DNA of 64,000 nt, taken from the NCBI GenBank assembly GCA_037133395.1, contig JBAXOG010000004.1, positions 19 to 64,018 on the forward strand. The letters run 5' to 3'. Within the stretch, counting starts at the first letter, position 1, and each line of letters starts with the position of its first letter. Positions 1 to 64,000 of this stretch are shown one piece after another. The stretch is from a bacterium. Its GTDB lineage: Bacteria > Verrucomicrobiota > Kiritimatiellia > RFP12 > UBA1067. The position numbers were made by a program, and so were the translations under genes. The notes beneath the pieces are model-generated. The model had not been told where the DNA came from, ran no database searches, and was given only the letters and a program-made list of their open reading frames with translations.

Positions 1-309
1 GATGGAACCGTCTTCCCTGATCAGTTCTGGCGCACCAAGCCCGTAGGAAATGTACTGGAGAAACCGTTCAGTGAAATTTGGGGCAATCCCCCGCCGGAGT
101 CGCTGCTCGCCAACCTGCGTCGCAGGAAGGAATTGGTTACAGGCCGTTGCGCAACCTGCCGCTTCCTCGATATCTGCGGCGGCAACTTCCGTGCTCGCGC
201 TGAAGCCGCCACGGGTGATATCTGGGGCGTTGACCCAGCCTGTTACCTCACAGATGAGGAGATATTGCGACCACTGAGTGGTCGCAATAATGAGGTTAAA
301 ACCCCCTGA
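1..309 (+). CDS. ahbC: Radical SAM/SPASM protein, AhbC/NirJ1-like (alternative heme biosynthesis), 5'-truncated C-terminal part
   Basis: Manual frame +1 translation DGTVFPDQFW...GRCATCRFLDICGGNFRARAEAATGDIWGVDPACYLTDEEI..., stop TGA at 307-309. Typical AhbC/NirJ SPASM C-terminus, and it precedes an AhbD-like gene. Confidence 0.75.
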   Translation, partial: DGTVFPDQFWRTKPVGNVLEKPFSEIWGNPPPESLLANLRRRKELVTGRCATCRFLDICGGNFRARAEAATGDIWGVDPACYLTDEEILRPLSGRNNEVKTP

Positions 310-319
310 CCCCTTTCTT

Positions 320-1354
320 ATGCCCCATTCGCACAAAGTCGCATCAACCTCCGGTCCACGCGTGATTGCGTGGGAGGTGACCCGTCGTTGTCCGCTGGCC
401 TGCAAGCATTGCAGAGCTGGAGCGTGCGATGTGCCTTATGAGGGCGAACTGACAACGGATGAATGTAAGCGCGTTATTGATTCGCTGCCTCGGGGGCTGA
501 TGATTATTTGGACCGGCGGTGAGCCGATGTCGCGGCCGGATATTTTTGATCTGGTGCGTTACGCAACGGCGCGGGGCATCCGATCGGTGATGGCACCCTG
601 CGGCATGTTGGTGACCGAGGAATCGATGACGGCTTTAAAAACGGCAGGCGTAATGGCCTGTAGCTTCAGCCTCGATGGTGCGACAGCTTCCACACATGAT
701 GCGTTTCGCGGCGTTGAAGGAGCCTTTGAAATGGTAACGCACGCTATGGATGTCGCCCGGCAAGTCGGCATGCCTTTTCAAGTGAACTGCACGGTTTCAC
801 AACTGAATCGCAGTGAACTGCCAGCTATTCGCGAGCGGGCGATTGCACAGGGTGCAAAGACGTTAGACCTTTTCTTCCTTGTGCCAGTCGGGCGTGGGAA
901 AAATTTGCGTGACTTGGCACTCTCTCCAGTGGATACCGAAGCTACTTTGCGCTGGGCGTTTGAAATGGACGCCAAGGGACCGATTCATGTCCGTGAGACC
1001 TGTGCGCCACAAGCCGTTCGCATCTGGCACGGCTTGGGCAAGCCTGGAAATCATCCGGCGGGCTGCATGGGCGGTAAAAGTTTTGTCTTTATTTCACACA
1101 CGGGGATTCTGCAGCCATGCGGCTTCTTGGATGTGGACAGCGGCAATTTGCGGAATGTGGGTTTTGATTTTCAGAAGGCTTATGCAAACTCAACAGTCTT
1201 CAAAGAACTTTCTGCGCCAGACCAGTATGGAGGCTTTTGTGGGCATTGTGATTTTCGCGTGAGTTGCGGTGGATGCCGTGCACGGGCGTATGCGGCCACA
1301 GGAAATTACATGGGGGTGGAGACCAGTTGTCCGCTGAATCGAGGTACAGTATGA
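320..1354 (+). CDS. ahbD: Radical SAM/SPASM protein, AhbD/NirJ2-like heme b synthase
   Basis: WEVTRRCPLACKHCRA (CxxxCxxC), TGGEP, HDAFRG, GCMGG..F.FISHTG..QPCG, CGHC...CGGCRARAY. ATG at 320 chosen over the upstream alternatives. Confidence 0.7.
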   Translation: MPHSHKVASTSGPRVIAWEVTRRCPLACKHCRAGACDVPYEGELTTDECKRVIDSLPRGLMIIWTGGEPMSRPDIFDLVRYATARGIRSVMAPCGMLVTEESMTALKTAGVMACSFSLDGATASTHDAFRGVEGAFEMVTHAMDVARQVGMPFQVNCTVSQLNRSELPAIRERAIAQGAKTLDLFFLVPVGRGKNLRDLALSPVDTEATLRWAFEMDAKGPIHVRETCAPQAVRIWHGLGKPGNHPAGCMGGKSFVFISHTGILQPCGFLDVDSGNLRNVGFDFQKAYANSTVFKELSAPDQYGGFCGHCDFRVSCGGCRARAYAATGNYMGVETSCPLNRGTV

Positions 1355-2730
1355 ACACAGATTTAATTCGTCGGTTGCCCTCTGTCAGTCGTGTGCTGGA
1401 AACGCTTGAAGCCAAACAGTTGGTGGAGCGTTATGGACACAGTGATGTGGTCGCCGGAATCCAAACGGTTATCGAGGAGGCGCGTACGCAACTGCTGGCA
1501 GGCAAAGAAGAGGGGATGGAGCTTACGACCGAGGCTATTCTGCTGCGCGTGAACAATCAGCTAGAGAGGCAGGATGAACCCGTCTTAAAGTCCGCCATCA
1601 ACGCCACGGGAATCTTGTTGCATACAGGGTTGGGTCGTGCCATGATGCCAGAGGTGGCGCGGCAGGCAGTTGCCTCGGTTGTGGGATGCTGTACCTTGCA
1701 AATGGATTTAACGGATGGTGCGCGCATCCATCGCGAACATGTCATTAAGAACTTAATTTGTAGCCTGACTGGCGCAGAAGATGTGTTGCTGGTGAACAAC
1801 AATGCAGCCGCCACAATCCTCGTGTTGCGCGCATTGGCGAGTGGCAAAGAAGTTATTGTCTCCCGTGGCGAGCTAATTGAAATCGGCGGTGCCTTCCGTC
1901 TGCCCGATATCATGGCGGAAAGCGGCTGTGTCATGTGTGAGATCGGCACCACGAACAAGACGCACCTGCGCGATTACGAACGGGCCGTTACGCCAGAGAC
2001 AGCCATGCTACTCAAAGTGCATAAAAGCAATTATGATATTGTCGGGTTTACGCATGAAGTGACGATTGCAGAACTGGCGGTGTGCGCGCATGCCCGTGGA
2101 CTTCTCGCGGTGGATGATCTGGGATGTGGAGCGATGATTGGTTTGGAACAGTTCGGGCTTGCACATGAGATGACAATGGCCGAGAGCCTGGCTGCGGGTG
2201 CGGACCTTGTATTGTCGAGTACGGATAAGCTCATTGGCGGACCTCAGGGCGGGCTTATTTTGGGTAAGGCGAGTGTGATAGACCGTATTCGCAAGCATCC
2301 GCTGTATCGTGCGATGCGCGTGTGCAAGTTGACGCTCGCGGCCTTGGAAGCGACGTTGCGCCTTTTTAAGAATCCAGCCAAACTCATGCAGACGCACCCG
2401 CTTTACTTTATGCTATCGAGAGCACCGGATGAACTGCGTCAGCAGGCGGATATACTTGCCCAGCAATTGAGCCAGATCATACGTGATGTGAAGGTTTCTG
2501 TTGTTTTGCACGAGGCATTTTTAGGAGGAGGTTCGTTGCCAGGGCAAGCACTGCCGTCGTATGCTGTCCGCATAGATGCCAAAGATGCGTCTGTGTTGGC
2601 GCGACGGTTACGCGAAGCAAGGCATCCGGTTGTTCCGCGTGTCCATGATGGAGCGCTTTATTTGGACATGCGCACGCTTTTCCCGTCTGAATGTGTCAAG
2701 GTCGTTGATACGTTCGGCGCGATACAATAA
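1351..2730 (+). CDS. selA: L-seryl-tRNA(Sec) selenium transferase (selenocysteine synthase)
   Basis: INATGILLHTGLGRA, VNNNAAA, VSRGELIEIGGAFRLPD, EIGTTNKTH, DKLIGGPQ (PLP Lys), GGGSLPG. ATG at 1351 overlaps the ahbD stop (ATGA). Confidence 0.9.
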   Translation: MNTDLIRRLPSVSRVLETLEAKQLVERYGHSDVVAGIQTVIEEARTQLLAGKEEGMELTTEAILLRVNNQLERQDEPVLKSAINATGILLHTGLGRAMMPEVARQAVASVVGCCTLQMDLTDGARIHREHVIKNLICSLTGAEDVLLVNNNAAATILVLRALASGKEVIVSRGELIEIGGAFRLPDIMAESGCVMCEIGTTNKTHLRDYERAVTPETAMLLKVHKSNYDIVGFTHEVTIAELAVCAHARGLLAVDDLGCGAMIGLEQFGLAHEMTMAESLAAGADLVLSSTDKLIGGPQGGLILGKASVIDRIRKHPLYRAMRVCKLTLAALEATLRLFKNPAKLMQTHPLYFMLSRAPDELRQQADILAQQLSQIIRDVKVSVVLHEAFLGGGSLPGQALPSYAVRIDAKDASVLARRLREARHPVVPRVHDGALYLDMRTLFPSECVKVVDTFGAIQ

Positions 2731-2794
2731 ATAAAGGGCAAGATTTATCATGCCCATGCAATAAAGGGCGCGCTATATCGCGCCCGAGTAGGGG
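2730..2794. repeat. Two REP-like 20-bp imperfect palindromes in direct repeat (30-bp period)
   Basis: GGGCAAGATTTATCATGCCC (2736-2755) and GGGCGCGCTATATCGCGCCC (2766-2785), each preceded by AATAAA; GTAGGGG follows at 2788-2794. Confidence 0.6.
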
Positions 2795-2800
2795 TCGTTT

Positions 2801-4228
2801 ATGGATATTATTTTTCCATACGCCGAGGCGTATGCAAGGCTGATGAAGCCATCGCAGGATGTGCAGGAGCGGACAGAAGGCTATCAGGCCCATTTTCATT
2901 GGAGTGAACGCCATTTGCAATGTCTGTGGTTTGATGCGCGGTATCGTCCATCTTTTTTCTGTCTGGCCAACAATGAGACGGTTACTGTGCTTGACCCTGG
3001 CGAGTGGAATTTGGAGGCTGGACCTGATTTTCTCAATGTGACCGTACTGGTCCAACCTGGTGGCCGTCGCATCCGTGGGGATGTTGAGGTGCATGTGCAC
3101 CCATCTGACTGGGATTCGCACGGACATTGCAAAGACAAGGGTTATGACTCGGTGATTGCGCATGTCACTTGGTTTTCAGGACCTGTGGCTAAGACCTTGC
3201 CACAGTCCGTCTTGTCCCTGTCGCTTGCAGAACCGATCACTGCGCGTTTGGATTTATCCTTGGATGATATTGATTTAAAGGCCTATCCGCATAGTGTGTT
3301 ACCCGAAACACCACGTCCCTGCGAAGCTTACTTGAAGAATAATCCCAGTCATGCGCGGGATATGTTGCAGGCAGCAGGACAGTACCGGCTCCAGTCCAAG
3401 GCTTCGCGTATACGCGCACGCTTGGCGCAGTCCGGAGACCGGCATCAGGTCTTCTATGAAGAGTTTATGGCTGCCCTCGGTTATAAAAATAATCAGCAGG
3501 CCTTTCGCGGCTTAGCTCGTTTGGTTCCCGTTACGCAGTTGAAAGGACTTTCCCGGGATGCGGCCTGTGCAAAATTGCTGGCGGTTGCGCGCTTGTTGCC
3601 AAGCCCTGACGTTGCTAGAGACGAGGAGTCGCGCCAATTTATCCGTAGCCTGTGGGATATTGCCTGGAAGCAAGGGGATGAACTCCTGCCTGGCGACCTC
3701 GAGTGGCATCTTCATAATAGTCGGCCACAGAACTCGCCAGTAAGACGCATTGCTGCTGCCTCCACGCTCTTTAGTGGGCTACGCGATCTGCTGTGCGATA
3801 TTGAACATCTGGCATCGATACCTGGACATGCCTGGTTTGCTCAGGTGACCCAGCGTATTGAATCTCACTGCGCATGGCCTCTCTGGAATCAGCGGTTGAG
3901 CATGGGGTCACCTTCTGATGAAGAACATCCTGTTGCCTTGCTGGGGGAGGCACGCATTGCGGCAATCATCACCAATGTCATTTTTCCCTTTGTTGCGGTT
4001 GAGGAGGTACTGCCGCAAGAGGCCATTCTTTATTTGCCGCCCGAAGAAGTGTCCGCCCCCATGCGGCTGACCGCGTTACATCTCTTTGGCCGAGATCATA
4101 ATCCAGCGGTGTTTTATGCGGACAATGGGCTTTTGCAGCAAGGGTTGCTCCAGATCTATTTAGATTTCTGCTTAAATGCAGGTCCGGACTGCGAAGGATG
4201 CTCATTATGCCAGACGTTACAAACGTAA
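2801..4228 (+). CDS. DUF2851 family protein
   Basis: E.HLQ.LW, PGEWNLEAGPDF, GDVEVHVHPSDWDSHGH, VIAHV, RP.N.P.RRIA, C-terminal C...C..C..C. Confidence 0.8.
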   Translation: MDIIFPYAEAYARLMKPSQDVQERTEGYQAHFHWSERHLQCLWFDARYRPSFFCLANNETVTVLDPGEWNLEAGPDFLNVTVLVQPGGRRIRGDVEVHVHPSDWDSHGHCKDKGYDSVIAHVTWFSGPVAKTLPQSVLSLSLAEPITARLDLSLDDIDLKAYPHSVLPETPRPCEAYLKNNPSHARDMLQAAGQYRLQSKASRIRARLAQSGDRHQVFYEEFMAALGYKNNQQAFRGLARLVPVTQLKGLSRDAACAKLLAVARLLPSPDVARDEESRQFIRSLWDIAWKQGDELLPGDLEWHLHNSRPQNSPVRRIAAASTLFSGLRDLLCDIEHLASIPGHAWFAQVTQRIESHCAWPLWNQRLSMGSPSDEEHPVALLGEARIAAIITNVIFPFVAVEEVLPQEAILYLPPEEVSAPMRLTALHLFGRDHNPAVFYADNGLLQQGLLQIYLDFCLNAGPDCEGCSLCQTLQT

Positions 4229-4256
4229 GCGGGATTCGAATTTAAACATTATCGAA

Positions 4257-4285
4257 TTGAGTTTTTGGGATAATTTTTATATACT
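4257..4285 (+). promoter_or_regulatory. Putative sigma70 promoter of metG
   Basis: TTGAGT (4257-4262), 17 bp spacer, TATACT (4280-4285) in an AT-rich intergenic region. Confidence 0.5.
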
Positions 4286-4315
4286 GACATATTTCTTTTA
4301 GAGGAATTTTTCAGT

Positions 4316-6352
4316 GTGAACACAAAGCGAAAAATAGTTGTGACATCGGCCTTACCCTATGCGAATGGGGATATTCATATTGGTCACCTGGTGGAATACC
4401 TGCAAACTGATTTTTGGGTACGTTTTCAGAAGATGCGCAATCATGAATGTCTCTATATTTGTGCTGATGATACGCATGGCACTCCTATCATGTTGCGTGC
4501 ACGCGCTGAAGGCATTTCCCCTGAGACGCTGATTGCCCGCAGCCATGAGCAACATATTAAGGATTTCGCTGACTTCCAGATTCGCTTTGATAATTACTAC
4601 TCGACGAATTCAGAAGAGAATCGGACATTCAGTAATCTTGTTTTTGCCGCGATGCAGAAGAGCGGGGCAATCACGGTTCACGAACTTCCCCAGCTTTATT
4701 GTGAGCATGACGCCATGTTCCTTCCTGACCGGTTTGTCAAGGGAACCTGTCCGAAATGCGGCGCGGAGAATCAGTATGGGGATGCCTGTGATGCATGTGG
4801 GCAGACCTATCCTGCTGAAGAACTCAAGCATGCGACGTGCGTAACATGCGGCTCTACGCCTGTCATGCGCAACAGCGAACATCTCTTCTTTGAACTCGAG
4901 CCGTTCCGTGATTTTCTGAAGGCATGGATTCCGAAGCACACGGCTCCGGACGTGGGGCACAAGCTATTAGAATGGTTTAACGAACCGCTGCGAGGCTGGT
5001 GTATTTCGCGCGACGCACCCTACTTTGGTTTTGAAATTCCGGGGCATCCCGGTAAGTTTTTCTATGTGTGGGTGGATGCACCGATCGGGTATCTGGCTTC
5101 GCTTCAGAAATGGTGTACGGATCACGGGCAGGACATCGATGCTTGGTGGAACAATCCGGAAGCAGAGCTGTATCACTTTATTGGCAAGGACATTGTCCGC
5201 TTTCACTGTCTCTTTTGGCCAACCATGTTGAATGTGGCGGGCATTAAGACCCCGAACCAAGTATTTGTGCATGGTTTCCTGACGGTTAATGGCGAAAAGA
5301 TGAGCAAGTCCAAAGGGACCTTCGTCAAGGCGCGTACGTATCTGGATTATCTGAATCCGCAAGATTTACGTTTCTATTACGCCTGCAAATTGAATGGTAC
5401 GACAGACGATTTGGACATGAACTTGGGCGATTTTGTGAACCGCGTGAACTCTGATCTGGTCGGCAAGATCACAAACTTGGCTTCACGTGGTGCGCAGATG
5501 TTGCACAAGAGCATGGGTGGGCAGACCAGCGTGATGGACGCAGAAGGCCGAGCCTTGTGGCAGGTTGCCTGTGGTCGCTCTGAAGCGGTGGAGGCTTATT
5601 ATGAAGCCCGCGATTTTGGAAAAGTCATGGTCGAGATTCGTGACATCGCGGATGCCGCCAACCAGTACTTTGATACGAAGGCTCCTTGGGCGCTTGTGAA
5701 AACGGACTTGGAAGCTGCGCGACAGGTGATGACCTCTGTGTTGAATATCTTCCGTGTGCTGGCAATTTATTTACAGCCGGTATTGCCAGTCTATTCCGAA
5801 CGCGTTGCGAAACTTTTTGGTGAGCAGGCCTATCAGTGGTCGGATTTAGAAAAGGCGATTGAAAATCACGCCATCAACCCCTACGAATATCTGGCCACGC
5901 GCGTCGATGCAACGGTTGTGGAGAAGATGATCGAGGCGAGTAAGGCTGCGCCTGTAGGGGCGACCGATCGGTCGCCCGTCCCCGCGATCGATCGGTCGCC
6001 CGCTTTGATCGACTCAATCAAAGAGACCATCGATTACGATACCTTCGCAAAGACGGATTTGCGTGTGGCGACGGTTGTCAGTGCCGAATATGTCGAAGGC
6101 GCGGACAAGCTGCTGAAGGTGATGCTGGACATTGGCGAGGCAAAGCCACGCCAAGTGTTCGCAGGCATCCGCAAAGCGTATGCCCCGGCGACGCTCGTAG
6201 GTCGGCAGGTGGTGATGGTTGCGAACCTTGCGGCTCGCAAAATGAAGTTTGGCATGTCTGAAGGAATGATCTTGGCGGCTGGTAATCCGGATGGCTCATT
6301 ATTTGTGGTTTCTCCGGATGCAGGTGCAATTGCTGGGGCCACGGTGAAATAA
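4316..6352 (+). CDS. metG: Methionine--tRNA ligase with C-terminal tRNA-binding (Trbp111-like) domain
   Basis: TSALPYANGDIHIGH, Zn knuckles CPKC/CDAC/CVTC, YVWVDAPIGY, KMSKS, C-terminal VANLAARKMKFGMSEGM. Confidence 0.97.
   Translation: MNTKRKIVVTSALPYANGDIHIGHLVEYLQTDFWVRFQKMRNHECLYICADDTHGTPIMLRARAEGISPETLIARSHEQHIKDFADFQIRFDNYYSTNSEENRTFSNLVFAAMQKSGAITVHELPQLYCEHDAMFLPDRFVKGTCPKCGAENQYGDACDACGQTYPAEELKHATCVTCGSTPVMRNSEHLFFELEPFRDFLKAWIPKHTAPDVGHKLLEWFNEPLRGWCISRDAPYFGFEIPGHPGKFFYVWVDAPIGYLASLQKWCTDHGQDIDAWWNNPEAELYHFIGKDIVRFHCLFWPTMLNVAGIKTPNQVFVHGFLTVNGEKMSKSKGTFVKARTYLDYLNPQDLRFYYACKLNGTTDDLDMNLGDFVNRVNSDLVGKITNLASRGAQMLHKSMGGQTSVMDAEGRALWQVACGRSEAVEAYYEARDFGKVMVEIRDIADAANQYFDTKAPWALVKTDLEAARQVMTSVLNIFRVLAIYLQPVLPVYSERVAKLFGEQAYQWSDLEKAIENHAINPYEYLATRVDATVVEKMIEASKAAPVGATDRSPVPAIDRSPALIDSIKETIDYDTFAKTDLRVATVVSAEYVEGADKLLKVMLDIGEAKPRQVFAGIRKAYAPATLVGRQVVMVANLAARKMKFGMSEGMILAAGNPDGSLFVVSPDAGAIAGATVK
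5954..6001. repeat. GTAG-type REP-like palindrome plus degenerate copy inside the metG coding sequence
   Basis: GTAG (5954-5957) followed by the perfect 20-bp palindrome GGGCGACCGATCGGTCGCCC (5958-5977); second copy GCGATCGATCGGTCGCCC (5984-6001). Confidence 0.7.
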
Positions 6353-6364
6353 GGAAAACGAACG

Positions 6365-9300
6365 ATGAGTGATCAACTTAAAAATGTAGTGGATAGTCAG
6401 GAAGATTCAGGAAAAGACTCGGCGAGACATTTCTTCAAGAAGGAAGACTGGATAGCCTCAATATTGTCGTTTCTTTTTTCGACCTATATTTTTATTTGTA
6501 ACATGGCGCCTGAAGTGACGTTACAAGACTCTGGCGAATTGGTGACGGGCGCATTTACTTTTGGCGTTCCGCATCCGCCCGGATATCCGCTGTGGGCCTT
6601 CCTGGGCTATATTTGGAGCCATTTCATTATTCCCTTTGGTAATCCAGCTTGGCGTATCGGCATGATGTCCGTCTTTACTGGCGGTTTGACTGTGGGTGTG
6701 ATGACGCTGATGATGACACGCAGTACGCGCGTGTTGTTGCATACGCTCCCGTGGTCGAAGAAGATCGATGATCGGTTGCTGCACTGGATTGCTTTGTCTG
6801 TTGGCACGAGCACTTCCTTGCTTTTCGGCTTTAATCGGGGTGTTTGGCTCTGGGCGAGTGTCTCGGAGATGCGCGTGTTGAATGCCTTTTCGTTTATTTT
6901 GATCGCCTGTTTCTTCTTTGCTTGGATGGTGCAACCTCGGCGAAAAGGCTTTCTTTATGCCTCCTTGTTGACGTATGGATTGAGCATGACGAACCATCAG
7001 ACCGTGGCGGTGATGGCTTTGGCGCTGGTGGCGGGTACGTTGGCATTGGGGTTGGATAAGTTTTTTCAGCAACGCGATGAACAGCTTGTGGCAAAAGTAA
7101 AAGTGAAGCCGTTTCAGTTGATGATGACGTCCCTGACGACCTTCTGGGATTTAACCGTTGCGGTACTGTTCAGTTTGGCCGCAGTCTTTTCACTCTTTGC
7201 TTGGTTGCGTCTCGATAGCACGATGGTTCCAAAAATTGTCGCACTTGCAGGGGCGGGCACCTTATTGCTGATTGCCGGATTTAAGGCGGGATGGGTCAGT
7301 CCGCGCTATGCCTTTATTTATACGGGCTTGATCTTGTCTGGCTGCGCACTCTATTTGTACATGCCGATTGCCGCATCGACGAATCCGCCCATGAACTGGG
7401 GTTTTGCTTCCACGAAGGAGGGATTCTTACATGCGATTACGCGGGGTCAATATGAGAAACTTCAAATGGCGGATCCGTGTAGTCCTATTTTCGGCACTCA
7501 AATTTTTGTCTTTGTTCGTGGCATGGTTCGTCAGTATTCATTGGTGCTTTGCTTATTTGGCTTGGTCACTTTGTTGGTCTCGACAGGATGGATCATCCAG
7601 CGGCTCTCCCAGGAGGCTAAAAAATATTTTTGGATTTTGCTCGTGTGGTTGGCCGCAATACCGACGTCTATGATCTTGATTTCCGCTTTGCGCACGGTCG
7701 TTTTGAAGCTACCGCTGGAATTCTCCTGGCAATTGATTATCTGGGGTTTCGGACTCTCAACGCTCCTATGCTTGTTGATTGTCCTTTGGCTCTACCTGGA
7801 ATGGCCAGGACGTTCCTGGGCGATTTTTGTTTGGGCGGCATTCCTTGCCTCCAGCCTTGGGTTGATCATGATTATTAATCCCAAACTGGATCGGCAGGAG
7901 CAAGAGATCACGATTAAGTTCTTTGCGCCAGCGCATGGCTTTTATGCCATGCTGATTGGTTATGGCATTGCGATGACTTTCGCGTTTGTTCTCTCGGTAT
8001 GGCGGACCATTCCCAAGGTGCTCGTCTATGTTGTCTGTATCGCACTGTTGGCGTTGCCCTATATTCCGTATGCGATAAACTGGAGTCTCTGTTCGCTCAC
8101 GACGCATGATTTCGGATATCAGTTCGGCTATCGCATGTTTTGCCCAGGGGGTGGATATCCAGATATGGAGAAGGATGCAGTTTTGTACGGCGGGACAGAT
8201 CCGGGGCGTTTTGTGCCAACCTACATGATCTTCTGCGAAAGCCGTGTGAAGCCTCAGCACCGTTTCCAGAGTCCGCACCTGCCGGAATCAAAGGGGCGCG
8301 ATTTCGATCGTTCGGATGTCTACATCATTACGCAGAATGCTTTGGCGGATGGCACCTACATGAACTATATTCGCGATCATTACGATTATAGTCGTCCCAA
8401 TCCGGAAGATTCCAAGACGCTGGAGAAGTTCAGTCCGTGGCAGCGCAGCGTCTTTAGATGGGGCTGGAATGCACTCGATCGCAAAAATGATTTTCCGAAA
8501 AAGCCGATTCGCATTCCGACTCCGGATGATAGTGCGCGGGCTTTCCAGCAGTTTGTGTCAGAAGTGCAGAGCGGGGCGCGTCCGAATCGCGGGGACATTG
8601 TCATTGAAAATGGCCGTGTGCAAGTGACAGGTGCCTTGGCGGTGATGGAGATCAACGGTATTCTGGCCAAGTATATCTTTGACTGGAACAAGACCAATCA
8701 TGCGTTTTATGTTGAAGAGAGTTACGTCATTCAATGGATGTATCCTTATCTGAGTCCAGCAGGCGTCATCATGAAGATCGAGAAGGAGATGCTGCCCACT
8801 CCGCAGCAGAACCCGAAACTGTGGCAGGATATTGTCGCCAAGGATAAGGCGTACTGGGATAAGTTGACGAAGGAATTTACTGCTCGCGAAGAATTTCGTC
8901 GGAATGCCGATGCAAAGAAATCCTTCTCTAAGATGCGCTCTGCGATCGCAGGTGTTTATTTGTTTCGCGGTATGATGGTTGAGGCAGAATATGCGTTTCG
9001 TCAGTCTGTCGAATTGTGTCCAGAAAGTCCCGAAGGTAATTTTCGGTTGGCGGAACTCTGCATGAATCAACGTCGCTATGCGGATGCGCGTCAGCTCATA
9101 GCTGCCTATCTGGCGATTGATGAATATAATGCGAGCGCAAAGGGTTTCTTGAATCAAATTAATGACATTGAAACCTGCGATAAGCGTCGCACAGCACTTC
9201 AAGCGAAATTAGGTACAGGCGCAGATGTTAATGACGTCATGGAGTTACTGTCGATCTATGCGCGGTTGAATCTGCAAAATGAATTGTCTCAGTTGAGTGG

Positions 9301-9658
9301 CATGGTGCTCAATAACGACAAGGCCCCCCCAGAGTGCCTCTTTCAGGTTGGAACGCTGTTGAATAGCGTGCGGCGTCCAGACCTCGCGGCGAATGCCTTC
9401 CGCCGTTATGTGACGCTTGTGCCGCGCGATCCAAAGGGCTGGGTTGAAATGGGCTGGCTGAGCATCACGCAAAATAAGAGTAACGAAGGGTATGACGCCT
9501 GGCGTCGGGCTGTGGAATTAGGTGGCGAAATCACGCGCAGTCAATTGCGCACAGAAGGTCGTTTCCAGCCCTTGTGGCAGCAGCAGAATTTGCCGCCGCC
9601 CTTCCGAGACTTAGTACAGCCGAGTCGTACGCGCGTGGGTGGAAACTTTGGATTTTAA
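6365..9658 (+). CDS. DUF2723/TMEM260-like (GT-C) membrane glycosyltransferase with C-terminal TPR repeats
   Basis: LQDSGELVTGAFTFGVPHPPGYPLW signature, many TM helices, LYLYMPI...PPMNWG, TPR-like C-terminus (AEYAFRQSVELCPES..., AFRRYVTLVPRDPKGW). Confidence 0.8.
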   Translation: MSDQLKNVVDSQEDSGKDSARHFFKKEDWIASILSFLFSTYIFICNMAPEVTLQDSGELVTGAFTFGVPHPPGYPLWAFLGYIWSHFIIPFGNPAWRIGMMSVFTGGLTVGVMTLMMTRSTRVLLHTLPWSKKIDDRLLHWIALSVGTSTSLLFGFNRGVWLWASVSEMRVLNAFSFILIACFFFAWMVQPRRKGFLYASLLTYGLSMTNHQTVAVMALALVAGTLALGLDKFFQQRDEQLVAKVKVKPFQLMMTSLTTFWDLTVAVLFSLAAVFSLFAWLRLDSTMVPKIVALAGAGTLLLIAGFKAGWVSPRYAFIYTGLILSGCALYLYMPIAASTNPPMNWGFASTKEGFLHAITRGQYEKLQMADPCSPIFGTQIFVFVRGMVRQYSLVLCLFGLVTLLVSTGWIIQRLSQEAKKYFWILLVWLAAIPTSMILISALRTVVLKLPLEFSWQLIIWGFGLSTLLCLLIVLWLYLEWPGRSWAIFVWAAFLASSLGLIMIINPKLDRQEQEITIKFFAPAHGFYAMLIGYGIAMTFAFVLSVWRTIPKVLVYVVCIALLALPYIPYAINWSLCSLTTHDFGYQFGYRMFCPGGGYPDMEKDAVLYGGTDPGRFVPTYMIFCESRVKPQHRFQSPHLPESKGRDFDRSDVYIITQNALADGTYMNYIRDHYDYSRPNPEDSKTLEKFSPWQRSVFRWGWNALDRKNDFPKKPIRIPTPDDSARAFQQFVSEVQSGARPNRGDIVIENGRVQVTGALAVMEINGILAKYIFDWNKTNHAFYVEESYVIQWMYPYLSPAGVIMKIEKEMLPTPQQNPKLWQDIVAKDKAYWDKLTKEFTAREEFRRNADAKKSFSKMRSAIAGVYLFRGMMVEAEYAFRQSVELCPESPEGNFRLAELCMNQRRYADARQLIAAYLAIDEYNASAKGFLNQINDIETCDKRRTALQAKLGTGADVNDVMELLSIYARLNLQNELSQLSGMVLNNDKAPPECLFQVGTLLNSVRRPDLAANAFRRYVTLVPRDPKGWVEMGWLSITQNKSNEGYDAWRRAVELGGEITRSQLRTEGRFQPLWQQQNLPPPFRDLVQPSRTRVGGNFGF

Positions 9659-9675
9659 CGACAGGGGGGAAAGGT

Positions 9676-10968
9676 ATGGACGCAGGCACATTTTTGAAGG
9701 AAAACGGACTGGATGTTGAGAAGATTGATCGTGTGGCATTGCTTGCAACCTTTATTGAGGAGATGGATGCTGGGTTGGCTGGCAAGCACTCCAGCTTGAT
9801 GATGATTCCTTCGTTTATCACGATTGATAAACGTGTTAAGACCCATACACCCGTGGTTGTGCTGGATGCAGGTGGAACAAATTTGCGTGCAGCCGTGGTC
9901 ACAATTGATGGAAGTGGCAAGGCTTCTATCGGTTCATTCTTAAAGCGCCCCATGCCTGGAACGCGCGGAGAACTTTCGGCAGAAGCATTTTATGATGCTT
10001 TCGCAGACTTCCTGATGCCGGTGATTGCAACGTCTGAAACTATTGGGTTCTGCTTCTCTTATCCCGCTGAAATCACACCGACGTGTGACGCGAAGCTCAT
10101 TTGCTGGACCAAGCAGATAGAGGTTCCCTCGGTGGTCGGTACGCTGATAGGTTCCGGTTTGCAGGACCAGTTGGCCAAGCGCGGATTCAAGCGCAAGGCT
10201 GTCATTTTGAATGACACGGTTGCGACGCTACTGGCAGGCAAGAGCGCGGGCGTAGCAAAAGCGTATAGCGCGTACGTGGGGTTCATCCTAGGGACAGGGA
10301 CGAATACAGCGTATGTGGAACACAACGCGAACATCACGAAACGAAGCGATTTGAACAGCAGAGAGTCGCAGGTTATCAATGTCGAGTCTGGTGGATTCAG
10401 CCGCGTGACGCAATCGGCCTTTGATCAGGCCATGGATGCGCAGACACATGATTGTGGACATTACGTTTTTGAGAAGATGATCTCTGGCGCGTATCTCGGC
10501 CGTATCGGCTTTGAGGTGCTCAAAGCTGCTGCAAAGAATAACCTCTTCTCTGCTGCGGCTGTTGTAACGATCCAAACATGGGACAAACTTTCCAATATGG
10601 ATCTGGATGCGTTCTGCGGGGATAAGCCACAGGCAAACAATCCCTTCATGGTCGAATCGTTTTCGGTTGCTGATCGTAATACCGTCAAGCAGTTATGTAC
10701 GCCTGTCTATGCGCGTGCTGCTGTGTTAACTGCAATTAATCTGGCTTCTGCAATCCTTAAGACGGGTGAAGGAAAAGATCCGCAGCATCCGGTCTGTGTG
10801 AACGTCGATGGCTCGACCTACTACAAGACGCTCACAGCCGACTTCCAGAATCGTGTGCAGCACGAACTGGCAGCCTTGTTGAAACCCCGTGGTATTGCAT
10901 ACGACCTCATCAAGGTGGATGAATCGCCTGTGATTGGCGCGGCGGTTGCTGGGTTGATGGCCGGCTGA
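9676..10968 (+). CDS. Hexokinase (eukaryote-type hexokinase family)
   Basis: LDAGGTNLRA, IGFCFSYP, WTK, LNDTVATLL, GFILGTGTNTAYVE, INVESG, FEKMISGAYLG, DGS. ATG at 9676 follows a G-rich SD. Confidence 0.9.
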   Translation: MDAGTFLKENGLDVEKIDRVALLATFIEEMDAGLAGKHSSLMMIPSFITIDKRVKTHTPVVVLDAGGTNLRAAVVTIDGSGKASIGSFLKRPMPGTRGELSAEAFYDAFADFLMPVIATSETIGFCFSYPAEITPTCDAKLICWTKQIEVPSVVGTLIGSGLQDQLAKRGFKRKAVILNDTVATLLAGKSAGVAKAYSAYVGFILGTGTNTAYVEHNANITKRSDLNSRESQVINVESGGFSRVTQSAFDQAMDAQTHDCGHYVFEKMISGAYLGRIGFEVLKAAAKNNLFSAAAVVTIQTWDKLSNMDLDAFCGDKPQANNPFMVESFSVADRNTVKQLCTPVYARAAVLTAINLASAILKTGEGKDPQHPVCVNVDGSTYYKTLTADFQNRVQHELAALLKPRGIAYDLIKVDESPVIGAAVAGLMAG

Positions 10969-10978
10969 ATAGAAGTAC

Positions 10979-12394
10979 ATGCAAAAACAAGCACCCCTCT
11001 ATTGTAATGATGCAGATAGCCTCGCGGAGACTGTGCAAGCGGCGATCGAACGCAAAGGGCTGTTGCGGGGGGTGAAGCGTTTGGGTGTGGCTGTGTCCGG
11101 CGGGGCGGATTCGGTGGCATTACTAACCCTGCTGGCGCCAATCTGCAAAAAAAACAAAATTGTACTCTTTGTGCTCCATCTGGACCATGGACTACGCGTA
11201 TCTTCTGTACAGGATGCGAAATGGGTCAAGGCGCTCGCAAAAAAAGCAGGTGTGTGGTGTGTTGCAGAGCGTCAAGAAGTCACGGCTCATCAAACCGAAG
11301 CAATCTCTGTTGAGATGGCCGCGCGGGATGTGCGACAAGCATTCTTTGCAGAGTGTCGGGCACGGTTTAAACTCGATGCGATTGCCACAGGACATCAGGC
11401 GGACGATGTTGCGGAAACCGTATTGCTACGCTTGATGCGTGGAGCAGGGGCCGCAGGTTTGGCACCTCTGAGAGATCGGTCACGCGGCGTTATACGCCCT
11501 TTGCTGCGTGTCTCTGGCGCGGCAATCCGTGCTTGGCTCAAACAGAAAAAGATAAAATGGCGCGAAGACACGACCAACAGGGACGTGTCGATTCCGCGCA
11601 ACAAGATGCGGGTTGAGATCTTGCCTTTTTTAGAAGAGAAGTTTGGCAACGCGCTACGCATGAATCTATGCAGGACCGCAGAGATTTTACAAGAGGAAGA
11701 TGCTCTCTTGGAGAAGCTGGCGCAAGATTATGTCACGAATGAAAGGCCTGACGAGACCTTGGACATAAACAGACTCAAGGTGTGTCCCTTTGCGTTGCAG
11801 AGACGTGTGATGCGGTTGTGGCTCTGGCAAGCAGAGGCTCCTTTGCCAAGTGGCTTTGAGACGGTTGAGCGGTTACTCGCCTTGGAAGAAGGCGACAAGG
11901 AGCAGCTCGCGGAAGATGTGTATGTGATGCTTCGGGCTGGCGCATTACAAATCATCCACACAACGCCTATTCAGAGACCTACAATAAAGGTGAACCTCCG
12001 GGGTCAAACGCACTGGGGGGATGTGGTGATTTCATGCACGTCGGGTAAAGGGATCGAGAATGTTGCGGATAGGACAGGGTTGTATCCTGCGGTGTGTACG
12101 ATCAATCCGGATCTGTTGGATGGAAAACCGCTCATGGTAAGAAGCCGTCTGCCCGGGGATCGCCTTCAGCCTTATGGGATGAAGGGGACAAAAAAGGTGC
12201 AGGATATTTTGGTGGATGCGAAAGTTCCCGAGCACCTTCGCGATGCTGTGCCGCTCTTGGTGTGCGGTGAAGAGGTGGTCTGGATTCCGGGTTATCGCAT
12301 AGCGAGCCGTTTCGCTGTCCCGTCGAAGACTGCCAAGAGTTTACGGATAGAGGTGGTAAGCCCGCCGCCCGGGAACGAGAGCAGTGCTCAGTAA
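10979..12394 (+). CDS. tilS: tRNA(Ile)-lysidine synthetase
   Basis: AVSGGADSVAL, HLDHGLR, ATGHQADDVAET, RPLL, W.ED.TN, RN..R; TilS_C with KKVQDILVDAKVP. Confidence 0.95.
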   Translation: MQKQAPLYCNDADSLAETVQAAIERKGLLRGVKRLGVAVSGGADSVALLTLLAPICKKNKIVLFVLHLDHGLRVSSVQDAKWVKALAKKAGVWCVAERQEVTAHQTEAISVEMAARDVRQAFFAECRARFKLDAIATGHQADDVAETVLLRLMRGAGAAGLAPLRDRSRGVIRPLLRVSGAAIRAWLKQKKIKWREDTTNRDVSIPRNKMRVEILPFLEEKFGNALRMNLCRTAEILQEEDALLEKLAQDYVTNERPDETLDINRLKVCPFALQRRVMRLWLWQAEAPLPSGFETVERLLALEEGDKEQLAEDVYVMLRAGALQIIHTTPIQRPTIKVNLRGQTHWGDVVISCTSGKGIENVADRTGLYPAVCTINPDLLDGKPLMVRSRLPGDRLQPYGMKGTKKVQDILVDAKVPEHLRDAVPLLVCGEEVVWIPGYRIASRFAVPSKTAKSLRIEVVSPPPGNESSAQ

Positions 12395-12395
12395 T

Positions 12396-12479
12396 CAGTC
12401 GGACAGGTCGGACGGGATTGGGGAACGCTCAACGGCCAATTTTGAATAAGGCAATAACGCAATAAGGCAATAAGGCAAT
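12396..12479 (+). repeat. Stacked short tandem repeats (9-mer, 7-mer, 8-mer) filling the tilS-phosphatase junction
   Basis: cagtcggac/aggtcggac (12396-12413); aacgctc/aacggcc/aattttg (12424-12444); aataag-GCAATAAC-GCAATAAG-GCAATAAG-GCAAT (12445-12479) running into the ATG. Confidence 0.75.
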
Positions 12480-13164
12480 GCTTATAAAGGTTTTTACAGA
12501 GGCGATTGATTTTAAGAGGGTTAAACAGTTTTTGGCAGAGGGATGCAAGGTGTCGTTGCTCATCCGCCATTCGGAACGTCCAGCGATTACACCCGGGGAT
12601 ACGACATTTGGTCACTCCTTGGCCTTGACACTTCGCGGTAAAGAGATGGCGCAGAGGGCAGGCCAGTTGCTAGCTGGATCGTATGACGTCCGGTTTCTGT
12701 CGAGTCCGATGGTGCGTTGTCAGATGACGGCTGCCTGTCTTGTGGAAGGCATGGGATGTGAGGGGGCTGAGGTGATTGACGAACCGATTTTGGGGCTGAA
12801 GAATTTTTATTATGATGATGCGGAGAAGCTGCCAGGGGAGATGATGAGATGCGGCTATATTCAATATATGCTCGATTATTTGCGGACAGGATCTGCGCTT
12901 TATTCCCATGATATTGCTGTGGCGACACCTCAGATGGTCGCCTGGCTACAAAGCATGACAACCCGGCAACTCAACGTGCTTGTGTCGCATGATATTTTTG
13001 TTGCAGCTCTGCTTGCGGGTATCCAGGCTCGCACGTATACGGCAGAAAATTGGGTTGGTTTTTTGCACAGCGCAGCAGCGATTTGCACGCCGGAGCACGA
13101 CTGGCTCTTCTATCCTTGTGTACCCTCTTTGGTCATAGAAGACACTATATCTTTTGTTCAATAG
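12478..13164 (+). CDS. Histidine phosphatase family protein
   Basis: LLIRHSER (RHG-like), LT.RG, SSP..RC..TA, VSHD. Confidence 0.8.
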   Translation: MLIKVFTEAIDFKRVKQFLAEGCKVSLLIRHSERPAITPGDTTFGHSLALTLRGKEMAQRAGQLLAGSYDVRFLSSPMVRCQMTAACLVEGMGCEGAEVIDEPILGLKNFYYDDAEKLPGEMMRCGYIQYMLDYLRTGSALYSHDIAVATPQMVAWLQSMTTRQLNVLVSHDIFVAALLAGIQARTYTAENWVGFLHSAAAICTPEHDWLFYPCVPSLVIEDTISFVQ

Positions 13165-14191
13165 GGACGGGCTTACTCGTATCGTCTGCTTGAGGGATAT
13201 CTGTGAAGAAGAAAGCCGTCATGGCAAGTATTAAAACCAAGCAGACAATCGTGGCCGATTTTACGATGCTTTGTTTCGGGAGATCGACATGCGTTTCTCG
13301 CTCTTCAAGACTATGCATCCATGCCTTGGCCGTGGGCTTCTCGTTTTTCTTACTGAGAAACACAAGCAGATTTGCAAAGTGAAACATCAAGAGTAAGCCT
13401 ATGACGAACGTAACATATTGCGAATAATGAGCGTAAAACGCAACAGCCCACTGACGATCCAGCTTTAGGGCGATGAAACACACGAGGAGTGAGCGAATCA
13501 GATTAGCAACAAAGGTAATCGGAATCGCGTAACAGAATACCGCCCAACGTTGCAGGCGTGTCTTGACCGTAAAATGGGCAAACGTGGTTGCGATGACTAA
13601 CATGGAAAAGAGTGAATGTATGCCGCTCAAGGGCGCATCGGGTTTTAAGTTGAAGCCTTTAAGACCCAGCAGGTCACGCAAGGTGGTAAACCCGGATTGC
13701 TCCACAGATGTCCCGAAACGTATGATCATCTCCGGGAGGGGTTCGGATAGCGTCTTGAGACAATCAAGATAGAAATGAACCGGAACGGCGAAGGCTAAAA
13801 ATCCCATCGGGAACCATAATAATTTAGCGGCTTCTTTTCCCCAAAGAGAATATGAAACGGAAACGACAACGCCGGCAAGCGAGAGAAGCTGAAAGGGAGG
13901 TTTGTCGCTCGAAGCAGATGCGACAAGAGCGCCCAAGAAAAGACAGGTTAATCCGAAGCCGATCCAGGAGGGTAAAGAAGCGGCTTTCGAAATCTCGTTT
14001 CTCCGGCTACAGAGAGCATAACAACTAATCAAGGGAACGAACCACTCGAAGGATAGAAGTTGTGTGGCCGATAATTTTGTGAAGTCAATGGCTATTGCGC
14101 TGAACAAGATCGCTTTAAAATGAAGGCAGCCGAGGACGATTAATACGCCTAACGTCACCGCGCGTAACCACGCTAAAATTTTTATATCCAT
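13145..14191 (-). CDS. Exosortase-family membrane protein lacking the catalytic Cys
   Basis: Colinear with the neighbouring exosortase (FP.GFL.F.VP, LFSML, ANLIRS), but PDAPLSGIHS replaces VADPCSGIRS and FYAHYS replaces FYHDYS. Confidence 0.75.
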   Translation of the reverse strand: MDIKILAWLRAVTLGVLIVLGCLHFKAILFSAIAIDFTKLSATQLLSFEWFVPLISCYALCSRRNEISKAASLPSWIGFGLTCLFLGALVASASSDKPPFQLLSLAGVVVSVSYSLWGKEAAKLLWFPMGFLAFAVPVHFYLDCLKTLSEPLPEMIIRFGTSVEQSGFTTLRDLLGLKGFNLKPDAPLSGIHSLFSMLVIATTFAHFTVKTRLQRWAVFCYAIPITFVANLIRSLLVCFIALKLDRQWAVAFYAHYSQYVTFVIGLLLMFHFANLLVFLSKKNEKPTAKAWMHSLEERETHVDLPKQSIVKSATIVCLVLILAMTAFFFTDIPQADDTSKPVPIEQKI

Positions 14192-14203
14192 TTTCAATCC
14201 TGC

Positions 14204-15889
14204 CTATTTGAGAAGTATTTTCGGATACAACTCATCTAAAAAGGCTTCAAACTGCTTTCTCGCTTCTGGGTCATCCAATGGAGCCGATACATTAATGGCA
14301 ACCATCGCCCAACGATTAATGCGATTCAGGATGGAGCGATCCCAGATGTCGAGTGATATGCGCTCAGCATGCGAGGCACACTCATGGTTGGGGCTCACGA
14401 ACCAATAGACGAGCGAAAAAAGATAATCGGAGGACGAGCGTTGAGCTTGAATAATCCGCGCTTCCCGAGGGTGTCCCGATTTGATATCTAATTTCTCTTT
14501 TTTTGCGCTGAGCATCACGAATCCTTGTGCAGGGAGGCAGAGCTCCGCCCGATGGATACTTCCACGGCTTCGTCCTGCAATGACAACGCTGACCGAATAA
14601 ATGAGCCCATCCGCAGAGCGATAGACCCTTTTAAGGATTTCTGTATCTTTAGGAAGGTCTTGTAACTCACCCATCGAGACTTTCTCCATTTTTCCTCCAC
14701 AGGTCGGACACTTAAATCCGTCGCCTTGTTGGCATTTTTTTTCGATCAGAATTTGTTCTTCCGAGTGATCATTGCATTGTTCGTTGTGACAGAACCAGGG
14801 CTGATCGCCATTAAAAGAACCGACTTGTTTGGGAAGGCTCGCAACAATAAAACGCGCTGAATCGTAGACAGGGGCACTCACCATCCGATTGCTGATAAAA
14901 ACAAAGAGCACACAAAAAGAGATAAAGCCGACGGGAACGAAATCTTTCCATGTCAGTGGCCGCACACATTCATTTTCTTTCGAGGCATGGACAAAAAGCG
15001 AACGAAGACGCGGGAAAAAAGTGATAGCCCAAGTATCTATTTTCACCATCCATCGACCTGCTTCGAACATCAATAAAACGCCGATGACAAAAATGACGAA
15101 ACCAGAATAATCATGATAGAAGCCCGTTGCAATTTTTTGTCCAAAAAAACGTGCGACCAAGCAAATGGAAAAAATCCGAAACATGTTTCCAATCATTGCG
15201 ATGGGCAATGAACAGGCAAAGAGCATCCATTTCTGAAGGCGTGTTTTTAACGTAAAATGAGCGTAGGCCGCTGTCAGTGCCATCATGGCAAAGAGCGAAC
15301 GAATTCCGCTGCAGGGATCGGCCACATCCACATTGAACTCGCCTCCAGGTACGTGAGAAAAAAGTGCCGTCCCCGAACGTTCAATGGCCATGCCGAATCC
15401 ATTGAGAATACAGGTGGCCATGCCAGAAGAAAACATACGCAAGTGCATCGTGAAGAAATCAAGAAAGGAAGAAATGGGGACTGTAAACAATAGGAATCCA
15501 GCCGGGAATAACATGAGCTTAGCCGTAGGCCGTCCCCAAAGGGCATAAGGGATAGACCAGATGAGTCCAATCAGGGACAGTTGCTCAATACGTGATTGCT
15601 GTCCGCGTGCTCCAAACCAGGCTGCGACCAGAAACAGGCAGGACCAAAAGAACCCTTGCCAAGAAGGCCTCCCGATGGCCATGGCTTTGGAAAAATCAAC
15701 CCGCATTTTCCAGATCGCAAAAAGGCTGACAAACGGGATGACCCATCCATGCGACATATCCTCCAAGGGTTCGTTAAACATCACCAGGGTGTAACCTATC
15801 ATTCCTGAATAATTATAATAGGCAAAGAAAACCATAAGGGCGACCATTATAAATCGCGTCCAATCAAGTATTTTTTTCTGCATGATCAT
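14204..15889 (-). CDS. Exosortase (EpsH) fused to an EpsI-like periplasmic domain
   Basis: DMSHGWVIP, VADPCSGIRS (Cys), GNMFRI (Arg), FYHDYSG (His); EpsI motif SIHRAELCLPAQGF and YWF. Start approximate (15883/15889/15910). Confidence 0.85.
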   Translation of the reverse strand: MIMQKKILDWTRFIMVALMVFFAYYNYSGMIGYTLVMFNEPLEDMSHGWVIPFVSLFAIWKMRVDFSKAMAIGRPSWQGFFWSCLFLVAAWFGARGQQSRIEQLSLIGLIWSIPYALWGRPTAKLMLFPAGFLLFTVPISSFLDFFTMHLRMFSSGMATCILNGFGMAIERSGTALFSHVPGGEFNVDVADPCSGIRSLFAMMALTAAYAHFTLKTRLQKWMLFACSLPIAMIGNMFRIFSICLVARFFGQKIATGFYHDYSGFVIFVIGVLLMFEAGRWMVKIDTWAITFFPRLRSLFVHASKENECVRPLTWKDFVPVGFISFCVLFVFISNRMVSAPVYDSARFIVASLPKQVGSFNGDQPWFCHNEQCNDHSEEQILIEKKCQQGDGFKCPTCGGKMEKVSMGELQDLPKDTEILKRVYRSADGLIYSVSVVIAGRSRGSIHRAELCLPAQGFVMLSAKKEKLDIKSGHPREARIIQAQRSSSDYLFSLVYWFVSPNHECASHAERISLDIWDRSILNRINRWAMVAINVSAPLDDPEARKQFEAFLDELYPKILLK

Positions 15890-15925
15890 TTCGACTCTTT
15901 TCCTTGTCACAGGGCTTTATGTAAT

Positions 15926-17063
<1,138 letters not shown>

Positions 17064-17071
<8 letters not shown>

Positions 17072-18590
17072 GATGTGCACTCCTGATGCGATAAAGAACA
17101 TCCTCTTTCTCAAACGTAAAATGGCCTGTAAGCAAGACGTTTGACGTATACCCGGCAACAGGCGACACAATAAAAACACGGGCTCTTGTTTTTATCAGTC
17201 GGACAAGATCCTCATCTGTCTCACCTGTAAAAAAAGTAATAACGCGAATATGAGGCGTTAGAAGTCCAGCGGCTTGTGCTGCCATGATGGGTCCCGCCGC
17301 AGTATTGTCCGCAATGAGGACATCGCCTTGTTTTAGGATAGCACAGACATGTTGAATAAAGCGAGCGGCTGATTGCTCGTTGTGTTTCCAGGGAAACAGC
17401 CAATAGCTACTTTCCTCTCTAAAGGGGAGTTCGCGCATCCGCTTAACCCCGCCTTGTCGGGTTTGTAAAAAATGATGGAGGATCAAGGGCGTTGCAAGCG
17501 AGAAGAACAAGATCACGGCTCCTAACGTGATCAGATGCTTACGTTGAAGCGTCAGGCTGTCTAATCCCATACCAACCCAAATAACGAGGAGCGCAAGGGA
17601 GGGTAATATAAACGTGGCTTGATCGGGTACAAAATAACGAATCCAGAACACAACATGGATCGCGGTTAATCCGAGAAGCACAATTTTGAAGCAAGTATAT
17701 TTGCTGTGCGTCCGTCCTGCAAAGCCAGCAAATACCCAGGCAGGATTGAATAGGCTGATGCCGGCCAATGCTAAATTCATCTTTGCCAACGGCCAATTAA
17801 TCGCTCGGGTTCCGACGACAACATCTTCAAACTCGCGACCAAACAAGAGGCTCTTAACCGTTGTAACGAACGATTGTGTGGTGCCCCATTCGATCACAAA
17901 AAGTCCGAGGAGTAAACAGGCTCCGAGTAGCCAGGTGCTAGCACAAATAAGAAGAACACGGGCCATGTACAGGAAATGTTTTCGGGCATGCAGATAGACA
18001 AAAAGAATGGCATAGATCGGCAGATTTAAAAAAGCGAAATTGTGGAGGGACGCATGCAGGCCGTTCAGCAGGGCGAGAAGGATCCAGCCCTGAACCCTGA
18101 CCCCTGAATCTTGCTCTGGTGTTGCGCAGAGGTGCGCAACGCAGAGCAACTCCGCCATAAGAAAGGCAAGTGACCAGGTATAGACTTCTGCAATCGTGGA
18201 CATCCACCACGCCATGTGAGTGAGCCCAAGAGTCAAGACCGCGAGGATGATGGTGGATGTTTTAAGTTGCAACTGCAACAGGATGCGCGTCAAAAAGAAT
18301 AATGCGAGCGACATACCCAGACCGCTAAAAAGATTCAGTGCATAAAAACGACAAGAGGCCGGAAAGAAAAAAGAAAATAATTCTGCTCCAGCAATGTAGC
18401 ACGGATGCGAGCGTGCAATTCCGGAGATCCAAAAATAATCATGAGCGAGCACACGATATTGAAATTCTCCGCTGTCTTGCCAGCTTACACCCCGTTGCGC
18501 TGTTGCTGCATAAAGAAGAAAGAAACAAACAAAGATCACACCCGAGAGTATCCAGTTTTTATTCGATGTTATGTCTCTGATGCATATCAT
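17064..18590 (-). CDS. DUF2723/TMEM260-like (GT-C) membrane glycosyltransferase
   Basis: N-terminal TM then WQDSGEFQ...GIARSHP.Y; later W..S..AEVY; polytopic hydrophobic profile; overlaps the aminotransferase start. Confidence 0.7.
18088..18110. repeat. In-frame heptamer tandem repeat inside the DUF2723 gene
   Basis: CCCTGAA-CCCTGAC-CCCTGAA (3x7 = 21 bp), encoding part of DSGVRVQG on the minus strand. Confidence 0.55.
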
Positions 18591-18598
18591 AAGAGAAG

Positions 18599-19219
18599 TT
18601 ATTTCAATCGGGCACGGGTTGTGTGGTCAAGAATGTGAGTCAAGGCGGTTGTGCCAGCACCGAGCGTGGACCACGCTCCCATTTTTATAAGTGGAATCGT
18701 TGAGGCGTTGGTTCCGAGGAGTGCCCCTTCTCCGATGTGGCATCCGCCAGAAATGCGGGCTCCTGGACAAACCTGCACAAAGTCGGCCAGAGTGACATCA
18801 TGACCAACACAGGCTTGATTATTCACGATGACATGGCTGCCGATGAGAGCCCCAGAAGAGACAATGCTCCCGATGCCAATGAAAGAGCCTTTGCCAATGG
18901 TCGTGTCAGGCGCGATGATCGCCGTGGGATCAATAATAGAGTGAGGAAGGATCCCAACAGCGCAGGCGCGTGCGACAACGGATTGCCGTGCACGATTATT
19001 TCCAATGGCACAGATGAAGCGCGCACCGGGCAGTTGAGCAGCAGCATTCTCCAGTGTTCCGAGCAGTGGAAAGCCTGCAAAAGTTCCGCTCTGTTTATCC
19101 GAAGCATCGTCGCAAAAACCGATCAGCCCCAGATCGCACCCTGCATGGTTCATACGGTCGATAATCCAGGCGATTTCTTTGCCGAACCCACTTGCGCCAA
19201 TGATGATTATTTTTTTCAT
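18599..19219 (-). CDS. Sugar N-/O-acetyltransferase, PglD/NeuD family
   Basis: IIIGASGFGKE, GFCDD, AIGNN..R, VGHD, hexapeptide repeats. Confidence 0.88.
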   Translation of the reverse strand: MKKIIIIGASGFGKEIAWIIDRMNHAGCDLGLIGFCDDASDKQSGTFAGFPLLGTLENAAAQLPGARFICAIGNNRARQSVVARACAVGILPHSIIDPTAIIAPDTTIGKGSFIGIGSIVSSGALIGSHVIVNNQACVGHDVTLADFVQVCPGARISGGCHIGEGALLGTNASTIPLIKMGAWSTLGAGTTALTHILDHTTRARLK

Positions 19220-19788
19220 TGCACTCCCTTGAATTCATCCATGGTGGCTTCACCATCAGCATGGATGCCTTGGCGTGTTAAGACGCGCCAAGCGGTGAGC
19301 CCAATTATTTTTAAATCAAGTCCGAAAGTCCAGTGGTCAACGTACCAAACATCATAAGCAAATTTTTGTTCCCACGTGAGCGTGTTGCGCCCATTGATTT
19401 GCGCCCATCCTGTTAGGCCGGGACGCACATCGTGGCGGCGCAACTGCTCAGGCGTGTAACGCGATAGGTAACGTACGAGCAGGGGACGTGGACCCACCAG
19501 CGACATCTCCCCCTTTAGAACATTGAAAAGCTCAGGCAGTTCATCGAGGCTGGTGGCGCGCAGGAAACGTCCCATGCGTGTCAGGCGTTCGGCATCTGGG
19601 GCATCGCCCAAACGCATGGTGCGAAACTTGAATAAGCGAAAATTTTTTCCTTTCAAGCCAGGCCGCTCTTGCGTGAAGAACACCGGGGCGCCCATGCTGA
19701 TCAACACAACGCAAGCGACCAGTGCCAGCAACGGCAACCAGAGCACTGCTGTGAGAAGCGTGAGTGTCATGTCAAATAAGCGTTTCAT
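19216..19788 (-). CDS. Monotopic undecaprenyl-phosphate sugar phosphotransferase, PglC/EpsL-like
   Basis: KRLFD, FFTQERPG, KFRTM, SLDELPEL.NVLKGEMSLVGPRP, RPGLTGWAQINGRN. Confidence 0.92.
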   Translation of the reverse strand: MKRLFDMTLTLLTAVLWLPLLALVACVVLISMGAPVFFTQERPGLKGKNFRLFKFRTMRLGDAPDAERLTRMGRFLRATSLDELPELFNVLKGEMSLVGPRPLLVRYLSRYTPEQLRRHDVRPGLTGWAQINGRNTLTWEQKFAYDVWYVDHWTFGLDLKIIGLTAWRVLTRQGIHADGEATMDEFKGVQ

Positions 19789-20168
19789 GGCACGGGGGTA
19801 ATAGCGACGGCCTCGATTTCAATGCGAGCGTTTTTGGGTAAGCGCGACACTTCAACAGTTGAACGCGCAGGTTTGTGTCCGGCGAACATCTCCTCATACA
19901 CTTTGTTCATGAAGGGAAATTCTCCCATGTCTGTGAGAAAGACGGTTGTCTTCACGACCTGGCTCAAGCTTGAACCTGCTGCCGCAAGAACGGCACGGAG
20001 ATTTAGGAGCACTTGCATGGTCTGTTCTGCGGGGCCTACGACTTCGATGATGCCGGTGACTGGATTGATCGGGAGTTGTCCTGAGCAAAAGAGTAAGCCG
20101 TTGACTTCAATGGCTTGTGCGTAAGGACCGATAGCTGCGGGTGCATTTGGGGTATTAATTATGTTCAT
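19785..20168 (-). CDS. ridA: RidA/YjgF reactive intermediate deaminase
   Basis: APAAIGPYAQA, SGQLP, VVKTTVFL, PARS, LPK...IEIEA. Confidence 0.9.
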   Translation of the reverse strand: MNIINTPNAPAAIGPYAQAIEVNGLLFCSGQLPINPVTGIIEVVGPAEQTMQVLLNLRAVLAAAGSSLSQVVKTTVFLTDMGEFPFMNKVYEEMFAGHKPARSTVEVSRLPKNARIEIEAVAITPVP

Positions 20169-20169
20169 A

Positions 20170-21057
20170 CTATTTTTTCGTACGTGTAGCAGATTCGAGG
20201 GTGTTATACAGAAGCATGGTAATAGTCATGGGGCCGACGCCCCCGGGAACAGGTGTAATCAGCGAGGCGACCTGCGTTGCGGAATCGAAGTCGACATCGC
20301 CGACGAGACGGAAGCCGTTTTTCTTAGTGGCATCTGGAATGCGGTTGACGCCCACATCAATGACAACGGCGCCAGGCTTAATCATGTCACCTGTGACCGT
20401 ATTCGGACGGCCTGCGGCTACAACCAAGATATCCGCTTGCCGGGTAAAGACGGACAAATCTTTCGTGCCCGTATGGCAGACGGTCACCGTGGCGTTGCCG
20501 CCTTTGGCCTTGCGCATCAGCAGGTGCGCGACGGGCTTGCCGACAATGTTGCTACGACCGATCACGACCGCATGCTTACCTGAGGTCTCGATACCTGCGC
20601 TGATCAGCATTTGTATGATGCCGTTCGGTGTGCAGGGCAGGAAGCAGGTCTCGCCAATCATCATGCGGCCTACATTGATGGGCGTGAAGCCATCGACATC
20701 CTTTTCAGGGACGATGGCGTTAATGACTGCGGCTTCATTAATATGTTTCGGCAGTGGAAGCTGTACGAGAATGCCATGAATGCGCGGATCACTATTCATC
20801 TTTCGGACAACGGCCAGAGCCTCTTCTTGTGTGGTTGTGGCGGGCATACGTACATCCTCCGAATGCATGCCCGCTTCCTCGCAGGCCTTTTCCTTGGCGG
20901 TCACGTAGGAGGTGGATGCGGGATCGAGTCCAATGAGGATCACGCCAAGACCGGGCGTGATGCCATGCTGGGTCTTGAGCTCCGCGACTTGCTTTGCGAT
21001 ATCTGCGCGCATCGTTGCTGCGAGTTGTTTACCGTCGAGTATCATTGCTGAGTTCAT
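20170..21057 (-). CDS. folD: Bifunctional methylenetetrahydrofolate dehydrogenase/cyclohydrolase
   Basis: YV..K, GILVQLPLP, KDVDG, PCTP, GRSNIVGKP, IDVG.NR, TPVPGGVGPMT. Confidence 0.97.
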   Translation of the reverse strand: MNSAMILDGKQLAATMRADIAKQVAELKTQHGITPGLGVILIGLDPASTSYVTAKEKACEEAGMHSEDVRMPATTTQEEALAVVRKMNSDPRIHGILVQLPLPKHINEAAVINAIVPEKDVDGFTPINVGRMMIGETCFLPCTPNGIIQMLISAGIETSGKHAVVIGRSNIVGKPVAHLLMRKAKGGNATVTVCHTGTKDLSVFTRQADILVVAAGRPNTVTGDMIKPGAVVIDVGVNRIPDATKKNGFRLVGDVDFDSATQVASLITPVPGGVGPMTITMLLYNTLESATRTKK

Positions 21058-21060
21058 AAT

Positions 21061-21550
21061 GAAGTTCCAATAATCAACACGGAATATCCAATATCCAATG
21101 GCCTACTTGGGGACAAGGATGTTCTGTGGGTTGTTGTTTCTTTTTGCGGTTGTGACACAGGTGAAAAGAATAGAAATGAGTTCATCTGTTTCTTGTAGAA
21201 GAGGGAGTAACTTCTCGGTTGGTTTTATCATTTCTGTTTTGACGATAATCTTCAACCAGACGTTGGTCTCACGGAGTTCCTTTAATGCAATTTTGACCTT
21301 GTGGATGAAGTCGGGCCTCGACTCTGCGCTTTGAGCTTCTCCGTAGTTTGGTGCTGGAGATGTTCCGCTTCGTAAAAGTTGTCCGCAAATGTGTTGTCCC
21401 GCACTTGAACATGGAAGTGCCTCAGACAGTTTAATAATGCGCACGGCAAAATTAATCAGCCTGTCTTGCAAGTCATATTCTTTTTTTTCGGACATCAAGG
21501 TGTCTTCCTAACTTGGATATTCCGTGTTGATGATTGAATGTTGGGACTTC
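21061..21550. mobile_element. Inverted-repeat-bounded cassette carrying a four-helix-bundle gene (putative; no transposase)
   Basis: Perfect 19-bp IR ATCAACACGGAATATCCAA (21073-21091) with TTGGATATTCCGTGTTGAT (21513-21531). Outer 9/10 IR GAAGTTCCAA (21061-21070) with TTGGGACTTC (21541-21550). Ends abut the folD start region and the mutS stop. Confidence 0.55.
21103..21495 (-). CDS. Four-helix bundle protein (TIGR02436 / 23S rRNA intervening-sequence protein family)
   Basis: DLQDRLINFAVRII, QLLRSGTSPAPNYGEAQSAESRPDFIHKVKIALKELRETNVWL. ATG at 21495 follows AGGAAG. Confidence 0.92.
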   Translation of the reverse strand: MSEKKEYDLQDRLINFAVRIIKLSEALPCSSAGQHICGQLLRSGTSPAPNYGEAQSAESRPDFIHKVKIALKELRETNVWLKIIVKTEMIKPTEKLLPLLQETDELISILFTCVTTAKRNNNPQNILVPK

Positions 21551-24048
21551 TAAAAGAGCGTCAATTGGTTGGAGGGGGCTTGAATATGTTTTTTCGATGT
21601 TGATTTGGCGAGTTTAGGCAGACCAGCCTCGAGTTCGCCCTCTTCGAGGTTGGCTAAGATTTCGTTTGAGCGCAAGAGGACCTCAGCCGGCATACCCGCG
21701 AGACGTGCGACATGGATGCCGTAACTTTTGTCCGCCGTGCCAGGCGCGATGCGGCGTAGGAAAACCACGCTGTCGCCATGTTCGCGCACTTGGACGGTGT
21801 AGTTTTTGACGCCGTTCAGGGTGATGGCCAGATCGGTCAGTTCGTGATAATGCGTGGCAAAGAGTGTCTTGGCTTTGACACGGGGCGTATTATGTAGATA
21901 TTCCGCGACAGCCCATGCGATGCTGATTCCATCAAAGGTGCTGGTTCCTCGTCCGATTTCATCGAGCACGATCAAACTCTTTTCGGTCGCATTGTTCAGA
22001 ATGTTCGCGGTTTCCTGCATTTCGACCATGAAGGTACTGCGACCGCGAGCTAGGTCATCGCCTGCACCGACACGCGTGAAGACGCGATCCAAGATACCGA
22101 TTTGTGCGCTACGCGCAGGAACGAAGGACCCCAGATGCGCCATAATCGCGATCAACGCAACTTGACGGATATACGTGGATTTACCCGCCATGTTCGGTCC
22201 GGTGATGAGCATGATTTGATGCAACGTGCAATTAAGCAACGCATCATTCGGGACGAACTGTTCGGCGTCGGGGAGTTGTTCAATGACGGGGTGGCGTCCA
22301 TCCTTAATGCTCAGCGTGTCATCCAGTGTCATTTCGGGGCGGACATAACCCAGCGCGAGGGCCCGGTCAGCGAACGAAGCCAGCGCATCCAGTTGCGCCA
22401 GAGCATCGGCGGTTTCCTGGATTTCAGCGGTATGGGTGGCTATTTTTTCCCGAATTTCGCAGAAAAGCTCGAATTCCATCGCGACTGCCTTGTCCTGAGC
22501 GCCAAAAATCTTCTGCTCGTAGGTTTTGAGCTCTGGGGTGATAAAGCGTTCGGCATTGACGAGCGTCTGGCGGCGTTCATACTCTGGCGGCGCGGAAGCA
22601 GCCTGCCCCTTGGAGATTTCGATATAAAAGCCAAAAATTTTGTTATGGCGCACTTTGAGGGTCTTAATGCCGGTCCGATCCTGCTCGGAGGCTTGGTACT
22701 TCGCGAGCCAGGCATGACCTTCGGAAGCTAAGGCCCTGAGTTCGTCCAAGTCCTTATGATAGCCATGGCGGATCATGCCGCCGTCCTTGAGGCCGATGGG
22801 AGGCGAATCATCGATGGCCGCATGAATGAGGTCCACAAGTTCAGGCAAGGGGTGGATACGACTAGAAAGGTCAGAAAGCAACGCATCTCCGGTTTGTGCC
22901 ATGCTCTCTCGGATTTCGGGCATCGGAAGGAGTGATCCTTCTAACGCTTTGACATCACGGGCATTACATCGATTGGCGTTGATGCGAGCCACGAGGCGTT
23001 CTAAATCGCGGACACTTGCGAATTTTTCGCGTAAGTTATTTAAAACAAGACGGTTACGTGTAAAAAACTCAACGGTGTCCAAACGGGCGTGAATTTCGAT
23101 CTGCTGGCGTAGCGGACGGACGATCCAGGAGCGGAGCAGGCGTGCGCCCATCGGGGTTCGCGTATTGTCCAAAACGCCCAAAAGTGTATGTTCCTTAGCT
23201 TTCCCTCGTTGAGGGATCAAATCGAGGTTCCCGCACGTATTGTCATCTAGCATCAGAAAATGGGCAGAATGACGGACTTGGAGGGATCGAATATGCCCTG
23301 CGGTATGGTGAAGTTGTTCGCAGACATACTGAATAAGAGCCCCAGAGGGGCAAACGAGGGCTGGGACGCCCTCGCATCCGTATCCCTGAAGAGAATGGAC
23401 CTGGAAATGGCGCAGGAGCCGGTCATACGCGCAATCATACTCCAGAGTCCAGTCATCGATTTCCGTTACAGAACCTGCAATGGACGGAACAAGAATCTCA
23501 ACAAGGCGCGGATCAGAGCGTTGCATCGGACCGACCAAACATTCGCTCGGTGCATACCGCTTCAAGGCTTCCATAAGCGAAGCAATATCCGGAAGAATTT
23601 CCGCCATAAATACGCCGGTAGAAAGGTCGAGAAGTGCGAGCCCGATATCTGCGTTCACGACATAAAGGGCAGCCAGAAAATTGTTGCGGGATGAATCAAG
23701 AATCTCGTCCTCTGTCACCGTACCTGGCGTGACCACGCGAGTGACCTCCCTGCGGACGATCCCTTTTGCCTGAGAAGGATCTTCCATTTGGTCGCAGATC
23801 GCTACCTTTTTCCCTGCACGGATGAGTTTGGCCAAATAGGCATCGATAGCATGGTAAGGTACGCCACACATGGGGGTGCCCGCGCGTTGTGTCAGCGCGA
23901 CACCGAGAAGAGGGGCTGCGGCACGGGCATCCTCAAAAAACATCTCATAAAAATCACCCAGACGAAACAAAAGAATAACGCCTTCTGGAAGTTCAGATTT
24001 AATTCGCCGATATTGCCGCATCATAGGAGTAAGTTCTTCAGAAGACAT
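21550..24048 (-). CDS. mutS: DNA mismatch repair protein MutS
   Basis: TPMMRQY, FRLGDFYEMF, ITGPNMAGKSTY, STFMVEM, DEIGRGTST, FATHYHEL, SYGIHVARLAG, beta-clamp motif QLTLF. Confidence 0.98.
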   Translation of the reverse strand: MSSEELTPMMRQYRRIKSELPEGVILLFRLGDFYEMFFEDARAAAPLLGVALTQRAGTPMCGVPYHAIDAYLAKLIRAGKKVAICDQMEDPSQAKGIVRREVTRVVTPGTVTEDEILDSSRNNFLAALYVVNADIGLALLDLSTGVFMAEILPDIASLMEALKRYAPSECLVGPMQRSDPRLVEILVPSIAGSVTEIDDWTLEYDCAYDRLLRHFQVHSLQGYGCEGVPALVCPSGALIQYVCEQLHHTAGHIRSLQVRHSAHFLMLDDNTCGNLDLIPQRGKAKEHTLLGVLDNTRTPMGARLLRSWIVRPLRQQIEIHARLDTVEFFTRNRLVLNNLREKFASVRDLERLVARINANRCNARDVKALEGSLLPMPEIRESMAQTGDALLSDLSSRIHPLPELVDLIHAAIDDSPPIGLKDGGMIRHGYHKDLDELRALASEGHAWLAKYQASEQDRTGIKTLKVRHNKIFGFYIEISKGQAASAPPEYERRQTLVNAERFITPELKTYEQKIFGAQDKAVAMEFELFCEIREKIATHTAEIQETADALAQLDALASFADRALALGYVRPEMTLDDTLSIKDGRHPVIEQLPDAEQFVPNDALLNCTLHQIMLITGPNMAGKSTYIRQVALIAIMAHLGSFVPARSAQIGILDRVFTRVGAGDDLARGRSTFMVEMQETANILNNATEKSLIVLDEIGRGTSTFDGISIAWAVAEYLHNTPRVKAKTLFATHYHELTDLAITLNGVKNYTVQVREHGDSVVFLRRIAPGTADKSYGIHVARLAGMPAEVLLRSNEILANLEEGELEAGLPKLAKSTSKKHIQAPSNQLTLF

Positions 24049-24212
24049 ACGTGCGAATTTTCACAGGTTAAGGGGGTTTAGTCAATGAAAAAAAAACCAT
24101 TTTCCCCTTGTTTAGAACACAAGGGTCATGGTATGCTAATGAAACTTTTTGTAATGGTTTTTCCCCCTATATGGCGGATGTGTGCCCTTTTGAAGAAAGT
24201 GAGTATAGTTAT

Positions 24213-24707
24213 ATGTGGTGTAATGTACACTGGCTTCGATGGATTTGCGGGTCAGGCTTGCTCATCATGTGCGCGATTTTAGTGCTAGCGGGCTGTAGCA
24301 AGCGCAAAGAGACCCCTCAGCAGGAAGAGGTGTACTCCAATCGGGCGCATGATAAAGGGTATATGGCCTCCTTGTTGACCAATCGCCAACAGCAGGCCCA
24401 GGAAGGGTACGCTCGTCTGGCTGTTTCAATGAAAATGACCCAATGTGTGACGCGCGTACGAGCGACGTTACCGGCTGACACAACGGCCGAGGCCCTCAAG
24501 AAGGCGCTGACGGCCGATCCAGAGTGGATTTCGCTGGATGAGCAGTCTAAAAAACTTTCGGCAGCCGCGACGGCCACTCTGCAACAGGCACATCAGTTAA
24601 TCAGGCAGCGCATGCAGGAAGAGATGCGTGCACAAAAAGCTATTGCCCAAGGCAAGGCAAAGGCCATTGATGGTGCCGGTGCACCCAAAACAGTAGATAA
24701 AAAGTAA
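24213..24707 (+). CDS. Hypothetical lipoprotein, helical
   Basis: Hydrophobic stretch ending in lipobox LAGC-SK, Ala/Gln-rich helical body. Start uncertain (ORF opens at 24108). Confidence 0.6.
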   Translation: MWCNVHWLRWICGSGLLIMCAILVLAGCSKRKETPQQEEVYSNRAHDKGYMASLLTNRQQQAQEGYARLAVSMKMTQCVTRVRATLPADTTAEALKKALTADPEWISLDEQSKKLSAAATATLQQAHQLIRQRMQEEMRAQKAIAQGKAKAIDGAGAPKTVDKK

Positions 24708-24753
24708 CCTAACGTTTTTCGTTTGATTTGAATCAGTCTAATTGGAGAAAAGA

Positions 24754-27700
24754 ATGAATACAACAACACGGTTCACAACTATGATTAAGAAAATGGTTCT
24801 CCCTCTCGTTGCGTGCGGCTTGATGTGCGCGACGGGCGCTTATGCGATTGATCCTCCTGGGGATATTATCGGGTTCTACTCGACATCAGCGAATTCGGCT
24901 TTTAAGACACCTGGAACAACCGTGGAATTTACGATTCGTCTCTATGGGGCGATAGTTGTTTCAAACTTCTATGGTGCCGCCTGGGCCGCGCCTCAGATAC
25001 GTATGGAGGTCGGTTCGGACGGTGAATCTTCAACGGCTTATGCCACGTTAGTCGATAAAACATGGACAGTTCCCAGTAATCCGTTCGATGTGTTTAATAG
25101 GACGGATTTGACGTTCGCTTATGTGATTCGTCCTGGGGATATGGCGAATCCGCTTAAGATCTGGGGTACGCCAGCATCGGGGTTCCAGATTGTCGATATG
25201 CAGAATTTAATTTACAGAAGATATGCAGATGGCACGTCAAGTAACGTTACCTGGAAAGTGAATCCCGCACTCTATGATCAGCCCCTTGACAACCCCCTTG
25301 ATTCTAATAAAGGTATTCCCTATTTAGACCTTGACATGTCGGCCCAAAAAATTAGTCTTCAGACGCTGAGTTTTGATGCTGCAAATAGTCCTAGCCCGAT
25401 TGTGGCACGTCAACCGGCAACGCTTTGGCGCGTCAAGTCCGGAGCAACGAACGCACCAGTGGGTGTGGAAGTCATCGTCTGGACGCCTCACACCAATGTC
25501 CTTCAGATCGTAGGTGCTACTCAGATAGGTTCTGTTCCTGGAAACGCGTTGTCGGTAATAATCCCAGCAGGGTCTGATTATGTGAACTTCCCGATCAAGG
25601 GTCTTGACACCAATGCTAGCCCCACAATTGCAACGGTTTATGCCCAGCGTCCATCGGATTATGCGAAAAACATAACGGGTATTACGAACTTCATTAGCCG
25701 CTCGGTGACAATTCTGCCGGGCTCGCCCTCGATAAGTCTGGAGTTTTCGAATGGACTGTCCAGTCAGACGCTGGCAGAGACACATGATGAGACGGAGCAA
25801 TTGGAGTATTTCCAGATCGTTCTTTCCGAGTCTCATACGAACGATGTTTATGTTGATTTGAGTATAACACAACAGCCAAGCACAGCGACCAATATCGTCA
25901 TGACCCAGCCAAGTGGGTATTTCGTTCCTGCGGGTCTGGAAAGATCAGAGAAGTATACCTTCAGCGTCAGGGATGGTACACGTGAAAGTGCCCGTTTGAT
26001 TACGCCAGTGCGTATCACACCCTTAGCTACAAACAAGTATACGGTCGTTTCGGCGGGAACGTTGTTTATTACGAATGTCGCCCCGACAATCATCAGTGAT
26101 TTCCCACCCACTGGGTATGAATATACGCCTGTGACTTTTCAATGGACGAGTCTCTTTGACGTGACGGCGGACTTGGCCAAGGGAATCGTCTTTACGTGGG
26201 ACTTTGGTGACGGTGCGACGCGTATTACGGAGACGAACTTGACCTCCGCGACATCTGGTCAGATCACGAAGACCTATAAAAATATTGGTTCTACAGCAAG
26301 AACGTACCTCGTCACGCTGACAATCACAGATGCTGATGGAGGTTCTTACACATTACCGACTCACACCATTACCATTAATCCGCCAATCAGACCGCCCAAC
26401 GTCTCGGTGGTTGTAAATCGCGCAGACTTGACTTATCAAGAGGGGGATACGAATGCTACCTATCGAGTTGTCCTCTCAGAGCCTGCTCAACAGGATACGT
26501 GGGTGCAGTTGAAATGTCAGTATCCGGATGCAACATCCGCAGATGCTTGCCTCTCCTTGTTAACAACCAACATTCTGATCCGCCAAAACTTCACTAATTC
26601 TTCAGCATACGCGATGACGATTCTTGATGGCACGTCAGTGACCGCATCCGGTATCGATATTATGCCGACGATTACTAATGCCATAGCCAAAGCTCAGTAT
26701 CCAAGTGCTTATCCTGGCATTGTCATGATCCAAAATGCGGTTCCTACGATTGACACCATACCTTCCAGTCAGTCGAGCACGACAGTACCTATTACGACTT
26801 TTAACGCTATCGAGATCAATAAGCCCTTTACCTTCCACTATAGAGCGGCTGATGTCAGCGCAGACCTGAATGGAGCGTCACCGATACGTGTTATGTTCGA
26901 GTTTCCCGATTTCACTACGACTAATGTTGTTGGTGCAATCGGCACGGTGACAAAGACCTTTACGTTATCTGATTTGGGAATTCAGTACGTGCGCATGACC
27001 GCCACGGATAAGGATGGTGGCGTGAGCAGTATTGTCACCTTCCCAATCAATGTTGTTACTCCCTTGCCGCCGCCTTCAGTCACGGTTGTTTCGTATCCAG
27101 TCTTTATTGCTGAAAACGATACCACCGCCAAACAACTCACCGTTATGTTGTCTCAAACACCAGCCTCTGCTGGCATTTCGCAACCTGTGACGGTCTATTT
27201 GGATATGACGCCGACCACGAACACGGTCAATGGTGCGGTTTCAATCCCTACCAGTGTTACGTTCTACACTTCTGAAACGACCAAGCAGGTTCTTTTCACG
27301 GTCAAAGATGGTACACAGCTGAGTGCCAGTAGCGGATTCACGATCACGCCTCGCATTGCGACCAATACCGCCGGTTCTACGTTGTATACTGAGTTTCAGC
27401 CCGGCCAGGTCTTGGTGCAAAATGTGGCACCTGTTTTCCAACAGCCAGTTGACGGGAGCACCAACACGGTTGCAACGGTCGGACAGCTCCGTACCTTTAA
27501 CTGGTCGGTCAAAGATGTAACGGCTGATTTAACGGGCATGACGCTCGACTGGGACTGGGGTGATGGTACCACGACCAGAACGATAGGGGGTTCCGGCACC
27601 ACCAATCACACCTACCTCTCCGCATCTTCCCAGATCGCAGTCACCGTGATAGCGACCGATAAGGACGGAGATGTTTCACGTATCAGTTTCTATGTCACGG

Positions 27701-30700
27701 TTAAAGATTCTAAGAAGGTCATCGCCTTGCCGATCGGTCCCAATACGACTCCTTTTAATGGGTTCACAGGTTTGGGAATAGGCACCATTGCAGCTACTGG
27801 CGCAAGCCCGTCGGTTTATGATGGTGTTAATTTGTTCTATACCTTCTATTTCGGTGCTGATGCGACGGATGCTCAACTGATTGCAACGCCGTCGCCCAAG
27901 ATCTCTGGTGTTAAGCAAAGTTACTTCTTTGCATGGGATGGTCCGCTTGCGGCATTCAAGGAGCCCAAACATGTGACGCAGCCCCTTGCTCCAGCGGTTA
28001 CATTGATCAATTTGCCAACCCCAACAACCGGCACGGCTACAGGTACGGGTACAGGGACGACGACGCTCAGTGGAAACAGTGTCCAAGTCAGTGCCATTTT
28101 CAGTATTGAATTCGAGATGAATGATGGTTGTGGCGATATCAATCAGGACGGTATCCCTGACAAACTCATTCAAACCTATTTCATTGACCCAACAAAAACC
28201 GCCGCGAGTGCTACTGCGATAGATCCGATTTGGTTTGTCAATTTACGGGGATACAACGACGACAATGATTTTTACCCAGTCTATCCGACGGGGGATGCTC
28301 AGGGCGTCATGGACTTCCGTCCGATTCCGAATCCCAACACAGCGGTTGACGGTCTTGCTGTGAACGCCTTCACAGCGTTCAAGGAAATCCGTGGGGTTGA
28401 TGGTATTATTGGACGTGTAGAAAATCTGGGCCCCCCCCGCGGTAATTTCAATGATGATCCAGGGACGAATCCGACATTGCTTGATACGGATGAGGATGGG
28501 TATCCCGACGGTTGGGAGTCTTGGTTCTATTATCAGTCTTACAAGAATGGACGCACGGGTTCGCGTTATGATCCCCTCAATATCGCGCAGGGTTCCCGTA
28601 TAGGTTGGCAAGAAATTATTGGCGCATTTAACCCGAAGGTGGGTCGTGATAAGTACTCAGATACACGTTGGCTAGATGATTTTGACAATGACGGGCTCTT
28701 GGATATTGAAGAACTGACCCTTGGTACGGATCCGACGAATTGGGATACGGATGGTGACGGTATGGCCGATGGTTGGGAAATTATCCGTGGTTTCAACCCC
28801 TGCGATGGTCGTGACGGCTTATTGCCGGCACAGAACAATCCAGATGGTGACTTCTTTGCGATCTCAACGGCTGTGCGTCAGCATATTCAGGTGGTCGTAT
28901 CGAGCAATACCGTGATTTCAACCAACCACTACCTTGTGGCACTTGATGCAGCGAACACTCCGATTTATGCTACACTCACAACAGCTTATCATTATGGTAA
29001 TGACTCAGCGCCTTGGGCTGTCGGGCGATCAAATTCTGTTGCTGTTCTGACGCCACCTAATCTCATTGCCGGTGGTCCCACGAATGAGATGATTAACGCA
29101 TTGATCATGCACTTCCAGGTGCGTGATGAATATGGCTTTGATCCTCGGACAGCCTGGGTGGGCACAGCTAAGGGTGGCCCAGTTCCAGCAGGTTGGCCGT
29201 ATGAGAATACCGACCGTTTCGGTGTCTGGGTGCCAAGCCATTCGCCGAATACGCGTCCGTTTACGGCGGTTGATGAATATCTCCTTATGAAGTTCATGTA
29301 TGAGCTTCAGTTGAATGGCATGGTTGGACCGAATGGTTGGATCGACCAAGTGACGACCCATATAGCGAATAATGAGAGCACACGTCTCTTGGTGCAGGAC
29401 GCTTGGACACGTTTTACCACGCATCCGCGTACGCCTGATACGGATGCCACAACGGCGTTGTCGGATGGCGTGCCAGACGGCTGGGAATTATATGTGGCGT
29501 TGCCGCCTGTCTCGCACGGTGTTCCTCGTCCGGCTTATGGGGCATTTCTTAACTCGCCGTGGGATCCGAATGACTACGCCAATGATGTTGATGTCGATTT
29601 GAAACCGACGGGGGACAAAGTCACGTATCAAAGCGAATTCTGGGGAACTGATTCCCTGAAACCTTATCAAAATGCGACACTCTACTATGGTGGCATGACG
29701 AATGCAAACCTGATGACCGGTGTGGTCACGATCAAGCGTCCGATAGGTGATCCGGATACGTATTGGGCCAACAAATTATGGCCGACTGATCCTTGGAATA
29801 AAGATACCGATGGTGACATGGTGGCTGACGGAGCCGAACGTGCCTTTATTTACGGTAATGCTACTGTGCCTGGCCCGGGTGGCGGTTTGAACCCGTGCTC
29901 GATCGATACCGACCTTGATGGGCTCCCGGATGCCTGGGAATTGCAGTTCGCGGGTACCCCGGTTGCTGCTGATGGAACAACGACTTTGCCAGCAGTCATC
30001 CCTGGACAGCCTGCAATAGCTGTCACTATGACGATCAATAATGGTCAGGACGGTACGGTTGCTGATCAATACAAGGACGTGGATTTAGATGGCCTTACCA
30101 GTTATCAGGAGTATATGACGCAGTCCATCCGTGCATATCGTTATGATATACCCGCATCGGGTGTCACCGATCCTTTGACTAAACAGGTCGGTCAGCCCAT
30201 GGACATTACCTTCCAAATAAGTTCACTCTTCACGGCGGTGACAAATGTATGGGATCCATGCCGTTTTGGATGGCCAGGACCGACCGACCCACTTTATTGG
30301 ATGCCTCCTGCGGGTCCGAACGGATATTGTTCGACAGATCCGAACAATCCGGACTCGGACTATGACGGTATGGACGATTACTATGAGCTCTACCATGGGT
30401 TGAACCCATTGCTGGGTGATGGTATAAGGTTAGACTATCTCGATGACCGGGTTGCGTATGCTTGGATTGTTAAAGGCGTTCCTCAGGTGTGGTATAGTTA
30501 TAATTGGTGGATGAATGTACAGCCTGGAACGATCGGTTTTTCAATGGACTTTGTCCGCTATCCTTGGTTGAATGGTATGCCTGATGCTGATCCAGATGCT
30601 GACGGCCTCCTGAATCTCGAGGAGATGTTGGTTGCCAATACGCCGTTGCCTGAAAATTATAACACGGATCCGTCTCCGCTCTGGATGACCGATCCATCGA

Positions 30701-33700
30701 ATACAAGTAGTATTACAGCCCGCTTCTATTCGCCTAAAGCGATGTTCTTCTGGCCGGCAACATTTATACCGCTTTTCACGTTCTCGTTCGAGATGAACGA
30801 AGGGTATGATACGGATAACGACGGGGGTTCGGATAAGGATGAACTGATTACCAACCGAGGGGCGAAGTCTGACCCGCGCGACAGTGAAGACCCGCTTCGC
30901 CGTCAGGCGCTTTGGTTCAGCGGAACCAATTCTGCTGCCGTGACACCTTATATATACTCGGATTACACCTCCGCTTCTGGGGCGGCTTTCTGGAATATGG
31001 ATCAGGCATTCCGAAGTTTCACTGTTGAACTGTGGGCGCGTCCCGAATGGTCGACCAATAATAATGTTCAGATTTTGATTGAACGCGTATTTAACTATGG
31101 GCAGTCCGACGCCAGCCAGGTTGTTGGGCAACGTCTGCGTCGCAACTTCCTGATCGGTATTGAGACAGATGGCCGCGTTTTTGGCGGTTTCGACAATGCC
31201 GGTGGGCATGACGAACATACCGATACGGTTCGTTTCTACGGTGATAAGGTTGCTTCTAACACGTGGGTTCACATAGTAGCCCGTATGGATGGACGTACTC
31301 AGTTGTTCACGCTTTTTGTCAACGGCGTTTCTCAGGGTGATATGGCGACGTCTCTGATCCCGGCCACGGGTATTGATGCGGTTCGGCTCTACCCGACACA
31401 AAGTGAAACAAATACTATCGTCTATCGGCGAGGATCGTTGACAATAGGTGCTGGAAGCACCGCTCTTTCGTCACTTGGCATCGGCATTGGTTCTTCCATG
31501 TCTTGGTTGACTGCATGGTCGAACTATAATAATTTCTATCGTGGCTGGATCGATGAAGTGCGTGTCTGGGATGGTGCGCGAAGCAATACGGAAATCAGCG
31601 ATAACTTCAAGAAGCGTTTCACGCGCGAGGATATCCTTGCGAATCGGACGAAGATTCTGGCAGAGCTGAACAGTGGTGCAGGACGTAGTGCACTCTCGTT
31701 GAATAATTACTTGTCGCCGATCTTGTTGAATTACTATACCTTCAACAATTTGTTTAGTGCGAATGAGGATCCGTATGTCGCGACGGTGCCGCGTGGCTTT
31801 AATAGTACAGCGCTTAATGCGAATCGTCCGAGCGGTAATGCAACGGGTGCAACCGTCGGGTGGTGGAATCGATGTGTTGTGAAAAGTACGGTTTATACAA
31901 ACTTTAACTATCTGCCATGGATTGAGAACTTGGTTGCACACCTGCCGCGTGTGACATTGCTCACGAGCACGAATGGTGCGACGACTACTTATGTGAATGA
32001 CAATGTTGTCTCTGATTCCATTTACTGGACACGCCGTGCGGCAGGGAACATTGAAACGCAGAACAGCTTCCCGAACAATAATAACCCTTATGGTTTCTTG
32101 TACAATACAACCCTAAATGGCGTAATATACAACGTAGCTCAATCCGTTGACCTGCTACCGATTGGTATGGCTTGGGCGAAACAGTGTGTTGACTTCTGGG
32201 ATGACAAGGGAGCTTCAGGCAACTGGCTGGAAAACAGCGGGACAACTGATGACGGTCTGCCGTCGTGGTGGATAACGTTACATGGTACAACAGGCGGCTG
32301 GAATGACCTCTATACGGGTAGCGATGCTTTTTATAAAACGAGCGGCATGACCAACGGCGAGGTGTATCAACGCAACTTAGCTAAAGGCATGTTGCCGAGC
32401 GCAACCACGACCTCGGACTTCAATACATCGTATGCACAGACTGCTGACAGCAGTGGCAGTGGCATACCGGACTGGTGGAAGAATATCTATGGTCTCAGCT
32501 TAGCGGCTAAAACAGGCGCGAATGGTCCCCTAGGCGATCCAGACATGGATGGGTTATCCAACTATGCGGAATACCAGATTTCAGAAGTGTACAAGTTCCG
32601 GTATTCAAGTCCGATCAAGTTTAAGACGGATCCTGCTCAGCCATTGTCTGACTACTTCATGAAGCCAACGGGTGGTAAACTGACCCTGGGTGCCATGTTC
32701 TCTGACCACGATTTTATTGAAGATTGGTGGGAAGAGCTGTACTCGCCAACGGCGGCAAATCCTTATGTGTATGATTCGAAGACAGACTATGATTTTGATG
32801 GTTGGTCGAATTGGGCTGAAGCCCGTTACAGTCAAGCCATTGCAACCGTTCGCCCGGATCTCAGTGAACTGGTCATGGTCAATGGGATCAGGACATACGA
32901 ATTTCCGATTCCGGTTGTTGATACTCGCCTCAACTATAAGGGGATCGAGACCAGCGGAAATGTTGTGATTCAAGCATTTTCAAGTTCGTCTATGAATGGG
33001 GATCCAGACGCAACATGGAAGATCGCCTTTGGACAAGCAGGCGTTCAGGCAAATACGGTGCCACTCGGGTTTTATGAGGACAAGACGATTCGTGCTCGCC
33101 TCTCGCCAGGGTCGGTCGTTCCAGGAACGATTCACCTCCAGTTGACGGATACGTGGACAGGGGTAACTGCAACCACAGGTTTTGACAAGGGTGGTGTCAT
33201 CTATTCCATGGATGTCAATAATGTTTGGGAACCGATGGGAACCATCAATTATATTACAGGCGAAATGGTCTTTGACATGGGGACAAGCAGAGACATTATC
33301 CTTGATGCGGCGTCATACCCAACTAATCGTGATAGTTATGTTGAAGCTGCCATCTCTTACTTCGAGATGACCTATAGTACCAAGTTGCCGTCTGGCTGGC
33401 CGCAACATATCTACTTGGGTCGTGCGGCAACGGGTGCATTGAAGGAAGGAAAGAACTATTTCTTTGCCTTTATCGATGCTGATGCTAATGGCGCCTGGGA
33501 TGCCGGCGAACCAGCAGGCATCGGGACACCGTTTGAGACAGAAATTGGATGGGACGCGAATGCGCTTGATATCCAGTTGACGGATTATACACCGAATAAC
33601 CTGCGTCTTTCGTTGACCACAGGATTGCGCTCCGAGGATGTCATCTTCGGGACAGGAACTCAGCAAGGCGGTGGACAGCAAGCGGCGACTACAGCCAACG

Positions 33701-35355
33701 GTTACAAGCGCGTCCGCATCATCCGTGCGGCTGTTCAGACCAGTAACTTCACAGAAGGCCCAATCTTTGATAAAACCATTTATGGGCGTGATTATATCCA
33801 TGAAGGTGACCTAATGACCATGCCTTCTTATGCAGGATATGGATTGGATTGGGGCTTCAAAGGTGTTCAGTACCCGAATGCTGTGGGGGCTATTACCTAC
33901 AAGGTGTATGTGGGCGATCAAGACACGGTTACCAACAATACGCTTGTTGCGGCATTTACGAATAAGTTTGACGGTGCGCGTGCCGTACCTACGAGCATTT
34001 TGCCGGCTCATGGCGCGTATGTTTATACCGCGCGTCCAACATTTACGTGGTCGCTGACCTCCACGTATGGCGGCTATAATGCCTTTGCATTTGAAATACG
34101 CCGCGGTTCGACAACAGGGGCTTTGGTTTACCCAATAACGGTGCGTCAAGCGCCCTTGAAGGATACGGCCACCGATAATTACATCTGGGAAGCTCCGTTC
34201 TACATGGGTGATAAAAATGTGGTGAACAACGGTGTCTATTATTGGCGTCTTCAGATGCTGAATCCGAGATACAGTACCAATACGACTACGCCCTCAGAAT
34301 GGTCGTCCTGGAAGATCTTCCGTTGGGATGTCAACCCGCCGTTGTCTCCTGTCGGAACAGCGACGAACCTGAACGGATCGTCGTCGGGGTATGGACAGCT
34401 CAGGGCTATGGTTAAGTACTTTGGAGCAGCAACCAATCTTGCTGATCGCGTAGTATTACAGGCGTTTAATAATCGTGGCTTCACAGGCTTCCCTGCTGGG
34501 CAATTCACGTATGCAGCAAGCCAGACTGGTTTAATCACAAATATGAGTCTGTCTGCGACGAATGCGATCGCGATGCGTGGTCTGACGCCTGGCACTTATT
34601 ATGTGCGTGCCTTCATCGACTCGAACACCAATGGCCTGTTTGATGCGTGGGAATCTTGGGGTTATGCGAATTACTACGGCGAAACAACGTCTCTCTACGA
34701 TGTGCGCCCTGTTGAAGTTTCCTATTCGGCGATTAGTCCGCTAGTGACGATCTACATTGAAGATAGCGATGCGGATCAGGACTGGTTCCCAGATGCCTAT
34801 GAGTATGAACTGAATCCTGCATCAACGAACTTCCTCGAATTGACAGGACCCAACGACGCTTGGAATTATCGCGGGGACTCGGAAATCAATCCTACGAATA
34901 CGGTTTCAGGTGGCTTCTTTAGCATGATGATATCTATGGTGGCTGGCTCAGGCGTTCAACAGGAGTCCGTCCTCAACTTGGTTGTGGGTGAAAGCACGAC
35001 GACCGCGGCGACACCCCCTGCCGTGAAGATCCAGAGTTTGAGCTTCAGCGAGGCTGGTTCGATACTGGACTTTGACTTGACGGCTGGAAAGACAGCGCAA
35101 TCCACGTCGACGTTTATGAAATCGCTACTGGGTGCTCCTGTTGCGTTGAGTGCGGCGACAGGGAAGGTTTATACGTATCGGGTCAGGTTCTCCGCCTCTC
35201 TTGCGACGCCGCGGCCGTGGGAGACGATTGTTAAAGAAGATACAGTCACGGTTGACGCGAATGGCACAAAGACAATCACAAGCGTGATTGACAACATGCC
35301 TGCTGCGGGTACTGGCGGATTCTTCTATGTTGAGATCATAGAGAACATCCAGTAA
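24754..35355 (+). CDS. Giant secreted surface protein (~3530 aa) with Ig/PKD repeats, TSP3-like Ca-binding repeats and a LamG domain
   Basis: Signal peptide ending AYA; PKD motifs WDFGDG and WDWGDG; many DTDxDGxPDGWE repeats; LamG (FTVELWARP...WVHIVA...GWIDEVRVWDGAR); GGAG SD before ATG at 24754. Confidence 0.85.
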   Translation: MNTTTRFTTMIKKMVLPLVACGLMCATGAYAIDPPGDIIGFYSTSANSAFKTPGTTVEFTIRLYGAIVVSNFYGAAWAAPQIRMEVGSDGESSTAYATLVDKTWTVPSNPFDVFNRTDLTFAYVIRPGDMANPLKIWGTPASGFQIVDMQNLIYRRYADGTSSNVTWKVNPALYDQPLDNPLDSNKGIPYLDLDMSAQKISLQTLSFDAANSPSPIVARQPATLWRVKSGATNAPVGVEVIVWTPHTNVLQIVGATQIGSVPGNALSVIIPAGSDYVNFPIKGLDTNASPTIATVYAQRPSDYAKNITGITNFISRSVTILPGSPSISLEFSNGLSSQTLAETHDETEQLEYFQIVLSESHTNDVYVDLSITQQPSTATNIVMTQPSGYFVPAGLERSEKYTFSVRDGTRESARLITPVRITPLATNKYTVVSAGTLFITNVAPTIISDFPPTGYEYTPVTFQWTSLFDVTADLAKGIVFTWDFGDGATRITETNLTSATSGQITKTYKNIGSTARTYLVTLTITDADGGSYTLPTHTITINPPIRPPNVSVVVNRADLTYQEGDTNATYRVVLSEPAQQDTWVQLKCQYPDATSADACLSLLTTNILIRQNFTNSSAYAMTILDGTSVTASGIDIMPTITNAIAKAQYPSAYPGIVMIQNAVPTIDTIPSSQSSTTVPITTFNAIEINKPFTFHYRAADVSADLNGASPIRVMFEFPDFTTTNVVGAIGTVTKTFTLSDLGIQYVRMTATDKDGGVSSIVTFPINVVTPLPPPSVTVVSYPVFIAENDTTAKQLTVMLSQTPASAGISQPVTVYLDMTPTTNTVNGAVSIPTSVTFYTSETTKQVLFTVKDGTQLSASSGFTITPRIATNTAGSTLYTEFQPGQVLVQNVAPVFQQPVDGSTNTVATVGQLRTFNWSVKDVTADLTGMTLDWDWGDGTTTRTIGGSGTTNHTYLSASSQIAVTVIATDKDGDVSRISFYVTVKDSKKVIALPIGPNTTPFNGFTGLGIGTIAATGASPSVYDGVNLFYTFYFGADATDAQLIATPSPKISGVKQSYFFAWDGPLAAFKEPKHVTQPLAPAVTLINLPTPTTGTATGTGTGTTTLSGNSVQVSAIFSIEFEMNDGCGDINQDGIPDKLIQTYFIDPTKTAASATAIDPIWFVNLRGYNDDNDFYPVYPTGDAQGVMDFRPIPNPNTAVDGLAVNAFTAFKEIRGVDGIIGRVENLGPPRGNFNDDPGTNPTLLDTDEDGYPDGWESWFYYQSYKNGRTGSRYDPLNIAQGSRIGWQEIIGAFNPKVGRDKYSDTRWLDDFDNDGLLDIEELTLGTDPTNWDTDGDGMADGWEIIRGFNPCDGRDGLLPAQNNPDGDFFAISTAVRQHIQVVVSSNTVISTNHYLVALDAANTPIYATLTTAYHYGNDSAPWAVGRSNSVAVLTPPNLIAGGPTNEMINALIMHFQVRDEYGFDPRTAWVGTAKGGPVPAGWPYENTDRFGVWVPSHSPNTRPFTAVDEYLLMKFMYELQLNGMVGPNGWIDQVTTHIANNESTRLLVQDAWTRFTTHPRTPDTDATTALSDGVPDGWELYVALPPVSHGVPRPAYGAFLNSPWDPNDYANDVDVDLKPTGDKVTYQSEFWGTDSLKPYQNATLYYGGMTNANLMTGVVTIKRPIGDPDTYWANKLWPTDPWNKDTDGDMVADGAERAFIYGNATVPGPGGGLNPCSIDTDLDGLPDAWELQFAGTPVAADGTTTLPAVIPGQPAIAVTMTINNGQDGTVADQYKDVDLDGLTSYQEYMTQSIRAYRYDIPASGVTDPLTKQVGQPMDITFQISSLFTAVTNVWDPCRFGWPGPTDPLYWMPPAGPNGYCSTDPNNPDSDYDGMDDYYELYHGLNPLLGDGIRLDYLDDRVAYAWIVKGVPQVWYSYNWWMNVQPGTIGFSMDFVRYPWLNGMPDADPDADGLLNLEEMLVANTPLPENYNTDPSPLWMTDPSNTSSITARFYSPKAMFFWPATFIPLFTFSFEMNEGYDTDNDGGSDKDELITNRGAKSDPRDSEDPLRRQALWFSGTNSAAVTPYIYSDYTSASGAAFWNMDQAFRSFTVELWARPEWSTNNNVQILIERVFNYGQSDASQVVGQRLRRNFLIGIETDGRVFGGFDNAGGHDEHTDTVRFYGDKVASNTWVHIVARMDGRTQLFTLFVNGVSQGDMATSLIPATGIDAVRLYPTQSETNTIVYRRGSLTIGAGSTALSSLGIGIGSSMSWLTAWSNYNNFYRGWIDEVRVWDGARSNTEISDNFKKRFTREDILANRTKILAELNSGAGRSALSLNNYLSPILLNYYTFNNLFSANEDPYVATVPRGFNSTALNANRPSGNATGATVGWWNRCVVKSTVYTNFNYLPWIENLVAHLPRVTLLTSTNGATTTYVNDNVVSDSIYWTRRAAGNIETQNSFPNNNNPYGFLYNTTLNGVIYNVAQSVDLLPIGMAWAKQCVDFWDDKGASGNWLENSGTTDDGLPSWWITLHGTTGGWNDLYTGSDAFYKTSGMTNGEVYQRNLAKGMLPSATTTSDFNTSYAQTADSSGSGIPDWWKNIYGLSLAAKTGANGPLGDPDMDGLSNYAEYQISEVYKFRYSSPIKFKTDPAQPLSDYFMKPTGGKLTLGAMFSDHDFIEDWWEELYSPTAANPYVYDSKTDYDFDGWSNWAEARYSQAIATVRPDLSELVMVNGIRTYEFPIPVVDTRLNYKGIETSGNVVIQAFSSSSMNGDPDATWKIAFGQAGVQANTVPLGFYEDKTIRARLSPGSVVPGTIHLQLTDTWTGVTATTGFDKGGVIYSMDVNNVWEPMGTINYITGEMVFDMGTSRDIILDAASYPTNRDSYVEAAISYFEMTYSTKLPSGWPQHIYLGRAATGALKEGKNYFFAFIDADANGAWDAGEPAGIGTPFETEIGWDANALDIQLTDYTPNNLRLSLTTGLRSEDVIFGTGTQQGGGQQAATTANGYKRVRIIRAAVQTSNFTEGPIFDKTIYGRDYIHEGDLMTMPSYAGYGLDWGFKGVQYPNAVGAITYKVYVGDQDTVTNNTLVAAFTNKFDGARAVPTSILPAHGAYVYTARPTFTWSLTSTYGGYNAFAFEIRRGSTTGALVYPITVRQAPLKDTATDNYIWEAPFYMGDKNVVNNGVYYWRLQMLNPRYSTNTTTPSEWSSWKIFRWDVNPPLSPVGTATNLNGSSSGYGQLRAMVKYFGAATNLADRVVLQAFNNRGFTGFPAGQFTYAASQTGLITNMSLSATNAIAMRGLTPGTYYVRAFIDSNTNGLFDAWESWGYANYYGETTSLYDVRPVEVSYSAISPLVTIYIEDSDADQDWFPDAYEYELNPASTNFLELTGPNDAWNYRGDSEINPTNTVSGGFFSMMISMVAGSGVQQESVLNLVVGESTTTAATPPAVKIQSLSFSEAGSILDFDLTAGKTAQSTSTFMKSLLGAPVALSAATGKVYTYRVRFSASLATPRPWETIVKEDTVTVDANGTKTITSVIDNMPAAGTGGFFYVEIIENIQ

Positions 35356-35371
35356 TAGGGATATGTGAATG

Positions 35372-35420
35372 CTCTCTTGTCTAAAGTGATAGGCAAGAGA
35401 GAGTTGTGTTTTGTTTTTTA
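35372..35420 (+). terminator. Hairpin after the giant gene (terminator or processing/stability stem)
   Basis: CTCTCTTGTCTA-aagtga-TAGGCAAGAGAG 12-bp stem (one G-U), followed by T-rich GTTGTGTTTTGTTTTT. Confidence 0.55.
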
Positions 35421-35463
35421 AGGCAGTTCAGGATTTGCGAGATTAAAATGGTTAGTTAGAGTT

Positions 35464-38400
35464 ATGCTTTCACGAGCCCACAGAAGTTTATGGTTAGGAA
35501 TCGCTTGTTCATGTCTGGCGCTTTCGTCGTATGCATTGCGGACAGATCCTGTCTCCGACATGAACCAGGTGAAGGCTCATAGCGTACTCGCCTCGAGCCG
35601 GATAGTGCATGCCCAGCGAGGACTGACACAGCAGCAAAAAGAGAGTCGAGAAACTGCTGAAAAAGAAGAGGTGAAGATCCTTTGGGACGATGCCTTGCAG
35701 GCACCCAGGTCTGTTCGTGGAAAAGACTTAGAAAATAAAAAGTTTACAGGGAAGCGCGGAAGTGTTCTTCGTAATGATCCTGTAGCTTTGCTGGAGTCTG
35801 TCTCGTCGCTTTTTGGCATGACGGACCCCAAAGCAGAATTCATCGCGCGCAAGACGAGTTCGGATCAGCTCGGACATCGGCATGTGAGAATGGGGCAACA
35901 CTATAAAGGATTGCGTGTTGTCGGCGGTGAACTCATCGTTCATTTTGATGCTAAAGGATCAGCCTACGAAGTGAACGGGGAATATATCAAGGATATTCGC
36001 GTTTCACCAACAGCTAAACTGAAAGAGGAAGATGCCCTTCGGTTGGCAAAAGCAGATTTAGAAGCAAGAGGAAATCCCCCTCAAACAGTCGTAAAAGTTC
36101 CAGAACTTGTGGTTTATGCACGAATGAACCTAGAACCACGGTTGGCATACGAGTTAGCATTGAAGTTTCCGGGGACGGGTATCAAATTGCCTGGTTATTG
36201 GCTCTATTGGGTGGACGCAACGGACGGTACCATTATTAACGCATATAACGACATTAAGCAACTTACTCCAAACGCAGTTGGAACAGCAACACCGATAACC
36301 GGGCAGATCATGACTAGAGAAACGCGTGTTACAGGAGATGATGGAAGTCGTACGGTCGGAGGGTGGACTGATGCATCAGGTATGTTTTTCCTACATAATC
36401 CTACGAATCATTGGCAGCTTTTTAATACAGGTGGCGGTGGTTTTTATACAGATGCTTTATCTTATGCTTATCGCCCAACAACAAACTGGGCCAATTCCGA
36501 TCCGGCGGAAATGTCTATCGCTGCCAACGTGAATACTGTGCAACTGTATTTTAGGCAGATCATGGGAAGAAACAGTTGGGATAATAAGGGAACTATGATT
36601 CCTGTCAATGTTCATTACGGAGTGAACTATGTCAATGGATTCTGGGATGGCTCGACCATTTCCATTGGCGATGGGGACAACGTTACAGCAACGTGTCTCG
36701 GCACATTGGATATTATGGGGCATGAGCTTTCGCATGGTGTTACGCAGGCTACAGCAAATTTGGTATATCAAAATGAGTCCGGTGCGCTGAACGAGTCATT
36801 TTCAGATATTTTCGGGACGTGCATTGAGTTTTTTGGACAGCCTGATGGGTCAAGTCTCTATCCGCAGGCAAGCCCGGGTATGGCGGATTGGTTGTGTGGA
36901 GAAGACGCCTGGTTGCGATCTACCGCGCTTCGCGATCTTCGTGACCCCAAAAATGTAACTACCGTAGGAGCAGGGAATCAGCAACCATCACGTTATCAAG
37001 GAGATTTTTGGGGGTATGGAGCCGACGACAATGGGGGCGTCCATCAAAACTCTGGGCCACATAACTTCTTCTTTTATTTACTGTCCCAAGGTGGAATAGG
37101 GACGAATGAGTTATATACATACAATTTTACAGGAATTGGTATCAATAACGCTGAGCAACTGGCCTATCGGGTGTTATCCGCCTATTGCACAGAAAACACA
37201 GATTATAAGGCTATTCGGATTTTATGGTTGAATGCTGCAATGGATATGAATCCGGATTGGATCGGACCGGTTATTCAGGCTTGGGGTGCTGTAATGGGAC
37301 CGACTGCCCCCTTAAAAATCCAAACAGAGAGTCCATTGCCAAACGGTCGGGTTGGCAGTCCATATCAGGTATCGTTTGGTGCATCGGGTGGCATGTTCCC
37401 CGTTTATTCATGGGAGCGGATCTCTGGCCAGTTGCCTGCTAATTTTACGTTTAGTACGAATGGCATTTTGTCAGGATTTTGCGTTGAGCCTAGCACTAAC
37501 ACATTCACGGTTGTTGTTTCCTGTATTGATCACCAGAAAACGACCAATACGTTTGAACTCACCATCCTGCCTGCTTACACCGCGCCTTACAGCGAGGGTT
37601 TTAATGGTGCCATGGAAGGCGAGCTGACGGGATGGCATCAAGAATGTGTTTCAAACGCCATATCGTGGCGTATGCGCATCGGTTCGCCGTCGACTCGTCC
37701 GCCGAGTGCGTTTGAGGGTGAGAAGAACGCCTATCTGGGCGTATTTAATGATAATGGTACCGCAAGTTTTCCGCCTCATGTGACGCGCTTGATCTCCCCG
37801 ATGATTCAGTTTGGGCCGTATGCGCGTGAAGTGCGTGTTTCATTCGCGTATTACTTGGAGGATTGGCCTCCTCTGGATCCTGACCAGTTAAAAGTTTATT
37901 ATAAGACAGCGTGGTCGGATAGCTGGATCGGGCCGATCGCGACCTACACGGCAAATACAGTAGGCTGGACGCAACAGAGCATTACCCTGCCGGAGCCTGC
38001 CTCTGTGGCTGGCGCCGGGAAAGGCGTCTATTTTGCCTTTGAAGGATCTGCTCTTGGAGGACATGGCATCAGCTTGGATGCGATTGTGATCGACGACCCT
38101 GTGCCACCGCTTCACATCAGTACACCGACACCCTTGCCGATCGCACTGTGTGGGACCAATTATACCCTTTCTTCACCGCTCGTCATACTGGAGTCTGTAG
38201 GGGGCTTCACAAATGCGCTTGGACTCACCAATTATCAATATGCGGTGGTAAATGGGACCTCACTGCCCTCTGGTTTTATACTAACACCTGAAGGCGTGAT
38301 TACGGGCCGGTGGAATTCAGTAGTAGCAATGACTAATTTTGATGTTGAAGTGACGGATGGTTTTGCTAAGGCAACTAATACGCTGTCCTTCGCGGTCGAA

Positions 38401-40434
38401 TATCCGCGTGCTTCCGTATTAGCTGAATCCTTCTACGGTGATAACGTTTTATCTTCGGGTTGGACGATGGAGTACGTCGCGAACACCGTCGACTGGACGA
38501 TCGGCCGTCCCGGCGGGAAGGATGGCTGGTCGCCACCGGCTACAGCACAGAGTGATTTACAATATGCTGTTTTCTTCGGTACGCCTGGCGTGGGCACCGT
38601 GATGTGTACCAAGTTGGTATCGCCTGTCTTTGACCTCACTCAGATGCCGAATAATACGCGCCTTGTTTTCTGGCATTTTATGCAGGAGTGGGCAGGACAG
38701 GATGAATTGCGGGTCTACTATCGTAATGTTCAGGAAGGTCCTTGGACGAAACTGGCTACCTATACCAGCAATGTAACGAGTTGGACTCAACGGATTATTC
38801 CTTTGCCATTTCCGACGCGCTATTATCAGATCGCCTTCGAGGGTTTGGCAAAGTCTGGGTATGGGGTTTGCGTGGATACAGTTTCTATTACGGATGATGG
38901 CGGAGCCCCAGTCATGCTCACACGTGGCGTGTTGCCGTCTGGCTTTGATAACTTTAGTTACCAGACAAGCTTGGAGGCCGTTGGCGGAAGTACGCCTTAT
39001 CGCTGGACCGTTGTTTCGAATGGTTTGCCACGTGGTTTGGTATTGGATTCGGTCACAGGTATCATCAGTGGGATCCCTGTGGGGAGTACACAGACCGTTT
39101 TCCGAGTTGCTGTGACGGGTGCAGACAACCAGGTATCGGCCAATACCTTCTCGCTCAAAATCTTGCCACCTGGCATAGTTCCCTATTTCGAGTCCTTTGC
39201 GACGAACGCTCTGCCTGCAAACTGGGAACAAGTTACCGCTTCAGGATCTCAGGCAGCCTGGCAGGTTTCCCAAGGCACATACAGTTTCTATGAAAGTTTT
39301 CCGAGTAATCTGAAATCCCCAATGTTTGCGTATAGCAATTCACTTCCTAATAATGTCTGCCTCTGGGCCTTCCCGAAGGACGATGGCACGGCTAATATTG
39401 CAAGCCTCATTACAAAGCCCTTTGATTTGGGAGGTTGTACCAACACAACGTTGTCCTTCCAGTTGTGCATGAAAGAGTATGGCTCTTATCAGGATATACT
39501 CAGTGTTTACTATCGTTCGCGTGAAACGGATGCATGGACTTTATTGGCGGTATATGAGACGAACACAACGGTATGGACCCTGAAGACGCTTCAGCTCCCC
39601 AATCCTTCCGCAACCTATCGCCTTAAGTTTGAAGGATATGCGTTGGGCGGTTGGGGCATCTGTATTGACGATGTCGATGTACGTGGTGAAAAGGCGGGGT
39701 CGCCACTGGCGATCATTACGCCGACACGCTTACCAGAAGGTACAAATCACGTGGCTTATCCTCCGGTGACGCTCGTGGCGACAAACGGAACGCTCTTGCC
39801 ATATACGTGGCGCATTGTGAAGTCTGATATTTTGCCGACCGGATTAACATTGGATGCGAATACCGGTACCATCAGTGGAACGCCGGCTGAGTATGGTTTC
39901 TTTACCTTCGGCGTGACGGTACAGGATGCGAATAATGTGGCAACGACAAGTAATTTTAACCTAAGAGTTTACAGTGGTAGCATGACGCCTTTTGAAGAGT
40001 GGCAGTCAACATACTTCTCTACGCTGGGTTATTTGGGTGATGACGTGGATCAGTCTGGCGACGGCATCCCCAATCTGATTAAGTACGGCATGGGTTTGAA
40101 TCCGACAAATAAAAACCTGGGTATTTATATTCTCGGAGGTCTGACAAACTTAGCTGGCTCGCTAAATGTCGCTGACGGACGTTATCTATACTTAGGCTAT
40201 CGCCGTTCGCTGACCGCCACAGATGTGAATTTCTTTGTGAAGGGCACAACAAATCTGGCCAATGGTGCTATAGGCTGGCTGACTAATAATATTGTGGAGC
40301 AGACGCCCTGGATCGTTGGAGAGACGGATGTGTGGTCGTGGGTCTACAGTGTACATACTACGCCTGTCACCAATGCGCCTCAACGTTTTCTCAGACTTGA
40401 GGTGAGCACAAACCTGACGACTAATATTTATTGA
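35464..40434 (+). CDS. Secreted M4 (thermolysin-family) metalloprotease with FTP/PepSY propeptide, putative-Ig and MAM/cleaved-adhesin-like domains
   Basis: Signal peptide; NGFWDG, HELSH (36721-36735), GALNESFSD, DNGGVHQNSG; four He_PIG-like Ig repeats (e.g. LPTGLTLDANTGTISGTP) alternating with three LISP...VYY...FEG...D domains. Confidence 0.9.
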   Translation: MLSRAHRSLWLGIACSCLALSSYALRTDPVSDMNQVKAHSVLASSRIVHAQRGLTQQQKESRETAEKEEVKILWDDALQAPRSVRGKDLENKKFTGKRGSVLRNDPVALLESVSSLFGMTDPKAEFIARKTSSDQLGHRHVRMGQHYKGLRVVGGELIVHFDAKGSAYEVNGEYIKDIRVSPTAKLKEEDALRLAKADLEARGNPPQTVVKVPELVVYARMNLEPRLAYELALKFPGTGIKLPGYWLYWVDATDGTIINAYNDIKQLTPNAVGTATPITGQIMTRETRVTGDDGSRTVGGWTDASGMFFLHNPTNHWQLFNTGGGGFYTDALSYAYRPTTNWANSDPAEMSIAANVNTVQLYFRQIMGRNSWDNKGTMIPVNVHYGVNYVNGFWDGSTISIGDGDNVTATCLGTLDIMGHELSHGVTQATANLVYQNESGALNESFSDIFGTCIEFFGQPDGSSLYPQASPGMADWLCGEDAWLRSTALRDLRDPKNVTTVGAGNQQPSRYQGDFWGYGADDNGGVHQNSGPHNFFFYLLSQGGIGTNELYTYNFTGIGINNAEQLAYRVLSAYCTENTDYKAIRILWLNAAMDMNPDWIGPVIQAWGAVMGPTAPLKIQTESPLPNGRVGSPYQVSFGASGGMFPVYSWERISGQLPANFTFSTNGILSGFCVEPSTNTFTVVVSCIDHQKTTNTFELTILPAYTAPYSEGFNGAMEGELTGWHQECVSNAISWRMRIGSPSTRPPSAFEGEKNAYLGVFNDNGTASFPPHVTRLISPMIQFGPYAREVRVSFAYYLEDWPPLDPDQLKVYYKTAWSDSWIGPIATYTANTVGWTQQSITLPEPASVAGAGKGVYFAFEGSALGGHGISLDAIVIDDPVPPLHISTPTPLPIALCGTNYTLSSPLVILESVGGFTNALGLTNYQYAVVNGTSLPSGFILTPEGVITGRWNSVVAMTNFDVEVTDGFAKATNTLSFAVEYPRASVLAESFYGDNVLSSGWTMEYVANTVDWTIGRPGGKDGWSPPATAQSDLQYAVFFGTPGVGTVMCTKLVSPVFDLTQMPNNTRLVFWHFMQEWAGQDELRVYYRNVQEGPWTKLATYTSNVTSWTQRIIPLPFPTRYYQIAFEGLAKSGYGVCVDTVSITDDGGAPVMLTRGVLPSGFDNFSYQTSLEAVGGSTPYRWTVVSNGLPRGLVLDSVTGIISGIPVGSTQTVFRVAVTGADNQVSANTFSLKILPPGIVPYFESFATNALPANWEQVTASGSQAAWQVSQGTYSFYESFPSNLKSPMFAYSNSLPNNVCLWAFPKDDGTANIASLITKPFDLGGCTNTTLSFQLCMKEYGSYQDILSVYYRSRETDAWTLLAVYETNTTVWTLKTLQLPNPSATYRLKFEGYALGGWGICIDDVDVRGEKAGSPLAIITPTRLPEGTNHVAYPPVTLVATNGTLLPYTWRIVKSDILPTGLTLDANTGTISGTPAEYGFFTFGVTVQDANNVATTSNFNLRVYSGSMTPFEEWQSTYFSTLGYLGDDVDQSGDGIPNLIKYGMGLNPTNKNLGIYILGGLTNLAGSLNVADGRYLYLGYRRSLTATDVNFFVKGTTNLANGAIGWLTNNIVEQTPWIVGETDVWSWVYSVHTTPVTNAPQRFLRLEVSTNLTTNIY

Positions 40435-40444
40435 GTTTGACCCT

Positions 40445-40473
40445 AGGCGGCCGTGAGCCGCCTTTTTTGTTTT
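40445..40473 (+). terminator. Intrinsic terminator after the M4 protease gene
   Basis: AGGCGGC-cgtga-GCCGCCT followed by TTTTTGTTTT. Confidence 0.8.
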
Positions 40474-40484
40474 AACGAGGTCTT

Positions 40485-41570
40485 ATGAATCAATCATCCC
40501 CCGCCAAATCTCTTCCCCAAACTGAATTTATGGCGCGTCTGCGGAAGTTGCAGGTCTATCAAAAGCGAGAAAAATTGGATGTTCTTCTGATTTCAACGGA
40601 AACCAATCGTTATTATTTAATGGGTTTTTGTGCTTCGGATGGACTGTTGGTTCTGACAGATGAGCCGACTTTTTATACAGACTTTCGCTATTTTGTCGCC
40701 GCAAAAAAAGCATTGCCTTTTTTGAAGGTCAAGCTCATTTGGAAGACGGGAGAAGAGTCTGGTGCGCTGGCTCAGATCGGAAAAAAGTGGAAGCGTATTG
40801 GCTATGAAGGTGCGCTTTCAGCCGAGCGTTTCGGTATGTGGAGAGAGGTGTTTGCTTCCGTGGAGTTTGTCAAGGTGTCCGCCGCCATCGATGAGTTGCG
40901 AAGTATCAAGTCGCTTGCAGAACAACGGTGCCTTCGTGCAGCCGTTCGCGCAACCGATGCGGTGTTTGCAGCAGTTCGCTCACAGATGACGCCGGGCATG
41001 ACCGAATGGGATGTCCGTAACCTCATTCGTCGAGGGGCAGATTTTTGCGGACAAGGGGAAGCCTTTGATTCTGTTGTTTGCGTGGGTAAGAATGCGGCAG
41101 AGTGTCATCACCATCCTGATGAGACGCGCCTACTCGAAAATGGTTCCGTACTGATTGACATGGGTGTCCTGAAGGATTATTACTGTTCAGATATGACACG
41201 TAGTTTTTGCCTTGGAAAGTCAACCGCTGAATATCGGGGCATTTATAAAATTGTGCTGGAGGCAAACCTTAAGGCCATCCATGCGATTCGGCCCGGACGC
41301 GCGTGCAGCGAGATTGATGCCATTGCGCGTAAGCATATTGAAAAAGCCGGTTACGGTAAGCAATTTGGGCATGGTCTTGGCCATTCAGTAGGGTTGGAGA
41401 TTCATGAGTCGCCCCGTTTTTCAGTGACATGCAATACGGTTCTTAAACCAGGCATGATCATGACCGTTGAGCCCGGCATTTATTTGTCAGGTCGTTTTGG
41501 CGTACGCATTGAAGATGTGGTGCTGGTCACGCGTACGGGCTGCGAAGTGTTGACAAAGACCGATAAGTAA
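40485..41570 (+). CDS. Xaa-Pro aminopeptidase / M24B peptidase
   Basis: TDFRY, LRSIKS, HH, IDMG...YCSDMTRS, HGLGHSVGLEIHE.P, TVEPGIY, GVRIED. Confidence 0.9.
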   Translation: MNQSSPAKSLPQTEFMARLRKLQVYQKREKLDVLLISTETNRYYLMGFCASDGLLVLTDEPTFYTDFRYFVAAKKALPFLKVKLIWKTGEESGALAQIGKKWKRIGYEGALSAERFGMWREVFASVEFVKVSAAIDELRSIKSLAEQRCLRAAVRATDAVFAAVRSQMTPGMTEWDVRNLIRRGADFCGQGEAFDSVVCVGKNAAECHHHPDETRLLENGSVLIDMGVLKDYYCSDMTRSFCLGKSTAEYRGIYKIVLEANLKAIHAIRPGRACSEIDAIARKHIEKAGYGKQFGHGLGHSVGLEIHESPRFSVTCNTVLKPGMIMTVEPGIYLSGRFGVRIEDVVLVTRTGCEVLTKTDK

Positions 41571-41593
41571 AACACGAGAAGTTATTCCTTTGT

Positions 41594-41622
41594 TTGCCCC
41601 ATTGCTTTTGGTAAGATATAAT
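41594..41622 (+). promoter_or_regulatory. Putative sigma70 promoter of recA
   Basis: TTGCCC (41594-41599), 17 bp spacer, TATAAT (41617-41622); AAGGAG SD downstream. Confidence 0.6.
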
Positions 41623-41654
41623 CTTCGTTTTTATACAATAAAGGAGTCGTTAGT

Positions 41655-42689
41655 ATGGCAGAAAAGAAAACATCGAATACGCAGCTTGAAGCAGTCTTAA
41701 GTCAAATACGAAAAGAATTTGGTGAGGCGGCTATTATGCGCATGGGGGATGCGGAGGCATTCAAGGATATCGCTGTAATTTCAACAGGTGCCTATTCATT
41801 GAATTTGGCATTGGGTATCGGTGGCTTGCCGCGCGGACGTGTTGTCGAATGTTTTGGACAGGAGTCTTCCGGCAAGACCACACTTGCCTTGCATGTGATC
41901 GCGAATGCGCAGAAGGCGGGCGGTCTTGCAGCGTTTGTGGATGCGGAACACGCAATGGATCCTGGTTATGCGCGCCGTATCGGCGTGAATTTGGATGATC
42001 TGTTGGTCTCTCAGCCCAGTTCGGGTGAAGAGGCGTTGACGATCACGGAGCAACTTATTAAGAGCGGCGCCTTGGATGTTGTGGTTGTTGACTCGGTTGC
42101 GGCGTTGACCCCGCAAGCGGAGATCGATGGCAGCATGGGCGATTCGCACATGGGCCTTCAGGCACGTCTGATGTCGCAGGCGATGCGCAAGCTCACAAGC
42201 GTGATTGCTCAGACAAAGACCCTTTGCATTTTTACCAACCAGATGCGTGATAAAATTGGCGTGATGTTTGGTAATCCTGAAACAACGCCTGGCGGAAAGG
42301 CCCTCAAGTTTTACTCCTCTGTCCGCTTGAACGTGCAGCGCATTGGAGCAATCAAGGATTCCGCCGGCACGGTCATTGGTAATCGCACGCGTGTGAAGGT
42401 CGTCAAGAATAAGATGGCGCCCCCTTTCACGGAAGCTGAATTTGACATCCTGTACGCCCGCGGTATTTCGTGGGAAGGTTCTGTGCTCGATGCGGCGATC
42501 ACGCGTAATGTGGTGACCAAGCGCGGTTCATGGTTGAGCTTTGGCGCGGAACAAATCGGTCAGGGCTCCATGGCGGCAACAGAGTTTCTGCGAAATCATC
42601 CAGAAATCGTAGATCAAATCATCGTAAAAATTAAGAGCGAGCCCGCTCTGGCGATCGGCAAGCCTGTTCCGAAGGCGGATGACGAATAG
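41655..42689 (+). CDS. recA: Recombinase A
   Basis: [51 protein letters not shown]. Confidence 0.98.
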
Positions 42690-42697
42690 GGTTTCCT

Positions 42698-43339
42698 CTA
42701 CAGAAACCCGTTTTCACGAAGCATGGCTTCGGTGATACTGCTAGACGATGTGTCGCGGCCCAACAACCGCGCCACATATTTACCCAAAATATCACCTTCC
42801 AAGTTGAGAAAATCCCCTGGTTGACGGTCGCACAGGCTTGTCGCGTGCAAGGTATGAGGGATTAGATTGACCTCAACATGTCCCTCCCCCAGCCCGCTGA
42901 CGGTCAGGCTGACACCGTCAATGGCGATGGAGCCCTTCATCACGGTTTGACGTGCAAGCGTAGGCGAGCACTGAATACGCCAAGCCATATCGCGCCCGCG
43001 GTCTTCCACGCTGACAAGCGTGCCGGTCTCGTCAATATGACCACTCACAATATGCCCGCCCAACCTATCGCCAAGAGCGAGTGCACGTTCAAGGTTGAGA
43101 CGTGAACCTTCCCTCAATGAGCGCAACGCTGTATGGTGTACGGTTTCATCCAGAATATCTGCCGTGAACCAGCCCATACCGAATGCTGTGACAGTCAGGC
43201 AGGCACCCTGCACCGCGACGCTTTCGCCCAAAACAAGGGCATCATCCCACGCGTCATGCGCCACGGTGAGCGTCCAGCCGCCATGCGAGCGCATCATGGT
43301 TTTTAAGAGACCAACTTTTTGTACGAGTCCTGTAAACAT
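42698..43339 (-). CDS. ribE: Riboflavin synthase (alpha chain)
   Basis: MFTGLV, ESVAVQGACLT, NLERAL, GGHIVSGHID, KGSIAIDGVSLT, IPHT. Confidence 0.95.
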   Translation of the reverse strand: MFTGLVQKVGLLKTMMRSHGGWTLTVAHDAWDDALVLGESVAVQGACLTVTAFGMGWFTADILDETVHHTALRSLREGSRLNLERALALGDRLGGHIVSGHIDETGTLVSVEDRGRDMAWRIQCSPTLARQTVMKGSIAIDGVSLTVSGLGEGHVEVNLIPHTLHATSLCDRQPGDFLNLEGDILGKYVARLLGRDTSSSSITEAMLRENGFL

Positions 43340-43348
43340 AGTGTGGAG

Positions 43349-43435
43349 AATTACGTTATTGCGTTATTGCCTTATTGCGTTATTGCCTTATTGCCTTATT
43401 GCCTTATTTTTAGTGTCTTTCGTGTGTTTCGTGGA
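43349..43435 (-). repeat. Octamer tandem array (GCAATAAS on the minus strand) plus adjacent nonamer repeats at the ribD/ribE junction
   Basis: Six full (C/G)TTATTGC units at 43355-43402 plus partial flanks; tttagtgtc-tttcgtgtg-tttcgtgga at 43409-43435. They supply the RibD tail TKHTKDTKNKAIRQ and its stop. Confidence 0.85.
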
Positions 43436-44542
43436 CAAAAACTCTGAAGTTATTGGGCGTGCGCGGACGAGGATGTCATCGCCAAAGCGTTTGACGGATT
43501 GAAGCTGCAAGCGCGCCAAGTTTTTCATCTGCACCCCTTGTCCTGAAAAGCCGCTGATTGCTCGCGCATCGCCTAAGATGGCTGGCGCATAGAAAAGGCA
43601 GTATTCATCGATGAGTCGCGCATCGTGCAGAGCTCCAGCCAATGTCCCTCCCCCTTCGCACAGGATGTGCAAGTAACCTGCTTTACCGAGTCGCTTCAAA
43701 AGCTGTTGCAACGGGACATGGCCCGTTTTGTCTGGCGAGAAGGTCCACACGGTGGCACCTTGCTGCTGCCAAGTCTTGATCTTCTTTTTTGCTGTTGTGG
43801 TTACTGTGGCTATGATGGTACGAGCTACTGCGGAATCCGTGAGGACCGTTGCGGTTGCTGGTGTTCGACCCGTTGCATCGACGATGACACGCATCAGGTT
43901 ATCACGACCCTTGCCACGGTAAAGCAGGGAGGGGTTATCCGCGCAAACCGTGCCCGCGCCAACTAAGATGACATCTGCGCCTTTGCGCATCTGCTGTACG
44001 GCCTTTCGTGCAACCTCGCCGGTAATCCATTGGGAGGAGCCCTTGCAGTCTGCTATGCGTCCGTCAAGCGTCATGGCGAGCTTGAGTGTCAGGAAAGGAT
44101 ACCCTGTGGTCACATGTTTGAAAAAGGGTTGTGCCAAGGCCTTCGCCTCGGCTTCGCACACACCAAAGACAACATCCACGCCCTTTTCTCGTAAAAGTTC
44201 AAGTCCACGCCCGCAGTGGCAGCCGTTCGCATCATGACATGCGACAACGACCCGCGCAATGCCTTCTTTCAGAATCCGCTCTGTACAGGGAGGCGTCCGT
44301 CCATGCGTACAGCAGGGTTCCAGCGTGACATACAATGTTGCCCCTTTTGGAGAAACGGAACACGCTTTCAGTGCTTCTACTTCGGCATGGGGTCCGCCCG
44401 CACGGGCATGAAAGCCCTCACCAATAATATGACCGTTTTTCACGACGACAGCGCCGACGGGCGGATTCGGGCGCGTACACCCTATGGCTTTGCGTGCTAG
44501 AAACAAAGCCCGTCGCATCAAGGTTGTGTCGGAGGGCGTCAT
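43388..44542 (-). CDS. ribD: Bifunctional diaminohydroxyphosphoribosylaminopyrimidine deaminase / reductase
   Basis: PNPPVGAV, HAE, TLEPCCTHGRTPPC, TLDGRIA, SQWIT, EGGG. Confidence 0.96.
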   Translation of the reverse strand: MTPSDTTLMRRALFLARKAIGCTRPNPPVGAVVVKNGHIIGEGFHARAGGPHAEVEALKACSVSPKGATLYVTLEPCCTHGRTPPCTERILKEGIARVVVACHDANGCHCGRGLELLREKGVDVVFGVCEAEAKALAQPFFKHVTTGYPFLTLKLAMTLDGRIADCKGSSQWITGEVARKAVQQMRKGADVILVGAGTVCADNPSLLYRGKGRDNLMRVIVDATGRTPATATVLTDSAVARTIIATVTTTAKKKIKTWQQQGATVWTFSPDKTGHVPLQQLLKRLGKAGYLHILCEGGGTLAGALHDARLIDEYCLFYAPAILGDARAISGFSGQGVQMKNLARLQLQSVKRFGDDILVRARPITSEFLSTKHTKDTKNKAIRQ

Positions 44543-44574
44543 GAATAGTGAAGCGTTCGCGACAGATCGCTGTC

Positions 44575-45075
44575 TTACGCTTTTTCTTTTTCCATGTCTT
44601 TGTGCAGACGATCTAAAATACCGTTTACGAAACGTCCGGCATCGGCATTGCTGAAATATTTCGCAAGGTCGATCGCCTCGTTTAAAACTACGGCATGAGG
44701 AACGTCGCTACAGTACATTATTTCATAGAAGGCAAGACGCAATACGTTACGTTCGATGGATCCCATGCGGTGCATGGGCCAGTTCTGGACATACGATTGA
44801 AGTTTTGCGTCAATATCCGGCAGATGCGACATGACCCCGCGGACAAGATTCTCCGTGAAGATTCGAATCTTGGACGGCGCCACGCGGTCCTCGACAGCCT
44901 TGTCGTTATCTTCCTCGACGGAGTCAGGATCGTCATCCCTCATGGCCTCCATCTGGCAAGTCCATTGCTGACGCCAGAACTTGGGGATCGTCATGTCCAG
45001 CTCAAGACCTGGATTCATGTCCGCCTGAAAGATCATCTGCACGGCCCATTCGCGGCCTTGTCTTCTTGTTGCCAT
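44575..45075 (-). CDS. nusB: Transcription antitermination factor NusB
   Basis: TRRQGREWAVQMIF, W...R...ERNVLRLA.YE, VLNEAIDLAK.F, FVNGILD; follows ribH. Confidence 0.92.
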   Translation of the reverse strand: MATRRQGREWAVQMIFQADMNPGLELDMTIPKFWRQQWTCQMEAMRDDDPDSVEEDNDKAVEDRVAPSKIRIFTENLVRGVMSHLPDIDAKLQSYVQNWPMHRMGSIERNVLRLAFYEIMYCSDVPHAVVLNEAIDLAKYFSNADAGRFVNGILDRLHKDMEKEKA

Positions 45076-45084
45076 AATAATACC

Positions 45085-45546
45085 TTAGAGCGCCTTGAGT
45101 ACGGAGACGGTCTCGATTGCGGCGAGGACAGCATCCCAGCCCTTGTTCCCTTGTTTGGTGCCAGCGCGTTCAATGACCTGTTCGAGGTTTTGCGCGCAGA
45201 CGATACCGTTCAAGACGGGTACTCCAGTGTCCAAAGCAATCTTTGAGAGCGCACGGGCTACCGTACCGTTAATGAGGTCGGCATGAGGCGTCGCGCCTTG
45301 AATCACCGCCCCGAGCGCCACAATAGCGTCAAACGTTCCCGCATCCGCGAGTTTTTGAGCCACGTTCGGAATTTCATTCGCCCCTGGAACGCGCACGAGC
45401 AGCAAGTTGTCGTCTTGTCCTCCATGACGCACAAAGCAGTCCTCCGCGCCCTTGACGAGTTGTTCCGTGAAAAAGCTGTTGAAACGGCTCACAACAATCG
45501 CCATCTTCATGCCAGCGGCATTCAGGTTTCCTGTTACTTCTTTCAT
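45085..45546 (-). CDS. ribH: 6,7-dimethyl-8-ribityllumazine synthase
   Basis: IVVSRFN, VPGANEIP, LGAVIQGATPH, ERAGTKQGNKG. Confidence 0.95.
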   Translation of the reverse strand: MKEVTGNLNAAGMKMAIVVSRFNSFFTEQLVKGAEDCFVRHGGQDDNLLLVRVPGANEIPNVAQKLADAGTFDAIVALGAVIQGATPHADLINGTVARALSKIALDTGVPVLNGIVCAQNLEQVIERAGTKQGNKGWDAVLAAIETVSVLKAL

Positions 45547-45560
45547 CTCTTTTCTCCTTT

Positions 45561-45620
45561 CAATAACGCAATCCAGTAATTTTCAATAAGGCAATAAGGC
45601 AATCACGCAATAAGGCAATT
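45561..45620 (+). repeat. Octamer GCAATAAS tandem array at the ribBA/ribH junction
   Basis: caataac-gcaat...caataag-GCAATAAG-GCAATCAC-GCAATAAG-GCAATT; inverted relative to the array at 43349-43408. Confidence 0.8.
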
Positions 45621-45623
45621 GTC

Positions 45624-46826
45624 TCAAATCATGTGCCCCATCTTGGCCTTCTTAGTGGCCAGATATTTCTTGTTAAAGACGCCGGGCTCAAACATGATGG
45701 GCACGCGTTCCGCGATTTCAAGTCCGTACCCTTGTAACCCGATGAGCTTCTTAGGGTTGTTGGTCATCAGGCGGATGCGCTTCAAGCCCAGGTCTGCCAG
45801 CATCTGTGCGCCGACACCATAATCGCGCAAGTCCGGTGCGAAACCGAGCTGGATGTTGGCTTCGACCGTGTCGAGGCCATTCTCCTGCAACTTATAGGCG
45901 TGCAACTTGTTCGCCAGTCCGATGCCACGTCCTTCTTGGCGCATATACAAAACAACGCCACAGCCCTCCAGCTCAATCATGCTCATCGCCGCATGAAGCT
46001 GGCTGCCGCAATCGCATCGCGCTGACCCAAAGACGTCGCCCGTGAGGCATTCGCTGTGGACACGTACCAGTGGCGCGTCGCACGAGGAGAGGTCGCCCTT
46101 GATGAGCGCCAGGTGATCCAGTCCGTCTGGGGATGATCGATAGAGGCGTAATTTGAATTGTCCGTAGGCCGTCGGAAGGTCCACTTCTTCGAGCATCTCA
46201 ATCAGTCGTTCGCGGTATCGGCGGTAGGCAATCAGGTCGGCAATCGAGAGCATCTTCAATTGGTGCGTCTTCGCAAAAGCCCTTAATTGGGGCAGACGTG
46301 CCATGGTGCCGTCTTGCTGCATGATTTCACAGATGACCCCTGCGGGCTTTAAGCCGGCGAGTTTCGCTAGATCAACAGCAGCTTCCGTATGCCCCGCTCT
46401 GACCAGTACGCCGCCTTCACGGGCCTGCAACGGAAAGAGGTGGCCCGGGCTGACCAGGTCAGCCGGAGTCGAAGTTCCCTCTACCAGGACGCGGACGGTC
46501 TCCGCACGGTCTGCGGCGCTGATACCGGTTGAAATGTTTCTAGCCGCATCGACGGAGTAGGTAAAGGCCGTCGAATACTTGTCGCCATGGTTTCGACTGG
46601 GTGCCCGCTCGACCCCCAGCTTTTGCAGGCGTTCATGCGTCATCGGCACACAAATCAGGCCACGCGCATGCAAAGCCATGAAATTAATGGACTCTGGCGT
46701 GACCTTTTCAGCGGCAATGATTAGATCGCCTTCGTTTTCTCGGTTCTCGTCGTCCGCGACGACCACAAACGCGCCGCTACGAAAAGCCTCGATACAGATT
46801 TCAACACTGTCAAATACGTCGCTCAT
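45624..46826 (-). CDS. ribBA: Bifunctional DHBP synthase / GTP cyclohydrolase II
   Basis: [58 protein letters not shown]. Confidence 0.97.
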
Positions 46827-46860
46827 AAAAAAAAAGCCCGATCACAGGCGCAATCGGGGC
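46827..46860 (-). terminator. Intrinsic terminator of the FMN riboswitch expression platform
   Basis: Minus strand GC-CCCGATTGC-gcct-GTGATCGGG-C followed by T9, directly before the ribBA ATG. Confidence 0.75.
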
Positions 46861-46883
46861 AAACCAAAGAAAACGATTCCAAA

Positions 46884-47006
46884 CCATCTTCTTTCATCCA
46901 GACTTTACTGTCGGCCACGGAATTCAAACCGTGTCAGTGCCTTGTTGGACAAGGCAGTCGCGGGCTTTACCGCCGGTTGGGAATCTCGCCCAGCCCCGAA
47001 GACGCT
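46884..47006 (-). ncRNA. FMN riboswitch (RFN element)
   Basis: Minus strand TCTTCGGGGCTGGGCGAGATTCCCAACCGGCGGTAAAGCCCGCGA...GAATTCCGTGGCCGACAGTAAAGTCTGGATGAAAGAAGA matches the RFN consensus; upstream of the rib operon. Confidence 0.95.
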
Positions 47007-47130
47007 TGTTGAGAATGATTACTATACCCCATTTCCCTTGGTTTTGGCAAGCCTGCACTTTTACTGAAATTAGATATTCATTTGCGCCCCCTCATGGTGT
47101 AATATATGCTCTTTGACTTAGGAGCAATAG

Positions 47131-48528
47131 ATGAATTTTTTTAACAGTATGTCGCGCAATAAGGAGCTGGTCGTGCCCATCGAGGCAGGGCACGTCCGCA
47201 TGTATACGTGCGGACCGACGGTTTATAATTTTGCGCATATCGGGAATTTTCGCGCCTATACGTTTGAGGATATTCTTCGCCGGGCGATCCAGTTCAATGG
47301 TTGCCGCGTGACACAAGTAATGAATCTGACGGATGTGGACGACAAAACCATCCGGGGAGCCAAGGCGGCAGGTGTTCCGCTCAAGACCTTTACCGCGCCC
47401 TTTGTCCAAGCGTTTTTCGCGGATTTGAAGGCCATCAATATTCAGCCCGCAGAGATTTACCCAGCCGCGACAGATCATATTCCAGAGATGATTGCGTTGG
47501 TCGAGCGTCTCTTTGAAAAGAGTTTAGCTTATCAGTCGGATGATGGGTCGGTCTATTTCAGCGTGTCTCGATTGCCGCAGTACGGTAGACTCGCTCATCT
47601 TGACCGCGAACATTTGCGTGTGGGCGCCCGCGTGGCGGATGATGAATACGAGAAGGAAGGCTACGGCGATTTCGCGCTCTGGAAGGCGTATGATGCTTCC
47701 GATGGCGATGTTGTCTGGGATTCGCCGTGGGGCAGGGGACGTCCAGGATGGCATCTCGAATGTTCCGCTATGGCCATGAAGTATCTGGGCGACACGTTCG
47801 ATATCCATACGGGCGGCATTGACAATCTCTTTCCGCATCATGAAAATGAAATCGCTCAGACCGAAGGCGCGACCGGAAAGACGTTTGTGAATCTCTGGAT
47901 GCACTGCGCGCATCTGCGGGTCAATGGCGAGAAGATGTCTAAGTCGCTCGGCAACTTCTTCACGTTGCGCGATTTAATCGCTAAAGGATACACCGGTCGT
48001 GAGATTCGTTACGTGCTGATTAACGGACACTACCGCCAGGCGCTTAATTTTACCTTCGATGCGCTAGGGGCCGCCCGCAGTTCGCTCGCCCGCATTGACG
48101 AATGCATCGACGCGTTGGAGGAGATTGCTGTATCCAAGAACGCGATTGATGCAGACAACCCCTGCCTTGTTGATTTTACAGCGGCGGTCAATGATGACCT
48201 TAATATTCCAGAGGCTGTTGCGGCCTTGTTTGCCTTAGTTCGCGAGAGCAATGTCGCCCTGAGTCAAGGCGTGTTGAAGCCGCAAGAAGCTGCGACTATT
48301 TTGGCCGTGTTTGAAAAGATGGATACCGTGCTTGGGGTCGTGCGCTTTGGGCGTGTGCAAAAGGAGGATGGCGTACCGGCTGAGATCCAGGCCCTAGTAG
48401 ATGCGCGCGCCACCGCACGTACTGCCAAGCAGTGGGCTGAATCCGACCGGCTTCGCGATGAACTCGCCGCTAAGGGCTGGGAAATCCGAGATGGCAAAGA
48501 CGGCCAGAAAATTAAAAGTTTAAAGTGA
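47131..48528 (+). CDS. cysS: Cysteine--tRNA ligase
   Basis: YTCGPTVY..AHIGN, DFALWK, GRPGWHLECSAM, FPHHENE, KMSKS. Confidence 0.98.
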   Translation: MNFFNSMSRNKELVVPIEAGHVRMYTCGPTVYNFAHIGNFRAYTFEDILRRAIQFNGCRVTQVMNLTDVDDKTIRGAKAAGVPLKTFTAPFVQAFFADLKAINIQPAEIYPAATDHIPEMIALVERLFEKSLAYQSDDGSVYFSVSRLPQYGRLAHLDREHLRVGARVADDEYEKEGYGDFALWKAYDASDGDVVWDSPWGRGRPGWHLECSAMAMKYLGDTFDIHTGGIDNLFPHHENEIAQTEGATGKTFVNLWMHCAHLRVNGEKMSKSLGNFFTLRDLIAKGYTGREIRYVLINGHYRQALNFTFDALGAARSSLARIDECIDALEEIAVSKNAIDADNPCLVDFTAAVNDDLNIPEAVAALFALVRESNVALSQGVLKPQEAATILAVFEKMDTVLGVVRFGRVQKEDGVPAEIQALVDARATARTAKQWAESDRLRDELAAKGWEIRDGKDGQKIKSLK

Positions 48529-48531
48529 AAA

Positions 48532-49170
48532 ATGCACGGTAAATTTATTACTTTCGAAGGACCGGAGGGCAGCGGCAAGTCGACGCATATTAAGTTGCTG
48601 AAGGCTTTTCTGGAAGCACGCGGCATCGAAGTTGTCTTGACGCGTGAACCAGGGGGCACGCCGCTGGGTGAAGAGATCCGAAAGATCCTGCAGCATGACC
48701 ACAGCGAGGCGCCTGTACCGCATGCAGAGGTTCTACTCTTTCTGGCGAGCCGCGCCCAGCATGTCGAGCGGCTGATCCGGCCCGCGTTGGCGGAAGGGAA
48801 GTGGGTTTTGTGTGACCGCTTTGATGATTCGACTTTTGCGTATCAGGGATATGGTCGCGGATTTGAGATGGCGGGCTTGAAAGCAGTCAATGCGTTTGCC
48901 ATCAGCGGGTTGCGCCCGGATTTGACCGTGCTCCTCGATGTTGAGCCGCAGACGAGTCGTGAACGTCTGGCAGCCCGTCAGGCGCAGACGGCCACAGCTC
49001 CTGATCGTATTGAACGCGAGGCCGTTGCATTTCATGAAAAGGTCCGTAAAGGATTCCTTGCGCTTGCAGCAGAGGAGCCGGATCGTATTGCGGTAATTAG
49101 CACGGAGCGCGATCGTGAAGCAGTTGCCGCTGATGTTCGGCGGGCAATCGAAAACAAATTTTTCCAGTAA
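48532..49170 (+). CDS. tmk: Thymidylate (dTMP) kinase
   Basis: FITFEGPEGSGKST, TREPGGT, LFLASRAQH, CDRF.DST.AYQG. Confidence 0.96.
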   Translation: MHGKFITFEGPEGSGKSTHIKLLKAFLEARGIEVVLTREPGGTPLGEEIRKILQHDHSEAPVPHAEVLLFLASRAQHVERLIRPALAEGKWVLCDRFDDSTFAYQGYGRGFEMAGLKAVNAFAISGLRPDLTVLLDVEPQTSRERLAARQAQTATAPDRIEREAVAFHEKVRKGFLALAAEEPDRIAVISTERDREAVAADVRRAIENKFFQ

Positions 49171-49206
49171 TCGTTATTTTTACGATTCATTTTTAAGTGG
49201 TATGGC

Positions 49207-50181
49207 ATGACTTTTGACGAGACTTTTCTGATGGTGAAACGCGCACTAGATGCTGGACGTCCTGCGCATGGGTATCTTATTGTCGGCTCTGTTCGCGGAC
49301 ATGGCATGGCTCTGGCGATTCGCATCATCCGAACTCTTTTCTGTTCAGCAGAGGAGAAGCCTTGTGGCGTTTGTGACAGTTGCCGGCGTGTCGGGGAGCA
49401 TACGGAACCCGATGTGCATTGGATTTTTCCTGAAATGAAGTCGCGTGTCATCAGTGTGGATCAAATGCGCGAAAAGTTGCTCGCTAACATTTCGCAGACT
49501 TCCTTTGTCGGCGGGTGGAAGGTCGGCGTCCTGGTGGGGGCAGACCGACTCAATGACGCCTCCGCAAATGCTTTTCTGAAGACGCTCGAAGAACCGCCAG
49601 AAAGAACGCTTTTTCTATTGCTGACCGATGCGCCGCAACAGTTGCTCCCGACAATTATCTCACGTTGTCAGAGGATTGATCTGGATGCCTTTCGTGAGTT
49701 GAGCGAGCCTTGGTTGGGGACGTTGGTTTCAACGTTGTCGAGTTCATACTACAAGACGGCGATTGAACGCATGGTCATGTCGAGTCAGTTAACCAAACTG
49801 TTAGAAGAGATCAAAGAGAAGGCAGAGGTTTGGGTTAAAGAAGAAACCACGGCCGATGTGCAGGTCGATGAGGATGATGATGTGTTCAATGCGAAAGTCA
49901 GTGCGCGGTATCGCGAAATACGCATGGACTTTCTGATTACGTTTTCGCGCTGGTATCGGGATTTGTTTATGGTCAAGGCTGGCGGTGAGGAGCTTATTCA
50001 TTTCAAAGATAAGGCTGATTTATTGAAAGAACGTGCAGCGCGGTTGACCCTTGCGCAGACCTTGTACAACGTGAATGCCGTTGAAGAGCTTGCTCGCCAG
50101 TTTGATCGCAATTTAAATGAAGAGAGTGTCCTTGCGTATGCGGTAGACCGTATTTTTCATGGGGTAGGAGATAAAGTGTAA
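49207..50181 (+). CDS. holB: DNA polymerase III delta' subunit
   Basis: HGYL, PCGVCDSC, HTEPD, ANAFLKTLEEPP, LLPTIISRCQ; follows tmk. Confidence 0.9.
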   Translation: MTFDETFLMVKRALDAGRPAHGYLIVGSVRGHGMALAIRIIRTLFCSAEEKPCGVCDSCRRVGEHTEPDVHWIFPEMKSRVISVDQMREKLLANISQTSFVGGWKVGVLVGADRLNDASANAFLKTLEEPPERTLFLLLTDAPQQLLPTIISRCQRIDLDAFRELSEPWLGTLVSTLSSSYYKTAIERMVMSSQLTKLLEEIKEKAEVWVKEETTADVQVDEDDDVFNAKVSARYREIRMDFLITFSRWYRDLFMVKAGGEELIHFKDKADLLKERAARLTLAQTLYNVNAVEELARQFDRNLNEESVLAYAVDRIFHGVGDKV

Positions 50182-51068
50182 TGCAGAAAATTGTCCATGT
50201 ACAAATGCCCGAAGGTGGTGTCCTTGAATGCGCGATGCCTGAAGGCGAGAACGCGGAGGAGTTTAAAGCCGATGCGTATTGCATCTGTGCTTTGGATTAT
50301 GGACAGGATGTTGGGCGCGTCGTGAAAGTGACGGAAGCGAAGGAGGGTGCGGAAGTGCCATCTTTCCGCGTATTACGGAAACAGACGGAGGCGGATGAGA
50401 TCCTCGTTAAGGCAAATATGCGAGTGGCCGAGAAGGCGCGTCATGCTTTCCAGATTTCCATAGCCCATGAGAAGACGCATATTAAAATTTTGCATGTGCG
50501 TTTTTCCTTTATGTGCGAGAGACTTTTCATCCGGTATGGAGCCGTTGTTGTGGTGGATCTCAGGCGCTTTATTAATCAGATTCAACGCGACTTTAAGACC
50601 GTAGTTGATTTGTGGCAATTGGGAGTACGCGATGAGTGTGCGTTCATGGGATGTTTAGGTCACTGCGGACGTTCTGCCTGTTGTTGCACGTGGCAACGAA
50701 AATTTCAGAATTTGTCAACCCAAATGGCGAAGGTTCAGGACGTGCCACTCAATCCTATTACCGCAAATGGTCATTGCGGACGCTTAAAATGCTGTTTGGC
50801 TTTTGAATGTGACCAATACCGCGAGGCTGGTATAGGCTTGCCGGAATCCGGCAGTATTGTGCGCTGTGTGAATGAAGCGCAGGACGCTGAGGGGATTGTC
50901 GTTGGACGCGATGTCATGCGGGGACGGCTCACGGTCCGGACGCGCGAAGGCCGGTTTTTGACACTGACCAAGGAAGATATCTCCGTGGCGCGCCCGTCGC
51001 GCCCGGAACCTTATTCGAAAGGAGAAGACACAAATGAAGATTCTGTTGGTGAATGGACCGAACCTTAA
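50181..51068 (+). CDS. ricT: PSP1 C-terminal domain / RicT (YaaT) family Fe-S protein
   Basis: VDLRRF, QLGVRDE, GHCGRSACC, MAK.Q...LNP...GHCGRLKCCL.FE; tmk-holB-yaaT order. Confidence 0.8.
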   Translation: MQKIVHVQMPEGGVLECAMPEGENAEEFKADAYCICALDYGQDVGRVVKVTEAKEGAEVPSFRVLRKQTEADEILVKANMRVAEKARHAFQISIAHEKTHIKILHVRFSFMCERLFIRYGAVVVVDLRRFINQIQRDFKTVVDLWQLGVRDECAFMGCLGHCGRSACCCTWQRKFQNLSTQMAKVQDVPLNPITANGHCGRLKCCLAFECDQYREAGIGLPESGSIVRCVNEAQDAEGIVVGRDVMRGRLTVRTREGRFLTLTKEDISVARPSRPEPYSKGEDTNEDSVGEWTEP

Positions 51069-51474
51069 GTTGCTCGGCACGCGCGAACCTGCTATTTATG
51101 GGTCAGAGACGCTCGAGCAAATTGTCACGAATGTGTGCACGTATGCTACTGCCAAAGGTGTGCAAATAACGGCGTTTCAAAGTGATTCTGAAGCAGACCT
51201 TGTGCAGACCTTGGGCGCGGCGCGAGGGCAATATGATGGCATGATCATCAATCCTGCGGCCTATACGCATACGAGCATAGCGTTGCGTGATGCAATTGCG
51301 GCATGCGGTGTACCGACCGTGGAAGTCCATCTTTCGAATACGCATAAGCGCGAATCCTTCCGGCAGGTGAGCCTCACCGCCCCGGTATGCGTGGGACAAA
51401 TCATGGGATTTGGCGGCAAGGGATACCTTCTGGCCGTAGATGCGCTGATAGGTATGATGGGGCACAACCAGTAG
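51034..51474 (+). CDS. aroQ: Type II 3-dehydroquinate dehydratase
   Basis: NGPNL.LLGTREP.IYG, INPAAYTHTSIALRDA, EVHLSN...RE.FR. Confidence 0.95.
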   Translation: MKILLVNGPNLKLLGTREPAIYGSETLEQIVTNVCTYATAKGVQITAFQSDSEADLVQTLGAARGQYDGMIINPAAYTHTSIALRDAIAACGVPTVEVHLSNTHKRESFRQVSLTAPVCVGQIMGFGGKGYLLAVDALIGMMGHNQ

Positions 51475-51511
51475 GGGCTTGATAAAGCAAGCCAGATAAA
51501 AGGGAAAAATA

Positions 51512-52426
51512 ATGACAAAAAAAATAGATGTCTGGATGGTAGGTTCGATCGGTATCGATGATGTCGAAACGCGTGACGCGAATCGGAAAGAATTGCTCGG
51601 CGGTTCGTTGCCGTTCGCAACGGCGGCCGCTTCTTTTGCGGGTGCAAATGTAGGAGCCGTGGGCGTGGTGGGAAGCGATTTCCCAAAGGCATTTGAAAAA
51701 CGCTGGAAAAAATTTGGTACCGATCTCGAAGGCGTTCAACACAAGGCAGGCTCGAATTTCCGTTGGGCAGGCAAGTATGATGATAATATGATCGATCGTA
51801 CGACGCTCAAAACAGAATTAGGCGTTTTTGCTGATTTTTCTCCTGTGCTGCCCGAAAATTATCGCACAGCCCCCTTTGTGCTGTTGGGAAATATTCAGCC
51901 TGATCTGCAATTTCATGTGCTGAAGCAGGCGAAGAAGCCAAAATTTGTTGCTCTGGATTCGATGAACCTTTGGATTGATATTGCGCAGCCATCGTTGAAG
52001 AAGATCATCCGTGAAGTTGATTTGTTGACCGTGAACGACGGAGAGGCGCGTCAGTTGACCGGCAAATGGAATCTGCGGGATTGCGCTACTGAGATTCTGA
52101 AGATGGGGCCGACGTATGTGCTCCTCAAGAAGGGTGAGCACGGCGCTCTACTCTTCACGAAAAAAGATGTCTTTATTGTTCCGGCTTATCCAGTGAAGAC
52201 GCTCAAGGATCCCACAGGCGCAGGCGATACGTATGCTGGCGCATTTATGGGGTATCTGTCCAAGGCTAAGGCGTTGAACGTTTGTACGATGCGCAAGGCG
52301 CTCTTCTTTGCCAGTGCCATGGCCTCCTTTTGCGTGGAAGGTTTTAGCATTGAACGACTTGAAAAACTGACCCCGGCTGACGTCGCCAAACGGGTGCGCG
52401 AGTTGGAAAAGATGACGGCGATGTAA
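51512..52426 (+). CDS. PfkB family carbohydrate/nucleoside kinase
   Basis: GS...D, LGGS, N..EA, KKGEHGA, DPTGAGDTYAG. Confidence 0.9.
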   Translation: MTKKIDVWMVGSIGIDDVETRDANRKELLGGSLPFATAAASFAGANVGAVGVVGSDFPKAFEKRWKKFGTDLEGVQHKAGSNFRWAGKYDDNMIDRTTLKTELGVFADFSPVLPENYRTAPFVLLGNIQPDLQFHVLKQAKKPKFVALDSMNLWIDIAQPSLKKIIREVDLLTVNDGEARQLTGKWNLRDCATEILKMGPTYVLLKKGEHGALLFTKKDVFIVPAYPVKTLKDPTGAGDTYAGAFMGYLSKAKALNVCTMRKALFFASAMASFCVEGFSIERLEKLTPADVAKRVRELEKMTAM

Positions 52427-52434
52427 GGGGTCAG

Positions 52435-53397
52435 ATGCGGAAATCCTCCTCCATAATGGCACGGCTCTGGAAACGTTGGGATACGCGGGTGAGCCTGATC
52501 ATTGTGGCTTTGTATGCGCTGGCGGCTGTTTATGGAGAAGGAGTCTATCAGGTTGCGCGTGTGCAGGATCGGACGCCCTCCTATAACGTGGTGCATGAAG
52601 AGCAGCGCTATGTGCCGCCAGCGTTTGTGCGTTGTTTCCAGGGAGGGACGCGCGTCTGCGCGTCCGGGCACGTAGACACGTGCCCCTCCCAGGCGTTGGA
52701 TAAGGGAGAAGGTGCCCGTCCGCTCTATCTGCTGGGGAGCGACAACCTGGGGCGCGATGTCGGCCAGCGCTTGATACAAGGTACACGCATTGCCTTTCAT
52801 GTGGGTATTGTAACCTCACTCATCGCTATTCCGCTGGGAGTCCTGCTCGGATGTCTGGGCGGATACTTTGGCGGCCGTATGGATAGCCTTGTGGTCTGGC
52901 TCTCGGCGACCGTAGCGTCGATGCCAGGCTTACTCTTCATTCTTGCGGTGGCCATGGTCGTTGGCAAGGGCTTGACGGGCATCTATCTGGGAATCGGTCT
53001 GACCACGTGGGTGAGCGTCTGCCGTAATGTGCGCGCAGAGGTGATTAAGCATCGCGGACGTACGTATGTGCTCGCCGCAGATGTGTTGGGGTATAGTCCG
53101 GCGCGGATTATGTTTCGCCACATTTTGCCCAATGTGTCGCATATTATCCTGATCGCCTTTTCGATACGCTTTCCGGCTTCGGTGGCCACTGAAGTCTTTA
53201 TTAGCTTCCTGGGCATTGGCGTGCAGAGCGAACCTTCCTGGGGAATCATGATCAACAATGCGCGTCTGCGCCTGTGGCAGGGTGTCTGGTGGGAGATGAC
53301 CTTTGTGACGTGTTCCATCTTTTTCTTAGTGCTAGCCTTCAACCAGCTTGCCGATGCCCTGCGTGATATGCTCGATCCTGCCCTGCGGAATGAATAA
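52435..53397 (+). CDS. Peptide ABC transporter permease (OppC/DppC-like)
   Basis: LGSDNLGRD, R..RAE...YV.AA..LG....IMFRHILPN, SFLGIG...PSWG, DALRD.LDP. Confidence 0.9.
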   Translation: MRKSSSIMARLWKRWDTRVSLIIVALYALAAVYGEGVYQVARVQDRTPSYNVVHEEQRYVPPAFVRCFQGGTRVCASGHVDTCPSQALDKGEGARPLYLLGSDNLGRDVGQRLIQGTRIAFHVGIVTSLIAIPLGVLLGCLGGYFGGRMDSLVVWLSATVASMPGLLFILAVAMVVGKGLTGIYLGIGLTTWVSVCRNVRAEVIKHRGRTYVLAADVLGYSPARIMFRHILPNVSHIILIAFSIRFPASVATEVFISFLGIGVQSEPSWGIMINNARLRLWQGVWWEMTFVTCSIFFLVLAFNQLADALRDMLDPALRNE

Positions 53398-53430
53398 GTG
53401 AGAAGTGAAAAAGTACAAGTGAAAAGTGAA
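53396..53430 (+). repeat. Heptamer tandem repeat (AAGTGAA-like) at the permease/KamA junction
   Basis: aagtgag-aagtgaa-aaagtac-aagtgaa-aagtgaa, encoding the N-terminal (M)RSEKVQVKSE. Confidence 0.7.
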
Positions 53431-54315
53431 GCGTGGGATCAGGTTCACACGCGTTATCCAGTCAAGCTCTGCGCGTATGTCCGTGAACAGATCCGTAAGT
53501 ATCCAGCTGGAGCACTGGCCCAGCAAGCGTTGCCTTCGCTTGAAGAGTTGCTTGATGAACCAGGTATGGTCGCTGATCCGTTTGCGGAGCAGACGAAAGC
53601 CGCTTGCTGCTATGGCGTGAAGCAACGCTTCCCTAATCGTGTGCTAGTGATGACCTCTGATCAGTGTGCCATGAACTGCCGTCACTGTACCCGCAAGGGA
53701 CTTCTTCATCATGCGGAGGTGATCCGTACCGTCAAGCAGTTGATGGTTGCCGTGGCGTATGTAAAGAAGCATCCACTGGTCCGTGAAGTGCTTTTATCCG
53801 GCGGCGATCCGTTGATGCTGTCGGACGTAAAATTAATGACATTTGTGAAATCCTTTGCGTCATTGCCCCAGATTGATGCTGTTCGCATTGGTACGCGGAT
53901 GCCTGCGGTCAATCCGGTTCGCGTAACCGCAGCACTCGCAAAGAAACTGGGTGACTGCAAGAAGGTGTGGGTCAATACCCAGTTCAATCACGTCAGCGAA
54001 CTGACACCCGAAGCCGTTATCGCTTGCGGACGTTTGGTGGATGCGGGTATCCCGGTCTCGAATCAAAGCGTTCTCTTAAAAGGCGTCAACGATTCCGTTG
54101 ACGCGATGGTGATGTTATGCTCTGCCTTACAACGCGTCCGGGTGCGTCCTTATTATGTTTTTCAGTGCGATCCGGTTGCTGGTATCGCTCATTTCCGAGT
54201 GCCGCTGGCCAAGGCCCGGCGCCTCGCCCGCGAATTACCCAAGCATCTGGGCGGTCTCGCCCTCCCTCGCTTTGTCCGCGACATCCCCGGCGCACTGTGT
54301 AAGCAGGAGCTATAG
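53398..54315 (+). CDS. KamA family radical SAM protein (lysine 2,3-aminomutase/EpmB-like), short form
   Basis: RVL...CAMNCRHCTRK, LLSGGDPL, RIGTRMP, NQSVLLKGVND, PYY..CD, D.PG...K. Start uncertain. Confidence 0.85.
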   Translation: MRSEKVQVKSEAWDQVHTRYPVKLCAYVREQIRKYPAGALAQQALPSLEELLDEPGMVADPFAEQTKAACCYGVKQRFPNRVLVMTSDQCAMNCRHCTRKGLLHHAEVIRTVKQLMVAVAYVKKHPLVREVLLSGGDPLMLSDVKLMTFVKSFASLPQIDAVRIGTRMPAVNPVRVTAALAKKLGDCKKVWVNTQFNHVSELTPEAVIACGRLVDAGIPVSNQSVLLKGVNDSVDAMVMLCSALQRVRVRPYYVFQCDPVAGIAHFRVPLAKARRLARELPKHLGGLALPRFVRDIPGALCKQEL

Positions 54316-56115
54316 CTTCTTCTCTGCGGAATGATCGAAGCGTTCGACTTCGCAGGGCATGTGACGGGAGAGAAGTCCCATCAGGAAGCGGATGCCGTAG
54401 ACGATATGCGTGGCCATCACGCCGAGCCATGTCATGAACCATAGTGCTGGCGAGAGGGAGAAGGACGACACAAGCGTGATGAAGCCGTAAAAGGCCAATA
54501 TGCCGAAATAGGTGGTGAAGAGCCAGGGGTGCAGGAAGGCGAGTGGCAGGCCGATCAGGATGCCTAGGACAAACAGGGTTGGAATAAGATAACTGAAGCG
54601 CAGAGACGTCGATGGGAAACGCTTCGCGAAATGGCCGCGGTGGAGCGCGTAGCGTCCAATCTGGCGCAGATGCGGTCCGAAAAGCGGCCTACGGTGGTGG
54701 TATACGACCACCCATGGATCGTAGACAATGCGCTTTTTCTGTCCAAAAACAATGTCGATGCAGAGGATCGTATCTTCGCCTGGCCAGAAGTCAGTCCGAT
54801 AGCCGTTGATGGCGAGGAGGATATCCCTCCGCACAAAGAGATTGCAGCTCGGGACATCGTCCACCTGCGAGCGTACGCGATCTCCCACGTAACGGTATCT
54901 GAAGTTCCCCGAGACTAAGGCGTTGGCGTAGACACGTCCGCCTGCCTGAGCCATAAAGGGGTCGTTGGAAGGTGTCACACCAGGTCCGCCGACACCGCCG
55001 ACATCCGGCAACGTAAAGTATTTGACGGCATGCTCCAGCCAGTTCGCGACGGGATAGGCATCGTCGTCTAGGAAGGCGACGATTTCGCCCGTGGCCTGCT
55101 GGATACCTAGATTACGCTTTTCTGCAGGCCGTGTATTGCCAGTCGGAATGACTTGAAGTGGAAAGGGGAAGTCTCCTAAGCTGGCCGATTCATTGGGGAG
55201 CACAATGACTTCAAAAGGCGGATAGGTCTGATGTGCCAGGGCGTTCAGGCATTCGATCAGGTAGGGACTTGGCGCTGGGCAGATGATGATCACGGAAACG
55301 GTCAGGGGCTTCTCTTGTTGCGGAGCTACCTCGACACTGCCGTAGTAACGCAAAATGCGCAGACGATAGAAGATCGCAAGTGTGTCCATCATGACCTGTT
55401 TCACGTTTGACCAGGAAAGGCAGCCTAGTTTTACGCCAAACTGCAGGTGAATAGGCGCTTCGGCAACCTTGAAGCCCTTGGCGTGGGCGATGGAGAGGAT
55501 CTCCAAGTCGAAAGCAAAGGCCTTGACCAGCATACGGTCAAAGGCCCACTGCAACGCGTCACGCTTGAAGAGTTTCATCCCCACCTGCGTATCTGTCACG
55601 GGCAATCCGACTAACAAACGGACAAGCGAAAAGTAAATACCACTCGCCAGCCGACGATGCCAAGGATAGTCAACGATTGAATCTGGATGTCGCTTAGAAC
55701 CAATGACGATGGCAGCATGTTCCCGATACATGACCTCGAAAAAAGTTGAAATTTTGGCAGGTGAGAGATCAAGGTCTCCATCCAACAACAAGATATGGGA
55801 GCCTCTGGAAGCGGCAAACCCCCTGCGAAGCGCATTGCCCTTCCCAGCGTTGACCTTGACAAAGACGGGCCGAACCTCCTCTGGATGACGCGCCGTCTCC
55901 TGGTGAATAGCCTGTGCAGTAGCATCGGCACTGCCGTCATCCACAGGGACAACTTCAAAGGAAATGTGCCCGCGGAGCAAGCCGCAAACGGTTTCAATAT
56001 TATCGGCAATGACCTTTTCCAGTCCATAAGCTGGCATGATGATGCTCAAGCACCCCGAAGGACCTAGGCAGGCTTTTGCGGCATCCCAAACTTTTTTGTC
56101 GTTTTCTGTGGTCAT
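54310..56115 (-). CDS. Double-domain GT2 glycosyltransferase (polyprenol-phosphate glycosyltransferase-like domain, second GT2, C-terminal TM)
   Basis: SIIMPAY, DDGSAD, GKG.A, DGDLD, DTQVGMKLF, FAFDLEIL; second domain with RNLG, FLDDDA, GED; hydrophobic C-terminus. Confidence 0.85.
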   Translation of the reverse strand: MTTENDKKVWDAAKACLGPSGCLSIIMPAYGLEKVIADNIETVCGLLRGHISFEVVPVDDGSADATAQAIHQETARHPEEVRPVFVKVNAGKGNALRRGFAASRGSHILLLDGDLDLSPAKISTFFEVMYREHAAIVIGSKRHPDSIVDYPWHRRLASGIYFSLVRLLVGLPVTDTQVGMKLFKRDALQWAFDRMLVKAFAFDLEILSIAHAKGFKVAEAPIHLQFGVKLGCLSWSNVKQVMMDTLAIFYRLRILRYYGSVEVAPQQEKPLTVSVIIICPAPSPYLIECLNALAHQTYPPFEVIVLPNESASLGDFPFPLQVIPTGNTRPAEKRNLGIQQATGEIVAFLDDDAYPVANWLEHAVKYFTLPDVGGVGGPGVTPSNDPFMAQAGGRVYANALVSGNFRYRYVGDRVRSQVDDVPSCNLFVRRDILLAINGYRTDFWPGEDTILCIDIVFGQKKRIVYDPWVVVYHHRRPLFGPHLRQIGRYALHRGHFAKRFPSTSLRFSYLIPTLFVLGILIGLPLAFLHPWLFTTYFGILAFYGFITLVSSFSLSPALWFMTWLGVMATHIVYGIRFLMGLLSRHMPCEVERFDHSAEKKL

Positions 56116-56237
56116 TTGTCCGTCAGCGAAGTAAAATAGAGCCTTTCTTATAGATCATAGAAGAAATCAGTTAAAATGATATTCGAGTTTGGGGAATAAA
56201 CCAATCGAAAAATGACCGGAACGGTATTTTTTTAAGG

Positions 56238-57281
56238 ATGCTTATGATTCGATTTGTTGTAATGATTTTCTGTGGACTTGTTTTTTTGTTGAATGAGGGG
56301 TGCTCAAGAACATCAGCTTCCGTCGTGGAAGCGAAAGAACGAACCACGTCGCTATCTCGAAGCGCACGCGTAGCGGAACAGACGGGCGACTTAAAAGAGG
56401 CGATTCGCTTGTATCGGACAATGCTGGTTGAAGAACCACACGCCTATTCGGTCCATTTTCATCTGGCGACGTTGCTGCAGGACTACGAAGAAGATTATAT
56501 CAGTGCGCTTTATCACTATAAACAATATCTGTCGTTGAGACCCGAAACAGAGAAGACAACACTTGTGCAGGATCGCATCCGGGTAACAGAGCAATTGCTG
56601 GCGCCACAACTGTTGCGTAAGTTGGGCGAGTCGGCCAAGGGGTTGTCGCAAGCCTATTTATTGAAGGAAACCGATACCTTGAAGCGCCAGATTACAAAAT
56701 TAGAAGGCGAGAAGTCGGTCATGAGCGAAGAAAAGGATCGTGCCGAGAAAGCGTTGGCCGCTGCACAAATAGAAACGGAGCGTTTGCGCGAACTCTTAAA
56801 TAAAATGCGTGCTTCTGAAAAAGTGGAGCGGGCTTCGGAAGTGGCTTCCAGCGCAGCTCTTGCTGAGCGTGAACGTGCGGCGGCGAACACCAAGGCGCGG
56901 GACGGGAAGAGCTTGCGCGAGTTACGCAAGGAAGCTGAGGCTATTGCCTCAGACGCAGCAACTCAGACAGGAACGAAGCAAGCTGATGAATCAGCCAGTG
57001 ATGTACTTAAAAAAGTTCAGCAGAAGTTGGATGAATCACGCATCACGCCTAGAGTCGGTGCTTCCGACACAAAGATGGATTCAAAAGTGGCGATGAAGGA
57101 GAAGAAGGGCAAGTCAGTTGAGCCACGGACCTATGTGATTCAGTCCGGCGATTCGCTCTTCCGGGTGTCTGAGAAATTTTATGGCGACACAACACACTGG
57201 AAAAAAATTCGCGATGCTAATCGCACAAACATTGATCCAGATGGGCGTGTCCGTGTTGGTCAAACGATCATCATTCCTTGA
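56238..57281 (+). CDS. Exported TPR / coiled-coil / LysM protein
   Basis: N-terminal hydrophobic segment ending GC, TPR-like helices, coiled coil, C-terminal YVIQSGDSLFRVSEKFYGD...W..I.DAN...VGQTIIIP. Confidence 0.8.
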   Translation: MLMIRFVVMIFCGLVFLLNEGCSRTSASVVEAKERTTSLSRSARVAEQTGDLKEAIRLYRTMLVEEPHAYSVHFHLATLLQDYEEDYISALYHYKQYLSLRPETEKTTLVQDRIRVTEQLLAPQLLRKLGESAKGLSQAYLLKETDTLKRQITKLEGEKSVMSEEKDRAEKALAAAQIETERLRELLNKMRASEKVERASEVASSAALAERERAAANTKARDGKSLRELRKEAEAIASDAATQTGTKQADESASDVLKKVQQKLDESRITPRVGASDTKMDSKVAMKEKKGKSVEPRTYVIQSGDSLFRVSEKFYGDTTHWKKIRDANRTNIDPDGRVRVGQTIIIP

Positions 57282-57296
57282 GGTAGGGCGATAAGC

Positions 57297-57602
57297 ATGA
57301 GTCGTAAACGGGTTTTAAAAGAATCGAACCCCAGCGTCTTTTTAGGCGGAGGGCGTAAGGCACACACGTTTCGCTTGGATGTGCGTGAAGATGAGTCTGG
57401 TCGGCAGGAGTATTTCAGCAAACGTGTCAGACCTGTGTTTGCCCGGCAGAAGCTTTTTCATTATATCGTAGCGGGGGGTATGAAGCAGTTGCGTCGGACC
57501 TCGGCAGATGAGATCGCTGAATATCGGATGCAGACATTTCTGGCGTGCGCGGTGGTAGGTGTTGCTGCGTGGTTGGCGTTTTATTTTTTACCCTCAATAT
57601 AA
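57297..57602 (+). CDS. Small hypothetical protein with C-terminal TM helix
   Basis: Fills the operon gap; basic N-terminus and one C-terminal hydrophobic segment. Confidence 0.55.
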   Translation: MSRKRVLKESNPSVFLGGGRKAHTFRLDVREDESGRQEYFSKRVRPVFARQKLFHYIVAGGMKQLRRTSADEIAEYRMQTFLACAVVGVAAWLAFYFLPSI

Positions 57603-57611
57603 GGAGAGCGA

Positions 57612-58199
57612 ATGGATAGGATGAAACCATGGATGAGTTGTATGTGCGCAGTCTGCGGACTTGCGCTGTTATCAGGATGCCAATATTTTGATGGTACGCC
57701 GTTTGAACTAAAACCGGATCCGAAGGTGACCAAGCTGGCGATCTCGACGCAGCAGACGAACAATGAGGTTCGTCATTTAGCCGAGCAGATGGCGGAGATC
57801 AATCGCAACCAGATCGAACTCGATATGCGTGTGCAACGTCTTGAAGCAAAATCCTCAGGCGGTTCTTCTACGGAAGAAATTGCCGCGATCAAACGGGACA
57901 TCGCGATGATTCGTGCTGAGCGTGAAACGCTCAAGAAAGAGATTACCGACGACCTTGTTGCGCGCATTGACAAGGTCGTTTCCCGCTCAGGGGCTTCAGC
58001 GCCGTCCAGTAAGCCGTCGCCAACCTCAACGAATTCAGCGCGTACCCGTAGCGGGTATAATCACACGGTTGAAAAGGGACAGACGCTGTCAGAAATCGCA
58101 CGTGGCTATGGCAAGACCTTAGATGTTATCATGAAGGCGAATAACCTGAAAACCAGCAACACGATTCGCCCAGGGCAAGTGCTCTTCATACCCGATTAA
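57612..58199 (+). CDS. LysM-domain lipoprotein with coiled coil
   Basis: Lipobox LLSGC, coiled coil, C-terminal HTVEKGQTLSEIA...ANNL....I.PGQ.L.IP; AAGGAG SD. Confidence 0.85.
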   Translation: MDRMKPWMSCMCAVCGLALLSGCQYFDGTPFELKPDPKVTKLAISTQQTNNEVRHLAEQMAEINRNQIELDMRVQRLEAKSSGGSSTEEIAAIKRDIAMIRAERETLKKEITDDLVARIDKVVSRSGASAPSSKPSPTSTNSARTRSGYNHTVEKGQTLSEIARGYGKTLDVIMKANNLKTSNTIRPGQVLFIPD

Positions 58200-58213
58200 T
58201 CAGAGGAGAGAGA

Positions 58214-59188
58214 ATGAATTTTCCAGAGATACGTTTGCGCCGGCTGCGGAAAACACAGGCGATTCGGCGATTGTTTGATCAGCCTTTCCCTGCTGCTTCC
58301 AAATTTGTTTGGCCTCTGTTTGTTGTCGAAGGAGAAAAACGGCGCGAGGCGATCTCGTCCATGCCCGGACAATATCGGTTGAGCACGGATGAATTGCTTC
58401 AGGCCATTGAGCCGGTTGCCCAGCAGGGTATTGGTGGCGTGTTGCTTTTTGGTCAGACTGAAGGCGTAAAGGACAAGGCTGGCTCTGGCGCGTATGACCC
58501 GAAGGGCGCTGTGCAGTGTGCAATCCCCTTAATTAAACGCGCGTTTCCAGATCTGGTTGTTATGACGGATGTCTGTCTCTGCGCCTATACGGATCATGGA
58601 CATTGCGGTCCGCTCGATCGTCAGGGGCATGTGGATAATGATGCATCGTGTGAGCTGTTGGCGCGTGTGGCGGTGTCGCATGCGGCTGCCGGCGCAGATG
58701 TGGTTGCTCCGAGTGCGATGATGGATGGACAAGTCCTTGCCATCCGCGAAGCGCTTATGGAGAATGATCTCAATGATACGCTCTTGATGGCCTATTCCAC
58801 AAAGTTTGCATCGTCGATGTATGGACCGTTCCGGGAGGCTGAAAATTCTGCGCCGTCCGCCGGAGACCGTAAGGGCTATCAAGCTTCGTATGCAAATCCG
58901 CGTGCCGCGCTTCGCGAATCTGATTTCGATGAGGCCGAAGGTGCGGATATTCTCATGATTAAGCCGACTCTCTTTTATCTGGATCTGCTCGCGCAAATCC
59001 GCGAGCGTACTGATCTGCCCGTGGCCGCCTATAATGTCAGCGGCGAGTATAGCATGATTCATGCAGCCGCAGAACGGGGTTGGGGCGACCTTCGTGCGAT
59101 GGCGCGGGAATCGCTGATGGCGATTGACCGCGCGGGCGCAGATCTCATCCTTTCCTATTGGGCGCCACGTTACGCGGAGCTCGCATGA
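58214..59188 (+). CDS. hemB: Porphobilinogen synthase (ALA dehydratase)
   Basis: [57 protein letters not shown]. Confidence 0.97.
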
Positions 59189-60576
59189 AAACGCGGATAA
59201 AGGCTCTGCTTTCTTCTTCGTGCCGCGATGTGCCTGTGCAGGTGGCGGGCTGGGTGCGGACGCGCCGGGATTCAAAGGGCGGTTTCTCCTTTATTGAATT
59301 AAATGATGGATCCTGTTTGGCAAACCTTCAAATTATCGCACCTGCCACACTTGAGCACTACGAGCGGGATATTCTGAATTTGCACCCCGGCTCCTCTCTT
59401 CGCGTGGAGGGTTTGCTGGTGGCGTCAAGTGGCAGCGGTCAGTGCGTTGAAGTGAAGGCGGATAAAATAACCGTATATGGTTTTTCAGATCCGCTCGACT
59501 ATCCGCTCGGAAAGCAAAAAATTAACTTTGAACGGTTGCGTGAACTTCCGCATTTGCGTGCGCGTACCAATACGTTTGGCGCCATCGCTCGTGTGCGTGA
59601 TGTGCTGGCGTATGAGTTGCATCGCTTCTTCCATGAGCGCGGTTTCTTCTATGTGCATACCCCCATCATTACCGCGAATGATTGTGAAGGCGCAGGGGCG
59701 ATGTTCCACGTCACGACGCTCGATCCGCATAAGCTTCCGCGTCATCCGGACGGGAAGGTGGATTACTCCCAGGATTTCTTTGGCGCAAAAACATCGTTGA
59801 CCGTGAGCGGTCAGCTCGAAGGTGAAACGTATGCCTGCGCCATGGGTGACATCTATACCTTTGGTCCCACCTTCCGAGCTGAAAATTCCAATACGCGGAG
59901 ACATCTTTCTGAATTCTGGATGCTGGAACCGGAGATGGCCTTCGCAGACTTGAATGATGATGCTCTGCTGGCGGAAGCCTTTTTGCGTCACGTCTTTAAA
60001 GCGGTTCTTGCGCAATGCGGAGCGGACTTAGCATTTTTTGATCAGCGCGTATTGCCGGGTGTGGTCGCGCGCCTGGAGCGTTTGGTAGACGCACCGTTTG
60101 GACGGGTGACCTATACCGAGGCGATTCGTCTCCTGGAGACCTCCAGCACGATCTTTGAGTTTCCAGTGAAGTGGGGTATGGACTTGCAATCGGAGCATGA
60201 GCGTTTCTTGGCAGAGGAGATTTTTAAGGGCCCTGTTGTCGTGACAGATTATCCAGCGGAAATCAAAGCGTTTTATATGCGTCGTAATATGGATGGCAAG
60301 ACCGTCGCTGCGATGGATGTACTGCTACCGGAGGTCGGGGAAATCATCGGTGGCAGCCAGCGCGAGGAACGGCTGGAGGTGTTGGAAAGCGTGCTGATAA
60401 AGGCTGGACTTGATCCTGCGGAGTATAGTCACTATCTGGACTTGCGCCGCTATGGAAGCGTTCCGCATGCGGGCTTTGGATTGGGCTTTGAACGCCTTGT
60501 CCAGTTTTGTACGGGCATGCACAATATACGGGATGTGATCCCTTATCCGCGCGCGCCAGGTTGCATGAGGGTTTAA
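59185..60576 (+). CDS. asnS: Asparagine--tRNA ligase
   Basis: [72 protein letters not shown] at 59185 overlaps the hemB stop. Confidence 0.96.
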
Positions 60577-60623
60577 CCAGTGGTCTGTTGGCTCAAACGG
60601 AACTGTCGAGTGGCTCAGGTGCT

Positions 60624-60651
60624 GCAAGTCCCAAGTCCAACGTCGCAAGTC
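60624..60651 (+). repeat. Heptamer tandem repeat in the asnS/RND intergenic region
   Basis: gcaagtc-ccaagtc-caacgtc-gcaagtc. Confidence 0.6.
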
Positions 60652-60677
60652 CGAATTGATACAGGAGGGGGAATTGA

Positions 60678-61742
60678 ATGAAATGGATTAAATGGATTCT
60701 TGAAATTGTAATTGGTGTTGGTTTGCTCGTCTGGTCCGTCAGGCTTGTGTTGACGACAGAGCCAACACGCGCGGGCACAAAAAAACGGGATGGGCAGGTG
60801 GTGAACGTTGTTGTTCAGTCCGTGAAAACGATGAAGATCGAGGACGCGTTAGTCTGCCTTGGGACGGTGGCGGCACGGGAATCCGTTGATATCTCTGCAC
60901 AGGTCACCGAAAAAATTACCGCTATTCATTTTGATCATGGGCAACACGTGAAGAAGGGTGATCTGCTGGTTGAACTTCAGTCCGCGCAGGAGCGGGCCGC
61001 CCTCAGCGTCGCAGAATTGTCCATTGCAGAACATCAACGCGAAGAAAAACGGTTGGCGTGGCTCCTCAAAGAAAACGCAATTCCGCAGAGGGAGTTGGAT
61101 GACCGTCAGACGCGTCTGGCTATTGCTAAGGCGGAAAAGGCAAAGGCAGAGGCAGATTGTGCAGACCGAAAGATTGTTGCTCCCTTTTCAGGCATCGTTG
61201 GTTTGCGCTTGGTCAGCTTAGGCGACTTAGTCTCCCCGGGCACCAAAATCACGACGCTTGAGGATATTGAGCAGGTGTATGTCGATTATCCTGTGCCCGA
61301 AAAATATACGGCAAAACTCAAAGAGGGAATGGCCTTTAAAGCTTCGAATATTGCTTATCCAGACGTTGAATTCCACGGGACGATTCGCATGGTCGATCCG
61401 CAGGTTCAGTCCCAGACGCGTAGCGCGCAGATCCGTGGTGTCATTGACAACAAGGCACAACGTCTGCGTCCCGGCATGTTGATGACGGTGAAGTTGAACA
61501 TGAGTATCGAGGCGTGTCAAAGCGTGCCGGAAGAGGCACTCACGAGCCTGGGTGAGAAGCAGTATGTCTTTGTCTATTCGGCTACGAAAAAAAAGGTCTT
61601 TCGCAAAGAGGTCACCATCGGTCGTCGTGCAGAGGGACGCGTGGAAGTGGTCGCTGGACTGGACGCCCATGCGCTCGTCGTGACGGAAGGTATTGTGAAG
61701 GTATCAGACGGGCAGAAGGTTGTTGCTGAGGAACGGAAATGA
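60678..61742 (+). CDS. RND efflux periplasmic adaptor (MFP)
   Basis: N-terminal TM, lipoyl halves (V.KGDLLV, APFSG.VG...V..GD.V), alpha-hairpin, LRPGM, V.IG.R. Confidence 0.92.
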   Translation: MKWIKWILEIVIGVGLLVWSVRLVLTTEPTRAGTKKRDGQVVNVVVQSVKTMKIEDALVCLGTVAARESVDISAQVTEKITAIHFDHGQHVKKGDLLVELQSAQERAALSVAELSIAEHQREEKRLAWLLKENAIPQRELDDRQTRLAIAKAEKAKAEADCADRKIVAPFSGIVGLRLVSLGDLVSPGTKITTLEDIEQVYVDYPVPEKYTAKLKEGMAFKASNIAYPDVEFHGTIRMVDPQVQSQTRSAQIRGVIDNKAQRLRPGMLMTVKLNMSIEACQSVPEEALTSLGEKQYVFVYSATKKKVFRKEVTIGRRAEGRVEVVAGLDAHALVVTEGIVKVSDGQKVVAEERK

Positions 61743-64000
61743 ACATCTGCAGATTTTCTATTGTTCGCCCAGTTGCCACCATCGTGCTGATCTTAATTTT
61801 GATGGTGTTCGGAGGCATCTCGCTGAAACGCCTGACCGTGCGTGAATATCCGGATATCGAAATACCTGTCGTTTCTGTTTCAACCACCTACCCGGGTGCG
61901 AGTGCTAACGTCATTGAAAGTAAAATCACCCAAATTATCGAAGATACCATCGCGGGGATTGATGGCATTGAAATGATTGAGTCTTCGAGTAGCGACGGTG
62001 AGTCGCGTGTGACAGTAGAATTCGCGATCTCACGGGATATCGATGATGCGGCGAATGATGTGCGTGATCGTGTGTCGCGTGTGATGAGTGTGTTGCCGGT
62101 AGAAGCAGACGCGCCCGTGATTTCCAAAGTAGATGCGGCGACGATGGCCAGCCTAATTATTGGCATCACGAGTACTACGATGAATAGCATGGAGCTCACC
62201 GACTATGCTGATCGCTATTACTCCGACCGCTTTTCGGTGATAGAGGGCGTCGCGAATGTGCGAATTTTTGGTGAGAAGAGACAAGCCATGCGTATCTGGT
62301 TAAAACCCGAAGCCATGGCGGCACGTAATATCACCTTCGAGGATATTGAAGCGGCCTTGCTCGCAGAGAACGTAGAGTCGCCAGCCGGTCGCATCGAATC
62401 GGTGACGCGGGAATTTATCGTGCGTGTGACGCGTCCCTTTTCAACGGCAGATGAATTTAGCCGGCTTGTCATTAAGCGCCGTTCCAATGGGGATTTGATT
62501 CGCATGCAGGACATTGCGGATGTGCGTTTGGAACCTCGACAGGTGCGTTCCTCCTTTTCTTACTTTGGCAAGGATATGGAGGGGGTTGGTGGCAATGGTA
62601 TTGGTTTGGGGCTGTATAAACACTCTAAGGGAAATGCGCTGGTCATTTCCAAGGAATCCACAAAACTGGTGCAAGAGTTGAATAAGATTGCGCCACCCGG
62701 AGTGAGTCTCTTTGTGCGACGTGACGAAGCTTCATTCATCAATGCGTCCATTAAGGAAGTCAAGGGCTCCCTGCTGGTCTCATCAGTCCTTGTCGTCGTG
62801 ATTATCTTCCTCTTTCTGGGTAATCTCCGTGCTGCGTTGATCCCGTCCATTACCGTTCCAATTTCCTTGGTCTGTTCGTTTATGGTGCTCTATGCCTGCG
62901 GTTATAGTCTGAACATTTTGACCTTGCTCGCCTTGGTGCTGGCGATCGGTATTGTGGTGGACGATGCCATTGTCGTTTTGGAGAATGTGCATCGTCGAAT
63001 CAAAGAGGGGGAACCGCCCATGATCGCTGCTGCGCGCGGCTCATCGCAGGTGCTCCTCGCCGTGCTCGCAACAACGGCTGTATTGTTGGCTGTTTTTCTT
63101 CCTATTCTGTTATGGCAAGGCAAGGCTGGTAAAATGTTCACGGAGTTTGCTGTTGCGATGAGCGCAGCCGTCGGTTTCTCCGGCCTCGTGGCTCTCACGC
63201 TGACGCCCTTACTCTGTTCGCGATTACTGAAAGCACATGAGGAGGTCTCTCTGACCAGTAGGTGCGTCGATTGGGTGATGAAGTATCTGGTGTGGGGGTA
63301 TAGCGCGTTTCTCAGAACCATCACGAAAGTCAAAATTTTCACAGTGCTCGTTTTTGCAACGATCTGTGTTTTTGTTGTCTGGGGATGGAGAGTGATCCCG
63401 ACCGAATTTGAACCTGTTGAAGATCGTGGCTTCTTCTATGTCATGATGCAGGCACCGGAGGGGACAGGTTACTACGAGATGAATAAGTTGGTTGATAAAT
63501 TTATTCCAACTTCAATGGCGGCTTTCAACGATAATGAATTGAGATGGGGACTCCTCATTCTGCCCTCGCAACTGGGGAGCGAGGGAGCGGTGAATAATGC
63601 GCGTCTCATCCTAGACTTTACGCCCTGGAGGGAACGTTCACGCAGCAGTATGGAGGTCTTGGATCAAACGCGGCCGCTGCTGGCAAAGCTCCCAGGCGCT
63701 CGCGCCTTGCCCTCTTTACCCTCTGGCATCAGTACGCGCGGCATGCCCGTGCAGTTCGTGATTGGCGGTCCGGATTATAAGGATTTGCTGGTTTGGCGCG
63801 ATAAGTTGATGGAAAAGATTAAAGGGTATCCGGGCTTTTTGGATGTTGATTTCGACTACAAGGAGACCACGCCGCAGTTCCATGTGCAGATCAACAAGGA
63901 TCGTGCGGCTGAGATGGGCGTGTCCACCAAGGCTATCGGCGGCGCATTGGAAACATTGCTGGGTTCCAAGCGCATCACGACCTTTGTAGACCGCGGCCGA
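61739..64000 (+). CDS. RND efflux permease (AcrB/AcrD/AcrF family), 3'-truncated by the window end
   Basis: Manual translation from ATG 61739: MNICRFSIVRPVAT...LTVREYPDIEIPVVSVSTTYPGASA...; LAIGIVVDDAIVVLENV motif near 62940-62990. Confidence 0.93.
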   Translation, partial: MNICRFSIVRPVATIVLILILMVFGGISLKRLTVREYPDIEIPVVSVSTTYPGASANVIESKITQIIEDTIAGIDGIEMIESSSSDGESRVTVEFAISRDIDDAANDVRDRVSRVMSVLPVEADAPVISKVDAATMASLIIGITSTTMNSMELTDYADRYYSDRFSVIEGVANVRIFGEKRQAMRIWLKPEAMAARNITFEDIEAALLAENVESPAGRIESVTREFIVRVTRPFSTADEFSRLVIKRRSNGDLIRMQDIADVRLEPRQVRSSFSYFGKDMEGVGGNGIGLGLYKHSKGNALVISKESTKLVQELNKIAPPGVSLFVRRDEASFINASIKEVKGSLLVSSVLVVVIIFLFLGNLRAALIPSITVPISLVCSFMVLYACGYSLNILTLLALVLAIGIVVDDAIVVLENVHRRIKEGEPPMIAAARGSSQVLLAVLATTAVLLAVFLPILLWQGKAGKMFTEFAVAMSAAVGFSGLVALTLTPLLCSRLLKAHEEVSLTSRCVDWVMKYLVWGYSAFLRTITKVKIFTVLVFATICVFVVWGWRVIPTEFEPVEDRGFFYVMMQAPEGTGYYEMNKLVDKFIPTSMAAFNDNELRWGLLILPSQLGSEGAVNNARLILDFTPWRERSRSSMEVLDQTRPLLAKLPGARALPSLPSGISTRGMPVQFVIGGPDYKDLLVWRDKLMEKIKGYPGFLDVDFDYKETTPQFHVQINKDRAAEMGVSTKAIGGALETLLGSKRITTFVDRGR

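Follow-up and report, generated by a model that had tools for sequence, protein, structure and literature searches.

The closest described counterparts of the locus reported here are the pgl systems of Campylobacter (N-linked) and Neisseria (O-linked), the PEP-CTERM/exosortase (EpsH) systems, the human protein O-mannosyltransferase TMEM260 and the type IX sortase PorU. In Campylobacter, PglB sits inside the pgl genes. PEP-CTERM/exosortase systems go with exopolysaccharide loci (Haft et al., 2006, as summarised in excerpts of PMC7468200), and the excerpted text calls the exosortase acceptor an unidentified compound. In the PorU system, as excerpted from the same source (Veith et al., 2020), a C-terminal signal is cut by a sortase-like enzyme associated with amino-sugar genes, and attachment to the A-LPS linking sugar has been demonstrated. 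In TMEM260, residues D52 and H67 are essential according to excerpts of a preprint (10.64898/2026.03.17.711096). A full-text literature search for DUF2723 returned the human enzyme only, and no assigned function for bacterial TMEM260/DUF2723 members was found. Searches combining exosortase with bacillosamine or with Kiritimatiellota found nothing, and none of the matches listed joined an exosortase with PglC or diNAcBac.

The present locus belongs to a freshwater Kiritimatiellae bacterium (genome 92.3% complete) and lies in the 64,000-nucleotide stretch of DNA that was analysed (the window). An earlier reading of the sequence alone (the sequence-only reading) had described six co-oriented, overlapping or close genes. 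All six ORFs are present on the minus strand, tightly packed between the outer limits 13145 and 19788. Together with two upstream genes, the features are as follows.

19785..21057, minus strand: RidA and FolD genes, upstream and co-oriented (Pfam and NCBIfam matches)
19216..19788, minus strand: PglC-like small monotopic phosphoglycosyltransferase (190 aa; PF02397 Bac_transf, 1.1e-61)
18599..19219, minus strand: PglD-like sugar N-acetyltransferase (206 aa; PglD_N, PF17836, and Hexapep, PF00132)
17064..18590, minus strand: GT-C fold glycosyltransferase P0001 of the TMEM260-like (DUF2723) clan (508 aa; PF11028, 18.7 bits)
15926..17071, minus strand: PglE-like sugar 4-aminotransferase (381 aa; DegT, PF01041, 6.3e-82)
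14204..15910, minus strand: exosortase-EpsI fusion (568 aa; Exosortase_EpsH, PF09721, 4.8e-46, and DUF3485/EpsI, PF11984, 3.3e-11)
13145..14197, minus strand: pseudo-exosortase lacking both the catalytic Cys and EpsI (350 aa; PF09721, 1.5e-23)

The PglE frame opens at 17179, and the ATG at 17071, read from the sequence, was chosen as the start. With this start, the GT-C and PglE genes overlap by 8 nt. PglC and PglD overlap by 4 nt, and gaps of 8, 15, and 6 nt separate PglD from the GT-C gene, PglE from the exosortase, and the exosortase from the pseudo-exosortase, respectively. RidA and FolD are probably housekeeping genes co-transcribed with PglC because the RidA gene runs 4 nt into the start of PglC; the order MutS-FolD-RidA-PglC is also found in three relatives (L001, L003, and L028). 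Pattern scans for promoters and terminators gave results near the shuffled expectation, and the contigs of one metatranscriptome reach parts of RidA and FolD only.

The assignment of PglC, PglD, and PglE in the sequence-only reading agrees with comparisons to solved structures, where bacillosamine-pathway proteins match best. Specifically, the best solved match of PglC is N,N'-diacetylbacillosaminyl-1-phosphate transferase (8g1n, E = 1.1e-55, residues 1–188), and the protein is predicted to transfer a diNAcBac-type sugar-1-phosphate to undecaprenyl phosphate. PglD exceeds the cut-off of TIGR03570 (NeuD/PglB/VioB; 173.3 against 160.8) and matches VioB (7txp, 4.9e-28), a Neisseria pilin glycosylation protein (4m98, 5.5e-27), and UDP-N-acetylbacillosamine N-acetyltransferase (3bss, 1.1e-13). 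The best solved matches of PglE are 1o61 (1.7e-90) and 4ztc (9.1e-90), both of which we take to be C. jejuni PglE, and its best NCBIfam match is the LegC family with 316.5 bits, below the cut-off of 420. The pglF gene sought elsewhere by the sequence-only reading was found outside the cluster (C42:2925-4790). It encodes a 621-aa PglF-type membrane-anchored UDP-GlcNAc 4,6-dehydratase with 64% identity to the in-cluster PglF of the relative L004 (PF02719, 5.6e-113). This gene set points to diNAcBac or an epimer, i.e. a 2,4-diacetamido-2,4,6-trideoxyhexose, as the probable UDP-sugar product. Small phosphoglycosyltransferases of the PglC family also take KdgNAc, FucNAc4N, QuiNAc, and FucNAc (excerpts of PMC11626204).

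The locus thus resembles the Campylobacter and Neisseria pgl systems in that the best or near-best solved matches of PglC, PglD, and PglE are found there, in the PglF orthologue of the source genome, and in a GT-C enzyme embedded among the sugar genes. It differs in that there is no STT3/PglB and the embedded GT-C is TMEM260-like, in that neither PglA/J/H-type GT-B enzymes nor a PglK flippase are in the cluster, in that PglF is unlinked, and in that protein glycosylation is a putative activity here. None of the six proteins was found to have an STT3, Wzy_C, Wzx, or Wzc domain, in agreement with the earlier statement that PglB, PglL, Wzx, Wzy, and Wzc could not be recognised in the cluster.

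The sole Pfam/NCBIfam match of P0001 is PF11028 (TMEM260-like, formerly DUF2723), which is sub-threshold (18.7 bits, or 21.6 in a six-frame search, against a cut-off of 24.2); the same domain is detected in 46 of the 120 P0001 homologues among the matches listed. A profile built from 99 family sequences matched solved TMEM260 (9rql) with an E value of 4.6e-8, with QDSGE aligned to GDSGE. In this alignment, D39, in the predicted first periplasmic loop, corresponds to TMEM260 D52, and H62 corresponds to H67 only after a 2-residue shift of the HMMER alignment; D39 and H62 are invariant in 99/99 sequences. The AlphaFold2 model (pLDDT 94.6, pTM 0.93) gave 31 PDB matches with E ≤ 0.001 in Foldseek, and the matches listed are GT-C enzymes. 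The top ones are ArnT, STT3, PglB, ALG9/12, AftA, DPY19, and Pmt4, and the best is ArnT (5f15, E = 1.8e-6). The profile match and the confident fold model identify P0001 as a GT-C glycosyltransferase, as the sequence-only reading had proposed, and relate it to TMEM260; its DUF2723 label holds at the level of profile and fold but not by the Pfam score.

P0001 shares with TMEM260 the GT-C core, the Asp equivalent to D52, and the nearby invariant His; both also have a soluble alpha/beta domain after the membrane core, which may be equivalent. In the P0001 model, this is a C-terminal beta-alpha-beta domain (residues 385–508), in which D423 is nearly invariant and D428 nearly invariant to invariant. 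TMEM260 has a luminal Rossmann-like domain with D441 as the base, and the alignment with P0001 ends at P0001 residue 346, before the C-terminal domain. P0001 is also shorter (508 aa, compared with 729 aa in the solved chain), stays under the Pfam cut-off as a single sequence, has no TPR fingers (no TPR was found by Pfam), and has a donor that is probably not Dol-P-Man. A weak search at E ≤ 1e-10 found no longer relatives, such as TPR-fused forms. The DUF2723 protein that passes the threshold within the window is encoded by a separate gene (6365-9658, 1097 aa) and carries TPR; the source genome has three such DUF2723+TPR open frames of 1097–1139 aa. These are better candidates than P0001 for protein O-glycosylation. 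P0001 lies within sugar genes in many relatives, which makes it the best candidate user of a lipid-linked bacillosamine-type sugar.

The exosortase-EpsI fusion exceeds the cut-offs of TIGR02602 (138.2 against 105.55) and TIGR04178 (72 against 23), and its EpsI domain that of PF11984 (43.7 against 26.1), with TIGR02914 at 29.2 and below 42.8. The models of the named subtypes (XrtA, B, C, D, T, V, W, and Z) are all below cut-off, the best scores being 151.9 for XrtD (cut-off 400), 143 for XrtA (208), and 136.1 for XrtW (425). C200, R245, and H266 are conserved without exception in 15 orthologues, and so is the Cys-rich insert of EpsI (C374, H375, Q378, C379 ... C401, P402, C404). In the following gene, the catalytic-Cys motif DPCSGIRS is changed to APLSGIHS. 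The Cys is replaced in 5/5 orthologues (L, A, S, S, S), upholding the designation as a pseudo-exosortase, and in some of them the Arg and His positions have decayed as well. This protein is about 35% identical to the adjoining exosortase, and its orthologues were found only in L001, L002, L003, L028, and same-genus genomes. A predicted complex of the two proteins scored 0.00 in a run without controls, which is evidence neither way. A 1261-aa frame of G023 was considered as an exosortase-ABC fusion and rejected; Pfam detected an ABC exporter only, and it is read as adjacent or overlapping frames.

No exosortase genes other than these two were found in the source genome. A PEP-CTERM target, also sought by the sequence-only reading, is encoded at C48:22734-23207 (PF07589, 27.1 bits in the six-frame search and 23.6 in the protein scan against a cut-off of 20.7). 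This is the only PEP-CTERM protein detected; a regex screen of the genome gave no second one, and a generic screen for a C-terminal hydrophobic helix with a basic tail gave 31 candidates, with the PEP motif in 1. A sub-threshold match on C87 (E = 0.37) was discarded as a 792-aa protein with a hydrophobic C-terminal region lacking the PEP motif. Related genomes have 0–9 PEP-CTERM proteins each, and in three same-genus genomes (86–92% complete) the exosortase pair is present and no PEP-CTERM protein was detected. The exosortase with an EpsI domain, the PEP-CTERM substrate, and the neighbouring sugar transferase and modifying genes are as in known PEP-CTERM/exosortase systems. The differences are that no named Xrt subtype fits, that EpsI is fused and carries the Cys-rich insert, that a Cys-less paralogue follows, that diNAcBac-type and GT-C genes take the place of Wzx/Wzy/Wzc, and that substrates are very few.

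The PglC-PglD-GT-C-PglE module recurs in Kiritimatiellae, usually beside PglF, an exosortase, and a WecA-like transferase. The full locus of relatives reads PglC-(GT87/PMT-like GT-Cs)-PglD-GT-C-PglE-PglF-Xrt/EpsI-WecA-like GT4-UPF0047-DUF218. Where the GT-C is at least about 38% identical, 25 loci have enough downstream flank, and 17 of these carry PglE or PglF no more than 2.5 kb beyond the GT-C; on the upstream side, PglD is found within 1.5 kb in 10 of 24 loci. An exosortase is present within 7 kb of the GT-C in 16 loci and absent from 4 with both flanks of at least 7 kb, and 15 loci are undecidable. The association of pgl genes with an exosortase is seen in loci whose GT-C identity is as high as 73% or as low as about 40%, and in varied gene orders; in L029 and L044, for instance, the exosortase is upstream of the GT-C.

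At the level of genomes, 16 of 31 relatives were found to have the GT-C and 29 an exosortase, with 13 having an exosortase without the GT-C. The two lie on the same contig within 7 kb in 12 of the 16 GT-C-bearing genomes. In L085 and L086, the GT-C is absent and PglC-PglD-PglE-PglF still adjoin the exosortase, and in the well-assembled relative G008 the GT-C/pgl and exosortase modules are on different contigs. Of the 13 decidable homologous loci from beyond the close Kiritimatiellae group, 12 lack an exosortase within 7 kb, and Planctomycete homologues of the GT-C are mostly without a nearby one. In 13 Planctomycete loci, the GT-C is followed by a protein of one cluster (c7); judged by the named ESM-Atlas clusters closest to it, this protein would resemble TPR proteins, which is a lead only. 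PEP-CTERM counts do not follow the presence of the GT-C (0–9 in GT-C-less and 0–6 in GT-C-bearing genomes). A PglC orthologue of at least 53% identity is kept in 10 of the 15 GT-C-less genomes, and therefore something else can consume the PglC product. By these gene neighbourhoods, the link between GT-C and exosortase is facultative and the GT-C an optional part of the locus. The sequence-only reading had the GT-C couple glycosylation to sorting, and this distribution does not support it.

Other glycan machinery was found elsewhere in the source genome. STT3/PglB (PF02516) gave no match in the 92.3% of the genome estimated to be present. Three Wzy_C proteins (ligase, polymerase, or OTase) are encoded outside the cluster on C84, C19, and C91, and two of them sit in polysaccharide loci; Wzx/Wzy loci on C84 and C19 include a pseudaminic-acid locus. 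The three Wzy_C proteins and at least one Wzx/Wzy locus could take the Und-PP-sugar, which goes part of the way towards the refutation that the sequence-only reading had set out. A further glycosyltransferase has PglJ as its best NCBIfam match (141 bits against a cut-off of 500), and the WecA-like GT4 is on C82 (52% identity). Tblastn at 1e-5 (in one run, 1e-6) detected no homologue of the extra GT-Cs, the GT-B enzyme, or DUF218 of relatives, and UPF0047 was the only other protein of the relatives' loci that was matched. PglF and GT4 have moved away in the genus, so the gene order here derives in part from rearrangement.

We consider the cluster to be a stripped-down Kiritimatiellae locus that joins envelope-glycan synthesis to exosortase sorting, with the GT-C as an accessory consumer of the PglC product, and our confidence in this view is evenly poised. 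From the domain identities, the GT-C fold, the conserved residues, and the synteny, we infer a sugar, a donor, an acceptor, a topology, and a link of the glycan to the sorted protein along the following lines. PglF, PglE, and PglD would convert UDP-GlcNAc into the UDP-2,4-diacetamido-2,4,6-trideoxyhexose, PglC would load that sugar on undecaprenyl phosphate, and a putative flippase would turn it to the periplasmic face. There, the GT-C may act on the lipid-linked sugar, either as a donor to some acceptor or as an acceptor that it extends; no other glycosyltransferase is left in the source module, so the GT-C most likely uses the PglC product directly. The exosortase-EpsI fusion would cleave the few PEP-CTERM proteins, the Cys-less paralogue would be its non-catalytic relative, and glycan and exosortase would serve one surface structure without the GT-C being an obligatory coupling factor. 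Several points count against this explanation. TMEM260 and most GT-C relatives use polyprenyl-monophosphate sugar donors and the PglC product is a diphosphate-linked sugar, so its direct use is not the family default. No flippase for the lipid-linked sugar was identified. The 15 of 31 genomes without the GT-C, as well as the Wzy_C, Wzx/Wzy, and PglJ-like proteins elsewhere, argue against the GT-C as the user, and the same-genus genomes with the exosortase pair and no detected PEP-CTERM protein also count against it.

It is unlikely that the modules have no functional link, i.e. that rearrangement in this genus brought the exosortase pair next to pglE, that PglCDE serve to prime a Wzx/Wzy polysaccharide or LPS whose synthesis is encoded elsewhere, and that the GT-C modifies LPS or another envelope glycan like ArnT. 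The dispersal of PglF and GT4, which flank the exosortase in other Kiritimatiellae, the separate contigs in G008, the loci on C84 and C19, and the structural match to ArnT would fit such an arrangement, but the recurrence of the pgl-exosortase association over a wide range of GT-C identities and gene orders would not, and the tight spacing with overlapping stops and starts suggests co-transcription here. We are also doubtful of the wider proposal that pgl/GT-C makes or transfers the molecule joined by the exosortase to the PEP-CTERM protein, or that the TMEM260-like GT-C is a third bacterial oligosaccharyltransferase class using Und-PP-diNAcBac. That the GT-C is a new oligosaccharyltransferase transferring the bacillosamine-type sugar to proteins, especially exosortase substrates, with glycosylation and sorting as one pathway, seems improbable to us. 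Its position inside pgl genes, the missing STT3, and a minimal module without another glycosyltransferase are consistent with this idea. By sequence, the solved protein nearest to the GT-C is TMEM260, which the preprint excerpts describe as a protein O-glycosyltransferase, and the Planctomycete c7 protein, as a lead, would mimic the GT-C plus TPR arrangement of TMEM260. On the other side are the lack of TPR and of a fused long form, the independence from PEP-CTERM counts, the exosortases without the GT-C and the Planctomycetota GT-Cs without an exosortase nearby, and the three larger DUF2723+TPR proteins.

Similarly, we see little chance that pgl/GT-C builds a periplasmic amino-sugar glycolipid or glycan onto which the exosortase transfers the cleaved PEP-CTERM protein, by analogy with PorU. 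Across Kiritimatiellae, the exosortase has PglD, PglE, PglF, PglC, and the WecA-like GT4 at its flanks also where the GT-C is missing, a single exosortase system and a single substrate were detected in the source genome, and the acceptor is the compound left unidentified in the excerpts of Veith et al. (2020). However, acetylation of the 4-amino group by PglD would use up the free amine of diNAcBac, neither a FemAB-like nor a deacetylase gene was found within the cluster by Pfam and NCBIfam, and exosortases generally adjoin polysaccharide genes, a pattern that is usually taken to mean a looser association. PorU itself differs in enzyme family, signal, and sugar pathway, and the sugar attachment shown there is conjectured here.

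Taken as a whole, the interpretation in the sequence-only reading is partly supported. The GT-C is optional in the locus, and the comparative data therefore temper the coupling claim. The cluster is a compact form of a locus for surface glycan and protein sorting that is widespread among relatives, and the type of system, an exosortase with an envelope glycan, is already known. Here, a defined amino-sugar pathway and a small GT-C are linked with an exosortase in a genome where a single PEP-CTERM protein was detected, which makes the locus a compact experimental system. If either the acceptor role or a third class of oligosaccharyltransferase were true, one sugar, one GT-C, one active exosortase, and one substrate would form a system small enough to be rebuilt in E. 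coli, and it could identify the long-sought exosortase acceptor.

The genome comprises 5.04 Mb in 290 contigs (completeness 92.3%), and the window derives from its contig C4. Most of the named homologues of the window proteins come from Kiritimatiellae/Kiritimatiellia metagenome-assembled genomes, and freshwater and lake metagenomes contain the window DNA. The six minus-strand ORFs of the cluster (13145–19788) end exactly at the limits originally proposed, with overlaps of 4–8 nt or gaps of 6–15 nt at their junctions, and the start of the PglC gene is overlapped by RidA. The Pfam/NCBIfam assignments in gene order are as follows.

minus strand: Bac_transf phosphoglycosyltransferase (PglC-like), 190 aa
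minus strand: acetyltransferase (PglD-like) with PglD_N and hexapeptide, score exceeding the TIGR03570 cut-off
17064–18590, minus strand: 508-aa membrane protein (GT-C), sole match PF11028 (TMEM260-like, formerly DUF2723), sub-threshold (18.7 bits, cut-off 24.2)
minus strand: DegT aminotransferase (PglE-like)
14204–15910, minus strand: exosortase fused to EpsI/DUF3485, 568 aa
13145–14197, minus strand: second exosortase-domain protein, 350 aa

No STT3, Wzy_C, Wzx or Wzc domain was found in these six proteins with Pfam/NCBIfam, consistent with the statement in the sequence-only reading that the cluster lacks recognisable PglB, PglL, Wzx, Wzy and Wzc. Searches against solved structures also supported its PglC-, PglD- and PglE-like identities. 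The full length of the PglC-like protein matched N,N'-diacetylbacillosaminyl-1-phosphate transferase (8g1n; E 1.1e-55), the aminotransferase matched 1o61 and 4ztc, which we take to be C. jejuni PglE, at about 1e-90, and the acetyltransferase matched VioB and a Neisseria pilin glycosylation protein (about 1e-27) and C. jejuni PglD (1e-13). The pglF gene proved to lie outside the cluster: a PglF-type dehydratase with 64% identity to the PglF of the homologous locus L004 is encoded on contig C42. On paper, these matches together fill every step of the predicted pathway to a UDP-2,4-diacetamido-2,4,6-trideoxyhexose and on to its Und-PP form. Sequence does not reveal which sugar is made, because small phosphoglycosyltransferases of the PglC-type family also accept KdgNAc, FucNAc4N and others (PMC11626204).

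The label "DUF2723 GT-C" for the 508-aa protein holds at the level of clan and fold; at the family level its PF11028 match is sub-threshold, and the over-threshold DUF2723 protein is the product of another gene (6365–9658). The clan assignment rests on several comparisons. A 99-member family profile matched the solved human TMEM260 (9rql) over residues 16–346 (E 4.6e-8), and the WQDSGE motif of the family aligns to GGDSGE of TMEM260. D39 and H62 are invariant across the 99 sequences; D52 and H67 are described as essential donor-site residues of TMEM260 in the preprint on its structure (10.64898/2026.03.17.711096). The AlphaFold2 model (pLDDT 94.6, pTM 0.93) gave Foldseek matches at E ≤ 0.001 that include ArnT, STT3, PglB, ALG9/12, AftA, DPY19 and Pmt4; the TMEM260 structures 9rql–9rqn were not among its fold-library matches. 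In the model, residues 385–508 form a beta-alpha-beta domain with conserved acidic residues, C-terminal to the membrane core. This predicted domain recalls the Rossmann-like "palm" of TMEM260. The 508-aa protein has no TPR. A word-indexed search, in which the 8000 candidates with most shared words were scored, gave 307 homologues at E ≤ 0.001, and by hand count PF11028 was carried by 46 of 120 among the matches listed. A separate search for longer fused relatives found none, which is weak evidence on that point.

The 1097-aa protein encoded at 6365–9658 (+) has the full TMEM260-like architecture, with an N-terminal PF11028 domain (84.5 bits) and C-terminal TPR repeats. It has two more large paralogues, on C37 and C72, whose open frames span 1099 and 1139 aa. 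As a protein O-glycosyltransferase it is a better candidate than the 508-aa GT-C. Its gene is syntenic in loci L001–L003 of relatives, as is 9574–10968 (+), which encodes a hexokinase-family protein with Hexokinase_1 and Hexokinase_2 domains, a family uncommon in bacteria. A SelA (selenocysteine synthase) gene at 1264–2730 (+) suggests that the organism uses selenocysteine.

The two exosortase genes of the cluster are the only ones found in the genome. The 568-aa protein scored above the cut-off for general exosortase models and below it for every named subtype, and the catalytic-type residues C200, R245 and H266 are kept without exception across 15 orthologues. In the same 15 sequences the EpsI part carries a Cys-rich insert, CHxxQC...CPxC, at about residues 370–405 (invariant C374, H375, Q378, C379, C401, P402 and C404), which resembles a zinc-ribbon or else a disulfide motif of a domain on the periplasmic side. 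The 350-aa paralogue, about 35% identical and without EpsI, was seen in the closest relatives only. Its catalytic Cys is replaced by L, A, S, S or S in all five orthologues, some of which have also degenerated at the Arg and His positions, in agreement with its designation as a pseudo-exosortase.

One PEP-CTERM protein, a sorting target of the anticipated kind, was found in the genome: a 157-aa protein on C48 (22734–23207) that carries a signal peptide and has VPEPTAMALLAMGVSALLLRRKRAV as its tail. Orthologues occur in two of five same-genus genomes; in the other three (G003, G004 and G005; 86–92% complete), which have the exosortase and the Cys-less paralogue, no PEP-CTERM match or substrate orthologue was detected. 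Two giant secreted proteins of the window, of 3537 aa (24742–35355, +; PKD, LamG and TSP3 domains) and 1656 aa (35464–40434, +; M4 peptidase, MAM and He_PIG domains), have no PEP-CTERM tail; each has a short strand-like C-terminal tail instead, ...FFYVEIIENIQ in the first and ...RFLRLEVSTNLTTNIY in the second. Because three small secreted proteins encoded upstream of the C48 gene have similar endings, these may be another C-terminal signal.

Window proteins were mapped onto 80 loci encoding GT-C relatives, which partly overlap the related genomes and are not independent of one another. The gene order that recurs in Kiritimatiellae reads PglC-(1–3 further GT-C-like genes)-PglD-GT-C-PglE-PglF-exosortase/EpsI-WecA-like GT4-UPF0047-DUF218, in which the further GT-C-like genes are of GT87, PMT_2-like and PMT-like types and are joined by a gene for an unknown membrane protein, and the GT4 carries a CoA_binding_3 domain. 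Among loci with GT-C identity of at least about 38%, PglE or PglF lies ≤2.5 kb downstream in 17 of the 25 with enough flank and PglD ≤1.5 kb upstream in 10/24; 16 loci have an exosortase at most 7 kb away, 4 lack one (both flanks ≥7 kb) and 15 are undecidable. In L081 (G023:C3; 7445–11230, −), the exosortase-EpsI region overlaps a 1261-aa frame encoding an MsbA/PglK-type ABC exporter; either a candidate lipid-linked-sugar flippase comes directly after the exosortase, or the record is frameshifted.

An exosortase is adjacent in one (L044) of the other 45 loci, which come from Planctomycetota, Phycisphaerae and further groups; it is absent in 12 and undecidable in 32. In these loci the neighbours of the GT-C are PglF-like genes (one or two), a UbiA-family prenyltransferase and a DegT aminotransferase, with GT4 present at times; nearby TPR and GH123-like candidates are leads only. 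Since 4-keto/4-amino sugar genes accompany the GT-C in both groups and an exosortase lies nearby mostly in Kiritimatiellae, the former is an old, broad association and the latter a Kiritimatiellae addition. In L035–L074 (Planctomycetota/Phycisphaerae; e.g. L043 and L046 around 8000–16000), genes for a divergent UbiA-family prenyltransferase and a PglF-like protein flank that of the GT-C homologue, after which come a probable TPR protein (cluster c7), PglF and a DegT aminotransferase. L044 apart, the decidable loci had no exosortase detected at distances up to 7 kb. The arrangement looks like a split TMEM260 GT-C and TPR architecture beside a UbiA enzyme.

Whole-genome profiles of 31 genomes, our own included, showed an exosortase in 29, the GT-C in 16, and a PglC-like match at E ≤ 1e-20 in 30 (near full length with at least 53% identity in 25, by hand count). 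PEP-CTERM matches, found in 25 genomes at 0–9 per genome, did not track GT-C presence. Where the GT-C is present, an exosortase lies ≤7 kb away on the same contig in 12/16 genomes and on a different contig in 4/16; in G008 (20 contigs) it occurs as two separate pieces, PglF-Xrt-GT4-UPF0047-DUF218 and GT1-AAA-PglC-PglD-GT-C-PglE. Without GT-C, G025 retains PglC-PglD-PglE-PglF-Xrt and G022 retains PglC...PglE-PglF-Xrt. Thus, although the pgl/GT-C/exosortase locus recurs in Kiritimatiellae, the association of GT-C with exosortase is facultative. This speaks against the GT-C being obligatory for the coupling of glycosylation to sorting that the sequence-only reading proposed, weakens the claim of a glycosylation-and-sorting system, and favours a looser, recurrent link of a bacillosamine-primed glycan to the exosortase.

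The relatives' extra GT-Cs, GT-B enzyme and DUF218 had no homologue in our genome by tblastn. Because these extra glycosyltransferases were not found, its predicted pgl/GT-C module is minimal, with the GT-C as the sole glycosyltransferase left beside PglC, on whose product it would for this reason act directly. In the reading we prefer, with roughly even chances of being correct, UDP-GlcNAc would be converted to the amino sugar through PglF, PglE and PglD and loaded by PglC onto undecaprenyl phosphate; after flipping, the GT-C would use the lipid-linked sugar at the periplasmic face, and the resulting glycan or glycoconjugate would be part of a surface structure shared with the exosortase-processed protein. 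Against this, monophosphate-linked donors are the norm of the GT-C clan, no flippase was identified, and GT-C-less relatives must have other consumers of the PglC product.

It is improbable that the GT-C is a protein oligosaccharyltransferase for sorted proteins. We likewise doubt that the pgl/GT-C module makes the acceptor of the exosortase, a proposal modelled on the linking sugar of type IX secretion (PMC7468200). Adjacency could also be functionally meaningless, the sugar going to a Wzy pathway or to LPS modification, which we consider unlikely. No STT3 (PglB) was found in the genome (92.3% complete). Three Wzy_C proteins are encoded outside the cluster, one of them in a dTDP/GDP-sugar locus on C19 and another on C84, where a pseudaminic-acid/Wzx/Wzy locus ends its series of glycosyltransferases with one that matches PglJ best, though far below threshold. 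The latter locus (L098, C84:1–19900) encodes a PseB-like dehydratase, PseG, NeuB, a Wzx-like protein, Wzy_C, several GT4 and a FemAB-like Acetyltransf_6 protein; the ORFs scanned there included no recognisable initiating phosphoglycosyltransferase.

The cluster belongs to the known class in which an exosortase with EpsI is next to envelope-glycan genes. It differs from known loci of this class in the unnamed exosortase subtype, the conserved dead paralogue, the predicted diNAcBac-type priming and the GT-C enzymes in place of Wzx/Wzy/Wzc. Our literature search found no paper linking exosortase to bacillosamine or PglC, and none on bacterial DUF2723 proteins. As a compact one-substrate system, it could make the question of the exosortase acceptor testable.

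Follow-up and report, generated by a model that had tools for sequence, protein, structure and literature searches.

In the 64,000-nucleotide stretch of DNA analysed here (the window), a four-helix-bundle gene lies between mutS and folD, enclosed by two inverted arms of about five heptamers. Gene and arms probably form a promoterless, horizontally mobile cassette of the type represented by the ORF-bearing intervening sequences (IVSs) of 23S rRNA, lodged in this case in a protein-coding operon. What is new here is that the arms belong to a dispersed family of gene-less hairpins and that the arm word is coupled to a protein subfamily across phyla.

The minus strand of the window reads mutS, a 130-aa ORF and folD (Table 1). 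A first-pass annotation had described a 19-bp perfect inverted repeat with a 9/10 outer repeat, extending from the final base of the mutS stop to 3 nt before the folD ATG; sequence reading and a repeat search bear out the former, and the coordinates the latter. Its description of the arms as heptamer-built and bulged also holds: TRF finds a period of 7, and when the minus-strand transcript is folded to minimum free energy, a 7-nt bulge protrudes from one arm. Smith–Waterman alignment of the upstream flank to the reverse-complemented downstream flank scored 43, whereas none of 30 shuffles exceeded 21, and the arm–arm RNA duplex reached -38.9 kcal/mol, against -13.1 (s.d. 3.4, best -25.8) in 500 shuffles. 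The inverted repeat of the arms is far beyond chance. Folding the minus-strand transcript had been suggested as a check, and the stem does form in the prediction: for the 531-nt transcript, pair probabilities are 0.9–1.0 in 18 of the 19 core pairs, 0.66 in the innermost pair and ~0.77 in the five outermost pairs. Just upstream of mutS, on the opposite strand, the window also holds a 3537-aa ORF rich in repeated domains (24742–35355, plus strand).

Table 1 Features of the mutS–folD cassette, in window coordinates.
Feature	Position	Strand	Description
mutS	21550..24048	-	832 aa, upstream host gene; Pfam MutS_I to MutS_V, E 1e-16 to 2e-85
mutS stop TAG	21552-21550	-	sequence reading
5' arm (in transcript)	21513..21550	-	outer helix 21541-21550, extra heptamer (bulge), core 21513-21536
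AGGAAG, putative ribosome-binding site of four-helix-bundle gene	21504..21509	-	8 nt before ATG, just inside stem; by reading
Four-helix-bundle gene	21103..21495	-	130 aa from ATG; PF05635 / S23p family
3' arm	21061..21098	-	core 21068-21091, outer helix 21061-21070, unpaired inner heptamer 21092-21098
folD	20170..21057	-	295 aa, downstream host gene
folD ATG	21057-21055	-	3 nt past 3' arm of cassette
Inverted arms	21068-21091 / 21513-21536		24 nt each, 96% complementary (repeat search)
Perfect core	21073-21091 / 21513-21531		19 bp
Outer arm pair	21061-21070 / 21541-21550		9/10 matched
Tandem repeat	21083-21099		period 7, 2.4 copies (TRF)

The cargo had been called AT-richer than its neighbours and free of a transposase. 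Both descriptions stand: its GC content is 0.41–0.47, compared with 0.50–0.60 in the flanks, and the ORF list contains no transposase-sized ORF within the cassette. On the minus strand the cassette contains nothing resembling a promoter or terminator, and it has no Rfam match. The Rfam scan detected no rRNA in the window or at eight other four-helix-bundle loci; elsewhere in the window lies an FMN riboswitch (46882–47007, minus strand, 105.9 bits). Because its host is mutS–folD and not rRNA, the cassette is outside the rRNA IVS class. RNase III is encoded in the same genome.

We refer to the genome holding the window as G000, to its congeners as G001–G005 and to genomes of other genera as G017 and G024. 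Throughout the genus mutS adjoins folD, and the cassette is present in G000 and G005 only. The spacer between the aligned parts measures 49 nt in G003, 52 nt in G002, 55 nt in G004 and 72 nt in G001, and G017 is also empty, with about 25 nt from stop to start and the same type of ribosome-binding site; these junctions in four congeners and one other genus agree with the earlier view of the cassette as inserted. Empty spacers of G001–G004 contain a small GC hairpin and a ribosome-binding site, and in G000 folD lacks both the native ribosome-binding site and the spacer hairpin. The cassette replaced a native spacer of 45–70 nt (GC hairpin and folD ribosome-binding site) and did not split it. The arm is followed by ATGAAC, which forms the first two folD codons in G000 and is otherwise found only in G005; the native folD ATG stands directly behind ATGAAC in G005 and is gone in G000. 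No target-site duplication was seen at mutS–folD when filled and empty forms were aligned. The native spacer hairpin was considered as a repeat family or landing pad and rejected: it is unique to the locus in G001 and G003 and absent elsewhere in five genomes and G000.

In four metagenome runs from four studies we encountered the filled form only, with contigs spanning both junctions and none skipping 21061–21550, a contig comparison that cannot reveal rare alleles. No RNA run is among the sequencing runs listed as containing this DNA, and a metatranscriptome from a shared sample contained almost none of its words. In four freshwater metagenome runs, the bin covering the left arm (window 21037–21103) had a summed depth of 93–290, against <10 in the neighbouring bins, and loose ends are numerous there; these communities are therefore rich in the arm word.

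The cassettes of G000 and G005 are alike in the bulge heptamer, the outer helix and the trailing ATGAAC. In the folD tree, G000 groups with empty G003 and G002, and G005 with empty G004 and G001. Between G000 and G005, folD has a dS of 2.2 and mutS is saturated (LWL85 1.79), compared with 0.46–0.61 (bootstrap 0.36–0.96) for the cassette gene. The 5' arms differ at 2 of about 40 positions and the 3' arms are identical over 38 nt, so that 2 of about 78 arm positions differ, versus 22% in the flanking genes. Its gene is far less diverged than the saturated host genes, so the cassette moved as a unit. The 150-nt flanks are 75–77% identical between G000 and G005 and 79–84% between G000 and G003. 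Since the flanks of the two cassettes are not unusually alike, the cassette either entered twice at the same site or passed from one lineage to another almost without adjoining DNA. The patchy distribution and a cassette dS far below that of the hosts support the proposal that it has spread without its own transposase.

In G024, folD is followed downstream by a four-helix-bundle cassette of 72% identity. Beside it (L026:590–1000) runs a long tandem array whose ~120-nt unit consists of the arm word alternating with GC-rich segments. Our search for a carrier vehicle found none: the plasmid collection returned 31 records, all at <60% identity and mostly from Nostoc, and the phage collection 2 records at 34%.

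PF05635 is the sole family match of the cassette ORF (59.1 bits against a cut-off of 33.8, profile positions 5–104 of 106), and the protein matches the solved S23-family structure PDB 2RLD with an E value of 1.5e-18. Its AlphaFold2 model is a helical bundle (pLDDT 88.6), which Foldseek aligned to 2RLD with TM 0.71–0.77 / 0.81–0.89 and to 2GSC (Xcc0516) with TM 0.72–0.76 / 0.84. The best structural matches of the predicted fold are thus 2RLD and 2GSC, with DGR Avd weaker; assignment to the family of 23S rRNA IVS proteins was correct, and the likeness to Avd that had been raised alongside it is the lesser one. PDB 2RLD, a Bacteroides thetaiotaomicron protein, contains five chains, and Xcc0516 is described as a homopentameric ring (Lin et al. 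2006, as cited in the part of PMC4990558 available). A dN/dS of 0.066 against the G005 ortholog shows that the gene is functional and under strong purifying selection. Across 24 sequences drawn from many phyla, a block of ~20 residues around GTSPAPNYGEAQSAES shows little or no variation. An Rx4-6H motif of HEPN type was considered in the cassette protein and rejected, its arginine not being conserved in the alignment; the literature search found no HEPN link to these proteins or cassettes.

The arm core recurs genome-wide in G000. With an nhmmer profile built from seven copies, we found a hairpin family at 31 loci; at 17 of these the match covers 86 or more of the 95 model positions. The 3' arm of the cassette matches model positions 1–41 as a weak member, and the cassette arms are a diverged copy of this gene-less family, with 1 gene-bearing copy against 30 gene-less ones in G000. 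A typical example (C20:12811–12905) consists of five heptamers, a short conserved loop and five heptamers inverted. Among 22 gene-less hairpins examined, 16 lie ≤16 nt from the 3' end of a gene, often overlapping or touching the stop codon, in either orientation (9 versus 7).

The family is found in all five congeners. Orthologous hairpins are 84–98% identical, compared with 70–81% for their flanking genes and flanks, and at further sites a hairpin present in one species is missing from another; at three such sites, where the spacers are strongly diverged, no duplication was seen. G000 and G005 have many full-length hairpins, G002 and G003 few. G001 (78% complete) holds 5–7 full-length hairpins, yet its best homolog of the cassette protein is 38% identical. 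Across these six related genomes, the satellites do not clearly seem to need a cognate gene. Several copies in G000 have unusual surroundings or contents. Outside the window, at C25:6184–6651, a tRNA-Ser(GCT) sits between two complete hairpins of opposite orientation; at C111:5725–5845 and C123:14875–15002, a second small GC-rich hairpin is nested in one hairpin arm; and copies on C16 and C85 carry unrelated 45–60-nt loops between the same arms.

A scan of named genomes returned 80 loci encoding proteins 60–74% identical to the cassette protein (the G005 ortholog is 92% identical). By record titles, these belong to Verrucomicrobiota, Lentisphaerota, Kiritimatiellota, Planctomycetota, Cloacimonadota, Desulfobacterota, Omnitrophota, Armatimonadota, Calditrichota, Chlamydiota, Acidobacteriota and others, and 76 of them have enough flank for arm analysis. 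An inverted repeat scoring at least 30 is present at 44 of the 76 (shuffle maxima 6–27), no strong inverted repeat at 32 and direct repeats scoring at least 30 at 8; the cassette layout is not universal among these loci. We searched for a 29-nt word copied from a G000 hairpin, allowing ≤6 mismatches and ≤150 nt from the gene. The word was found at 62 of the 76 loci, in about 15 phyla, and was missing at 14; at 34 loci it stands on both sides, inverted. Variants with CGAA in place of CCAA occur in Desulfobacterota and at one Planctomycetota locus. In control windows 600–1500 nt away, it occurred in 2 of 818.

Within the 34 loci preselected for the word, median identity over 561 pairs is 0.67 for the protein, 0.31 at fourfold sites and 0.86 for the arm word. 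In the same preselected set, AA is invariant at word positions 1–2, 8–9, 15–16 and 22–23 in all 68 arms. The word accompanies this protein subfamily through about 15 phyla, over distances at which synonymous sites have reached saturation. With ≤3 mismatches, the word occurs 2–35 times in five genomes of other phyla (reversed control, 0), some copies forming gene-sized pairs and some short pairs. At many loci the arm reaches the start codon and provides an AAGGA ribosome-binding site, and neighbours are co-oriented with the four-helix-bundle gene at 63 of 70 upstream and 51 of 66 downstream positions.

Nine four-helix-bundle genes are present in G000, on contigs C1, C4, C15, C19, C23, C60, C116 and C151, and a single one of them carries this arm word. 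The first-pass annotation had called for a survey of these genes for heptamer-built inverted arms, and its expectation held in part: repeat-built inverted arms above shuffles flank six of the nine, three show no clear repeat, and the units of the paralogs differ, including an octamer and a decamer. Other four-helix-bundle genes in the genus likewise carry other units. At least two of the paralog units in G000 (octamer, decamer) are also dispersed in tens of copies. The ATTGCGTT octamer flanking the C151 gene gave about 100 array hits at 91 loci of G000, mostly in one orientation only under the strict pattern; the reversed-pattern control is invalid for this unit because its reverse is a circular permutation of itself. 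In G005 and G002, a subfamily at 34–37% identity to the cassette protein (L053, L054, L055 and L057) has AACTTTAG-type arrays that flank the gene on either side as direct, not inverted, repeats, so that no stem would form.

Whether the arms act as RNA or as DNA was approached through strand asymmetry. Over 44 loci, G–U-compatible mismatches gave no significant sense-RNA signature (27 sense versus 18 antisense, p 0.23), and the sense duplex was not significantly more often the more stable one (27 of 44, against 17 of 44 for antisense, p 0.20). For the mutS–folD cassette the antisense duplex is the stronger, at -45.1 versus -38.9 kcal/mol. Strand-wise folding of the short hairpins gave no consistent strand difference, and a loose 11-mer pairing search returned mostly false pairs. 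Given the stronger antisense duplex and the lack of a significant strand bias, a role at the DNA level is just as possible. RNA-level looping or RNase III processing of the cassette would be plausible.

At the RNA level, the cassette would be transcribed by read-through from mutS, and its arms would pair as a stem of ~25–35 bp that brings the mutS stop beside the folD start, an arrangement by which the insertion could stay tolerable. A ribosome halting at the mutS UAG would sit at the base of the stem, and the opposite stem strand would end 3 nt before the folD AUG and bear the only nearby GGA, so that translation of mutS could open the folD start. RNase III could plausibly act on the stem as well, as in rRNA intervening sequences. 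The first-pass interpretation as a whole, an mRNA-level intervening element whose stem joins stop and start or is processed out and which spreads by an undescribed route, is partly supported.

The constancy of the arms may involve the protein. We infer from covariation that the four-helix-bundle protein, whose solved relatives form pentameric rings, recognises its own heptad word on the arms and on the gene-less satellites, and that this recognition would keep the word constant. The constraint on the word is tied to the subfamily, 7-periodic and far beyond the needs of pairing, and protein recognition is therefore its simplest explanation; common descent of gene and arms contributes to the covariation. 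More tentatively, PF05635 proteins may be sequence-specific readers of heptad-periodic words, one per subfamily, with the cassette and its gene-less satellites forming a network that acts on host transcripts, moves between phyla and perhaps creates a dependence of the cell on the gene. Such a network might, for instance, hide RNase III stems or lay them open, or couple adjacent cistrons.

Other explanations of the same locus have to be weighed. The arms could be terminal inverted repeats for a transposase encoded elsewhere, in a MITE-like non-autonomous transposon of which one copy took the four-helix-bundle gene as a passenger. Dispersed gene-less copies with conserved termini (31 loci in G000), presence and absence between species, and arms that enclose loops of differing length would all fit. 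Yet of the features that define MITEs, the many copies with conserved terminal inverted repeats were found and a target-site duplication was not, either at mutS–folD or in three other filled/empty comparisons, and the native spacer was replaced, not split. Constraint with a 7-nt periodicity also extends over the whole 29-nt word instead of the termini alone, and the word remains tied to a single protein subfamily across phyla (62 of 76 loci), a fidelity not expected of a passenger gene; we regard a transposon of this kind as unlikely. A captured gene is also the core of a further proposal, in which a REP- or terminator-like hairpin family of the host acquired the four-helix-bundle gene once and gene and arms are functionally unrelated. 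The 30-to-1 ratio of gene-less to gene-bearing copies in G000 and the position of hairpins at gene 3' ends in either orientation (9 versus 7) are what it would predict. Against it, the gene–word pairing recurs in about 15 phylum-level groups, individual genomes from other phyla contain several gene-sized copies, different subfamilies have different words, and a fourfold-site identity of 0.31 speaks against one recent transfer across phyla, which together make a single capture very improbable.

A purely RNA-level element, in which the stem is an RNase III site splitting the mutS–folD mRNA and the ORF is a decaying relic, would have a stem long enough for the enzyme, an RNase III gene in the genome and a precedent in Coxiella, where the IVS RNA is excised and the S23p ORF is apparently decaying (PMC4990558, in the part available). 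The ORF here is nonetheless intact, with a dN/dS of 0.066 over a dS of 0.6, its 20-residue block hardly varies, if at all, among the 24 sequences compared across many phyla, and the cassette gene has a well-placed ribosome-binding site, so that a relic seems a poor prospect. Least credible is descent from a DGR accessory (Avd) gene that lost its retroelement. PF05635 has been reported as Avd-like (PMC10053308, in part), and the model shows a weak fold likeness to 4DWL (TM 0.58/0.68, E 0.3) and to the DGR RNP 8UBB (0.56/0.64), but the closest structures are the S23p-type 2RLD and 2GSC, and the three reverse-transcriptase genes of G000 lie on contigs (C163, C36 and C208) that hold none of the nine four-helix-bundle genes. 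The cassette gene is not a DGR Avd, as no reverse transcriptase is nearby.

A horizontally mobile cassette of the IVS type bears on several standing problems. PF05635 proteins are abundant and two are solved structurally, without known function; ORF-bearing rRNA intervening sequences and dispersed heptamer repeats have likewise been observed for a long time without an explanation. The mutS–folD locus is a clean natural experiment: its empty and filled alleles are exact, the cassette is younger than the genes around it, and ~30 satellites exist alongside one gene-bearing copy. Together with a 29-nt non-coding word whose strict 7-nt beat persists across phyla, these features turn the function of PF05635 into a direct binding question, and arms that abut the stop and start codons of the neighbours show how an insertion can sit between two essential-pathway genes. 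If PF05635 proteins do read such words, this would be the first function for a very large 'unknown' family, and dispersed heptamer repeats and ORF-bearing rRNA IVSs would be explained in one scheme.

Among known systems, integron cassettes resemble the present one as promoterless, co-directional single-gene units expressed by read-through, with an imperfect palindrome at the boundary. They differ in that the palindrome here is split around the gene, and there is no integron platform and no integrase was seen. DGR Avd is a pentameric nucleic-acid-binding ring. Its structures (4DWL, 8UBB) share the four-helix-bundle fold with the cassette protein, whereas the cassette has no adjacent reverse transcriptase or template/variable repeats and the fold likeness is moderate (TM 0.58–0.68, identity 14–16%).

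For the gene-less ~95-nt hairpins, the best analogue is probably the Correia (NEMIS) family of Neisseria. Correia elements insert at TA with duplication, whereas none was seen at mutS–folD; they also differ in being gene-free, with no heptad words coupled to a protein family. They are dispersed inverted-repeat elements beside genes and co-transcribed, and their hairpins bind RNase III and are cut or protected (PMC2649163, in part). Heptamer repeats offer a second likeness: GGGAATC heptamers form 70–75 convergent pairs in Xanthomonas (PMC4692102), TAACTGA repeats occur in Beggiatoa and cyanobacteria, including Nostoc (PMC4679880), and heptanucleotide elements in Geobacter (PMC2700814). As far as the available parts of these papers describe them, such repeats share with our hairpins the form of intergenic 7-nt arrays, often in inverted pairs and conserved between related species. 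The same parts contain no link to four-helix-bundle genes. Nor did we find a description of four-helix-bundle cassettes outside rRNA in the literature searched, which yielded only rRNA IVS work and repeat surveys.

The ORF-bearing 23S IVSs of Coxiella burnetii (helix 45), Leptospira and other bacteria share with the cassette an S23p (PF05635) ORF in a stem loop of terminal inverted repeats, tandem heptamers in the arm just before the start codon, a size of about 430–490 nt and the lack of a transposase (PMC4990558, in part). The Coxiella IVS holds its S23p ORF in a 28-bp stem with tandem heptamers, which RNase III cuts at the first heptamer (same source). There RNase III is described as cutting the stem, whereas the stem here is predicted from sequence and fold. 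The ORF is reported to be decaying in Coxiella (PMC4990558, same part) and is here under strong purifying selection. Their host is rRNA and ours the mutS–folD mRNA spacer, and here, unlike there, the arms also occur as about 30 gene-less satellites.
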